Shown here piece after piece: positions 1-33,269 of a stretch of 33,269 nucleotides of DNA. The translations under genes and the position numbers were made by a program. Below the pieces are notes generated by a model. It was not told where the DNA came from. It did not search any database and saw nothing but the letters and a program-made list of their open reading frames with translations. The DNA is taken from assembly GCA_029858565.1 (NCBI GenBank), contig JAOUEV010000041.1, forward strand, positions 1 to 33,269. The letters run 5' to 3'. The DNA comes from Nitrospirota bacterium (GTDB lineage: Bacteria > Nitrospirota > UBA9217). How positions within the stretch are numbered: the stretch's first letter is position 1; each line of letters starts with the position of its first letter.

Positions 1-296
1 ACGGCTATTCGGTCATCGAAGCGGTCGACGGAGAGAACGCCGTGCAGGTGTTCCGGGAGAACCAGGACCGCATCCAGCTCGTGCTGTGCGATCTGGTCAT
101 GCCCCGGATGAACGGGAAGGAGGCCGCCGACCGGATCAGGCAATTGCGCCCGGAGACCAAGATCATCTTCATGAGCGGCTACACCGCTGACATCATCGCC
201 CAGCAGGGGATCGTCGACCAGGAGATCCGGTTCATTTCCAAGCCGCTGAACTTCACCGAACTCTTCCGGATGATCAGGGCCGTTCTGGCGGCTTGA
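1..296 (+). CDS. C-terminal response-regulator receiver domain, 5'-truncated (probably the end of a hybrid sensor histidine kinase)
   Basis: The frame stays open to the window edge (GYSVIEAVDGENAVQVF...). Receiver motifs LVLCDLVMP (phospho-Asp), FMSGY and FISKP are present. Confidence 0.9.
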   Translation, partial: GYSVIEAVDGENAVQVFRENQDRIQLVLCDLVMPRMNGKEAADRIRQLRPETKIIFMSGYTADIIAQQGIVDQEIRFISKPLNFTELFRMIRAVLAA

Positions 297-597
297 TTGA
301 GACACGAACAGGTCGTGGGTGAGATCATGGATGCGGTGGAGAACCTCTGTTAAATATCTGCTACGTTAATCCGAACCTGCCGTATCCCCCTTCCTATCGC
401 ACCAAGCCGATGTGCAAGAATCCGCTTTATCGAATATCGGATTTATGATATAGTCGCCGTGGTAAAGTTCTTCCTGTTAGTTAGCATATTGCTAAAGAGA
501 CCAAAAGTGCATGTTTCAAGCAGAAGATGTGAACATTACAGCATTACAGGCCTGACGTCTGACGGTCCCTGACGGTCCCTGGCAAGATTGAAGGAAC

Positions 598-1413
598 GTG
601 AAGAATATGATGACAAATCTTCTTATAGTCTTGTTCTGTTTAGCCGCTGGTCTCTCGCTCGGCAATATCGCAGGTACATCAATGTCGATGGCCCTTGGAC
701 TTGATTTACCTGTGGGACCATACATCGGAGCCGTGATGGGCGGGGTACTTGGCCTGCTGTTTTCGCCACTCTTTCTCCTGAATAAAGTGCGCAGCAACGT
801 CTTCGAGATACTTGCTTTGTGTTTCTCGCTTGCTGTTCCAGTTGCCGTGATTTCTAGTCTCGCTCGGCAGCCATGGTTTTCAATCGGACTGACTTTAGCT
901 ACTGTGATTTCCGTCTACATCTTTGCATTATGGAGGGGCGATGACGGGGGCACTCCGTTGTCATCAAAAAAGAAGATTCTGTACGCTCCATTGGCCGCTG
1001 TCGTTCTTGCATCTTTCGCCGCGTATTGGTCAGAGTACAAAAGGCTTCCTGACGACGTTCCCACATTAATAGAAATGCTGGGCGATAATGATATGGGAGT
1101 ACATACAGACGCCGCACGAAAGCTGATGAAACGAGGAAAAGAACCTTTTCTAACCGCATTACATCATAAAAACCCAAATGTACGTGCGGTGGCGGCTCAC
1201 TCTCTAGGTCTTCTCCACGACCCATCAGTTCAGGATGTCTTAATAGAAACTTCTCGCGACGCTGATAAATATGTGCGCATGTGGGCCGCATTTTCACTCG
1301 GTCGGATAGGCGATAAAACAGCATTACCTACTTTACAGCTACTTGCTAAGGATCGCGAGGAGATCGTGCGCAGCTATGCGGCAGAATCCATTAAAGCGAT
1401 CCAACAGAAATAG
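598..1413 (+). CDS. Membrane protein with C-terminal HEAT-like repeats (probable gene cassette)
   Basis: About five hydrophobic segments at the N-terminus, then repeats such as VRAVAAHSLG, VRMWAAFSLG and VRSYAAESI. AT-richer than the flanks and followed by an attC-like site. The start could be 598 (GTG) or 607 (ATG). Confidence 0.8.
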   Translation: MKNMMTNLLIVLFCLAAGLSLGNIAGTSMSMALGLDLPVGPYIGAVMGGVLGLLFSPLFLLNKVRSNVFEILALCFSLAVPVAVISSLARQPWFSIGLTLATVISVYIFALWRGDDGGTPLSSKKKILYAPLAAVVLASFAAYWSEYKRLPDDVPTLIEMLGDNDMGVHTDAARKLMKRGKEPFLTALHHKNPNVRAVAAHSLGLLHDPSVQDVLIETSRDADKYVRMWAAFSLGRIGDKTALPTLQLLAKDREEIVRSYAAESIKAIQQK

Positions 1414-1441
1414 TATTAGTGCAAGTGAGGCAAAAGAAAGC

Positions 1442-1604
1442 ATCTAACCTGAGCGTCCACAGCGACGCGCCAGAATGCGGCGCGGGAGGACGCAGAGGGA
1501 CGCAGAGGGACGTTGTGTCCTCTGTTGACTTTTAGAACAAGATGGCAAACAAGTCCACTTCAGACACAACGTCCCCAAAGAATGTTCTGACCCGGGCGTT
1601 GAAT
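1442..1604 (+). mobile_element. Degenerate or interrupted attC-like site
   Basis: RYYYAAC core ATCTAAC at 1442-1448, then GCGTCCACAGCGACGCGCC...GGCGCG. An inverted-repeat element interrupts it. A GTTRRRY core (GTTGAAT, 1598-1604) lies just before the next gene's RBS. Confidence 0.55.
1507..1575. repeat. Short inverted-repeat (REP/MITE-like) element, copy 1
   Basis: Perfect 13-bp arms GGGACGTTGTGTC (1507-1519) and GACACAACGTCCC (1563-1575), preceded by a 10-bp tandem GGACGCAGAG. Confidence 0.75.
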
Positions 1605-1613
1605 GGAGAATCA

Positions 1614-1961
1614 ATGAGAACCATATATACATTGATAATAGCAATATTGTTTCTTCAATTATCATGTCAGCGGTTTTATGATGTGACTTTAAAGAATAAT
1701 TATTCACTGCCAATAGAGATTGAACTTTCGCAGTATCACGCAGCAAATTTTGATGGTACTAGGCCAGAATCATTTACTCAAAATTTATTACTTCGTGTAG
1801 AAAGAGTGGTAGTGCCTGCTTCAAAATCTATCACAGTTACATTTTATGATTCAGCAGGCGGTTTTTGGATTGCTTGGCGTGTGATTTCGCCTGAATCATT
1901 TATTAGCAAATCAGGAGTATTGGACTTAACAAAGAGTGAACAGAGTATTGAATTACCTTAG
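1614..1961 (+). CDS. Hypothetical lipoprotein (probable gene cassette)
   Basis: GGAG RBS before the ATG at 1614. MRTIYTLIIAILFLQLSC resembles a signal peptide ending in a lipobox. Very AT-rich. Confidence 0.7.
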   Translation: MRTIYTLIIAILFLQLSCQRFYDVTLKNNYSLPIEIELSQYHAANFDGTRPESFTQNLLLRVERVVVPASKSITVTFYDSAGGFWIAWRVISPESFISKSGVLDLTKSEQSIELP

Positions 1962-2024
1962 TCTGCGGTACGTCGCACCGGGCCGGACCAAACCATCTAT
2001 TCGATGCAAATCTAGACCAAGGAG

Positions 2025-2062
2025 AAGTAGCAAAAGCGTCCACAGTGACGCGTGTGTTGGTC
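2025..2062 (+). mobile_element. Collapsed attC-like remnant
   Basis: AGCGTCCACAGTGACGCG matches the site at 1452-1469 at 17 of 18 positions, then jumps directly to GTTGGTC. The left core is mutated (TAGC instead of TAAC). Confidence 0.5.
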
Positions 2063-2086
2063 CACTAGCAACATTTGGAGACTTCG

Positions 2087-2698
2087 ATGAGTGTAGGTAC
2101 TGTTATTTTGGCGTGGTGGTTGCTTGTCGTATTTACTACGCCGTTTCTTATTCTTTTCTTTGGACCAGTGGTAGCCCGGAAGCTGTCTTCACGCAAACGC
2201 TACCTGTACAGCTCTCCTTTCTTTGTTGTCTTGGGGCTTTGCTTCACCCCGATATCACTTTCAGGGATCATAGCTGATCATATTGTACTCGGTGGTTCCG
2301 TAACCGCTCTATGCCTGCTCATCAGCGGGCCCAAAAGTAGAATGATCGGTTTCATGAGCATCGGATTGGTTGTTTTTATAGCAGTAGTTTCACTAGGTAC
2401 ACGTTTTGGGTTTCTATCAGGATTGATTGCAGGGGACATAGCGCAAGTTCCCACTCGTTCGATAGAATTAAACTCTGGTCGTATTGTAAATGTGCGCCCA
2501 GTGGGCTTGGTCACTCATGGGGGCGAAGAGGTATCTGTCATTCGTCGTATGCCTGTACTTCCTCTTGAAATCGAACTTGGACGTAAAACATTCTGGGATA
2601 ATAACTGCGCGAGTGGTGTCATTGACGCGCACGACGAGACAAATGGACATTCAACTATTATAACGTGCGATGGAATAGATGGATGGCGCGTTGATTAA
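2087..2698 (+). CDS. Hypothetical multi-pass membrane protein with a soluble C-terminal domain (probable gene cassette)
   Basis: GGAG at 2077-2080 and ATG at 2087. Four hydrophobic helices. AT-richer composition, located between attC-like remnants. Confidence 0.7.
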   Translation: MSVGTVILAWWLLVVFTTPFLILFFGPVVARKLSSRKRYLYSSPFFVVLGLCFTPISLSGIIADHIVLGGSVTALCLLISGPKSRMIGFMSIGLVVFIAVVSLGTRFGFLSGLIAGDIAQVPTRSIELNSGRIVNVRPVGLVTHGGEEVSVIRRMPVLPLEIELGRKTFWDNNCASGVIDAHDETNGHSTIITCDGIDGWRVD

Positions 2699-2779
2699 GA
2701 AAAGGCTGCCAGTCGGAATGCTAGTAGACTAACATACGGGACGTTGATACTTGGCTGACCAATTGCTTGGTGACGCTGA

Positions 2780-2846
2780 GGCACGTTGGTTCCTACGGTG
2801 CTTTACTCCTTGATATATCACAATGCACTCTGAGAACCAACGTCCC
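2780..2846. repeat. Short inverted-repeat (REP/MITE-like) element, copy 2
   Basis: Arms GGCACGTTGGTTC (2780-2792) and GAACCAACGTCCC (2834-2846). The flanks match copy 1 (GACGCWGA before, AAAG after). Confidence 0.7.
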
Positions 2847-2964
2847 AAAGTTTACGCTGTTCTTATCACAACACCGCCAGAGCGCGAACTGCCTTATTAA
2901 TTGCCATATATAGTGCCATATTAAATTATTGCATCATGCACTTAACTCATGGTAAAGTAACACA

Positions 2965-3131
2965 ATGATAAAAGTTCACTTTGAATGGGACGATGAGAAA
3001 GACCGTGAAAACCAGGGAAAGCATGATGTTCCCTTTTCTCTTGCTCAGCAGGCCTTTGAGGAAATATCATCCGGATATACGGGGCCGGATATTGGCGGAA
3101 AGGAAGGAAGTTATATGAAGAGCAAAATTAA
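2965..3131 (+). pseudogene. brnT: BrnT-family (DUF497) toxin with an internal frameshifting deletion
   Basis: The N-terminus FEWDDEKDRENQGKHDVPFSLAQQAF is in one frame. The C-terminus GNIIRIYGAGYWRKGRKLYEEQN* (3060-3131) is in another. The middle of the toxin is missing. Confidence 0.85.
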
Positions 3132-3354
3132 GTATACCGATGAACCGATGGGAAAACTGAAAGTCGTGAGTGATTTTCTACCTCCTCCTGAGCAGCTGGT
3201 CCTCAAGGAGGACAATGTCAAGGTGACGCTCGCCCTGAAGAAATCGAGCGTTGAATTCTTTAAGAAAGAGGCCAAAAAACATCACACATCCTATCAGAAG
3301 ATGATACGACAACTTGTCGATTGGTACACCTCTCATCATCAAAAGAGCGCCTAA
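3115..3354 (+). CDS. BrnA/CopG-like antitoxin
   Basis: MKSKIKYTDEP...DFLPPPEQL...KVTLAL...FFKKEAKKHHTSYQKMIRQLVD has a ribbon-helix-helix-like C-terminus. It overlaps the end of the toxin remnant, as in type II TA pairs. Confidence 0.85.
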   Translation: MKSKIKYTDEPMGKLKVVSDFLPPPEQLVLKEDNVKVTLALKKSSVEFFKKEAKKHHTSYQKMIRQLVDWYTSHHQKSA

Positions 3355-3410
3355 CACCTCGTGTTGAGTCCCGCGCTCTGCAGCGCGGGGCTCAACGCGG
3401 CTCGTTAGTC
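3349..3410 (+). mobile_element. attC-like integron cassette recombination site (best-preserved copy)
   Basis: GCCTAAC (contains the antitoxin stop codon), 5-nt spacer, stem GTGTTGAGTCCCGCGCT/AGCGCGGGGCTCAACGC, 5-nt spacer, GTTAGTC; 62 bp in total. Confidence 0.75.
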
Positions 3411-3456
3411 GTCCCCCCCCTAGTGACTTCCCTCCCTACTTCCTGTACTATTCACT

Positions 3457-4644
3457 GTGCCTCTTTTCGAAAACATCATCCACGCTTCTTTCATTTCCCG
3501 CCCCAACCGCTTCGTTATCCTCTGCACGATCGAAGGCAAGGCCGTGCGCGCCTATCTCCCCAATCCCGGCAGGCTCTGGGAACTTCTGTTCCCGGGCACC
3601 AGGCTTGCGCTCGTCAAGTTCCCGCCATCTGCAGAGCGCAAGCTCAAGTACCTGGTCGTGGCTGTTGAACACAGCGGCCAGTGGATCATGCTGCATACGC
3701 ATCATACAAATACGGTTGCCCGCCAGTTGATCGAACAGAACCGTATCCCCGGACTCGAAGGCGCGGAGATCGTTCAAGCGGAATACAAGATCGGCCACAG
3801 CAGGTTCGACTTTCTGCTCAAAAAGGACAACAAGGAAGTCCTGCTTGAGGTCAAGTCCTGCACGCTCTTTCACCATACACTCGCAATGTTCCCTGACGCC
3901 ATCTCTGCCCGGGCCACCAGGTATCTTCTTGAACTGCAGGAACTGTCCCATAAGGGCTACACCACAGCGGTCCTGTTCGTTGTCCACTCTCCCCGCATGC
4001 AGTACTTCATGCCCGAACACCACACAGACCTGGAGTTCACCCAAACCCTTGCACAGGTCCGCAATGACGTGCTGGTAAGGGCGGTCTCGGTCGAATGGAA
4101 GGACGATCTCTCGCTCGGCACAGAGACCCGGAACCTCGTCATCCCCTGGGACCTGGTGGAGCGGGAAGCCCATGACAGCGGAAGCTATATCTTTGTTGTC
4201 AGACTGGAAAGGGACCGCGCCATCGAGATTGGGAGCATGGGAAAGGTGAAGTTCAGCAAGGGATTCTACTGCTATGTGGGCTCGGCAAAGCTGCACCTGA
4301 CCAAGCGGCTGGCCCGCCACCAGCGGATCACCAAGAAGCACCACTGGCATATAGACTACCTGCGACAGGAAGCGTCATTCCACGCGGCCATCGCCATACG
4401 CACGACCGCGGACCTGGAATGCGAGATCGCCGGTTCGCTTGAAAAGATCGCAGACTGGCAGGTGAAGGGATTCGGATGTTCCGATTGCCAATGCCCGACC
4501 CATCTCTTTGGCATGCAGAACGACCCGGTGCATGATAAAAAGTTCATTGAGATGCTGCTGGAGTTTAGGATGGGGAGAATGGAAAAAGAGCTGAGTGAAG
4601 GATTAGGACGGCAAAAAAGGATTAAGCTGCAAAACAAGGATTAA
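3457..4644 (+). CDS. sfsA: DNA/RNA nuclease SfsA fused to a C-terminal DUF123/GIY-YIG (Uri) domain
   Basis: SfsA motifs FISRPNRF, YLPNPGRLWELL, SRFDFLL, EVKSCTL and FPDA. C-terminal GSYIF...GFYCYVGSA...RLARH...HWHIDYL...GFGCSDCQCPTHLF. Confidence 0.92.
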   Translation: MPLFENIIHASFISRPNRFVILCTIEGKAVRAYLPNPGRLWELLFPGTRLALVKFPPSAERKLKYLVVAVEHSGQWIMLHTHHTNTVARQLIEQNRIPGLEGAEIVQAEYKIGHSRFDFLLKKDNKEVLLEVKSCTLFHHTLAMFPDAISARATRYLLELQELSHKGYTTAVLFVVHSPRMQYFMPEHHTDLEFTQTLAQVRNDVLVRAVSVEWKDDLSLGTETRNLVIPWDLVEREAHDSGSYIFVVRLERDRAIEIGSMGKVKFSKGFYCYVGSAKLHLTKRLARHQRITKKHHWHIDYLRQEASFHAAIAIRTTADLECEIAGSLEKIADWQVKGFGCSDCQCPTHLFGMQNDPVHDKKFIEMLLEFRMGRMEKELSEGLGRQKRIKLQNKD

Positions 4645-4845
4645 ACTACAGGACAAGGATTAAACTGCAAAACAAGGACTAAGCTGCAACACAAGGATTA
4701 AACTACAACGCACGGATTATAGGATTAGTGAAATTCAGGATTACAGGACTAATCCCGCTTCTGCTAATCCTGCCTCTCCTGATCCTTCTTCACCTAATCC
4801 TGCCCCACCTAATCCTGCCGCTCCTAATCCCGCCTCTCCTAATCC
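4599..4845. repeat. Head-to-head tandem arrays: 7 x 19-bp GGATTA units facing 7 x 15-bp TAATCC units
   Basis: AGGATTA-type cores at 4599, 4618, 4637, 4656, 4675, 4694 and 4713, plus three closer-spaced cores at 4721, 4737 and 4745. TAATCC-type cores at 4750, 4765, 4780, 4795, 4810, 4825 and 4840. Confidence 0.9.
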
Positions 4846-5421
4846 TTACTTCCTCCCTGTTACCATACTATGAAACTTCAGCACAGGATGCTGCTTCACT
4901 TCCCTGAATCCCGCCTTCTCAATATCCCCAACGATCTCCTCAGCGGTAATACGGATGGTGACCGGCGGACCCATGGGCATGTCTTCCTTTTTCCAATCCA
5001 TCACCATCACCGTGCCGCCGGGCTTCAGAAGCCTGAAGGCCTCTTTCATCATCGCGTCCCGGTCCTCCAGCTCGTGGTGCAGGTTGATCATGTACACCAG
5101 ATCAGCGATATTGTCCGGGAGCGATACTTCTGATTCTTCCATCTTAAAGGGCTTCACGCGGTTCCGGAAGTCTTCGGGAATATGCGCTTCCAGCCAGTCA
5201 AGCATCTCCTGCTGCAGGTCGCAGGCATAGATCATGATCGCCGGGGACTTCCGCGCAAAGGGAATGGCAAAGAAGCCCGTGCCCGCGCCGATGTCGATCA
5301 GCACGCGGGGCTCCTTGAGACCAAGCTCCTTCCAGATCACATCGGGGTTCTCGCGGTCGAACCGCTCGGGGTTGTTCAGTTTGTCGATGCTCTTGGGGTC
5401 GAACTTCCTGTTCTCATGCAT
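4846..5421 (-). CDS. Class I SAM-dependent methyltransferase
   Basis: Motif I LIDIGAGTGFF, YACDLQ, ADLVYMINLHHEL and RLLKPGG. Confidence 0.92.
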   Translation of the reverse strand: MHENRKFDPKSIDKLNNPERFDRENPDVIWKELGLKEPRVLIDIGAGTGFFAIPFARKSPAIMIYACDLQQEMLDWLEAHIPEDFRNRVKPFKMEESEVSLPDNIADLVYMINLHHELEDRDAMMKEAFRLLKPGGTVMVMDWKKEDMPMGPPVTIRITAEEIVGDIEKAGFREVKQHPVLKFHSMVTGRK

Positions 5422-5473
5422 CTGGCTCTTGCTCCTTCATAACGATCAAATTAAAAAATAGTGGCGTGAATAT

Positions 5474-5559
5474 TCTCGCGCAAAGCCGCAAAGGCGCAAA
5501 GGGAATTCTCAAAATCAGGAGCAGTTGCCTTATGCTTTTCTTTGCGGCTTTGCGCGAGA
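5474..5559. repeat. Palindromic CGCAAAG-repeat element, copy 1
   Basis: TCTCGCGCAAAGCCGCAAAG (5474-5493) and its exact reverse complement CTTTGCGGCTTTGCGCGAGA (5540-5559). Confidence 0.85.
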
Positions 5560-5623
5560 TGGCTTTTGTCTTTTCAGGTCCTGCTTATCTCACGGCCAGC
5601 CGCAAAACACGAAGGATGCTGTC

Positions 5624-6811
5624 TTAAAAGAACGCCCTATCCAGTATCCCGGTCACGTCCTTCACCGTCATCTTCGCGGGCGTGATCTTGTACAAGCCGC
5701 CCATGGTCTGGAAGGAATTCCTGGCCATTGCCGCGAACTCCTTCCGCTGAACGCCGTACTTGGACAGGCTCTCGTTCTCCAGCCCGATGTCCCGGATCAG
5801 CTTCCGGAGCGCCTTCACGAACGCGCCGGGCCGCTCCCGCTCCACCAGCCGGTCCATGTCAACGCCCATCACCCGGGCCAGGTCGATGAAGCGCTGCGGC
5901 ACGCGCTCGCTGAGCCAGGTGAAGTAGGACACCGACAGCATGGTGAGGCCCGCGCCGTGGGGCACCTCGGGATGGAACGCGCTGATGCTGTGCTCGATGG
6001 AGTGGTGGGAGATGCATCCGGACAGGGACTCGCAGATGCCCGCGCTGGTGCTTGCCCAGGCAAGCTTGGTGCGCGCGTCGAGATTGTCAGGCTGGCGCAC
6101 GGCCACGGGCAGATAGAGCGTGATCATGCCGGCCGATTCAAGGGCAAGCAGGTCGCTTGCCGGCTGGCTGCAGGTCGCCACATAGGCTTCCACGGCGTGG
6201 AAAAAGGCGTCCATGCCCGTGTGCGCGGTGATGTCCGGCGGCACGGTCAGCATCAGCTCGGGGTCCACGATCGAAAGTTTCGGATAGGTGTCGTCATTGC
6301 CCCAGCCGATCTTCTCCTTTGCTCCGCTCTTGGTGATCACGGTCCAGGGGTCCGACTCGGTGCCTGTGCCCGCGGTGGTCGGGATCGCCACGATCGGCAG
6401 GGCGCCCTTTTTCGGCTCCTTGCACTTGCCGGTGCCGCCGCAGATATAGTCCCAGTACCTGCCCGGGTTCTTGGCCAGCATGGCGATGCTCTTGGCGGAA
6501 TCGATGGTGCTGCCGCCGCCCAGGCCCACCACAAAATCGCAGTTCTTCCTTTTCGCGAGCTTTGCCCCCTCTTCCACATGCTCCGACAGCGGGTTGGGGT
6601 GGATCGCGTCATAGACCACGGCCGCCGTCTTGTTCTGGCGCAGGTACTTGAGCGTCCGGTCAAGATGGCCGGTCCTGCGCATGGCGCCTGACGCGCCGAT
6701 CACGACCAGGGCCTTTCTTCCGGGAAGATAGGGCGTGTCAGCCAGTTTCTTGAGCGACCCCGGGCCGAACTCGATCCGCGTGGGCATGTAAAAGGAAAAG
6801 CGTTTTATCAT
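5624..6811 (-). CDS. Iron-containing alcohol dehydrogenase
   Basis: PTRIEFGPG, GLGGGSTIDSAK, IPTTAGTGTE, GMDAFFHAVEAY, HHSIEH and PHGAG. Start placed at 6811, after an AGGAGG RBS. Confidence 0.95.
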   Translation of the reverse strand: MIKRFSFYMPTRIEFGPGSLKKLADTPYLPGRKALVVIGASGAMRRTGHLDRTLKYLRQNKTAAVVYDAIHPNPLSEHVEEGAKLAKRKNCDFVVGLGGGSTIDSAKSIAMLAKNPGRYWDYICGGTGKCKEPKKGALPIVAIPTTAGTGTESDPWTVITKSGAKEKIGWGNDDTYPKLSIVDPELMLTVPPDITAHTGMDAFFHAVEAYVATCSQPASDLLALESAGMITLYLPVAVRQPDNLDARTKLAWASTSAGICESLSGCISHHSIEHSISAFHPEVPHGAGLTMLSVSYFTWLSERVPQRFIDLARVMGVDMDRLVERERPGAFVKALRKLIRDIGLENESLSKYGVQRKEFAAMARNSFQTMGGLYKITPAKMTVKDVTGILDRAFF

Positions 6812-6907
6812 GGCTTCCTCCTGGTTGAATTGACGACTGGTGCAGTATTCCGCCTGCTTGAGGGAAATCAATTCACATAAAATCGTCCTAAATCAAAAAG
6901 CATATTT

Positions 6908-7000
6908 TCGCGCAAAGCCGCAAAGTCGCAAAGGAAGGCAATAGAAAAGTCCTTGTTCTGGTTTTTAATCTACTTTGCGCCTTTGCGGCTTTGCGCGAGA
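6908..7000. repeat. Palindromic CGCAAAG-repeat element, copy 2
   Basis: TCGCGCAAAGCCGCAAAGTCGCAAAG (6908-6933) and CTTTGCGCCTTTGCGGCTTTGCGCGAGA (6973-7000). The spacer is unrelated to that of copy 1. Confidence 0.85.
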
Positions 7001-7161
7001 TGCCGTTGTGGTCGTTTTTTGCTTCCGGTGTTGTTCCGATCGAGACCTGTTGGTCCTGAGCACAGTTTTCCTATGGATACTTTTGATTGTAGCAGAATAC
7101 CTCACGTACTGCGACAGGAAGATGTCCGGAACATCTTGACATGACCTCAACCGGGGAAATC

Positions 7162-7170
7162 TGTTATAAT
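7162..7170 (+). promoter_or_regulatory. Extended -10 sigma70-type promoter element for the large fusion gene
   Basis: TGTTATAAT (TGn followed by a perfect TATAAT) about 85 bp upstream of the ATG. AAGGAG RBS at 7241-7246. Confidence 0.55.
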
Positions 7171-7253
7171 TTGTTTAAGAGACAGAAGTCCTCCCTTTTT
7201 CCCGATCAACAGCACCTGCGACATATCAGCAACGTTCATCAAGGAGCCTCTGC

Positions 7254-10200
7254 ATGAAGACCTACCGTTTTGACGTTGTTATCATCGGCGCGGGGCCCGC
7301 GGGCGTTGCGGCAGCCGGCGCTCTTGCGGGCACCGGCATCTCCGTGGCGCTGATCGAAGCGGCTGCGTACGCGGGAGCAGAGAACTGGTCGGGCTGCGTG
7401 TACTTCACCGAGAGCCTTGCGGAGCGCGACTGCTTCGGACCGGCTGCTGTGCAGGATGCTCCTTATGAGCGCCAGGTGGTCCGGCGCGGGACGCTGGTGC
7501 ACAACGGCGTTGACGAGATCGGGCTGGCACTGACCGATCCGGCCGCCTTCCGCCACTGCTATACCGTGCTCCGGCCCCTGTACGATCCCTACTTCGCTGA
7601 CCTGGCCAGGCAAAAAGGGGCAATGCTCCTGACCGGGACCACGGTCACGTCGCTGGTGCGCAGGCACGGCCGCGTCATCGGCGTGGCCACGTCGCGCGGC
7701 ATTGTTCATGCTGATGTGGTGTTCCTTGCCGAGGGAGACGCCGCGCACCTGGTCCGCTCGGAGCGGATGGAGCGGGTGAAGGAACCCCATTACCTCCAGG
7801 GCGTCAAAGCGGTGCTGTCGCTTGCTCCGCAGGAGATCGAGGACCGCTTCGGCCTCAGGCCCGGAGAAGGCGCTGCTTATGAGATCCTTATCAGGAACGC
7901 CTCGATAGCAGGCAGGACCGCGAAGCTGAACGTGGGCGGTTTTCTGTACACCAATCGCGACAGCCTCTCGCTGGGCTACGTGGTGCCCCTGGACAACCTG
8001 AAGCGCTACTACCGCGGGGACCACAGCCTTCTGTTCGAATGGATGCGGTCCCTTCCGCACATCGCGGACCTGGCAGCAGGCGGACAACTCTCGGCCTACG
8101 GCACAAAGATCATCAGGAGCGGCGGATGGCGCGAGCGACCGGTGCTGGTCGAGGACGGCCTTTGCGTGGGCGGCGCGGCCACCGGGCTGGGCATCGACAT
8201 CCCCTTCCCGAACTTCACCGGGCCTGCTGCGGCATCGGGCCTTTATTTCGCCCGGGCGGTCAAGGCCCTGCTCAAGGACGGCAGGTCCTTTGACAAACGC
8301 AACCTGGACAATGCCTATCTCCGGCCGCTCCAGGCGAGCGTGTACGGCAGGAACGCGAAATATCTCTCCCGCTGGCCCTCCTACTTCAGCCGCTCGTCGG
8401 TCCTCTTTGGAAGGACCGCTGACATGGCCTGCGGCACAGCGCGCTTCCTGTCAGCAGGGAACTTCACGGACACGGCGCGGTTCCTGCGGGGCCACATCCT
8501 GTCCTTGCGCGGACAACGGGAGATCATCTTCGACAACCTGCGCGCCCTGACCAGCCTCAGGCTCTGGAAGCCCCTGGCCCTGACGCTCATGAACCCCGCA
8601 ACAGCAGGAAGCTGGATCATCAACCAGTTCAGGAGAATTCCTGATCACGACGCAAGGCTCAAGATCATTATCAATGTCGGTAATGCCAGGCCTGATGCAT
8701 CAGCCCTGGCCTGGCCTTTTAACAGCCTGGTCCGGCGCCTGTCCCCTGCGCTCGCGCAGGCACTGTCGCAGATCTACGGGAACAACAGCATCCCCATGGA
8801 GCAAAAGCTTGCCGCGGGAACAAGGATACTGCTCCGGGCGCTCAAACTGACCGACCTGGTCGTTCTGCCTGCCTGGGGTCTCGCGCTTACCGCGACATCG
8901 CTTGCCGCAGCCCTTTACGACGCCTTCCGCTATTATGTCCAAAAGATGCCGCTCGAGAAACTGCTTGCCGAGCCGGTCATGGCCTATGGCGCGGAGCAGC
9001 GCAAAGCGCGGGACCTTGACGCGATCAGGCCGGGAACAAGCCTGGAAGCCAAGCTCGCCTTGAACACCTCCCTGGTGGGCAGCCGTCCGCACATCAGGAC
9101 CCGCTGGCCCCGCTTTATCGCGCACCATGGCGAGAGCGCGCAGATCGGGCTGTGGTGGGTCTGCCCGGCCCGGGTCTACCACTATGACGCGCCGCTCATG
9201 GGCCGCGGCAAAGTGACTGTGAACTGGGAGAACTGCATCAAGTGCGAATCCTGCTGGCGCGCTGAACCGGGGTACACGCTCTGGGGCCGGTTCACGGACC
9301 ACGGCCTTGTGTACCGGCCCGAGAGCGGTGCCATGGAGGACCTGCTCCGGAACCTGGCGCAGCAGCGCGGCACCGCGCTTCCGGCGTTGCCCCGGGAGGA
9401 AGAGGAAAAGCTCTGGTACACGGGCACCCGGGACTCCGCAGCCATGGCCCCGGTGCTCTCAGCAATGGCCGCGTTCCGCGACGCCCTTGCGCGTGTTCCC
9501 GCGTCGATCGACCGGACCCGGTTCCGCTGGCCGCTCCTGCTGGGAGAACGGGTCTGCGAAAAGCTCCGCTCCCTTGAACAGGTGTTCATCGAAGAAGGCC
9601 GCAGGGACGCCGGGGCTGAGCTCAAGGCCGAAGGCGCTGCACTCTCCCTGCGGCTGGCAAAAGGCGAGCTCTTTCCCGCGCTCTACATAGTGGAACGGCT
9701 TGAATACCGCCTGGGCGCATGGTTCACCAGCTCACCGTCCCGCATCTCCATCCGTCCGGAAAAGGAAGCTGAAGATATTGCCCAGCCGGCAAAAGAGCTT
9801 GCAGTGCTCTTTCCCGACCGCATGGTCAAGGAGTGGGAAGAGCGGCCGCTGACCCCTGAGGAGACAGCATCGCTCCACCGGCTGCTTGCAACGCTGCAGC
9901 ATCCGGTCATGACAACTGTCCGCGCGCTCGCGGCAATAAGCCCCGCCCTGGCCCTGATCGCAAGCCGCCAGGCACGGGCCCTGCGCGTGCTCGCGGCAGC
10001 GAAGCGGAAGCCCTTTTCCGGAGCCTCCGTGCTTTCCGCGGCCGATCTCGCGATCACCCCGCGCGAAAACAGCATCTCCCTGTCCGGCACGATTGAGCTG
10101 GCGCCGCTTACCGGAGTAACCGCGCTGATCCTGGTCGCGGGAACAAAGGCCTATCACCTTCCGCTCTCCCATGCAGGCGTCATCGTGACGCCCACGCCTG

Positions 10201-13200
10201 CCATCGGCTTCCGCGCCGCAGGACTTTCCACCATCACCCTTGACAGCACCATCAGCGCTGACGCGGTCTTTGATCTTCCCGAGGGCCAGGACAGCGACGC
10301 ACAGGAGTACCTGGCCATCGCGCTCGGCGCAGCTGACTATCTCAGCCGCAGGGTGAGGGAGCACGCGGCCGGCCGGGTCCAGTTCAGCGGCCAGATGCTC
10401 GACACCGAGGGCCGCGACGGCATCGCAAAGCTCGGCGCGGTCAAGGCGCTCGTAGCACGCGTCGAAGCCTGGCGCCTGCTGCTGGAATCGCTTTACGCTG
10501 TTCACTCCGCACTCCGCACTCCGCACTCCGCACTTGACGCCCTCCTCGCCTCTCTCGCGGCCCAGGCCTTCAGCCCCGAGCCGGGAGCATTGGGCTATGA
10601 CGCTGGCCAGGTCTTCGGCGGCTTTGCCTATTCCGAGGACGACCTTCTGGCGCGATACTATCGCGACAGTTCGATCTTCCGTTTCCTCGCGCCCGGACAG
10701 GGATCAGCGGAACTTCTGCTGCGCGCGATCGGCTCCGAAGACCTGCGGACGTTCCTTCCTGCTGAACTGGGGTCCCTGGACCGGATCACGGGCAAGCCCC
10801 TGCTGGAGCTCGCTGAACAATGGAGCAGGACCGCAGCGTCCTTTGCCGCCCTGCGAAAACAGCACGGCTCCCTGGACCATTACTCAGCAGGCCAGGCAGC
10901 GGCCCTGCTCATCAGCATCAGGACCATGCTCAGCAGGATCGAGCGCGATATCGATTCGGGCATGGGCAGGGAGGCTGATGCAGCGGCAGCGGATGTGCTG
11001 CTCGGACTTGCCAATGACGCCCTCTCTCGCGCGGCCATTGCCGTTTCCCGCACAGCAGTGCCCCTTGCGGCGGTCTTTCCCCTGGCGCCGGCAGGCGCTC
11101 AGGTCCGGCTGGAGAGCGATTACGAGGCTTTCTGTTCCCGGCCCGCTCCGGCCCATCGTTCCGGAACGTACCTGCTTTCGCTCTTTGACCGTTCGGCCCG
11201 CTATGTTCCCGAGATGCAGCTCCACGATCCCCGGCTCCGGCAGCGCTGGGAGGAGCTTGCCTCGTGGTTCCAAAAGAACTGCGAGGAGCGGACCTTTGAG
11301 GGACGCTCCTTTGAACGGCAGGTGGAACATCTCCACAACCTGCCCCCGGACATCATCGAGGCGGTGAAGAAGAACCGCTGGCTCGCGGCCACGGTCCCTT
11401 CTTCGGAGGACGGCCTGGGTTGGCGCAAGGCGGAGTACTACATCCTGAACGCCGCAGCCGGAAGTTTCGGGGACGCGGGCATCTGCCTCCTCATCATGGC
11501 GAACACCAGCATCGGCACCACGCCGATCCTGCTCGGACTGGAAGAGGAGCTTCCCCGCGTGGCCGAGGAGCTGGAACCGCTGGTGCGCGAGCCCGGGCGG
11601 ATCGAGAAGATCCTGCGGGCCCTGGACCATATCGTCCGTTCCTTCGGGCATCCCGATCCCGGCCGCATACGAAAGGAATACGCCGCGGTCATGGCGCTCG
11701 TGGACCAGCGCATCCGGCGCACGCGGGTGGTCAAGTACCTGGCCGCGAACTTCCTCAAGGCCTTCTACGGCGCGGGTCTGGCCGGACAACGGGGCGACTT
11801 CGGCGGGTTCATGACGAACCTGGGCCGCGCGGCCGAGCTCGGCAGGTCCATCCTGCCGGACGTGCGCACCGCTTACGAGGAGATGCCCCGGCGCGAACGG
11901 TGCCACCGCTTCCATCTCAGGACCCTGGGCCACGGCGGCGTGGCAGCCTTTGCCCTGACCGAGCCGGCAGCAGGGTCCGACACCGGCGGCGTCAGGACCA
12001 CGGCCCGGCTCACCACAGCCATGCTCTCGCCCATGCCCGACGGCAGGTTCGCCTTCTCGCCCACCGGCGAGACCGGCAAGTGCGTTCGCTACCTTATTGA
12101 CGCAGACCAGGTGGTCTTCACCGCCGAAGGCATGGCCTACCGCACTCCCGGCGGCGGAACAGCGCTCATCAACCATGACAGCCTCAACAAGGTCAGGTTC
12201 TACAAGTATAACGACGGGGTCTGCGAGTTCCACGATATCGGCCAGGTGCGCAAGCTCGACATCGGCCTTGCCTACGAATACTACAGCCTCACGGGCTCGA
12301 AAATGTGGATCACCAACGGCGCCATCGCGACGCAGTTCAGCCTCTACGCGCAGACGCCCGAGGGCGTGACCGGGTTCATCGTGGACCGCTGCGCCGAAGG
12401 CCTGATCGTGGGAGCGGATGAGCGCAAGATGGGCCAGCGCGGATCGCCGACCAACGAACTGGCGCTGGACAGCGTCCGCGTTCCCCGTGAAGCAGTGATC
12501 GGCTATGAAGGCCACGGCCAGGTGAACGCCCTGGAGACCTTGAACGTGGGGCGCTGCGGTCTCGCGGTCGTTGCCGGCGCGATCGTGCGGAAAGTGCTGG
12601 CCGAGGCCGACAGGAACCTTCCCGCGTCAGCGGAGCGGGACGCGCTCCTGGGAGAGGCCGCGGCGATCCTCTTTGGAAGCGAATCCGTTGCCTACTACCT
12701 CATCGGCCTCTTTGACCGCGCCCATGAGTCGGTCAGGATCGAATCAGCGATCGCCAAGTATCTCTGCGCCGAGGACCTGCACGAGATCCTGTCGCTGGTC
12801 GAACGGGCCTACGGCCCCGCGGGCCAGACCGAGAGGTTCCTGCTTGAGAAGGCGCGGCGCGACAGCCGGATCCTGAACATCTACGAAGGCACCAATGAGG
12901 TGCAGCGCTTCCTCATCCTGAAGGACCTGATCGCCATGGCAGCGGACTGGCCCGAGCTGCCCGAGGCGCTGCATGAACGGCCTGACGATGACCATGCCCG
13001 TGTTCTCGGCCGTTGGAAGAACCGTGTGCGGGCCCATGTCCGGGACGTGAACGCGCGGTTCAAGGACACCGCCTGGATGGACGCCATGCTGCAGCCTGCG
13101 CTGTTCCTTCTGCCGGAAATGGCGGGAGAGGTGCTGCGGCTCGAATGCGTTCTTTTCCGCAGGGAGTGGCTCACTGCGCGGGTCGCGGCACTGGGAAAAA

Positions 13201-15122
13201 GCCATGTTGATCCCATGCTGGCTGCTGCGGACAGGGCAACGAGCCGCAGCCTGGCCCGGCTGGACCATCTTGATGCGACATTCCGTTCAGCCTGGGAACG
13301 GCTGTCTGTTGACCTGGTCACTTCCGCGATCACCGCAGCTGATGCAGCGATGCCCTTGGCGCCCGTCCCTGCCTCGGTTCCCGCGGTCCATGCTCCGGCA
13401 GGTAAGCTCCGTGTGCTCGTGCTGCTCAGGCCTGCTGCAGAGCTGTCGCCCCGTCCGCGCCTGCACAAGGGGGACTTCGCAGAACTTCTCTGGACCATCG
13501 ACCCCCTTGACCGCTCCGCCCTTGACCAGGCCTTTGCACTGAAGGAAGCCGCCGGGTCCCTGGTGACCGTCGATGTGCTGCTCCCCGGGACAGAACGTTC
13601 GGAAGATCTCCTGCAAGACCATGCGGGACAGGCAGATCGCCTGGTCCGCCTTGCAACGCCATACGCTGACCGCGCCATGCTTGCCCGGGCGATCAGACAC
13701 CTGGAAAAAAGCGGCGCCTACGATATCATCGCGCTGGGCGTTGAGAGCCGCGACGGGGACAGCACCTGCGCGCCCTTTCTTGCCAATGCTCTGAAGCGGC
13801 AGTATCACTCCCTTGCGGACCTGTCCGTGCTCAGCCGGACCGGCGGCGAGCTTCTCTCCCTGCCTGCGGTCGTGGCCCTTTGCCGCACAGCGGGAAAGCG
13901 TACTGCTGCAATCAATGAGCTCATCGATGCCCGCTCCACGTCAGTGGAGGTCCTGGGTCCTGCTGGTACGCCGTTGTCGATCCCCGGGTTCACCGTGCCC
14001 CGGGCTGCCGCGTCAGGCCGTCCGATCGCAGCGACCGTCAAAGCCGCAGCGGAAGTGCTTCGGGATTTTGCCGCAGCCAAGAGCTCGGAAACAGCGCCGC
14101 CCTACACCGGCGTTATTCCGCAGGGGCCGTTGCCTGCGGGGCCTTCTGCCTGGGCGATCATCGATCCCCTGTCCGGCCGCGCAGGAACCGCCGCGATGCG
14201 GGCGTGCCGCATGGCAGCCGCGCTCTTCGGACTCCCTGCTTACGTTTATATCGCTGCGCCGCAAGACCGCTGGCCCGGGCTTATCGGATCAGCACAAGCC
14301 TCGGGCGCGGACCAGGCCTTCTGTCTGGATACGGGATCAGGGACCCTGTCTGAAGAAGGAAAGGTCCAGGTCCTCGGCATGGTGAGCAGTGCCTCTGCCG
14401 GTTCCGCGATGGTCTTCAGCAGCGAGCCCTGGAGCGATGCCATGGCCTTGTGCGCGCGCGAGGACACCGTGCTCATGACCAACGCCACGGGAATGGAGCG
14501 GCTGGAACAGGGCGTCCTCGCGGTATCTTCACCCTGTTTCCAGGGCAGGCTGGTACGGACGGAACAGCTCGCGGACCGGGCGGCGTTCGTGACCCTGGGC
14601 AATGGAGCGGAACTGCCGGCGCCCCGGCCCGCGGAAGGATTCGCTGCATATGCGCTGGAAGGACCAGCGGCGCTCCACTGGACGACACCTCTTGCGCCGC
14701 CTGCCCCGCCGGCGCTTGCGACCGCTGAGGTGATCATCGACCTCGGCTACGGCGCCCGCGGCAAGGAAGGCTACGATCTGGCGCTGGAACTGAAGAAGGC
14801 GCTCGAGGACCTGGGACTGGAGCCTGTATTCGGAGCAACGCGCAAGGTCACCCAGGACCTGAAGCTTCTTCCCCTGGACGCGCAGATCGGCCAGACCGGC
14901 GTGCGCGTGGACCCGAAACTCATCATCGCACTTGGCATCTCCGGCGCGCCCCAGCATGTGGACTGGATCGGCGACCGCGCAGAGGTGCTGTGCTTCAACA
15001 AGGACCCCCAGGCGCCGCTCATGCTGCTGAACCAGAGCCGTCCGGGACCGCGGGTCCATCCCGTGGCAGGGGATCTGTTCACGACCGTGCCGGAGCTTAT
15101 TGCGCTGCTGAAAAAGAGGTAG
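7254..15122 (+). CDS. 2622-aa multidomain flavo-iron-sulfur protein: FixC/ETF-QO-like oxidoreductase + FixX-like ferredoxin + degenerate acyl-CoA dehydrogenase + acyl-CoA dehydrogenase + EtfB-like + EtfA-like
   Basis: VVIIGAGPAG, ENWSG, LAEG and GGFLYTNRDSLSLG (FixC); VCPARVY...NCIKCESC (FixX); GRVQF...AGQVFGGFAYSED...RYYRDS (ACAD C-terminal); AFALTEPAAGSD, GSKMWITNG, KMGQRGSPT and RILNIYEGTNEVQR (ACAD); LRVLVLLRP...IDPLDRSALDQA...LGVESRDGD (EtfB); AEVIIDLGYG, FGATRKV and QIGQTG...IALGISGAPQH (EtfA). Confidence 0.9.
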   Translation: MKTYRFDVVIIGAGPAGVAAAGALAGTGISVALIEAAAYAGAENWSGCVYFTESLAERDCFGPAAVQDAPYERQVVRRGTLVHNGVDEIGLALTDPAAFRHCYTVLRPLYDPYFADLARQKGAMLLTGTTVTSLVRRHGRVIGVATSRGIVHADVVFLAEGDAAHLVRSERMERVKEPHYLQGVKAVLSLAPQEIEDRFGLRPGEGAAYEILIRNASIAGRTAKLNVGGFLYTNRDSLSLGYVVPLDNLKRYYRGDHSLLFEWMRSLPHIADLAAGGQLSAYGTKIIRSGGWRERPVLVEDGLCVGGAATGLGIDIPFPNFTGPAAASGLYFARAVKALLKDGRSFDKRNLDNAYLRPLQASVYGRNAKYLSRWPSYFSRSSVLFGRTADMACGTARFLSAGNFTDTARFLRGHILSLRGQREIIFDNLRALTSLRLWKPLALTLMNPATAGSWIINQFRRIPDHDARLKIIINVGNARPDASALAWPFNSLVRRLSPALAQALSQIYGNNSIPMEQKLAAGTRILLRALKLTDLVVLPAWGLALTATSLAAALYDAFRYYVQKMPLEKLLAEPVMAYGAEQRKARDLDAIRPGTSLEAKLALNTSLVGSRPHIRTRWPRFIAHHGESAQIGLWWVCPARVYHYDAPLMGRGKVTVNWENCIKCESCWRAEPGYTLWGRFTDHGLVYRPESGAMEDLLRNLAQQRGTALPALPREEEEKLWYTGTRDSAAMAPVLSAMAAFRDALARVPASIDRTRFRWPLLLGERVCEKLRSLEQVFIEEGRRDAGAELKAEGAALSLRLAKGELFPALYIVERLEYRLGAWFTSSPSRISIRPEKEAEDIAQPAKELAVLFPDRMVKEWEERPLTPEETASLHRLLATLQHPVMTTVRALAAISPALALIASRQARALRVLAAAKRKPFSGASVLSAADLAITPRENSISLSGTIELAPLTGVTALILVAGTKAYHLPLSHAGVIVTPTPAIGFRAAGLSTITLDSTISADAVFDLPEGQDSDAQEYLAIALGAADYLSRRVREHAAGRVQFSGQMLDTEGRDGIAKLGAVKALVARVEAWRLLLESLYAVHSALRTPHSALDALLASLAAQAFSPEPGALGYDAGQVFGGFAYSEDDLLARYYRDSSIFRFLAPGQGSAELLLRAIGSEDLRTFLPAELGSLDRITGKPLLELAEQWSRTAASFAALRKQHGSLDHYSAGQAAALLISIRTMLSRIERDIDSGMGREADAAAADVLLGLANDALSRAAIAVSRTAVPLAAVFPLAPAGAQVRLESDYEAFCSRPAPAHRSGTYLLSLFDRSARYVPEMQLHDPRLRQRWEELASWFQKNCEERTFEGRSFERQVEHLHNLPPDIIEAVKKNRWLAATVPSSEDGLGWRKAEYYILNAAAGSFGDAGICLLIMANTSIGTTPILLGLEEELPRVAEELEPLVREPGRIEKILRALDHIVRSFGHPDPGRIRKEYAAVMALVDQRIRRTRVVKYLAANFLKAFYGAGLAGQRGDFGGFMTNLGRAAELGRSILPDVRTAYEEMPRRERCHRFHLRTLGHGGVAAFALTEPAAGSDTGGVRTTARLTTAMLSPMPDGRFAFSPTGETGKCVRYLIDADQVVFTAEGMAYRTPGGGTALINHDSLNKVRFYKYNDGVCEFHDIGQVRKLDIGLAYEYYSLTGSKMWITNGAIATQFSLYAQTPEGVTGFIVDRCAEGLIVGADERKMGQRGSPTNELALDSVRVPREAVIGYEGHGQVNALETLNVGRCGLAVVAGAIVRKVLAEADRNLPASAERDALLGEAAAILFGSESVAYYLIGLFDRAHESVRIESAIAKYLCAEDLHEILSLVERAYGPAGQTERFLLEKARRDSRILNIYEGTNEVQRFLILKDLIAMAADWPELPEALHERPDDDHARVLGRWKNRVRAHVRDVNARFKDTAWMDAMLQPALFLLPEMAGEVLRLECVLFRREWLTARVAALGKSHVDPMLAAADRATSRSLARLDHLDATFRSAWERLSVDLVTSAITAADAAMPLAPVPASVPAVHAPAGKLRVLVLLRPAAELSPRPRLHKGDFAELLWTIDPLDRSALDQAFALKEAAGSLVTVDVLLPGTERSEDLLQDHAGQADRLVRLATPYADRAMLARAIRHLEKSGAYDIIALGVESRDGDSTCAPFLANALKRQYHSLADLSVLSRTGGELLSLPAVVALCRTAGKRTAAINELIDARSTSVEVLGPAGTPLSIPGFTVPRAAASGRPIAATVKAAAEVLRDFAAAKSSETAPPYTGVIPQGPLPAGPSAWAIIDPLSGRAGTAAMRACRMAAALFGLPAYVYIAAPQDRWPGLIGSAQASGADQAFCLDTGSGTLSEEGKVQVLGMVSSASAGSAMVFSSEPWSDAMALCAREDTVLMTNATGMERLEQGVLAVSSPCFQGRLVRTEQLADRAAFVTLGNGAELPAPRPAEGFAAYALEGPAALHWTTPLAPPAPPALATAEVIIDLGYGARGKEGYDLALELKKALEDLGLEPVFGATRKVTQDLKLLPLDAQIGQTGVRVDPKLIIALGISGAPQHVDWIGDRAEVLCFNKDPQAPLMLLNQSRPGPRVHPVAGDLFTTVPELIALLKKR
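10503..10534 (+). repeat. CACTCCG heptamer tandem repeat inside the CDS
   Basis: Four full copies plus CACT, encoding HSALRTPHSAL. Confidence 0.9.
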
Positions 15123-15149
15123 GTCTGCGCAGGGGCGGAGCAGGCGGGA

Positions 15150-15578
15150 TCAGGAACTTCCTTTCACGAACTCGGCCATTTTCAGATCCATTTTCTTGAT
15201 ATGCCCCGTGAGCCAGTTCTCGAGCTTGTGCTCGACCTCGACCGCGAGAAAGGACGTCACCTCGCCCCGCTCGTCAAGGTCCCGCGCCTTTGCCGAGAAC
15301 TCCGCCACGACCTTGGCGAACTTTTCATGCTCCAGCCGATGGACCAGGATCCCGGGGTAATTGTGGGTACGCATGAGCCGCTCCTCTGCCTGGAAATGGT
15401 CCTGGACCCACCCCTGCAGGAACCGCAGCGTCTTCATCAGCTTGTCCCTTCCGCCCATCCCGTCGATCAGCGCCCTTCGCAGGCCGACCATGTGAAGAAA
15501 GAAGGCCTGATGCTGGTCATCCAGTTCGCTGATGCCGAGATTCAGTTCGTTCAGGACCCGTTGCTCTTCGTCTTCCAT
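15150..15578 (-). CDS. Bacteriohemerythrin
   Basis: LGISELDDQH, HFQAEERLM, YPGILVHRLEH and WLTGHIKKMD supply the di-iron His/Glu/Asp ligand set. Confidence 0.93.
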   Translation of the reverse strand: MEDEEQRVLNELNLGISELDDQHQAFFLHMVGLRRALIDGMGGRDKLMKTLRFLQGWVQDHFQAEERLMRTHNYPGILVHRLEHEKFAKVVAEFSAKARDLDERGEVTSFLAVEVEHKLENWLTGHIKKMDLKMAEFVKGSS

Positions 15579-15699
15579 GCTGATCCCCTTCCCCTTCTTT
15601 CTTTACCCTGCGGCGCACGGAGAAAAACAGGTCTGCGGGGGCCGGCACACCGCATGATCGTTCCTATCGCGCGTTCGGACCGTCTCCGGACTGCGGAGG

Positions 15700-15728
15700 A
15701 GAAAAGCCGGCCCCGGACGGGCCGGGCT
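15700..15728 (-). terminator. Intrinsic-terminator-like hairpin in the hemerythrin leader
   Basis: Minus strand AGCCCGGCCC-GTCC-GGGGCCGGC followed by TTTTCT. Confidence 0.5.
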
Positions 15729-15801
15729 CAGCAAGCAGTGATCGCTGTGGATTCACGGCGAACCAGGCAACCTTCCTGAACCGGCGGAAGGTCATGCCCT
15801 T

Positions 15802-15830
15802 AAGGTAGCAAAGCTGCGAAGACGTGTCAA
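15802..15830 (-). promoter_or_regulatory. Sigma70-type promoter
   Basis: Minus strand TTGACA, 17 bp, TACCTT, with a TG extension. Confidence 0.65.
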
Positions 15831-15866
15831 GGCGCGGGGGCTGAACAAGGAGGTTTTTTGACTGCT

Positions 15867-16685
15867 TTAGCGGGAGAGGGAGGTGAGCGAGCGGACCTCG
15901 GCCGAGCCCCGGTGCTTCATGTCGACGAACTCGGCGACCGGCTGGAAGTCCTTCTGATGCAGGCTCATGAGGATGTCCTCGGCCTCGCCGGTCGATATGT
16001 CGTCCGGCGAGATCGAGGATATCTCCGGGACGATGAACGCGGAAACATCCTCCACGTAGGTGGTCAGCTGGCTGTAGAACTCCTTCTGGCACCGGCCGAT
16101 ATAACCGCCGCCGATCAGGAGCGTCTTGACGCGCGACTTGCGCAGAAGATCGTGGAGCAGGACCGTTGTTTCCAGGGGGATCGATCCGCTGTGCGACGTC
16201 TCCGAAAGGATGTAGAAGACCGCCGGGCTCCCGCCGGTGGTGCTGTTCAGGTACATCGTGTAGGAGCGGGGCGCTATGCTGTCCTTGGGATAGTTCCCGG
16301 GCAGCACGAGGATCAGCGGATCGCCGGATTTCGCCATCTTGATGATGAACCGCGCTTCCGCCGCGAGCTGGTATTCCAGGAGGTCGTATTTTGCCGCTGT
16401 GTATATGCTTTTGCGCTCATCGCGGAAGAAGAGCGAATAGGCCGGATGAACGATGACCGTGATCGCGCGGTCCTTTCCCGCTATCGGCAGGACCGTGGAC
16501 TCGGTCAGCTGCCGCATACTGAGCGGCGCGTCTGTTTCCGGATAGCGCTGCAGAAGCTCGGTGAAACGCTTTGCGCGGACCTCCGACGCGCAGCCCGGCA
16601 CAAGCAGGACAGGAAGGACCAGCAGAAAAAGGGAAACGCCGGCAGAACTGATCCGGCGGACGATACTGCGGAACCGCGAACTCAT
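15867..16685 (-). CDS. Hypothetical lipoprotein, possibly cysteine-hydrolase (isochorismatase)-like fold
   Basis: Basic N-terminus, hydrophobic core and LVPGC lipobox from the ATG at 16685. Alpha/beta pattern with VKTLLIGGGYIGRCQ. The fold call is tentative. Confidence 0.7.
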   Translation of the reverse strand: MSSRFRSIVRRISSAGVSLFLLVLPVLLVPGCASEVRAKRFTELLQRYPETDAPLSMRQLTESTVLPIAGKDRAITVIVHPAYSLFFRDERKSIYTAAKYDLLEYQLAAEARFIIKMAKSGDPLILVLPGNYPKDSIAPRSYTMYLNSTTGGSPAVFYILSETSHSGSIPLETTVLLHDLLRKSRVKTLLIGGGYIGRCQKEFYSQLTTYVEDVSAFIVPEISSISPDDISTGEAEDILMSLHQKDFQPVAEFVDMKHRGSAEVRSLTSLSR

Positions 16686-17053
16686 TTGCACAACTGTTCC
16701 TGATGATTGGATTTGAGCAACTGCATCACTATACCACCGTATCCGGGTTTTTCCCATCTGATTTCGATCATGCCCGGTTGCTGGAACGCCTGGCGATCCG
16801 TTCCCAGGTGTCCTCGTCGATCTCGTCCAGATAGTCCCGGATCGGATATTCCCTGCCGCACGCCGTGCAGCGCAGAACAACGGTCTTTCACTTGAAACAC
16901 AGCGTCACCGCCTTGCCGCAGGCCTTGCACTTCATGGTCGCTCCCGGTTGCCGAAAAAAAAGGGAAAATCGGTGCTTATCTTACCGGATGGCAGGAGCAA
17001 TGGCAACAGAAATTGATGGCGCGAACAGCGGCGGGTACGGGGACAGAAGCCCG

Positions 17054-17692
17054 CTATTGCAGGCGGTAGACCACCGGCATGATCAATTCGGCGCGGACCG
17101 GCGGTCTCGGGACAGAGGTCAGCCCCCTGATCGTATCAACGGCGCCCCGGTCCAGAACAGCATGCCCCGAGCTTTCCCGGACCCGCACGTCCTCGATGCG
17201 GCCGTCCTCGCAGATGATGAACGAGACCGTCACCCTGCCGGCCCACCCCATCTTCCGCGCCAGGAGGGGGTATTTCAGGCCCTTCATGATCCGGTCGCGG
17301 ATGGATGCAAAGTGCGCTTCGAGATATCGGCTCCGCGCGCCTTCAGCGCTGTCGCCGCCGCCCGCTGCTGCGGCGACCTGATCGCGGGCGGGAAGGCCGG
17401 CTGCCGGGACCGCATCCGCTGATGCAGGCGCAGCGTTCTCGCTTTCCGCCGTCGGCGCGACCTTGCGCGGTTCGGTTGTCTGCTGGTCGATTCTCGGCGC
17501 TGCCGGCGCAGGTTTCCGGACAGCCGCGGCTGTTGCGCGTATTCCCGGCGCCTGTGCCGCCGTGCCGACGCTGAAATCCAGGACAATCCTGCGTTCCCGC
17601 GGCACGACGGAGAAAGAACCCGCAAGAACGACGCCTGCCAGGAGCGCATGAAGCGCCACGGAAACCTGGAGCCCCCGGGCCTGGGCGGTCAT
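17054..17692 (-). CDS. tonB: Energy transducer TonB
   Basis: N-terminal anchor SVALH (SxxxH), Pro/Ala-rich linker, and C-terminal YPLLARKMGWAGRVTVSF...SSGHAVLDRGA. Confidence 0.93.
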   Translation of the reverse strand: MTAQARGLQVSVALHALLAGVVLAGSFSVVPRERRIVLDFSVGTAAQAPGIRATAAAVRKPAPAAPRIDQQTTEPRKVAPTAESENAAPASADAVPAAGLPARDQVAAAAGGGDSAEGARSRYLEAHFASIRDRIMKGLKYPLLARKMGWAGRVTVSFIICEDGRIEDVRVRESSGHAVLDRGAVDTIRGLTSVPRPPVRAELIMPVVYRLQ

Positions 17693-18069
17693 CGTTTCAC
17701 CTCTGTCTGAAGGCTCACTTTCTTGAAACCGAAACTTTTCACCGTGTCCAGCACATCCACGAACTGCTGCAGTTTCACCTCCTGGTCAGCCCGGATCAGG
17801 ATGGGACAGGACCGGTCGAGGGAGCAGACGGAATCGCGGAGCTTCGGAAGCGTCATCGGCGTGCTGTTCAAGAAGATGCTCCCGGTCCGGTCGATGACAA
17901 TGGTCTGCGACCGCACCGCCGTCTCCGGTGTCCTGGACGCTTCAGGCAATTCCACCGGGATCACGCCGGTGGCTATGAAGGTAGACGTGGTCAGCACGAT
18001 CGTGAGCAGCACCAGCATCACGTCCACCAGCGGGATCACGTTCAGATAATCAAATTCCTTCTCGTCCAT
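17689..18069 (-). CDS. exbD: Biopolymer transport protein ExbD
   Basis: [22 protein letters not shown] and IRADQEV. Confidence 0.95.
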
Positions 18070-18484
18070 GGCTGATCTCCCACTGCATCATCAGGACTTT
18101 CGCGCGCCGGAGCAGCGTGTTGTACAGAACGACCGACGGGATCGCGACCAGGAGCCCGACGGCCGTTGCCTTGAGCGCCAGCGCAAGTCCGGACATGATG
18201 CTGCCCGTGTCCATGAACCCCTGCTTGCCCATGGCCGAAAAGGTCAGCATGATGCCCAGCACCGTTCCCAGGAGCCCCACATAGGGCGCGTTGCTCCCGA
18301 TCGTGGCGATGACGTGCAGCTTGTTCGTCAGCTCCAGCTCCAGCGCCTTCTTGTCCGTGTACTTCCTGATATCAATGGCCCGGTAAACGAGCCAGCGCTC
18401 CACTGCCACGGCAACCGCGGCGATGCTCATGGCGACCAATATGCCGATGATCCCGTAATCCAATGCACCCTGCAACCACTCCAT
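18050..18484 (-). CDS. exbB: Biopolymer transport protein ExbB (short form)
   Basis: [21 protein letters not shown] and [20 protein letters not shown] lies 6 nt before the ATG at 18484. Confidence 0.95.
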
Positions 18485-18494
18485 ACTCAACCTC

Positions 18495-19103
18495 CTACAG
18501 AAGAATCCTGGTCCCCATCAGAACGAGGACTCCTGCGGCGCCCCACCGGATCAGCGGTACATATCGATGAGCTTCCTCCCGGACGGTCTTCCCGACGAGC
18601 GCCAGCGCCCCGCCGCCGATCAGAAGGGGCGAAAGCGTGATCCCCAGACCGAATGCCAGCCCCAGCCCGGCGCCTTTGAGCAGGGAGCCGGCGCCGGCCG
18701 CTGCCGCGATGAGCGCGGCGAGCGGCACGCAGGGCACGAGGCTGGATGAGAACCCGGCTGCAAAGAGCGACAGCCCGGCTGCTGTTCGTTCCCTGCTGTC
18801 GCAGCGGTCCCTGGCGATGAAGGGAAGCGCAATTCCCGTCAGTACCAGCACGAAACCATGGAGCCGGCGTCCGGCTCCGCCGTCGGCGGGAACGAGCCCC
18901 TGCCCTGCCAATGCCGCTGCAGCGCCCAGGACCGCATAGGCGGCGGTTTTGCCTGCGGCGAAAACGGCAGACGACCGTGCGCCGTGCCGAAACCCCCTGC
19001 CGAAGGAAAGCAGATAGGGCGCGAGCGTGGGGAGACAGGCAAAGCTGCAGGTGGTGAATCCGAATCCCATGCCCAGGACCAGTGCCGACGTCATCTCAGG
19101 CAT
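18495..19103 (-). CDS. DsbD_2 / TauE-SafE-like six-helix membrane protein
   Basis: About six transmembrane segments with Cys motifs TCSFACLP and LVPCVPL. Confidence 0.8.
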
Positions 19104-19908
19104 CGACCTGCTCCCTTGTTTCGATCCAGGCGGCCCGGGCCAGGGTGGCCGCGCCGATGGCGGTGGTGAACTGCGGCAGCGCCGGGACCGTCACCTTTCG
19201 CATGAGTTCATCCTCCAGGGCCGCGACCATGCCGCTGTTCAGCGCCGGTCCGCCGTCGAAGAACACCCCGTCCTCGATCCCGATCCGCCTGGCCAGCCGC
19301 ACGATCCTGCGGGCGATGGAGTAATGCACGCCCGCAACGATCTCCTCCCTGCCGTGGCCGTTCGCCAGAAGGCTGATGATCTCCGACTCGGCGAAGACCG
19401 TGCAGGTGCTGGTTACGGGCAGCGGCGCGCCGGAACAGCGACGGTGCAGGTCGCCAAGCTCGTCCACCTCCGTGCCGAGGTTCCGGGCTGTCATCTCGAG
19501 GAACCGGCCGGTCCCTGCCGCGCACTTGTCGTTCATCACGAAGTTCCTTACCTGGCCGTCCGCGTCCAGGAGCAGGACCTTGGAATCCTGACCGCCGATA
19601 TTGATGATCGTCCGGACCGCATCCGATCCGGCGATGGCCCGTGCGCCTGCTGCGTTGGCCGTGATCTCGCTCACGGTCTCGTCGGCATCGTGAAAAAGTT
19701 TCCTGCCGTATCCCGTGGACAGGACGTATGCCACGTCGGAGCGATCGATGCCTTCCTCCTCCAGCAGGAGCCCGAGCGCCGCAAGCGTGTTCTTCCTGAA
19801 ATGGCTGCCTGTGGGGGCGGCCGTCCGGCCTGCCGGCATCCCTTCATCGTCCATCAGCGCGATCTTGATCGCCGTGGACCCCATGTCGATCCCTGCGAAA
19901 TATCTCAT
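19096..19908 (-). CDS. HgdC/BadG-family ATP-dependent [4Fe-4S] activator (DCCP-R-like)
   Basis: GIDMGST, STGYGR, IGGQDSK, MNDKCAAGTGRFLE and STCTVFAESE. Confidence 0.93.
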   Translation of the reverse strand: MRYFAGIDMGSTAIKIALMDDEGMPAGRTAAPTGSHFRKNTLAALGLLLEEEGIDRSDVAYVLSTGYGRKLFHDADETVSEITANAAGARAIAGSDAVRTIINIGGQDSKVLLLDADGQVRNFVMNDKCAAGTGRFLEMTARNLGTEVDELGDLHRRCSGAPLPVTSTCTVFAESEIISLLANGHGREEIVAGVHYSIARRIVRLARRIGIEDGVFFDGGPALNSGMVAALEDELMRKVTVPALPQFTTAIGAATLARAAWIETREQVDA

Positions 19909-21179
19909 GCCCGTTTCCTCGCCTTTCCTCTCAGCGATTCGATGAACGCCTCGACCCGCGTGGACAACTGGCCGTGGTCGTCGGGACCGTAGTCCGTTTC
20001 CACGAGGAGCAGGGGAATGTTCGCTGCCGCCAGGGCCCTGCCCACGGTCCGCTGCTCCTGATCATAGGGCATGCACCCGGCGATGGTCTGGTAGACCACG
20101 CCATCGGCGGAGAAGGTCTGCGCCAGGTCCAGCAGCCTGCGGATCCGGTCCTGCGACGAACTGAACACCGGGCAGGTGCAGGGTTTGAGCGCGCGGTCGG
20201 CCACGGCAGGCACCATGTCGTAGAGCGCCTGTTCGTCGTAGGCAGCAAGATCGTACAGGAGCCGCGACGACGAACAGACCTCGTCCGCCACGATCACGCC
20301 GCCTGCCTGTTCGATCAGGAGCGGAAGCTTCAGGTTCGGGAACACCGGCGGCGATCCCGTGAAGAGGATGCGTGCGGCATGCTTTCCCGCGACAAAAACA
20401 CTCCGATCCTGCCGGTCTTCCAGCTCGTCGGCGAGCGCATTCACCGCGCCGGTCCAGCGGTCCAGGTCGTCGAAGAAATAGGCGTTGGTCACGAGCATGG
20501 CGTCCGTGCCCCGGATCAGCGCTTGCCGGGATTGCTGGAGCCCGTGCAGCCGCCGGTAGGCAGCGCGGGCAAGGCCGGTCGCCCGGATCGCATCGGCAAG
20601 CCGCTGTTTCGTGATCCGCACACCCGTGGTCCGCTCGAGCGCTGCGCCGAAGTTCTTCACCGAACGGTGCCAGTACTCCCGCGCTTCCTCGGAATCCCGT
20701 GAGGCCGGCATTTCAAGGTTATATACCCGGTACCCGAACTCCTCCAGGAGCTCTCCGGCCTTCTTTTTCTGATCGCAGGTGGTCGGGTTCACCACGAGAT
20801 CGAGCGTTCCGGAAAACGCCGTGCTGCGCAGGGAGAGCATGCCGAGCGTCGCTTTCATGAGCGAACAGGACTTGGCGGGCAGGAACTCCGCGCCGACCTG
20901 GTCGAAGGCATGCGCGCCGCTGCAGAGCCGCACCGGCACCGCGCCTGCCGCCCGGACCAGCTCTTCCGGGACCTGCACGCAGAGCGTGCCGACGCGCTTC
21001 CTGCCGTCCTCATTCGCTCCACCGCTGCCGTAGGCGATGCGGAACTGTTCGTAGAAATACTGCATGGCCGCGGGATGGACCGGGAAGTCCTCCTCCATCT
21101 GCCGGAGCGTCTCCTTCGCTTCCATGGCGAGATGGACCCCCGTGGTCTTCCTCAGCCGCTCCAGCCGCTCCTTATCCAT
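19905..21179 (-). CDS. HgdB/FldC-family protein with a double-cubane cluster protein (DCCP)-type Cys pattern
   Basis: GTLCVQVPEEL, RLCSG, LPAKSCSLMKA, TTCDQKKK, DEVCSSSR, PCTCP, GCMPY, ETDY and TRVEAFIE. Start placed at 21179, 7 nt after GGAGG and overlapping the upstream stop. Confidence 0.88.
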   Translation of the reverse strand: MDKERLERLRKTTGVHLAMEAKETLRQMEEDFPVHPAAMQYFYEQFRIAYGSGGANEDGRKRVGTLCVQVPEELVRAAGAVPVRLCSGAHAFDQVGAEFLPAKSCSLMKATLGMLSLRSTAFSGTLDLVVNPTTCDQKKKAGELLEEFGYRVYNLEMPASRDSEEAREYWHRSVKNFGAALERTTGVRITKQRLADAIRATGLARAAYRRLHGLQQSRQALIRGTDAMLVTNAYFFDDLDRWTGAVNALADELEDRQDRSVFVAGKHAARILFTGSPPVFPNLKLPLLIEQAGGVIVADEVCSSSRLLYDLAAYDEQALYDMVPAVADRALKPCTCPVFSSSQDRIRRLLDLAQTFSADGVVYQTIAGCMPYDQEQRTVGRALAAANIPLLLVETDYGPDDHGQLSTRVEAFIESLRGKARKRA

Positions 21180-22158
21180 GGACATTCCTCCGCCTCGCTC
21201 TGTTCGCAAATCCTTCGACGGTTGCTTCGTACACCGGGATCCCGAGGAAGCTCGCGGTGAGGCATTTCTCCTCGGGACAGGCGGCAACGCACTTGAAGCA
21301 CATCATGCAGTCGTCCTGCACGATGTTTTTGCTCGTCACGTCGTCGGCGATCTCCCGGATGCCCACGTCGCAGACCCGGGAGCAGTTGCCGCAGCGGGTG
21401 CACTTCGCCCCGATTTTCGTGAGCCTGAGCAGGCCTGCCTTCGAGAAGGCATACTGCAGCGCGCTCATGGGGCAGAAGAGGCAGAAGAAGCGCCTCTTCA
21501 CAAAAGAACCGGCGAAAAAGATGCCGGTAATCGCCATCCCGAGCCCGGTCAGCACCGTCATGGTCTTGGAACTGAAATCGATGGCCAGCTGGCTGATATC
21601 TCCGGTGAAGATCGGCAGCACGGTCCGGCCGGGACAGATCATGCAGTACGCCGTGGCGAGATCGTGCGGCAGTTTGGGCGCGCCCACGAGGGAATTGCTG
21701 ATCCCGAGAGGCAAGAGCACCAGGAGCGCAAGAAGCAAATACTTGATCCCCTTGAGCCTCCGAAAGGTCCTCTCGGAGTAGAGGCTGAACCGGATGCCGA
21801 GAGCCGTCCGCACCTTGGAGACCCAGTCCTGCACGGTCCCGAGCGGACAAGCGTAGCCGCACCAGGCTTTATTGAACAGGATAAAGAACAGGATGAACGT
21901 GGCCAGCCCCACGGCAAAACCGACCCCCCGTCCGCCGAGAAACTGGGCCCAGGGCATGTTCACCTGGTGCTGGAGCGGATAGAGATAGCACGCGCCTGCG
22001 CGGGATTCGGCGAACACGCAGGAGAAGGCCGGCAGACTGTTGCCCAAGTCCACGGCAAGAAAACCGCCGTAGATCAGCAGTCCGAACGCCGCAACCTGGA
22101 ACCAGAAACGAAAGCGGTTGATGTCCCCGTTATTCAGAAAACGCTTAACCGCGTTCAT
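21172..22158 (-). CDS. Membrane polyferredoxin (NapH/MauN-like 4Fe-4S-binding protein)
   Basis: Several transmembrane helices, WCGYACPLG, YCMICPG and FFCLFCPM, plus two ferredoxin motifs CTRCGNCSRVC and CMMCFKCVAACP. Confidence 0.9.
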   Translation of the reverse strand: MNAVKRFLNNGDINRFRFWFQVAAFGLLIYGGFLAVDLGNSLPAFSCVFAESRAGACYLYPLQHQVNMPWAQFLGGRGVGFAVGLATFILFFILFNKAWCGYACPLGTVQDWVSKVRTALGIRFSLYSERTFRRLKGIKYLLLALLVLLPLGISNSLVGAPKLPHDLATAYCMICPGRTVLPIFTGDISQLAIDFSSKTMTVLTGLGMAITGIFFAGSFVKRRFFCLFCPMSALQYAFSKAGLLRLTKIGAKCTRCGNCSRVCDVGIREIADDVTSKNIVQDDCMMCFKCVAACPEEKCLTASFLGIPVYEATVEGFANRARRRNVHG

Positions 22159-23167
22159 CGAAGGTCACCTCCGGGCAGGGTTTCTTCCGTCGCTCCCGGT
22201 GCGTGTAAATCCCCGCAGCCGCGGCAGTGAAGAAGAATACGCCGATGCCAAGCCCGTAAAGATAGGAGGTATAGTCCCTTCGCTGCGGAATATACCGCCA
22301 GGGAAGCGTGGCAACGAGCCGCGTGCCGGAGTAGGCCGATCCCCGGTATACGCCCTGCTCCGGCGTTTCGAGCCTCGCGGTCACCAGCACCGTACCCCGC
22401 TTCCGCGCGTCGAAGAGCGACCACTTTTCCGGATAGTAGTCACCGATGAGCTGCACCGCCGCCTTGCCGTTCTCGTCTGCCTCGATGGTCTTGGTCCAGC
22501 CGCTGCCCGTGGTGAAGGACACCGTGGCGCCGGGAGCAGGCGCGCCGTTCCGCAGGACCCGCACGGACAGAACGTCGCCGGACATGGTCTTGCTGTGAAA
22601 GTTCCGGTCCCAGAGATCCGGCGCCACGATCTCGAGCGGGATCGAACGATCATGCTTCGGTCGGATCCGCTCTTCGTCGAACTTGTACTTGTGTCCCCAG
22701 CCGCAACTGTGATTGATCATGTACGCCTTTGCCGCGCGGACGGTCAGGACTCCGCCGCCTACGGACCGGTCGATCACGTACAGGTTGAACACGCCGTCCC
22801 GGGACCCGTCAAGGGGTTTGGTGTCTACAGCAAAGGACCAGCCGTCCCTGCCGTGGCTGAGCGCTCCCGCTGCGCGGCTGCCGTCGGGCCGCATGATCGC
22901 CGCCTCGGCGTCGTCATGAAGATCATGCAGGTTCAGATACCAGGTCCGCTCCGCCGTTGCGCGGTGCTCGGCATGGCCCTGCTCCCTGCGCCGGCCGTCG
23001 TTCCCGCCGTGCGCCGCGCCATGCCCTGCGGGCGGCGTTTCGGACAGCACCAGCATATCGCCGGTCGTCGGGCGGCCTGCTGCTGCCGAAAACGGGAACA
23101 TCCCGAAGGTCAGCATGACTGCAAAGAGCATCAACAATGAATCCATCTGCTTCCCCCTGAGCCCCAT
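22145..23167 (-). CDS. Exported His-rich, C-terminally membrane-anchored protein with a DUF4198-like beta domain
   Basis: Signal peptide, then GHGAAHGG...GHAEH, NHSCGWGH, GDVLSVRVLRNGAPAPGATV...ADENGKA, and a C-terminal transmembrane helix with a basic tail. The start is uncertain (23146-23224); 23167 has a GAGG RBS. Confidence 0.75.
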   Translation of the reverse strand: MGLRGKQMDSLLMLFAVMLTFGMFPFSAAAGRPTTGDMLVLSETPPAGHGAAHGGNDGRRREQGHAEHRATAERTWYLNLHDLHDDAEAAIMRPDGSRAAGALSHGRDGWSFAVDTKPLDGSRDGVFNLYVIDRSVGGGVLTVRAAKAYMINHSCGWGHKYKFDEERIRPKHDRSIPLEIVAPDLWDRNFHSKTMSGDVLSVRVLRNGAPAPGATVSFTTGSGWTKTIEADENGKAAVQLIGDYYPEKWSLFDARKRGTVLVTARLETPEQGVYRGSAYSGTRLVATLPWRYIPQRRDYTSYLYGLGIGVFFFTAAAAGIYTHRERRKKPCPEVTFDERG

Positions 23168-23186
23168 CGGATCCTCTTCGCTGCGC

Positions 23187-23238
23187 ATCCCGCCGCCCTT
23201 TGCCCGCCCCTCCGTCACAGACAAAGGGACGGCGGGAT
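23187..23238. promoter_or_regulatory. Intergenic GC-rich hairpin directly after the receptor gene
   Basis: ATCCCGCCGCCCTTTG (23187-23202) pairs with CAAAGGGACGGCGGGAT (23222-23238) with one bulge. There is no U-tract. Confidence 0.55.
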
Positions 23239-23243
23239 GAGCA

Positions 23244-25394
23244 TTACCATTTGTATGCCGCGCCCGCGTACCAGGTCTGCGGATCTCCGGGGAAGAGGCT
23301 GAAGTTCCCCCGGCTCGCGCTTGCGTAGGACGCGTATTTCCGGTCCGTGAGGTTTATGACATGCAGCCAGAACTGCCAGCTGCTCACGTCATACGTCGTC
23401 CGGAGATTGAACAGGCCGGGACGTTCGTAGGTGTACTGGTTGGCGTCGTCGTAATACTGCCTCCCGACCTGGTCCAGTTCGCCCTCGATCTCCAGCCCTT
23501 TGACCGGCAGGACCGCGAGCCGCGCGTTCGCATGCTGCCGCGGGGACCGGGGCATCCAGTTCCCGCTGTAATTATAGGGAGTCGCCGCGTTAAGGTCCTT
23601 GTAGTCCTCGTACTTGTTCTCCGAGTACGTATAGGCAAGGGTCAAACGGACCCTGTCCACGGGCGCGACCGCGATCATGGTCTCCACGCCCTTGTGGGAC
23701 GTCTCGCCCACGTTCAGGTACTGCGATGCCTGCGTCACCGGATCGATGGTCTGCGAGATGATCTTGTCCTTGATCGTCATGGTATAGATCGCAACGTCGG
23801 TCTTCAGCCGGTTGTTCAGGAAAGCCGTGCGCACGCCGACTTCGTAGTTATCCGCCTTTTCCGCTTCCAGCCCCAGGTTCGCTCCCCGGCCGGAGAAAAG
23901 CTGGCTCGAGGTGGGCGCCACAAATCCCTGCGAATATCCGCCATAGACATTCACCGACGGGGAGAGATCCACGGTCACGCCGGTCTTGGTCGTGGTCTTT
24001 GAGAAGTCCTTGGTGCCGCCCTGGCCCAGCCCGAGGTTGTCCTGCACGTCGTACGAGACCGCATCGCGCCGGCCGCCCACGCTGAGCCGGACCTTCTCGG
24101 CCGGAGAGATCTCGAACAGCGCATAGGGCGAGGCCACATCGGTGTCCACGTCATAGGAAGTGCTGAGGCCGGCATAGGAATAGGACGTATATTTCTTCGT
24201 CACCGCGTTCCGCGTGACGTTGATGTTGTAGGTATCGACGGTCGAGGATCCCTTTTGCATATCCACGCCCGCCACGATCCTCGACCGCAGCGGCGCGAAG
24301 TCCTGCTTGAACTGCGCCTGCACATCGGCGTCGGTCCCCTGGATCCTGTTCATGATGCCCGTATACCGCCGGGTCGCGCTGTTGTACCGGAACATATAGT
24401 GGGGGATCACTTCATGGTTGAGGTCCCGCGCCAGCACGGCAAGTTTCAGTTCGCCGCCGGTCCCGACGGTCCGCGTATAGCTCAGCGAGGGAGTGGTTTT
24501 CCTGATCAGCACATAGGTGAAGGTGTTGTAGTCCTGCTGCCAATTCTTGTCGAAATCCGCCTTGTCAATGGCACCCATGAGCTCGACGTCGGAGAACAGG
24601 TAATCCACCCGGAAATCGAGCACCGACGCCTCATCGGGAGCATAGACCAGCTTGAGCGCTGCGGACTGCTTCTTGTTGGCGCTGTGCTCGCGCCACCCCT
24701 TGGAATCCTGGCCGTTCAGGTTCACGTAATAGCCGAGCGAGCCTGCCATGCCGCTTGTCGTGACGCCTCCCCGCTGGCGGTCGTACTCGCCCTTTTCTAC
24801 CCAGAGCCGGGTCTTCGGCGTTGCCGACGGCCGCTTGGTGATGATATTGATCACCCCGCCGATGGCGTTGTTGCCGTAGAGCGCCGAGGCCGGTCCCTTG
24901 ATCACTTCGATCCGCTCGATATCATCGGCGTTGATCTCCTTGAGCAGGCCGCCGGCGCTCTCGCCGAATCCTGCCGCGGGAAGACCGTCGATCAACAGCA
25001 GGGTGTAGGGACTGGCGAAACTGGTCGGAATGCGGATGGAGGTCAGTTCCTCCTCGCTGTTGAAGTTATGGGAATAGATGCCCGGAAGCCGGTTCAGCAT
25101 TTCCGCGGCATTGCGATATTTGACGGTTTCCACTTCCTGTTCGGTAACCACGTTGATCGTTGACGATGAATCCTTCAATTTTTCCCTTGTTCTCGTTGCC
25201 GTCACGACCACCTCTTCCAGTTCAGCGGTGTTCTGCTGCGCTGCGGAAGCCGACGACTCTTGGGCGTTGACCGGCACGGCGGCTGCATGCTGCTCCGTCG
25301 AGGCAGTTCCTTCTTCGGCGCTTACCATACCTCCTGCTGAAAAAAACGTTGCTGCCGCTACCACAAAAACGATTGCACTCGAATTCCTGAACAT
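23244..25394 (-). CDS. TonB-dependent outer-membrane receptor
   Basis: Signal peptide from the ATG at 25394 (GGAGG RBS), TonB box EEVVVTATR, plug motif IERIEVIKGPASALYGNNAIGGVINIITK, NLTDRKY, and a terminal aromatic residue (AAYKW). Confidence 0.95.
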   Translation of the reverse strand: MFRNSSAIVFVVAAATFFSAGGMVSAEEGTASTEQHAAAVPVNAQESSASAAQQNTAELEEVVVTATRTREKLKDSSSTINVVTEQEVETVKYRNAAEMLNRLPGIYSHNFNSEEELTSIRIPTSFASPYTLLLIDGLPAAGFGESAGGLLKEINADDIERIEVIKGPASALYGNNAIGGVINIITKRPSATPKTRLWVEKGEYDRQRGGVTTSGMAGSLGYYVNLNGQDSKGWREHSANKKQSAALKLVYAPDEASVLDFRVDYLFSDVELMGAIDKADFDKNWQQDYNTFTYVLIRKTTPSLSYTRTVGTGGELKLAVLARDLNHEVIPHYMFRYNSATRRYTGIMNRIQGTDADVQAQFKQDFAPLRSRIVAGVDMQKGSSTVDTYNINVTRNAVTKKYTSYSYAGLSTSYDVDTDVASPYALFEISPAEKVRLSVGGRRDAVSYDVQDNLGLGQGGTKDFSKTTTKTGVTVDLSPSVNVYGGYSQGFVAPTSSQLFSGRGANLGLEAEKADNYEVGVRTAFLNNRLKTDVAIYTMTIKDKIISQTIDPVTQASQYLNVGETSHKGVETMIAVAPVDRVRLTLAYTYSENKYEDYKDLNAATPYNYSGNWMPRSPRQHANARLAVLPVKGLEIEGELDQVGRQYYDDANQYTYERPGLFNLRTTYDVSSWQFWLHVINLTDRKYASYASASRGNFSLFPGDPQTWYAGAAYKW

Positions 25395-25622
25395 GCGAAA
25401 TCCTCCCCGGTCGGACAGGGATCCTGTCTGCCTGCCCGGCCATCCCGAGCGACAAACAGGCTGTCCGCCTCTCCACGTTCGTGGCGTCGTCATTGAATTG
25501 GAAAATGGGTGATAGTGAGGTGTCCGGTGACGGTGCACAGGCGCGTCACGGCATACAGGGATGCCTGACCGCGACAGATGTCGCTGCCTGTTCACCAAAC
25601 AATACAGAAGCCGGACAGGAGG

Positions 25623-25901
25623 TTAACTTCTCGGGGGACGGTATTGCGTTTTACTGAAGAGATTATCGGAAAGAATCGTGTCCTGCAGATCGATCGGACC
25701 CGCAACCGGAGTTATGACAAGCGTGCCGATGGGCTCGGTGAGCGACGGCATGCTGTTCGAGGGCTGGAGCTGGTTCCCCTGGTGACAGACGTCAAGTTGG
25801 ACGAGCGCGCACTCGCTCTGACCGCAGGCCAGGACAATGACGCCCGTGGGAAGCACAACCGCGACAATCACGGCGAGAAGAATGATGCTCGTCACACGCA
25901 T
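25623..25901 (-). CDS. Small exported Cys/His protein ending in RPPRS; candidate DUF2946/CruR/CutF-like upstream regulatory ORF
   Basis: N-terminal hydrophobic helix, C-x4-C-x7-CH, Pro-rich linker and C-terminal YRPPRS*. It is the first gene upstream of the TonB-dependent receptor. Confidence 0.7.
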   Translation of the reverse strand: MRVTSIILLAVIVAVVLPTGVIVLACGQSECALVQLDVCHQGNQLQPSNSMPSLTEPIGTLVITPVAGPIDLQDTILSDNLFSKTQYRPPRS

Positions 25902-25903
25902 CA

Positions 25904-25936
25904 GTATTAATACAGCGTTTGCTTTCTTCCTGTCAA
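25904..25936 (-). promoter_or_regulatory. Possible sigma70 promoter giving a near-leaderless transcript of the upstream ORF
   Basis: Minus strand TTGACA, 18 bp, TATTAAT, a few nt before the ATG. No Shine-Dalgarno sequence. The palindrome GTATTAATAC (25904-25913) overlaps the -10 region. Confidence 0.4.
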
Positions 25937-25986
25937 CCTCAAATTCAAATTAGCGATAGCAGCTGATAGCTGCGCGGAAATGCTCA

Positions 25987-27768
<1,782 letters not shown>

Positions 27769-27797
27769 CCCTCTGCTGCAGAGTCAAAACAGGTTGG

Positions 27798-27827
27798 ATA
27801 ATATCACTGCACTAGCTGGTAAGTCAA
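27798..27827 (-). promoter_or_regulatory. Sigma70-type promoter of aspS
   Basis: Minus strand TTGACT, 18 bp, TATTAT, with a TG extension. Confidence 0.5.
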
Positions 27828-27978
27828 GGGTAAACGTCCCCGATTTCAAGGCCTTAAGCGCTTTTCGCGGGCACGGAGAATGACCTGTCCCGCCTTCCCT
27901 GCCCGGTCAGCATGTTGCGCCCCTTTTTCGGGAACCTCGCGCGGTCATCCCCGGAGCGCGCTGCAAAAGAAAATTTCC

Positions 27979-28006
27979 TTGACATTTCCACCTGGTTGGT
28001 TAAAAT
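27979..28006 (+). promoter_or_regulatory. Sigma70-type promoter of the small Cys-motif gene
   Basis: TTGACA, 16 bp, TAAAAT. Confidence 0.55.
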
Positions 28007-28068
28007 GCATTCCCCTGTGATTCCAGGGGATATCATCACTATAGACAGGATGTTGGAGGAACCGGACC

Positions 28069-28242
28069 ATGGCGGAATTAAGTAAGACAGCAAAAGCGGC
28101 CAGCAAAAAGGCCCTTGTGAACACCAACCCCCAGTGCTGCGGCAAGCCGATGCAGGCTGCGAAGATGATGACCTCGAGCGGCAAGGTGCGCGGCATGATG
28201 TGGCTTTGCGACAAGTGCTGGAAGGAAAGCAAGATCGAGTAG
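28069..28242 (+). CDS. 57-aa basic protein with CCGKPM and CDKC motifs (putative Zn/Fe ribbon); not in the ORF track
   Basis: Hand translation: MAELSKTAKAASKKALVNTNPQCCGKPMQAAKMMTSSGKVRGMMWLCDKCWKESKIE*. GGAGG RBS, upstream promoter and downstream terminator. Confidence 0.8.
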   Translation: MAELSKTAKAASKKALVNTNPQCCGKPMQAAKMMTSSGKVRGMMWLCDKCWKESKIE

Positions 28243-28268
28243 ACGTTCAGGTACAACGGACATCTCAC

Positions 28269-28304
28269 GGGCGATGGATCTGACGGATCCATCGCCCTTT
28301 TTTT
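28269..28304 (+). terminator. Rho-independent terminator
   Basis: GGGCGATGGATC-TGACG-GATCCATCGCCC followed by T7. Confidence 0.9.
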
Positions 28305-28341
28305 GCCCTGCTTCGCCGACAGGCGCGCGACGAATTTTTAA

Positions 28342-28370
28342 TTGCAAACAATTGAACTTTATGATAGGTT
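28342..28370 (+). promoter_or_regulatory. Possible sigma70 promoter of the DUF47-pit operon
   Basis: TTGCAA, 17 bp, TAGGTT, with a TG extension. Confidence 0.4.
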
Positions 28371-28440
28371 ACTGACTGTTGCATCATCGCGATACCGCGG
28401 TCCCGCGCAGCACATCCACTCGGCAAGGAGACAGTATCCC

Positions 28441-29058
28441 ATGGTTCTTTTCCCCAAAAAGATCGATTTCTTCGAGCTCATTGACCGGGCGATCGACAAC
28501 CTCGCCAAGGCCACGGACCACCTGGTCGATATGTTCAAGAACCCCGCTGACTTCGAAAACAAGGCCAAGATCATGTACGAGTTCGAACAGGAAGGCGACA
28601 TCCTGACCCACGATATCATGAAGGAGCTGAACAAGACCTTCCTGACGCCCATTGACCGCGAGGACATCCACGCGCTGGCATCGCGCATTGATGACGTGCT
28701 CGACCTTATGTGGGGCGCCGTGGACCGCATGATCGTTTACAAGATCACCAAGCCCTCGTCCGAGGCCATTTCCATCGCCGAGGACCTGCAGATGACCGGC
28801 TCGATCCTGCGCAAAGTGATCCGCGAGCTCCGGGCCAAGAACTATTCCCATGTGCAGGAGCACTGCATCGAGATCAACCGCCTGGAGAACCGCATCGACC
28901 GGCTCTACCGCGACGCTCTGGGCAAGCTCCTGAACGAGCCCAACGACCCGATCCACGTTATCAAATGGAAGGACATCTACCAGCTTCTCGAGGACGCGTC
29001 GGACCGGGCGGAGGACATCGCCAATATCCTGGAAGGGATCGTCCTGAAGCATGCTTGA
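28441..29058 (+). CDS. DUF47 / PhoU-like Pit accessory protein
   Basis: AAGGAG RBS, EQEGDILTH, TFLTPIDREDI, LENRID and LEDASD. Overlaps the pit start. Confidence 0.93.
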   Translation: MVLFPKKIDFFELIDRAIDNLAKATDHLVDMFKNPADFENKAKIMYEFEQEGDILTHDIMKELNKTFLTPIDREDIHALASRIDDVLDLMWGAVDRMIVYKITKPSSEAISIAEDLQMTGSILRKVIRELRAKNYSHVQEHCIEINRLENRIDRLYRDALGKLLNEPNDPIHVIKWKDIYQLLEDASDRAEDIANILEGIVLKHA

Positions 29059-30028
29059 TGTCCTGATCATCATCATCGTTCTGGCGATCCTGTTCGACAT
29101 CAGCAACGGCTGGAACGACTCAGCCAATGCCATCGCCACTGTCGTTTCCACAAAAGTGCTCACTCCACTGGCCGCAGTGACGCTTGCTGCGTTCATGAAC
29201 ATCGCCGGTGCGTTCCTGACGACCGCGGTCGCCAAAACCATCGGTAAAGGCATTGTCGATCCCGCTGCGGTGACCGATATCGTCATCGTGGCGGCCCTCG
29301 CCAGCGCCTTCCTCTGGAATACCATCATGACCCTTCTGGGGATGCCGGTCAGCGCATCTCATGCCCTTGTAGGCGGGCTCATCGGCGCATCGGTCGCTCA
29401 CGGCGGATGGGGCATCCTGAACGCCGACGGCATTATAAAAATTCTTACATCGCTTATCGTTTCTCCCTTTTTCGGAGTAATAGCGGGCTATGTTTTTATG
29501 AAGTTGATTTTGTCCTTCTTCGGCGGCCTCGCTCCAGGCACCCTGAACAAGCATTTCGGCAAACTCCAAATCGTTTCGTCCGCAATGATGGCTTTCGGCC
29601 ACGGGTCCAACGACGCGCAGAAGGTCATGGGCATCATTACCATGGCGCTTCTCAGCGGCGGCAAGATATCCACGCTCGAGGTTCCGACCTGGGTTATTTT
29701 TACGGCGGCACTTGCCATGGGGTTCGGCACCTTCTTCGGAGGATGGAAGGTCATCAAGACCATCGGCGTTAAGATGCTGAAGCTCGAACCTATTCACGGC
29801 TTTGCCGCCGAGACGGCGTCCACACTCATCATCGTCGGCGCCAGCCAATTCGGCCTTCCGGTCAGCACTACCCACGTCATTTCCACCGCGATCCTGGGCG
29901 TTGGCGCCACCAAGCGGCTCTCGGCGGTCCGCTGGGGCATCGCGGGCAAGATCGTCATGGCCTGGGTGCTCACCCTGCCCCTCTGCATCGCCATGGCCTG
30001 GGGCATTGAGATCCTTCTGAGCAGGTAG
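29051..30028 (+). CDS. pit: Inorganic phosphate transporter, PiT family
   Basis: NGWNDSANAIAT, GMPVSASH, HGSNDAQK, GGWKVIKTIG and PVSTTH. Confidence 0.96.
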   Translation: MLDVLIIIIVLAILFDISNGWNDSANAIATVVSTKVLTPLAAVTLAAFMNIAGAFLTTAVAKTIGKGIVDPAAVTDIVIVAALASAFLWNTIMTLLGMPVSASHALVGGLIGASVAHGGWGILNADGIIKILTSLIVSPFFGVIAGYVFMKLILSFFGGLAPGTLNKHFGKLQIVSSAMMAFGHGSNDAQKVMGIITMALLSGGKISTLEVPTWVIFTAALAMGFGTFFGGWKVIKTIGVKMLKLEPIHGFAAETASTLIIVGASQFGLPVSTTHVISTAILGVGATKRLSAVRWGIAGKIVMAWVLTLPLCIAMAWGIEILLSR

Positions 30029-30084
30029 CGCCTCTCGCTCGTCCTCCGATTACCTCGCCCCCTGTCACAGGAATTCCTTAAAAG

Positions 30085-30148
30085 CTCACGAAGAAGAGAA
30101 GTGCCCGCTTTTTTTCGGGGCTCCTTCGTGACTTCGTGCGAGATGCCG
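30085..30148. repeat. Degenerate CACGAAG/CTTCGTG variant of the palindromic element
   Basis: CTCACGAAG...CTTCGTGACTTCGTGCGAGATGCCG. The right end GCGAGATGCCG is identical to 6995-7005. Confidence 0.5.
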
Positions 30149-30186
30149 GTCTTCTGTATTGTATCGTTCTTTGGCGGAGGGGCGGT

Positions 30187-30780
30187 TCAGCGGTATGCGG
30201 ACTTGTCGCCGATGTCGTAGGCAAGGGGCATGAAGGCTTTTCGCAGGGTAAAGAGGACGAGCAGAAGCGCGATCACGGCCAGACCGGAGACGGCTGACCG
30301 GCCTGCGACGCTGCCGGTTGCGAGCAGCAGCAGGTAAAAGGGCATGACCATGGCGAGCACGTAACCCTCCAGGAGCTTGAAGCAGAACGCCTCTTTCGCG
30401 GTCACGAAGCCCAGGCATCCGGACAGCGGCAGCAGGAGCAGTGCGCTGACAGGCGTCTGGACGAGCGCCAGGGACAGGGATCCCTTGCCAAGATAGACAA
30501 GCGCCGCGAGACAGGCGAGGCTGATGTAGTAGAGGTTCTTCAGATATTTCTTGAACGTGCTCAGGTAGAGATGGATGAAGAACACGCTCATGCCCACCGA
30601 TACCTGGAGACCATACCCCAGGACCTCCGGCAGCGGACTGCCGGCGTTCAATGATCCAATCAGGAACAGGATCGCAAGCACTGCTGTTATGATGGTGGAC
30701 AGCACGATCCCTATGCGATAGAGCACGACTGTTACTTTATCTTCCTTTGTAAGAGGCTGGAAAACCTGCCGTTCACCCAT
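30187..30780 (-). CDS. DUF2301-like integral membrane protein
   Basis: Six hydrophobic helices, VVLYRIG, FIHLY, AKEAFCF and YDIGDKS. GGAG RBS. Confidence 0.8.
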   Translation of the reverse strand: MGERQVFQPLTKEDKVTVVLYRIGIVLSTIITAVLAILFLIGSLNAGSPLPEVLGYGLQVSVGMSVFFIHLYLSTFKKYLKNLYYISLACLAALVYLGKGSLSLALVQTPVSALLLLPLSGCLGFVTAKEAFCFKLLEGYVLAMVMPFYLLLLATGSVAGRSAVSGLAVIALLLVLFTLRKAFMPLAYDIGDKSAYR

Positions 30781-30838
30781 TGGTATCTCCTTGTTCAGCC
30801 CTGCGATCTGATCAGATCATCCGCTGATCGGTCGTTTT

Positions 30839-31024
30839 CTACTTATCCTGGCCGGATTTCTTCCAGAATGCCAGATCGTTCAACATCCTCCCGAGCAGTT
30901 GCTTGGGCGTCATTTGCGCGGTTTCCTTGCACCTGCAGGCATCATCGTGCCCGCTGTGCGGCCTTACGGGATCCTTTTTCCCGCTGTTCCCGGGATCAGG
31001 CTTTTGTTTATCCGGCGAGGTCAT
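30839..31024 (-). CDS. Small hypothetical protein
   Basis: 61 aa, AAGGGG RBS, CRCKE motif and an amphipathic C-terminal helix. Co-oriented with the DUF2301-like gene. Confidence 0.5.
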   Translation of the reverse strand: MTSPDKQKPDPGNSGKKDPVRPHSGHDDACRCKETAQMTPKQLLGRMLNDLAFWKKSGQDK

Positions 31025-31171
31025 GGAATGTCCCCTTTGATGGTATTGTAACTCTCCGGTCAGAATATGCCAATGACTGTTCCTGCTATCGTCTTGACAT
31101 GCTCAGGACCGGCATTTATGATGTCCTGCGTGAATATCCCTCCTTGACCGCAGGGAACACAAGCAGCCTCC

Positions 31172-33094
31172 ATGGAAAGAACCCTTTTACAGAACATCCA
31201 CACAAGGATATCCCGGTTCATGACCGACCCGGGCGACCTCTACATCGTGGTCTCCATTGACCTGCAGCGGCTCTTTGTCTGCAGGGACGACAACGTCGTG
31301 GACCGTTACGACGCCTCGACCTCACGCTTCGGCAACGGCAGCCGGGAGAACTCGCTCAAGACCCCGCCCGGCATCCACCGGATCAGGGAGAAATACGGGG
31401 ACGGTGCTCCTGCTGGACGCGTTTTCCGGGACCGCGAGGACACGGGCGAGGACTGGGACCACAGCCAGGCAGGCGACAACCTGATCCTGACCCGTATCCT
31501 GCGGCTCGAAGGCCTGGAACAAGGGATCAACCGCGGCGAAGGCATCGATTCCTACGAACGGTACATCTACATCCACGGCACCGGCCGCGAGGACCTGATC
31601 GGCACCCCGCTCTCCCACGGCTGCGTGTGCATGCGCAATCTTGATGTGATCAGCCTGTTCGATACGGTCGGCGAAGGCACGGTGGTGTATATCGATCCGC
31701 CGGCGCTGGTCGTGAACGAGCGGCCCTGCAAGAACATCCATTTCACCGGCATTTTCGGCAGCGGCATGAGCGCCCTTGCCCAATATCTGCGCTTCCAGGG
31801 CATCACGGTCTCCGGTTCCGACCGTTTTCACATGAGCGACGATACCGCCGTCATCCGCCGATCCCTTGAAGGGCTCGGCTGCGCCATCGTTCCCCAGGAC
31901 GGGTCAGGCATTTCCGCGGAAACCGATGTTGTCTGCGTCTCGACCGCGATCGAGGATACCAATCCTGACATCGCCGCAAGCAGAGAACACAACATCCCGG
32001 TGATCCACCGTTCGGACCTGCTGAACGCCATCATGTCCACAAAAAGGACGATCGCCGTGGCAGGCACCAGCGGAAAATCCACGGTCACGGCCATGATCTT
32101 TGAATTCCTGTCTGCTTGTGACAGATCGCCTTCCCTGATCAGCGGCGCGGGCCTGCGGCGACTGGAAAAACAGGGAATGATCGGCAATGCCTGGAACGGC
32201 GGTTCTGATCTCCTGGTGGTCGAAGCGGACGAGAGCGACGGCACCCTGGTCAAGTACCGGCCCGAGGCAGCGGTAATCCTGAACGTTTCCAAGGACCACA
32301 AGAGCGTTGAAGAGATCACCAGGATGTTCAATATCCTCGCGACAGGATCCTCCTGGACCCTTTCCAATGCCGATGATCCGGTGCTTGCTTCCCTTCCCGC
32401 GACCGAGCGTTTCGGCAGGAACGGTACTGCCACGTGGCGGCCGGACCGGGAGGAGCTTTTTCCGACCGCTGTCAAACTTATCCGCAATGGCTTGGAATAC
32501 CATCTGCCGCTCCCGGGCGAGCATAATCTTGAGAATCTTGCTGCAGCGCTCTGTGTATGCGAGCACTTCGGATGCGTAGGGTCGGCGCTGACCGACGCAG
32601 TGCGCAATTACGAAGGTGTTGCCCGGCGCTTTGCCGTGACCAGGACCGTCCAAGACATCACCGTTGTCGATGACTTTGCCCATAACCCCGCAAAGATCGC
32701 GGCTGTTGTACGGGCCAGCCGCGGAATTTCCAGCCGCATCATTGCTGTGTACCAGCCCCATGGCTTCGGCCCGACCCGGTTCCTGAAGCACGAGTATATC
32801 GCGACCTTTCGCACCTCTTTTCATGACAGCGATTCGCTCTATCTCCTGCCGATCTATTATGCCGGCGGCACAGCGCAGAAGAACATCTCCTCAGAGGATA
32901 TCATTACGGGGCTCGGCGCTGTTTCGTTCAAGGCCCGGGCGGTCCAGGACCGCGATGCGCTTCTCAACGCGCTTAAGACGGACGCAAGACCGGGCGACTG
33001 CATCCTGCTCATGGGAGCCCGGGACCCATCTCTGCCCGGCCTGGTTCGGAAGATCATTGATCTTTGCGGCGGGAAAAAAGCCGGGTCTGCCTGA
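31172..33094 (+). CDS. YkuD (L,D-transpeptidase-like) domain fused to a MurC/Mpl-like UDP-MurNAc ligase
   Basis: N-terminal VSIDLQRL, KTPPG and YIYIHGT...LSHGCVCM. C-terminal IHFTGIFGSGMSALA, AVAGTSGKSTVT, VEADESDG, PGEHNLEN, DDFAHNP and YQPHG. Confidence 0.92.
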   Translation: MERTLLQNIHTRISRFMTDPGDLYIVVSIDLQRLFVCRDDNVVDRYDASTSRFGNGSRENSLKTPPGIHRIREKYGDGAPAGRVFRDREDTGEDWDHSQAGDNLILTRILRLEGLEQGINRGEGIDSYERYIYIHGTGREDLIGTPLSHGCVCMRNLDVISLFDTVGEGTVVYIDPPALVVNERPCKNIHFTGIFGSGMSALAQYLRFQGITVSGSDRFHMSDDTAVIRRSLEGLGCAIVPQDGSGISAETDVVCVSTAIEDTNPDIAASREHNIPVIHRSDLLNAIMSTKRTIAVAGTSGKSTVTAMIFEFLSACDRSPSLISGAGLRRLEKQGMIGNAWNGGSDLLVVEADESDGTLVKYRPEAAVILNVSKDHKSVEEITRMFNILATGSSWTLSNADDPVLASLPATERFGRNGTATWRPDREELFPTAVKLIRNGLEYHLPLPGEHNLENLAAALCVCEHFGCVGSALTDAVRNYEGVARRFAVTRTVQDITVVDDFAHNPAKIAAVVRASRGISSRIIAVYQPHGFGPTRFLKHEYIATFRTSFHDSDSLYLLPIYYAGGTAQKNISSEDIITGLGAVSFKARAVQDRDALLNALKTDARPGDCILLMGARDPSLPGLVRKIIDLCGGKKAGSA

Positions 33095-33269
33095 GATCCC
33101 TCTCTCCCCCTGGAAAAGCGTTCCCCTTGCTCCCTGCCCTGCTTTTTTTTACCGTCATACGGCATATTCCGGTCCGTCTATTGCCACAACCTGTTCTTCT
33201 ACAGCAACTTCCTGTCAGGATTCTGATCATTACTGCTCTTGTGCTTGATCTGCCGTCATAGCCTAAACA

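Follow-up and report, generated by a model that had tools for sequence, protein, structure and literature searches.

A conserved 2622-residue polypeptide joining FixC/ETF-QO-like, acyl-CoA dehydrogenase and ETF modules in a Nitrospirota bacterium, probably an acyl-CoA:quinone oxidoreductase

The locus described here lies in a 33,269-nucleotide stretch of a Nitrospirota contig, which is called the window below. It contains a single uninterrupted ORF of 2622 amino acids, one open frame without a stop, as the initial annotation had claimed (Table 1). The ORF is preceded by a Shine-Dalgarno sequence and, further upstream, by a promoter-like match; one such match was found against 0.4 expected in shuffles. 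From the N- to the C-terminal the protein is composed of a FixC-like module, a hydrophobic helix, an ETF-QO/FixX-type four-Cys [4Fe-4S] module, a degenerate acyl-CoA dehydrogenase (ACAD), a catalytic VLCAD-like ACAD (ACAD2), an EtfB-like module and an EtfA-like module. Each segment that had been listed before was recovered by HMM, profile or fold, with an offset of only a few tens of residues.

Table 1. Features of the fusion gene and its start signals (positions in the window)
Feature	Residues	Position	Strand	Remarks
Sigma-70-like promoter match		7141..7170	+	ATGACC-18-TATAAT with TG; consensus match only
Shine-Dalgarno AAGGAG		7241..7246	+	7 nt before ATG; read directly from the sequence
Whole ORF	2622 aa	7254..15122, stop codon included	+	ATG start, no internal stop; full-length homologues
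FixC/ETF-QO-like FAD domain	1-405	7254..8468	+	GxGxxG at residues 12-17; HMM, profile, fold, invariant residues
Long hydrophobic helix, putative membrane anchor	534-562	8853..8939	+	Inside helical insert (residues about 405-600); hydrophobicity conserved
FixX/ETF-QO-type [4Fe-4S] domain	600-690	9051..9323	+	Putative ligands C637, C661, C664, C667
Pseudo-ACAD	about 870-1265	9861..11048	+	Keeps R1041-x-Q-F and Q1119-x-F-G-G...Y1136-R-D; FRFLAPG in place of YEG
(CACTCCG)x4 heptanucleotide tandem repeat		10503..10530	+	Variable loop of pseudo-ACAD; encodes HSALRTPHSAL
Catalytic VLCAD/ACAD9-like ACAD (ACAD2)	about 1319-1965	11208..13148	+	Two large inserts
EtfB-like domain III	about 2049-2289	13398..14120	+	Weakly conserved; zipper DGDSTC (residues 2167-2172)
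EtfA-like domains I and II	about 2296-2622	14140..15119	+	Nearly invariant ET-FAD site

The first module shows a FixC-type FAD-binding fold with an N-terminal GxGxxG. Residues 3-402 match NCBIfam FixC/PRK10015 with an E-value of 2.5e-49, a match that lies below the curated cut-off, and the family profile finds PDB 7koe_C at 1.3e-47. In Foldseek, 7koe_C is also the best structural match of the module (TM 0.87 on the target), and ETF-QO 2gmh is found at 1.7e-21; the model of residues 1-730 has a pLDDT of 88.8 and a pTM of 0.89. G12 shows no variation either in 29 sequences or in a set of 52; G14 and G17 are invariant in the 29 and kept in at least 90% of the 52.

The hydrophobic helix is 29 residues long in the predicted model, and this one conserved element suggests that the protein is associated with the membrane. 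Among the 53 aligned homologues, the segment at residues 535-554 mostly has a Kyte-Doolittle 19-window value above 2.0. In the present copy the helix is only moderately hydrophobic (1.74), a point against reading the protein as a membrane enzyme.

The FixX-like part contains an invariant C637-P-A-x-V-Y and N-C661-x-K-C664-E-x-C667, that is, the four-Cys [4Fe-4S] motif CPAxxY ... CxxCxxC, which we take to be the ETF-QO ligand pattern. All four cysteines are invariant in both the 29 and the 52 sequences, and the long homologues show CPAx[VI]Y in 106/106 cases and C[IV]xC[EK][ST]C in 105/106. The Pfam Fer4_ETF_QO match of this part is weak (E 0.056) and a single-sequence PDB search with residues 400-720 gave no match; therefore the Fe-S assignment is based on the Cys motif, the weak Pfam match and the 2gmh fold match. 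The pattern is consistent with one cluster.

ACAD2 has the three-domain ACAD fold, the Glu in the Y/F-E-G motif and the TEPxxGSD and W-I-T-N-G motifs, which appear here as FALTEPxAGSD (1566-1576), KMWITNG (1683-1689) and IYEGTNEVQ with the predicted catalytic E1878. E1878, T1569-D1576 and W1685-G1689 are invariant in 29 sequences, and YEG[TS]NE is found in 106/106 long homologues. The family profile finds CarC (6fah_C) at 1.4e-61 and ACAD9 at 8e-61, and by fold the module is closest to VLCAD, ACAD9 and Bacillus FadE-like enzymes. One insert, of about 140 aa, separates the N-domain from TEPxAGSD; the other, of about 70 aa, lies in the beta-domain.

The upstream ACAD homologue is, by its motifs, a pseudo-ACAD: FRFLxPG stands where YEG would be expected, and the flavin-side motifs lack conservation. 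Its relation to the ACADs is seen from PF00441 (24.3 bits at 10314-10733) and from the family profile against VLCAD (E 6.8e-9). The motif loss of the two modules is complementary, with ACAD2 keeping TEPxAGSD, KMWITNG and YEGTNE without RxQFG, and the pseudo-ACAD keeping RVQF and QVFGG..YRD without the catalytic Glu. Modeling of residues 775-1965 gave a pLDDT of 87.9 and a pTM of 0.86. Pairing of the two modules was predicted with a score of 0.85 in 3/3 runs, against 0.01 for the best of 3 controls, a score that may reflect likeness only, because ACAD dimers are solved. At least 96% of the contacts agree between the runs, the partner pLDDT is at least 82, and the mark set for the pairing score is reached by 58/80 solved complexes and 2/110 mismatched pairs. 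The predicted interface falls exactly on the complementary motifs. The arrangement predicted for the two modules is that of an alpha/beta ACAD dimer sharing a single FAD.

The C-terminal part has the EtfB and EtfA folds with an ET-FAD site in domain II, as in canonical (group 1) ETF. The EtfA-like part reaches E-values down to 5.7e-35 against EtfA chains by family profile, and in its ET-FAD site (G-A-T-R2530-K ... Q-I-G-Q-T-G ... S-G-A-P-Q-H2568) R2530, QIGQTG and SGAPQH are kept in 52-53 of 53 sequences. For the EtfB-like part the profile values are about 1e-24, with the canonical 1o94_C at 7e-24 and the bifurcating 4kpu_B at 9e-25. Column conservation is 0.73 in domain II but falls to 0.3-0.5 in EtfB and in domain I of EtfA, lower than in any other folded part of the protein.

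The nucleotide zipper of the EtfB-like part bears on whether the base of this ETF may hold a second flavin. According to PMC8958531, 216 bifurcating (group 2) ETFs carry D-G-D-T-A-Q at 100/95/85/100/86/93%, and 449 canonical (group 1) ETFs carry the AMP zipper D-(D)-D-(S)-N-Q at 100/68/98/36/98/92%. The fusion conserves neither. The DGDSTC of the window agrees with the bifurcating zipper in 3/6 positions (D-G-D); Ser takes the place of Thr, and Gln is missing. The family columns 2167-2172 (n = 53) hold D 23, G 25, D 14, G 18, V 10 and L 38, with 10-13 gaps in the first four. Since the zipper is unconserved in the family, it argues against bifurcation. As this copy keeps D-G-D, a nucleotide in its own ETF base is possible. 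A single-sequence alignment made to place the equivalent of Arg-165, an EtfA domain I residue close to the bifurcating site, covers mainly domain II.

Full-length homologues in other genomes, for which the initial annotation had called as a check, exist in several phyla and are mostly unsplit. Among the best 120 database matches 106 are 2527-3026 aa long, an open frame of at least 2400 aa carries the fusion in 53 of 81 retrieved loci, and at least 11 of 41 related genomes encode it full-length in one stop-free frame. The hosts belong to Nitrospirota, Planctomycetota, Verrucomicrobiota, Acidobacteriota, Gemmatimonadota and other phyla, and the fusion-family tree follows these phyla. The module order is real and far beyond chance; homologues of 29-60% identity in several phyla keep it. 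Database labels of these homologues read only 'acyl-CoA dehydrogenase family protein' or 'FAD-binding protein'.

The fusion is not an assembly artefact. We give next to no credence to a chimeric join or frame error that makes separate genes seem fused in this contig: the heptamer repeat (10499-10537) is indeed the break point of contigs from the probable source run, two of whose contig pieces overlap by only 26 nt with a word common to many other contigs, a change of one repeat copy would shift the frame, and a small number of relatives show interruptions (genome G001 changes frame at residue 1161/1162, G023 has one TGA, and several loci have shorter frames), yet homologues align in frame straight over the repeat site, and the recurrence of order and length in the matches, loci and genomes counted above, together with the tree, contradicts it. 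In a sediment metatranscriptome run (X4), contigs 90-99% alike were found over 19 of the 30 bins of the fusion gene; these were not counted as expression because such libraries may hold DNA, and the small-share runs X3 and X5-X9 were left out for habitat.

Gene context was also analyzed. A FadB-like gene lies directly upstream on the same strand in three loci (L036, L037 and L067); the order in L067 is fadD-fadA-fadB-fusion, and in L037 and L067 thiolase and/or FadB share their gene string with an acyl-CoA synthetase, which activates fatty acids. Across the 41 related genomes, which as kin are not independent, fusion and fadB occur together in 20, are both missing in 18, and one occurs alone in 3. 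No universal neighbour was found when 443 flank ORFs of 53 loci were clustered, the widest cluster covering 8 loci, all of Verrucomicrobiota; therefore gene context helps only in 3-4 loci. The Nitrospirota-clade fusion genes, this window included, have no beta-oxidation neighbours; a divergently oriented Fe-ADH gene lies on one side and a convergent hemerythrin gene on the other.

Markers put the genome that contains the window at 100% completeness, and its fadD-fadA-fadB operon has no adjoining ACAD. Only two ACAD genes are present, the fusion and a separate Bcd-like one of 385 aa. The genome also encodes an EtfB and an EtfA whose N-terminus bears a ferredoxin domain; among its other genes, none is FixC-like with an E-value better than 4e-5. 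Homologues of MqnA/MqnD (futalosine pathway) point to menaquinone, and the phyla carrying the fusion are mostly menaquinone users. From the neighbouring genes (BcrAD_BadFG ATPase, HGD-D), the organism looks at least partly anaerobic.

Taken from homology and context, the ORF probably encodes a real, conserved single-chain acyl-CoA:quinone oxidoreductase, which would catalyze the first oxidative step of fatty-acid beta-oxidation and feed the electrons directly into the (mena)quinone pool of the membrane. An ACAD -> ETF -> ETF:quinone-oxidoreductase chain in one polypeptide had been proposed before, and the domain, motif, fold and distribution data support it; of the two functions then offered, the plain acyl-CoA:quinone oxidoreductase fits better, whereas the bifurcating machine suffers from an EtfB zipper (DGDTAQ) that the family does not conserve. 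In such an enzyme, acyl-CoA would be dehydrogenated at the FAD of ACAD2 with E1878 as the base. The pseudo-ACAD may complete this FAD site, packed against ACAD2 as a non-catalytic beta subunit is in alpha/beta ACADs, with its R-x-Q-F and Q-x-x-G-G holding the ADP part of the ACAD2 FAD. Single electrons would then reach the ET-FAD in ETF domain II, the mobile domain, and pass from there through the ETF-QO/FixX-type [4Fe-4S] and the FixC-like FAD to quinone at the membrane, where the hydrophobic helix 534-562 may hold the protein. The ETF base (EtfB-like domain and EtfA domain I) would be a scaffold, probably without a bifurcating FAD.

Several observations speak against this main reading. The nearest solved relatives of several modules (CarC, CarE and Thermotoga FixC) belong to bifurcating complexes, and the window copy keeps D-G-D in its zipper. 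The Nitrospirota-clade gene lacks beta-oxidation neighbours, and no neighbour is shared by all 53 loci. The forward reaction with menaquinone is slightly uphill.

A further option, which we consider rather doubtful, is that the fusion made the ETF base cofactor-free and the AMP or bifurcating FAD dispensable. The chain would then hold exactly three FAD and one [4Fe-4S], be membrane-seated and dimerised through the ACAD pair, and have one mobile flavin domain swinging between a tethered donor and a tethered acceptor. To our knowledge every ETF studied needs AMP or a bifurcating FAD for assembly. If this cofactor-free base is true, the protein would be a natural single-chain respiratory dehydrogenase dimerising through an intramolecular alpha/beta-type ACAD pair. 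Electrons would then enter the respiratory chain of menaquinone-using phyla through a quinone-reducing enzyme of a new class, one ideally suited to cryo-EM of ETF domain motion.

One alternative, to which we assign a low probability, is that the protein bifurcates or confurcates electrons as FixABCX or Bcd-EtfAB machines do. The ETF base would then hold a second FAD, which would take hydride from NADH and split its electrons between a high-potential branch (quinone and/or enoyl-CoA via the ET-FAD) and ferredoxin or flavodoxin, or the reverse. The best solved matches come from such complexes (CarC 6fah_C, CarE 6fah_A, FixC 7koe_C and EtfB 4kpu_B), the window copy keeps the D-G-D of the zipper and the organism has its partly anaerobic look. 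However, the family zipper is degenerate or deleted, losing the Thr and Gln kept at 100% and 93% in the 216 bifurcating ETFs of PMC8958531, the parts that would hold the second FAD are the least conserved folded ones, and the EtfB profile fits the canonical 1o94_C as well as 4kpu_B. The separate Bcd-like ACAD, EtfB and ferredoxin-domain EtfA of the genome could serve this role.

It is similarly improbable that the enzyme acts on another substrate, namely a bulky, branched, alicyclic or carrier-bound acyl thioester, and hence belongs to another pathway. The two large ACAD2 inserts would suit such a substrate, the alpha/beta-type ACADs described to date have steroid side chains as substrates (PMC11153573), and most clades have no conserved neighbours; against it stand the fadD-fadA-fadB context in 3-4 loci, the co-occurrence with fadB and the fold matches to VLCAD, ACAD9 and FadE-like enzymes.

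Slightly less likely still is the opposite direction, a menaquinol:enoyl-CoA reductase with enoyl-CoA as an electron sink or in reverse beta-oxidation/elongation in menaquinone-using bacteria. The potentials of enoyl-/acyl-CoA (about -10 mV) and menaquinone (about -74 mV) make the forward reaction with menaquinone slightly uphill and that from menaquinol to enoyl-CoA downhill, and both the futalosine-pathway homologues and the quinone type of the phyla agree with this direction. Yet the L037 and L067 gene strings with an acyl-CoA synthetase form a catabolic set, the fusion co-occurs with fadB, and ACAD2 is VLCAD/FadE-like with the standard catalytic Glu.

The route from acyl-CoA to quinone has three textbook stages, known as diffusible partners and normally made of five or so separate proteins. 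If the acyl-CoA:quinone oxidoreductase reading holds, a single chain with a built-in non-catalytic ACAD partner would fix their stoichiometry and geometry, and tethering should prevent electron leakage to O2. The transient ACAD-ETF and ETF-QO encounters would become one tethered object, open to purification and imaging, and the degenerate ETF base would offer a natural test of why ETFs keep AMP. The entry step of beta-oxidation would also be reassigned in widespread, poorly cultured soil, sediment and groundwater phyla, the five named above.

The initial annotation knew of no characterised protein with this architecture, and no description of it was found in the main texts of the literature searched, which was mostly that of journals without subscription. 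The supplements of PMC8958531 (ETF alignments) and PMC12042025 (SaETF similarity networks) could contain members of the family.

A close comparison is the mitochondrial and bacterial set of ACAD, ETF (EtfAB) and ETF-QO (for example MCAD-ETF 1t9g/2a1t; porcine ETF-QO 2gmh), with which the fusion shares four redox modules and the presumed electron order, including the ET-FAD motif, the catalytic Glu and CPAxVY...CxxCxxC. It differs in being one chain in the order QO-ACAD-ETF, with an extra pseudo-ACAD, an unconserved AMP zipper (D-D-D-S-N-Q) and a helical insert of about 200 aa, containing the hydrophobic helix, between the FixC-like and Fe-S parts. FixABCX/EtfABCX of Thermotoga maritima (7koe) is similar in its FixC (TM 0.87 on the target, as above), in the EtfB-then-EtfA order, as in FixA-FixB, and in the Fe-S part following FixC, as FixX does. 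The fusion, however, has ACAD modules inserted between FixX and EtfB and lacks a conserved bifurcating-FAD signature. While FixX of 7koe presumably carries two clusters, the four conserved Cys of the fusion are consistent with one.

In alpha2beta2 ACADs (ChsE4-ChsE5/FadE26-FadE27 and ChsE1-ChsE2), as PMC11153573 describes, there is one FAD per pair, for which alpha provides the isoalloxazine site and the Glu and beta the ADP-ribose contacts. Motifs and predicted interface suggest the same division of labour in the fusion, a likeness in working and not in membership; here the modules are in one chain, the non-catalytic one first, and each resembles VLCAD and carries helical extensions. The monomeric fused ETF of Sulfolobus acidocaldarius (SaETF) likewise has EtfB joined to EtfA, in this order; according to PMC12042025, it is a stand-alone bifurcating ETF with two FAD whose ACAD and FixCX/ETF-QO partners are separate neighbouring genes.

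A precedent for an ACAD fused to the FAD-bearing ETF domain and the next carrier in a self-contained chain is BCR of Fusobacterium nucleatum, which consists of Bcd, EtfA domain II and rubredoxin and is part of a butyryl-CoA:oxygen oxidoreductase (PMC12288474; cited in PMC12042025). A search of the Protein Atlas gave leads, all below 0.9, to ACAD families, an 825-aa ETF_alpha+HpaB cluster and a 531-aa ACAD+ETF_alpha cluster in Bacillota, the last of which fits this precedent. BCR, as described there, has only ETF domain II, without ETF base or quinone reductase, and passes its electrons to a flavodiiron protein, whereas the fusion contains EtfB-EtfA in full as well as an ETF-QO-like module and a second ACAD.

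The fusion ORF (window 7254-15122, + strand) has an ATG start and 2622 codons in a single, stop-free frame. Since its flanking genes are divergent and convergent, it looks monocistronic in its own genome. Pfam and NCBIfam were used to place domains along the 2622-aa protein, and the observation of the initial annotation that all modules of an ACAD, ETF and ETF-QO chain lie in one ORF was borne out, with domain coordinates agreeing within a few tens of residues. Elsewhere in the window, a row at 19096-22158 (-) encodes a BcrAD_BadFG-family ATPase, an HGD-D (2-hydroxyglutaryl-CoA dehydratase D-component family) protein and a membrane 4Fe-4S protein. It adjoins ExbB-ExbD-TonB genes and a large ORF (23244-25598, -) that presumably encodes a TonB-dependent receptor. 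A 395-aa SfsA + DUF123 domain fusion lies at 3457-4644 (+).

Signals, flanking genes and domains of the fusion ORF (nt, window positions; res, residues of the protein)
Feature	Location	Strand	Basis
Shine-Dalgarno AAGGAG	7 nt 5' of fusion ATG	+	Sequence
Sigma-70-like match with extended -10	nt 7141-7170	+	Consensus match
Iron alcohol dehydrogenase gene, divergent to fusion	nt 5624-6871	-	Flanking gene
Hemerythrin-domain gene, convergent to fusion	nt 15150-15578	-	Flanking gene
FixC-type FAD domain	res 3-402		Pfam/NCBIfam
Fer4_ETF_QO, weak match	res 636-667		Pfam/NCBIfam
ACAD C-domain, weak match	res 1021-1140		Pfam/NCBIfam
Full ACAD	res ~1354-1895		Pfam/NCBIfam
ETF	res 2080-2184		Pfam/NCBIfam
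ETF_alpha	res 2488-2569		Pfam/NCBIfam

The architecture recurs at full length in other genomes. In a length-matched search of 5.8 billion proteins, 465 of the 8000 candidates scored matched at E <= 1e-3, and 106 of the 120 best listed matches are 2527-3026 aa long, under generic titles ('acyl-CoA dehydrogenase family protein', 'FAD-binding protein', 'electron transfer flavoprotein-quinone oxidoreductase'). The family is present in 21 of 41 related genomes and is full-length in a single stop-free frame in at least 11 of the 41 (G000, G003, G005, G006, G012, G015, G017, G022, G024, G028 and G037). In the remaining family-bearing genomes the copy is cut at a contig end or interrupted, such as by a frame change at residue 1161/1162 (G001), one TGA (G023) or fragmentation (G014). 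G008, from the same family as the own genome, has only a remnant of two adjacent pieces (its contig C2:133903-136191), which match residues 1-491 (FixC-like, 518-aa frame) and 2415-2619 (EtfA domain II, 219-aa frame); the pair could be what an internal deletion left behind or else a minimal form in two genes.

When prokaryote species were scanned at one genome each, at least 580 relatives were found among 599 pattern matches. The best 80 of these (75 loci) all come from metagenome-assembled genomes, with titles of Nitrospirota/Nitrospirae, Leptospirillia, Planctomycetota/Gemmataceae, Verrucomicrobiia, Acidobacteriota, Gemmatimonadota (including Ca. Kutchimonas denitrificans), Lentisphaeraceae, Alcaligenaceae and Acidiferrobacteraceae. 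Of 81 loci, the window counted, 53 have an open frame of 2400 aa or more, and most others are contig ends. Seven of the 81 show a full-length match yet a shorter longest frame; several of these have MFD isolate names, and we suspect long-read assemblies, where indel errors are common. A 52-row FastTree, with 50 distinct rows (L007 was omitted as identical to L003), has a branch that sets apart each of Nitrospirota, Verrucomicrobiota, Acidobacteriota and Gemmatimonadota; Planctomycetota appear at about four places, and the median end-branch length is 0.36. The tree indicates that the fusion is old, mostly inherited within phyla and maintained by selection. Eight Verrucomicrobiota loci (L038, L041, L046, L050, L052, L054, L058 and L068) have this architecture in trimmed form, with ~356-361 aa aligned to the degenerate ACAD region versus 516 aa.

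The family profile of the FixC-like region (residues 1-405) matches Thermotoga FixC (7koe_C, E 1.3e-47). An AlphaFold model of residues 1-730, built on the 52-row alignment (pLDDT 88.8, pTM 0.89), superposes on 7koe_C with a target-normalised TM of 0.87 and matches porcine ETF-QO 2gmh (E 1.7e-21 over 747 alignment columns). The helical insert that follows (residues ~405-600) is poorly conserved in sequence, yet one strongly hydrophobic stretch is always present, with a Kyte-Doolittle 19-residue maximum of 1.74 in the window copy; most of the 53 aligned sequences exceed 2.0. It is modelled as a 29-residue helix (534-562), and since a single transmembrane pass would split the FixC and Fe-S parts across the membrane, we infer a putative monotopic or re-entrant membrane anchor. 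In the Fe-S domain (residues 600-690), C637-P-A-x-V-Y and N-C661-x-K-C664-E-x-C667 are invariant in 29 and in 52 sequences, and among the long homologues they occur in 106/106 and 105/106, respectively. In ETF-QO, ligands in this pattern hold the single [4Fe-4S].

Two ACAD modules follow. The profile of the upstream one (pseudo-ACAD, residues ~870-1265) matches VLCAD (8ca1_B, E 6.8e-9) and other ACADs, hhalign pairs it with the downstream ACAD at E 5.4e-5 (probability 66%), and its PF00441 score of 24.3 bits is barely above the cut-off. It is strongly conserved in two short blocks only, E-H-A-x-x-R1041-V-Q-F-x-G and Q1119-V-F-G-G-x-A-Y-S-E-D-D ... Y1136-R-D, and reads F-R-F-L-x-P-G at the Y/F-E-G position of catalytic ACADs. 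The catalytic module (ACAD2, residues ~1319-1965) matches CarC (1.4e-61), ACAD9 (8e-61) and VLCAD (3e-60) and has the invariant motifs FALTEPxAGSD, GxKMWITNG and IYE1878GTNEVQRF. In the profile alignments R-x-Q-F-G is absent from ACAD2, which has 'ilG..Gqt' opposite the IHGGYGY of CarC. With this motif missing from one module and the Glu motif from the other, the two have each lost a complementary half of the ACAD FAD site. The split resembles the beta/alpha division in the alpha2beta2 ACADs ChsE4-ChsE5 and ChsE1-ChsE2, where alpha provides the isoalloxazine site, Glu and substrate site and beta contacts the ADP-ribose (PMC11153573).

A single-chain model of residues 775-1965 is confident throughout (pLDDT 87.9, pTM 0.86), and in fold it best matches VLCAD, ACAD9, 2z1q and 3owa over ~670-720 aligned columns. 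ACAD2 (residues 1319-1930) with FAD and the pseudo-ACAD core (914-1174) was predicted as a complex with a score of 0.85 in 3/3 runs, where the best of three controls scored 0.01; the runs share 96% or more of their contacts, and partner pLDDT is 82 or higher. The confident contacts join 1572-1576 (A-G-S-D), W1685, 1723-1727 and 1840-1886 of ACAD2 to 1042-1045 (V-Q-F-S), Y1115, Q1119, G1122-D1129 and Y1136-R1137 of pseudo-ACAD. Of 80 solved complexes, 58 attain the mark that this complex passed, as do 2 of 110 mismatched pairs; because ACAD dimers are already solved, the pass may reflect memory of those structures, and the prediction speaks for likeness to an ACAD dimer interface rather than for binding.

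Within the pseudo-ACAD, a perfect in-frame heptanucleotide repeat, (CACTCCG)x4 (window 10503-10530), encodes HSALRTPHSAL in a variable loop. The own genome has 42 perfect heptamer repeats of at least three copies, mostly rotations of CACTCCG (14) or CAATCCG (15). In the same loop, homologues from related Nitrospirota genera have the matching peptides (HSALRTP..., QSAIRNP...): HSALRTPNPALD, HSELRTPHSALN and QSAIRNPQSAIG, the last being the reading of CAATCCG repeats. In the probable source run, contigs break exactly at the repeat and local word depth goes from 12 to 127. A one-copy change would break the fusion reading frame.

At residues ~2049-2622, EtfB is followed by EtfA, with profile matches to EtfB chains (4kpu_B, 9e-25; canonical 1o94_C, 7e-24) and to whole EtfA chains (CarE, 5.7e-35; human 1efv_A, 1.2e-27). 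The site of the FAD on EtfA domain II (ET-FAD) is nearly invariant (52-53 of 53) in G-A/G-T/S-R2530-K, Q-I-G-Q-T/S-G and S-G-A-P-Q-H, and EtfB and EtfA domain I rank among the least conserved folded parts. According to PMC8958531, the EtfB zipper, a conserved signature, reads D-G-D-T-A-Q in 216 bifurcating ETFs (100/95/85/100/86/93%) and D-(D)-D-(S)-N-Q in 449 canonical ETFs (100/68/98/36/98/92%), and it links the nucleotide phosphates to a conserved EtfA Arg, which explains the AMP need in assembly. The aligned stretch of the window copy is D-G-D-S-T-C. Over 53 family members the columns hold D 23, G 25, D 14, G 18, V 10 and L 38, with 10-13 gaps in columns 1-4, and the loop is deleted in several Verrucomicrobiota (L038 and L050 among them) and in the Lentisphaeraceae copy. 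Because these columns are variable or gapped, neither ETF signature is a family property; we read this to mean that the ETF base is no longer constrained to hold a nucleotide, plausible because covalent fusion could substitute for AMP-dependent assembly. The window copy may still bind a nucleotide there. Zipper degeneracy speaks against a bifurcating FAD in the family, so that, of the plain quinone oxidoreductase and the bifurcating machine considered in the initial annotation, the non-bifurcating form is the better supported.

No conserved neighbour common to all 53 loci was found. In three loci (L036, L037 and L067) a FadB-like gene (enoyl-CoA hydratase + 3-hydroxyacyl-CoA dehydrogenase) lies directly 5' of the fusion on the same strand, preceded by thiolase and/or AMP-binding acyl-CoA synthetase, in the order synthetase-thiolase-FadB-fusion in L067; Pfam was run on the neighbours of L036 and L037 only. 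In L035 the same beta-oxidation genes lie two ORFs from the fusion. By markers, the own genome is 100% complete with 0.5% contamination. On its contig C14 (56547-61674; L083:6544-11674) lies a synthetase-thiolase-FadB operon with no adjoining ACAD gene and with a DDE transposase gene upstream. The own genome has two ACAD genes only, the fusion and a 385-aa Bcd-like one, and two ETF_alpha matches only. A second ETF cluster (C14:202428-209997; L082:4428-11997) encodes an AMP-binding acyl/acetyl-CoA synthetase, EtfA (396 aa, with an N-terminal 2x[4Fe-4S] ferredoxin domain), EtfB (261 aa), ACAD (385 aa), FabH and PlsX; it resembles CarCDE/Bcd-Etf-type clusters and has no quinone reductase beside it. 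No other FixC-like gene in the own genome is better than E 4e-5. Of the 41 genomes, 20 have both the fusion and full-length FadB (E <= 1e-150) and 18 have neither; one has the fusion without FadB (G006, 87% complete) and two the reverse (G007, G011), and in the own-genome family four of the six genomes without the fusion also lack FadB. This co-occurrence is suggestive rather than a test because related genomes are not independent. MqnA/MqnD homologues (futalosine route) in the own genome point to menaquinone as its quinone.

The analysis shows which modules are present and in what order, with conserved cofactor motifs and predicted folds. From this we infer, with moderate confidence, that acyl-CoA would reduce ACAD2-FAD, in a site completed by the pseudo-ACAD, and that electrons would pass to ET-FAD on a mobile EtfA domain II and then through the [4Fe-4S] and FixC-FAD to quinone at the membrane; the ACAD pair may also mediate dimerisation. 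By standard potentials, electron transfer from acyl-CoA to menaquinone is slightly uphill, which favours the reverse direction, with the fusion as a quinol:enoyl-CoA reductase; we keep that direction as an improbable alternative.

Each part of the fusion belongs to a known family. No description of the full architecture was found in the literature searched; within that scope, neither the complete fusion nor its built-in pseudo-ACAD or degenerate ETF base has been described. Among Protein Atlas leads to other partial ETF fusions, with scores <0.9, are a 531-aa ACAD+ETF_alpha cluster (Bacillota) and an 825-aa ETF_alpha+HpaB cluster, commonest in Acidobacteriota. The two closest precedents cover parts of it: in Sulfolobus acidocaldarius EtfB and EtfA are fused, with neighbouring genes that separately encode the ACAD and FixCX/ETF-QO partners (PMC12042025), and in Fusobacterium nucleatum a butyryl-CoA:oxygen oxidoreductase is made up of a Bcd-EtfA(domain II)-rubredoxin protein and a flavodiiron protein (PMC12288474).

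Follow-up and report, generated by a model that had tools for sequence, protein, structure and literature searches.

Organization of the operon

Nine closely packed genes occupy the minus strand at positions 17054-25394 of the window, the 33,269-nucleotide stretch of Nitrospirota contig JAOUEV010000041.1 analysed here, running from a TonB-dependent receptor through to ExbB-ExbD-TonB (Table 1). The distances at the gene junctions are -4, -20, +4, -8, -4, -14, -14, +19 and +24 nt; as these are mostly negative, the starts and stops genuinely overlap. Together with the Pfam matches, these distances bear out the tightly coupled unit described in an earlier note, every named gene of which is present. 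The operon lacks a second HGD-D subunit, a CoA-transferase and an ABC transporter, as had also been stated, and a separate HGD-D/activase cluster of the same genome is found on another contig (C132).

Table 1. Genes of the operon and the adjacent small ORF, with coordinates in the window.
Feature	Position	Strand	Longest ORF to	Family match
TonB	17054-17692	-		Pfam TonB_C
ExbD	17689-18069	-		Pfam ExbD
ExbB	18050-18490	-		Pfam MotA_ExbB
DsbD_2-family six-TM protein	18495-19103	-		Pfam DsbD_2
Archerase-type ATPase (DCCP-R-like electron-injecting activase)	19096-19908	-		Pfam BcrAD_BadFG
DCCP, long form, 426 aa	19905-21185	-	21287	Pfam HGD-D
Membrane polyferredoxin	21172-22158	-		Pfam Fer4_5 + 4Fe-4S dicluster
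DUF4198-fold protein	22145-23146	-	23224	weak Pfam DUF4198
TonB-dependent receptor, 716 aa	23244-25394	-	25598	Pfam Plug + TonB_dep_Rec_b-barrel
Small ORF, 92 aa	25623-25901	-		no Pfam or NCBIfam family

For three genes, the most likely start lies within the longest open reading frame. The HGD-D gene most likely begins at ATG 21185, giving a 14-nt overlap with the polyferredoxin stop, the DUF4198-like gene at ATG 23146, and the receptor gene at ATG 25394 (MFRNSS..., signal-peptide-like, preceded by GGGGAGGA) rather than at TTG 25598. The small upstream ORF had been counted in the earlier gene list, of which the nine operon genes stand. This ORF has an N-terminal hydrophobic segment, a LAC lipobox-like site and a DVCH motif, and yielded no family in Pfam or NCBIfam searches. 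Its only look-alikes among 80 related loci are two weak ones, which both belong to L005, the nearest relative (phmmer E values of 0.002 and 0.008). It is probably lineage-specific and outside the conserved system. Next upstream of the operon is an aspartyl-tRNA synthetase gene, its identity read from the translation alone, while the downstream side carries an unassigned 337-aa ORF and a hemerythrin gene.

The double-cubane cluster protein and its ATPase

Searched against the PDB, the HGD-D gene product finds the double-cubane cluster protein (DCCP) of C. hydrogenoformans first (6ENO and 7YYL, E 1e-74), in comparison to 4e-22 for the dehydratase subunit BzdN and 2e-15 for a HadC-type beta subunit. 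It also passes NCBIfam NF040772 (351.4 bits, cutoff 350), and its seven motif Cys (C69, C88, C107, C137, C304, C338 and C371) together with C336 are invariant in 82 of 82 relatives. By these sequence comparisons the protein is solidly assigned as a DCCP, as the earlier note had proposed over a true dehydratase subunit. The window DCCP belongs to the long form, whose channels are considered too narrow for a CoA ester (PMC7317905); this argues against access of a bulky chelate or tetrapyrrole to the cluster.

The neighbouring ATPase scores 195 bits on BcrAD_BadFG (Pfam) and 249 bits on TIGR00241 (NCBIfam), with PDB matches to the HadI activator (5e-59) and to DCCP-R (7yyl_E, 2e-42), and its cluster Cys C129 and C169 are invariant in 56 sequences. 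A literature search found no link between any DCCP and TonB uptake.

Receptor and envelope proteins

The best NCBIfam match of the receptor is a TonB-siderophore subfamily, at 215 bits and below the cutoff of 223.5; thus, the family does not tell its substrate. Among solved structures, PqqU and YncD come closest to it over the full length (E 1e-24), and one unnamed receptor entry in the PDB matches it over part of its length only. The mature receptor contains no Cys and, unlike OprC and NosA, lacks the CxxxM-HxM motif. ExbB passes TIGR02805 exbB2 (162.8 bits, cutoff 135), and custom HMMs find only two receptor genes and two exbB genes in the whole genome.

The Pfam DUF4198 match of the protein encoded next to the receptor is weak (25.3 bits, cutoff 34). 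With its AF2 model (pLDDT 87, pTM 0.81), however, the top nine Foldseek matches in the PDB are all DUF4198 proteins (E 1e-9 to 4e-8), namely Zcp structures holding Zn, Cu or Co and Ni-holding IsDUF4198. The modelled structure thus confirms a DUF4198 fold where the sequence match does not, and the earlier label of a His-rich DUF4198-like protein is upheld. Besides its signal peptide, the protein has a stretch rich in His at the N-terminus, the motif HSCGWGH, and at the C-terminus a TM helix and a short, conserved tail predicted to be cytoplasmic (...PCPEVTFDERG). The tail motif varies together with the presence or absence of the ATPase gene. DUF4198 proteins are described as periplasmic metal binders, with nanomolar affinity for Ni and sub-micromolar affinity for Zn in the solved examples (PMC12537917; PMC12663993). 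The characterised member Zcp is presented as a periplasmic metal buffer that is dispensable for import (PMC12663993).

The polyferredoxin matches Fer4_5 (53.9 bits) and Fer4_10 in Pfam, with 62 bits for the NapH subfamily against a cutoff of 213 (NCBIfam). Two CxxxCP/CxxCP motifs accompany its 2x[4Fe-4S] domain, and at least 95% of the 78 sequences compared keep C47, C57, C172 and C175. In this NapH/CcoG/YccM-like membrane protein, charge and hydrophobicity predict four TM helices, with the motifs and the cluster domain on the cytoplasmic side and the four conserved Cys in periplasmic loops; 'YccM' is among its Atlas neighbours. The DsbD_2 protein scores 56.8 bits (cutoff 24.9) on its Pfam family and 25.6 bits, under the cutoff, on DsbD_TM, with no NCBIfam match. 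Four Cys are conserved in 70 sequences (GxxxC19xxxC23xP in TM1, C101, and PC125xP in TM4), reproducing the pattern of Cys and Pro that marks TM1 and TM4 in CcdA/DsbD electron relays. The invariant Cys in DsbD_2 and in the predicted periplasmic loops of the polyferredoxin are in keeping with a soft metal or with a thiol relay.

Conservation across genomes

The core order duf4198-polyFd-dccp-dccpR-dsbD2 is colinear in about 94-95% or more of 80 related loci, which span at least four phyla (Nitrospirota, Desulfobulbales, Beta- and Gammaproteobacteria, and one Bacteroidota MAG). Recurrence in so many loci of other genomes places the arrangement far beyond chance. The polyferredoxin and DCCP-R genes are each adjacent in 76 of 77 loci, the DUF4198-like gene is present or adjacent in all 71, and DsbD_2 is present in 66 of 70. 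Linkage to the receptor, on which the earlier note's proposal depended, is conserved as well: it is adjacent in 49 of 64 loci and somewhere in the locus in 57, with none nearby in seven. An exbB gene directly follows the core in 10/60 loci, and an exb or tonB gene lies somewhere in 23 of the 44 loci with at least 7 kb on each side. Beyond the core, no further conserved neighbour was found in the 80 loci, where the outside genes vary. The operon is best read as a self-contained, horizontally mobile module. Many carriers are sediment and groundwater bacteria, and many are sulfur-cycling.

Two loci (L036 and L074) carry a sister module that has no DCCP and retains the polyferredoxin and DsbD_2. 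As this module works without DCCP, reduction by DCCP is an accessory to transport and does not form its core.

The DCCP pair might instead act on a small metabolite unrelated to the receptor cargo, clustering with the other genes through shared low-oxygen regulation only. DCCPs occur elsewhere without transport genes (contig C132 of this genome; PMC7317905), and the receptor is absent from seven loci. This is nevertheless highly improbable in view of the position of both genes in the middle of a string of membrane-protein genes with overlapping starts and stops, the persistence of the core order in at least 94% of loci from different phyla against changing outside neighbours, and the co-variation of the DUF4198-like tail motif with the ATPase gene.

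Regulation and copper context in relatives

Of 68 upstream regions of the operon, 22 carry a palindrome, TGCGRCAAWTTGYCGCA. The site derived from EMSA for SpdR, given as CTGCGAC-N5-GTCGCAG (PMC4830024), is identical to it. Five genomes contain 12-24 matches per strand, versus 0-8 for the reversed pattern; the window's own genome contains none. A RegA-like regulator gene is present in seven loci and a RegB-like kinase gene in three. Judged from sequence, the best reading is that a redox regulator of the RegA/PrrA/SpdR type, rather than a classical metalloregulator, controls the operon in proteobacterial and Desulfobulbales relatives. Fur, Zur, NikR and ModE boxes did not rise above control regions in the 68 upstream regions, and no riboswitch, including cobalamin and NiCo, was found.

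In four Rhodocyclaceae (G001, G002, G004 and G005), the operator adjoins SCO1/SenC (three genomes), PCuAC, two NosL genes and a TlpA-like redoxin, as well as cydAB, COX2, nosZ, a regB-like gene and tonB-exbB. In Desulfurivibrio, the other operator sites adjoin unrelated genes (MoaA-like, prephenate dehydratase, MazG, AP2, PIN, CobU and others). Some loci bring copper-related genes into the operon itself: in L081 a SCO1/SenC gene sits between dsbD2 and tonB, and in L075 and L060 the gene string is fused with a PepSY_TM gene plus a receptor gene. These loci mirror the CrtA/CrpH copper-uptake operons, which are described as at times carrying PCuAC/ScoI and ExbBD-TonB (PMC12914433; PMC13038864). 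TlpA-like redoxins or SCO1/SenC adjoin the operon in several loci, and copper-related families are few among 147 immediate-neighbour ORFs (Redoxin 3, DUF2946 3, SCO1-SenC 2, PepSY_TM 2).

The same architecture could serve another cargo, namely Ni or Co (for hydrogenase, CODH or corrinoids), Zn or Fe, with the reductive stage acting on the chelator or on the metal, such as Co or a low-potential ferric chelate. CobN-like and ExbB-like genes flank the operon in five loci, and CobN-like genes of this kind are zinc-regulated in Pseudomonas. The Pfam DsbD_2 family takes in UreH-like Ni permeases, the DUF4198-like protein has a His-rich N-terminus and relatives that bind Ni and Zn, and a very low-potential reductase would be chemically sensible for ferric catecholates or Co(II)/Co(I). 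Such a cargo is unlikely all the same: besides the missing Fur, Zur and NikR boxes and riboswitches, families for the homeostasis of Ni, Co, Zn or Fe are absent from the 25 most frequent neighbour families, the conserved ligands of DsbD_2 are Cys, unlike the His/Asp typical of Ni/Co permeases, and the genes co-regulated in Rhodocyclaceae are those of copper chaperones.

Proposed function

We consider it about an even chance (roughly 0.5) that the operon encodes a redox-regulated, TonB-dependent acquisition module for a thiophilic transition metal, most likely copper, in which ATP powers a reductive step at low potential; in this reading, both cargo and DCCP substrate are inferred. Its users are best described as diderm bacteria of hypoxic or sulfidic habitats. 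Going by the protein families, a metal species would enter the periplasm via the receptor, powered by its own ExbB-ExbD-TonB, and would be captured there by the membrane-anchored DUF4198-fold protein, probably through His/Cys ligands. The polyferredoxin and the Cys-lined DsbD_2 protein would form an inner-membrane stage moving electrons and/or metal across, on the model of CcoG, a cupric reductase, and of the PepSY_TM reductases found as partners of metal-chelate receptors. The archerase ATPase, through a mechanism shown for its family elsewhere, would spend ATP to drive low-potential electrons into the [8Fe-9S] cluster of DCCP, which may then act on a small imported species or ligand, or on the polyferredoxin, making metal release or capture irreversible where ordinary reductants are insufficient. 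In the proteobacterial and Desulfobulbales relatives, the operon would be co-controlled with cuproenzyme-maturation genes.

The combination of metal import and ATP-driven reduction had already been put forward in the earlier note. It is strengthened by the fold match to Zn, Cu, Co and Ni binders and, in relatives, by copper-related genes in the regulon and the neighbourhood. Details of it are weakened by the receptor missing in 7/64 loci and the Exb/TonB genes directly attached in few, by the narrow channels of the long-form DCCP, and by the sister module without DCCP. Against copper in particular, the link comes from relatives while the window genome has no operator, Cu reduction requires no low-potential ATP-driven reductase, and Zn and Ni are also bound by DUF4198 proteins. 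The receptor is unlike OprC and NosA, copper-related families make up a small minority of the immediate neighbours, CobN-like genes flank five loci, and the further operator sites of Desulfurivibrio lie at unrelated genes. In addition, the RegA-type regulon is a general respiration regulon, and co-regulation with cuproenzyme genes may therefore reflect low oxygen, not copper.

Alternatively, the operon could export reducing power with no cytoplasmic import. DCCP would pass electrons by way of the polyferredoxin and a DsbD_2 thiol relay to the periplasm, there holding Cys ligands in the reduced state, whether in cuproprotein-assembly factors or in the DUF4198 protein, or reducing a receptor-delivered metal chelate in the manner of PepSY_TM reductases. 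The CcdA/DsbD-type signature, the predicted periplasmic Cys pairs of the polyferredoxin, the adjoining TlpA-like redoxins or SCO1/SenC, the fused PepSY_TM-plus-receptor unit, and the dispensability of Zcp for import would all suit such a role. It is distinctly unlikely, since neither thiol/disulfide nor Cu(II) reduction calls for low-potential electrons driven by ATP, the sister module keeps polyferredoxin and DsbD_2 at work without DCCP, and donation from DCCP to the polyferredoxin is presumed by this reading itself.

Import and reduction of selenium or another chalcogen (e.g. Se(0) or selenotrisulfide to selenide for SelD), with the Cys relay of DsbD_2 and polyferredoxin carrying the chalcogen and DCCP providing the very low potential, is very unlikely. 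The Se(0)/HSe- couple is strongly negative, SelD is encoded twice in the window genome, both times with an in-frame TGA, and many carriers are sulfur-cycling bacteria. The long, narrow-channel DCCP class also suits a small inorganic substrate (PMC7317905), and 955 of 970 high-scoring DCCPs are reported from SelD-containing assemblies (Haft and Gwadz, preprint 10.1101/2022.07.06.499078). SelD is, however, common among anaerobes regardless, selD, selA and yedE/F-like genes are not linked in any of the 80 loci, the periplasmic component folds like cation-binding DUF4198 proteins, and the operator-linked genes are copper-related.

New in this analysis are the sister module without DCCP, the RegA/SpdR-type operators in proteobacterial relatives, the operator at copper-chaperone genes in Rhodocyclaceae, and the embedded SCO1/SenC or PepSY_TM of a few loci. 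The window genome itself encodes a cbb3 oxidase operon with ccoG. COX1-family genes are present in all five other operon-bearing genomes tested and in G000, compared with 161 of 301 genomes in the phylum sample, weakly suggesting COX1 enrichment among carriers, which as kin are not independent.

Organization of the operon

The gene set that the earlier note had assigned to a TonB-dependent uptake operon around a DCCP-type reductase was recovered by profile searches, with Pfam matches for nine of ten successive ORFs, the DUF4198 match being sub-threshold. The spacing of the gene junctions (-4, -20, +4, -8, -4, -14, -14, +19 and +24 nt) fits a translationally coupled operon, and the stop and start of the DCCP and ATPase genes overlap by 4 nt. 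The flanking genes are unrelated to the operon: upstream lies an aspartyl-tRNA synthetase, read from the translation alone, and downstream an ORF without an assigned family and a hemerythrin. The window is an entire contig of a 3.9 Mb genome in 144 contigs, and the nearest relative of its operon (locus L005) is found in a Nitrospirae MAG.

The small upstream ORF of 92 aa, which the earlier note had included in the operon, was rejected as a conserved component. Similar ORFs precede the receptor gene only in the window and in L005, whose two small ORFs are its only, weak look-alikes, and it is not counted in the system for this reason. The 92-aa ORF and one of the look-alikes (L005:5243-5536) have a DVCH motif in common, and both are small exported Cys/His proteins. 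A TTGACA-N18-TATTAA sequence, spotted by eye and not called by the sigma-70 scan, ends about 6 nt before the ATG of this ORF; if it is a promoter, the transcript would be near-leaderless. Across the operon, the sigma-70 and terminator scan returned counts at the level of shuffled sequence.

Coordinates of features in the window, elsewhere in the same genome (C) and in related loci from other genomes (L)
Feature	Location	Strand	Remarks
Operon	17054-25901	-	Ten consecutive ORFs, the small upstream ORF included; Pfam order: TonB_C, ExbD, MotA_ExbB, DsbD_2, BcrAD_BadFG ATPase, HGD-D, Fer4_5 + 4Fe-4S dicluster, sub-threshold DUF4198, Plug + TonB-dependent barrel
DCCP gene, start re-set	ATG 21185	-	426 aa
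DUF4198-like gene, start re-set	ATG 23146	-	
Receptor gene, start re-set	ATG 25394	-	Preceded by a GGGGAGGA site, then a signal-peptide-like sequence
Small upstream ORF	25623-25901	-	92 aa, no family assignment
TTGACA-N18-TATTAA	25936-25907		
Look-alikes of the 92-aa ORF	L005:5243-5536; L005:3986-4390		
Sister module	L036:16020-20865		Beside a full module
Sister module	L074:928-7457	-	Beside a full module
Copies with DCCP, without ATPase and DsbD_2	L040:2-5113; L067		
CobN-like neighbours	L045:3-4055; L062:12835-17580; L073:6120-11017; L078:1680-7581; L068:4762-8820		
Palindrome TGCGRCAAWTTGYCGCA upstream of the operon	L008, L009, L011, L015, L019, L034, L035, L037, L039, L047, L049, L056, L063, L065, L069, L070, L072, L075, L076, L077, L081, L082		
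Acyl-CoA dehydrogenase/ETF ORF	7254-15122	+	2622 aa
YkuD/Mur ligase ORF	31172-33094	+	
selD genes	C3:2376-3290; C14:90529-91446		

The double-cubane cluster protein and its ATPase

In a PDB sequence search, the closest solved relatives of the HGD-D protein are the Carboxydothermus hydrogenoformans DCCP entries 7YYL and 6ENO (E 6.9e-75 and 1.2e-74), followed by weaker matches to BzdN (4e-22), MbdN (1e-18) and the 2-hydroxyacyl-CoA dehydratase (HAD) beta subunit (1.8e-15). The NCBIfam DCCP equivalog NF040772 is passed narrowly, at 351.4 bits against a cutoff of 350. Seven Cys residues, spaced C69-X18-C88-X18-C107-X29-C137-X166-C304-X33-C338-X32-C371, align Cys for Cys with the 6ENO/7YYL chain, and these seven together with C336 are invariant in 82/82 related sequences. 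The seven-Cys DCCP motif, with six cluster ligands and one nearby Cys, has been published with a first spacer printed as X19 (PMC7317905), whereas this spacer was counted here as X18 in both the window protein and the prototype. By sequence, the HGD-D protein is a single-chain DCCP rather than a dehydratase subunit, in agreement with the earlier note. Both it and the prototype are of the long form, with an N-terminal extension; in long-form DCCPs the channels are described as too narrow to admit CoA esters and as suiting small molecules (PMC7317905).

Identification as a 2-hydroxyacyl-CoA dehydratase or benzoyl-CoA reductase was rejected, as the operon holds a single HGD-D gene and neither a CoA-transferase nor a ligase, which also bears out the claimed absence of a second dehydratase subunit and a CoA-transferase. 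HadC and BzdN identities were likewise discarded, as the NCBIfam models gave 89 bits for HadC (cutoff 700) and 87 bits for BzdN (cutoff 454).

The adjacent ATPase is an archerase with a BcrAD_BadFG match and a TIGR00241 score of 249 bits, nearer in sequence to HadI (5e-59) than to DCCP-R (2e-42) among its PDB matches. Its C129 and C169, invariant in 56 sequences, correspond to C115 and C152 of DCCP-R, the [4Fe-4S]-bridging cluster ligands (PMC9351452). The pair thereby resembles C. hydrogenoformans DCCP/DCCP-R (CHY_0487/0488) in that one HGD-D-fold chain, some 420 aa long, carries the seven-Cys motif for an [8Fe-9S] double cubane and is encoded beside a two-Cys archerase. Unlike that pair, in a comparison that leaves aside the prototype's gene context, the DCCP and ATPase genes are embedded here between membrane and TonB-system genes. 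DCCPs form a widespread, nitrogenase-like class of reductases driven by ATP; according to their discoverers, neither the class nor the prototype has a known physiological function (PMC9351452, PMC7317905).

The DUF4198-like protein

The confident AlphaFold2 model of the DUF4198-like protein (pLDDT 87, pTM 0.81) shows a DUF4198 fold. Its nine best Foldseek matches in the PDB are all DUF4198 proteins, namely Neisseria Zcp with Zn, Cu or Co and Ideonella IsDUF4198 with Ni, at E-values of 1e-9 to 4e-8 and target-normalised TM-scores of 0.50-0.63. At the sequence level, the Pfam PF10670 (DUF4198) match reaches 25.3 bits against a cutoff of 34, and profile and sequence searches against the PDB aligned only a short transthyretin-like stretch. 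Thus, of the description as a His-rich DUF4198-like protein, the fold and the His-rich N-terminus stand, and the Pfam assignment falls below its cutoff.

Zcp and IsDUF4198 are described as periplasmic metal binders that are often encoded beside TonB receptors (PMC12663993, PMC12537917). They share with the window protein the two-domain beta-sandwich fold, a place in the periplasm, metal binding through His and a gene position often beside a TonB-dependent receptor, the metal ligands of the window protein being candidates. An attempt to map the three His metal ligands of Zcp by sequence failed, since only the short stretch aligned. The family consensus is rich in His at the N-terminus and includes a KHSCxxGH motif, and the candidate ligands would be the N-terminal His residues and HSCxxGH. 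The likely ligand motif therefore differs from those of Zcp and IsDUF4198 in containing a Cys. In addition, Zcp is monocistronic and Zur-regulated, unlike the window gene.

A further difference from both proteins is an extra C-terminal transmembrane anchor, followed by a conserved cytoplasmic tail (consensus YRRRRxxP(F/Y)xEVRFDE), with which the DUF4198-like proteins of full modules end. A regular expression finds the tail in 59/71 DUF4198-like proteins, and six more were recognized by eye. It is missing from 4/4 variant copies without an ATPase gene, and this joint absence suggests that the tail addresses the ATPase. When the ATPase dimer was modelled together with the transmembrane-plus-tail segment, the score was 0.00 against a mark of 0.32, which without control runs speaks neither for nor against binding.

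Membrane redox proteins and the TonB system

The polyferredoxin falls within the Fer4_5 superfamily (53.9 bits). It was rejected as NapH, with 62 bits against a subfamily cutoff of 213 and 58 against an equivalog cutoff of 234, and as CcoG, with FixG_C absent and Fer4_18 reaching only E 0.003. Four Cys residues are conserved in its inferred periplasmic loops, as are cytoplasmic CxxxCP motifs and a dicluster domain. CcoG (FixG/RdxB), the cupric reductase of cbb3 oxidase assembly, likewise sits in the membrane and has the Fer4_5 Cys motifs as well as two [4Fe-4S] clusters; the donor of its electrons in the cell is stated to be unknown (PMC7558416). Unlike CcoG, the operon protein lacks FixG_C and has a weak Fer4_18, and the same genome encodes a separate, true ccoG (Fer4_5, Fer4_18 and FixG_C) in a ccoN-ccoO/P-ccoG-ccoH cluster on another contig. 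CcoG has an Ig-like domain as well, a part that the DUF4198-fold protein could supply in trans here.

The DsbD_2 protein scores above the Pfam DsbD_2 cutoff and below that of DsbD_TM (25.6 against 27.1). Its four conserved Cys residues lie in a CxxxCxP motif in TM1, at C101 in a cytoplasmic loop and in a PCxP motif in TM4, a pattern that would fit a thiol relay like that of CcdA/DsbD electron transporters or, equally, a path for soft metals.

The receptor matches Pfam Plug and TonB_dep_Rec_b-barrel, and the energising proteins match MotA_ExbB, ExbD and TonB_C, with ExbB above the TIGR02805 cutoff; together these genes encode a TonB-dependent transport system. The substrate is not indicated by similarity, as NCBIfam offers at best a generic siderophore subfamily, whose cutoff is missed, and the best PDB matches are PqqU and YncD. 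By HMM search, the 3.9 Mb genome has no more than two genes each for TonB-dependent receptors and ExbB, so that the operon represents half of its TonB-dependent uptake capacity.

Conservation and variants

Relatives of the DCCP were collected by scanning one genome per species, which yielded 179 stretches, and the best 80 of the 179 (50-76% identity) were analysed. By record title, these 80 loci belong to Nitrospirae/Thermodesulfovibrionales, Desulfobulbales-type Thermodesulfobacteriota, Rhodocyclaceae, Gallionellaceae, Sulfuricella, Thiobacillus, Sedimenticolaceae, Thiodiazotropha, Thiohalomonadaceae, Methylococcaceae, Methylocystaceae and one Bacteroidota MAG. Azonexus caeni, Azovibrio restrictus, Desulfurivibrio dismutans and Parasulfuritortus cantonensis are culturable carriers.

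Synteny was counted with HMMs from the window proteins on all ORFs of loci with enough flanking sequence. The polyferredoxin gene is in adjacent position in 76/77 loci, that of the DUF4198-like protein in 71/71 and that of the ATPase in 76/77, and DsbD_2 is present in 66/70. A receptor gene is adjacent on the same strand in 49/64 loci and present anywhere in 57/64; the linkage to the TonB system claimed in the earlier note is therefore kept in other genomes. The seven loci without a receptor are from Sedimenticolaceae, Thiohalomonadaceae and Thiodiazotropha, where the upstream genes are unrelated (GGDEF, GST, hemerythrin, CLC channel). An exbB gene directly follows the core in 10/60 loci, and some exb or tonB gene occurs in 23/44 of the loci flanked by 7 kb or more on each side. 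No further conserved neighbour gene emerged: the largest non-core cluster spans 7/80 loci, and the 147 immediate neighbour ORFs of 62 loci scatter over 144 Pfam families.

The DUF4198-like profile matches 5/301 sampled genomes of the window's phylum, the window's own genome included, 0/3 other genomes of its genus and 6/201 genomes in the family of A. caeni. This patchy distribution is the pattern of a mobile accessory module.

Two loci carry a sister module beside the full one, consisting of a receptor, a DUF4198-like protein, a polyferredoxin and DsbD_2 without DCCP or ATPase; in L074, exbBD-tonB is attached as well. These DCCP-less modules indicate that the transport and polyferredoxin part can work without DCCP. 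Two further loci hold a copy with DCCP that lacks the ATPase and DsbD_2. In L036, a RegA-like regulator gene stands between the sister and full modules.

Regulation in related genomes

The leader of about 500 nt gave no indication of a riboswitch, with no Rfam match at gathering scores window-wide and none at E <=5 in 25300-26050. Boxes for Fur (19-mer and 15-mer), Zur, NikR and ModE, sought as consensus strings, matched 68 upstream regions no better than random regions of the same loci. A k-mer comparison of these 68 regions with random regions revealed the palindrome TGCGRCAAWTTGYCGCA, present upstream of the operon in 22/68 regions, in one to three and often two or three copies, in Desulfobulbales and Betaproteobacteria. 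It matches CTGCGAC-N5-GTCGCAG, the site determined by EMSA for SpdR, which represents the RegA/ActR/PrrA family in Caulobacter (PMC4830024), and is a RegA/SpdR-type operator. Response regulators with a receiver and a Fis-type HTH (about 183 aa, RegA-like architecture) are encoded in seven loci, and RegB-like kinases in three. In the window's genome, TGCGAC-N5-GTCGCA has no site at <=2 mismatches genome-wide and none upstream of the operon; control through such an operator would apply to the relatives only.

In five genomes that carry the operon, the operator pattern occurs 12-24 times per strand, and its reversed control 0-8 times. Outside the operon, sites adjoin SCO1/SenC in three Rhodocyclaceae genomes (G001, G002 and G005). 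The G001 site lies at an ORF-SCO1/SenC-PCuAC string divergent from a TlpA-like redoxin, with a similar layout in G005, and two NosL genes also adjoin sites in G001. FtsX-type permeases, and cydAB or cydA, stand at sites in G001 and G002, COX2 and nosZ at sites in G004, and a RegB-like kinase and a tonB-exbB pair at sites in G005. In the four Rhodocyclaceae genomes, this operator marks a regulon that takes in copper chaperones, terminal oxidases and nosZ. No copper regulon was found in Desulfurivibrio (G003), where the other sites, mostly with two mismatches, adjoin unrelated genes.

Probable cargo and possible role of the DCCP

Few bacterial copper-uptake systems are described as known (PMC13038864, PMC7558416). 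Among them, NosA/OprC are TonB-dependent copper receptors supplying periplasmic cuproenzymes such as N2O reductase (PMC7558416). The likeness to the operon lies in TonB-dependent outer-membrane copper supply, copper being a putative cargo of the window receptor. OprC binds copper through a CxxxM-HxM site, whereas the window receptor has no Cys, and OprC is absent among its 49 PDB sequence matches.

Neighbours of the operon in other genomes also hint at copper. SCO1/SenC sits between dsbD2 and tonB-exbBD in L081, a PepSY_TM gene and a further receptor lie within the operon's gene string in L075 and L060, TlpA-like redoxins adjoin the operon in four loci, and DUF2946 occurs three times among the immediate neighbour ORFs. 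CrtA-type copper-chelate receptors are reported to be followed by a PepSY_TM gene (CrpH) in >75% of loci, which sometimes carry PCuAC, ScoI and ExbBD-TonB (PMC12914433, PMC13038864). The CrtA-CrpH operons of Bordetella and Pseudomonas are alike in combining a receptor with a membrane redox protein and an optional ExbBD-TonB of their own, in their association with copper chaperones and heme-copper oxidases and in having no conserved receptor Cys/Met (PMC12914433, PMC13038864), a likeness that does not imply membership of the CrtA cluster. The present operon differs in its redox partner, which is a NapH/CcoG-like polyferredoxin with the DCCP pair rather than a heme PepSY_TM protein, in its additional DUF4198 and DsbD_2 proteins, and in having, in relatives, a RegA-type operator rather than a CruR upstream ORF. 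COX1-family genes occur in 6/6 operon-bearing genomes examined and in 161/301 genomes of the sampled phylum, so that their presence in carriers is only compatible with copper.

Metals other than copper are suggested by CobN/Mg-chelatase-like genes (about 1360 aa), which adjoin the operon in five loci, four from methanotrophs and one from Methylocystaceae, accompanied by a short ExbB-like gene in the four methanotroph loci. In Pseudomonas, such a CobN-like and ExbB-like arrangement is zinc-regulated, and these flanks count against a copper-only reading. The receptor would carry a metal, most readily copper, and the leading reading, with a probability of about one half, is TonB-dependent soft-metal acquisition with an ATP-driven reductive step and copper as the leading cargo. 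The remaining weight is spread over other metals, outward electron export, selenium and mere co-location of the genes.

Soft-metal uptake with a reductive step is the part of the earlier proposal, import of a metal chelate or cofactor with ATP-driven reduction for its release or remodelling, that is retained. Given the long form of the DCCP and the existence of DCCP-less modules, reduction of a bulky chelate or tetrapyrrole at the double cubane is unlikely. The DCCP would more probably act on small species or supply low-potential electrons to the membrane stage. The direction in which electrons and metal pass through the polyferredoxin and DsbD_2 is putative, as is any reduction target of the DCCP.

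A more specific and rather doubtful proposal is that the DCCP serves as an ATP-energised electron source for TonB-dependent acquisition of copper or another soft metal and for the loading of respiratory cuproenzymes in sulfidic, metal-starved sediments (in microaerophiles, denitrifiers, methanotrophs and sulfur bacteria), with the transmembrane DUF4198 protein coupling periplasmic capture to the cytoplasmic reductase. If true, this would be the first physiological role for an [8Fe-9S] double-cubane enzyme. The operon gives the question of DCCP function a concrete, testable context, as the genes for an outer-membrane importer, a putative periplasmic metal binder and two membrane proteins rich in Cys keep conserved synteny with the reductase. 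Also at issue are the means by which diderm bacteria obtain copper or another scarce soft metal under hypoxic, sulfidic conditions. If the copper link holds, the module matters in sediments and groundwater for the reduction of N2O, the oxidation of methane and microaerobic respiration.

Targeted searches of the full text of articles found no DCCP or HGD-type protein linked to TonB-dependent uptake. Titles and abstracts of DUF4198 literature among the matches listed describe nothing like this operon. The families of the parts and reduction-coupled TonB uptake are known; a TonB uptake module into which a double-cubane reductase driven by ATP has been inserted along with its ATPase is not.

Additional observations

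The window's genome contains two selD genes with one in-frame TGA each, which indicates that the organism uses selenocysteine; SelD itself may be selenocysteine-containing, in two copies. Elsewhere in the window, a single ORF comprises FAD/NAD oxidoreductase, acyl-CoA dehydrogenase middle and C-terminal, ETF-beta-like and ETF-alpha FAD-binding domains. A whole acyl-CoA dehydrogenase/ETF system, possibly bifurcating, in one polypeptide would be unusual. In another ORF, a complete Mur ligase is fused with a YkuD L,D-transpeptidase domain.
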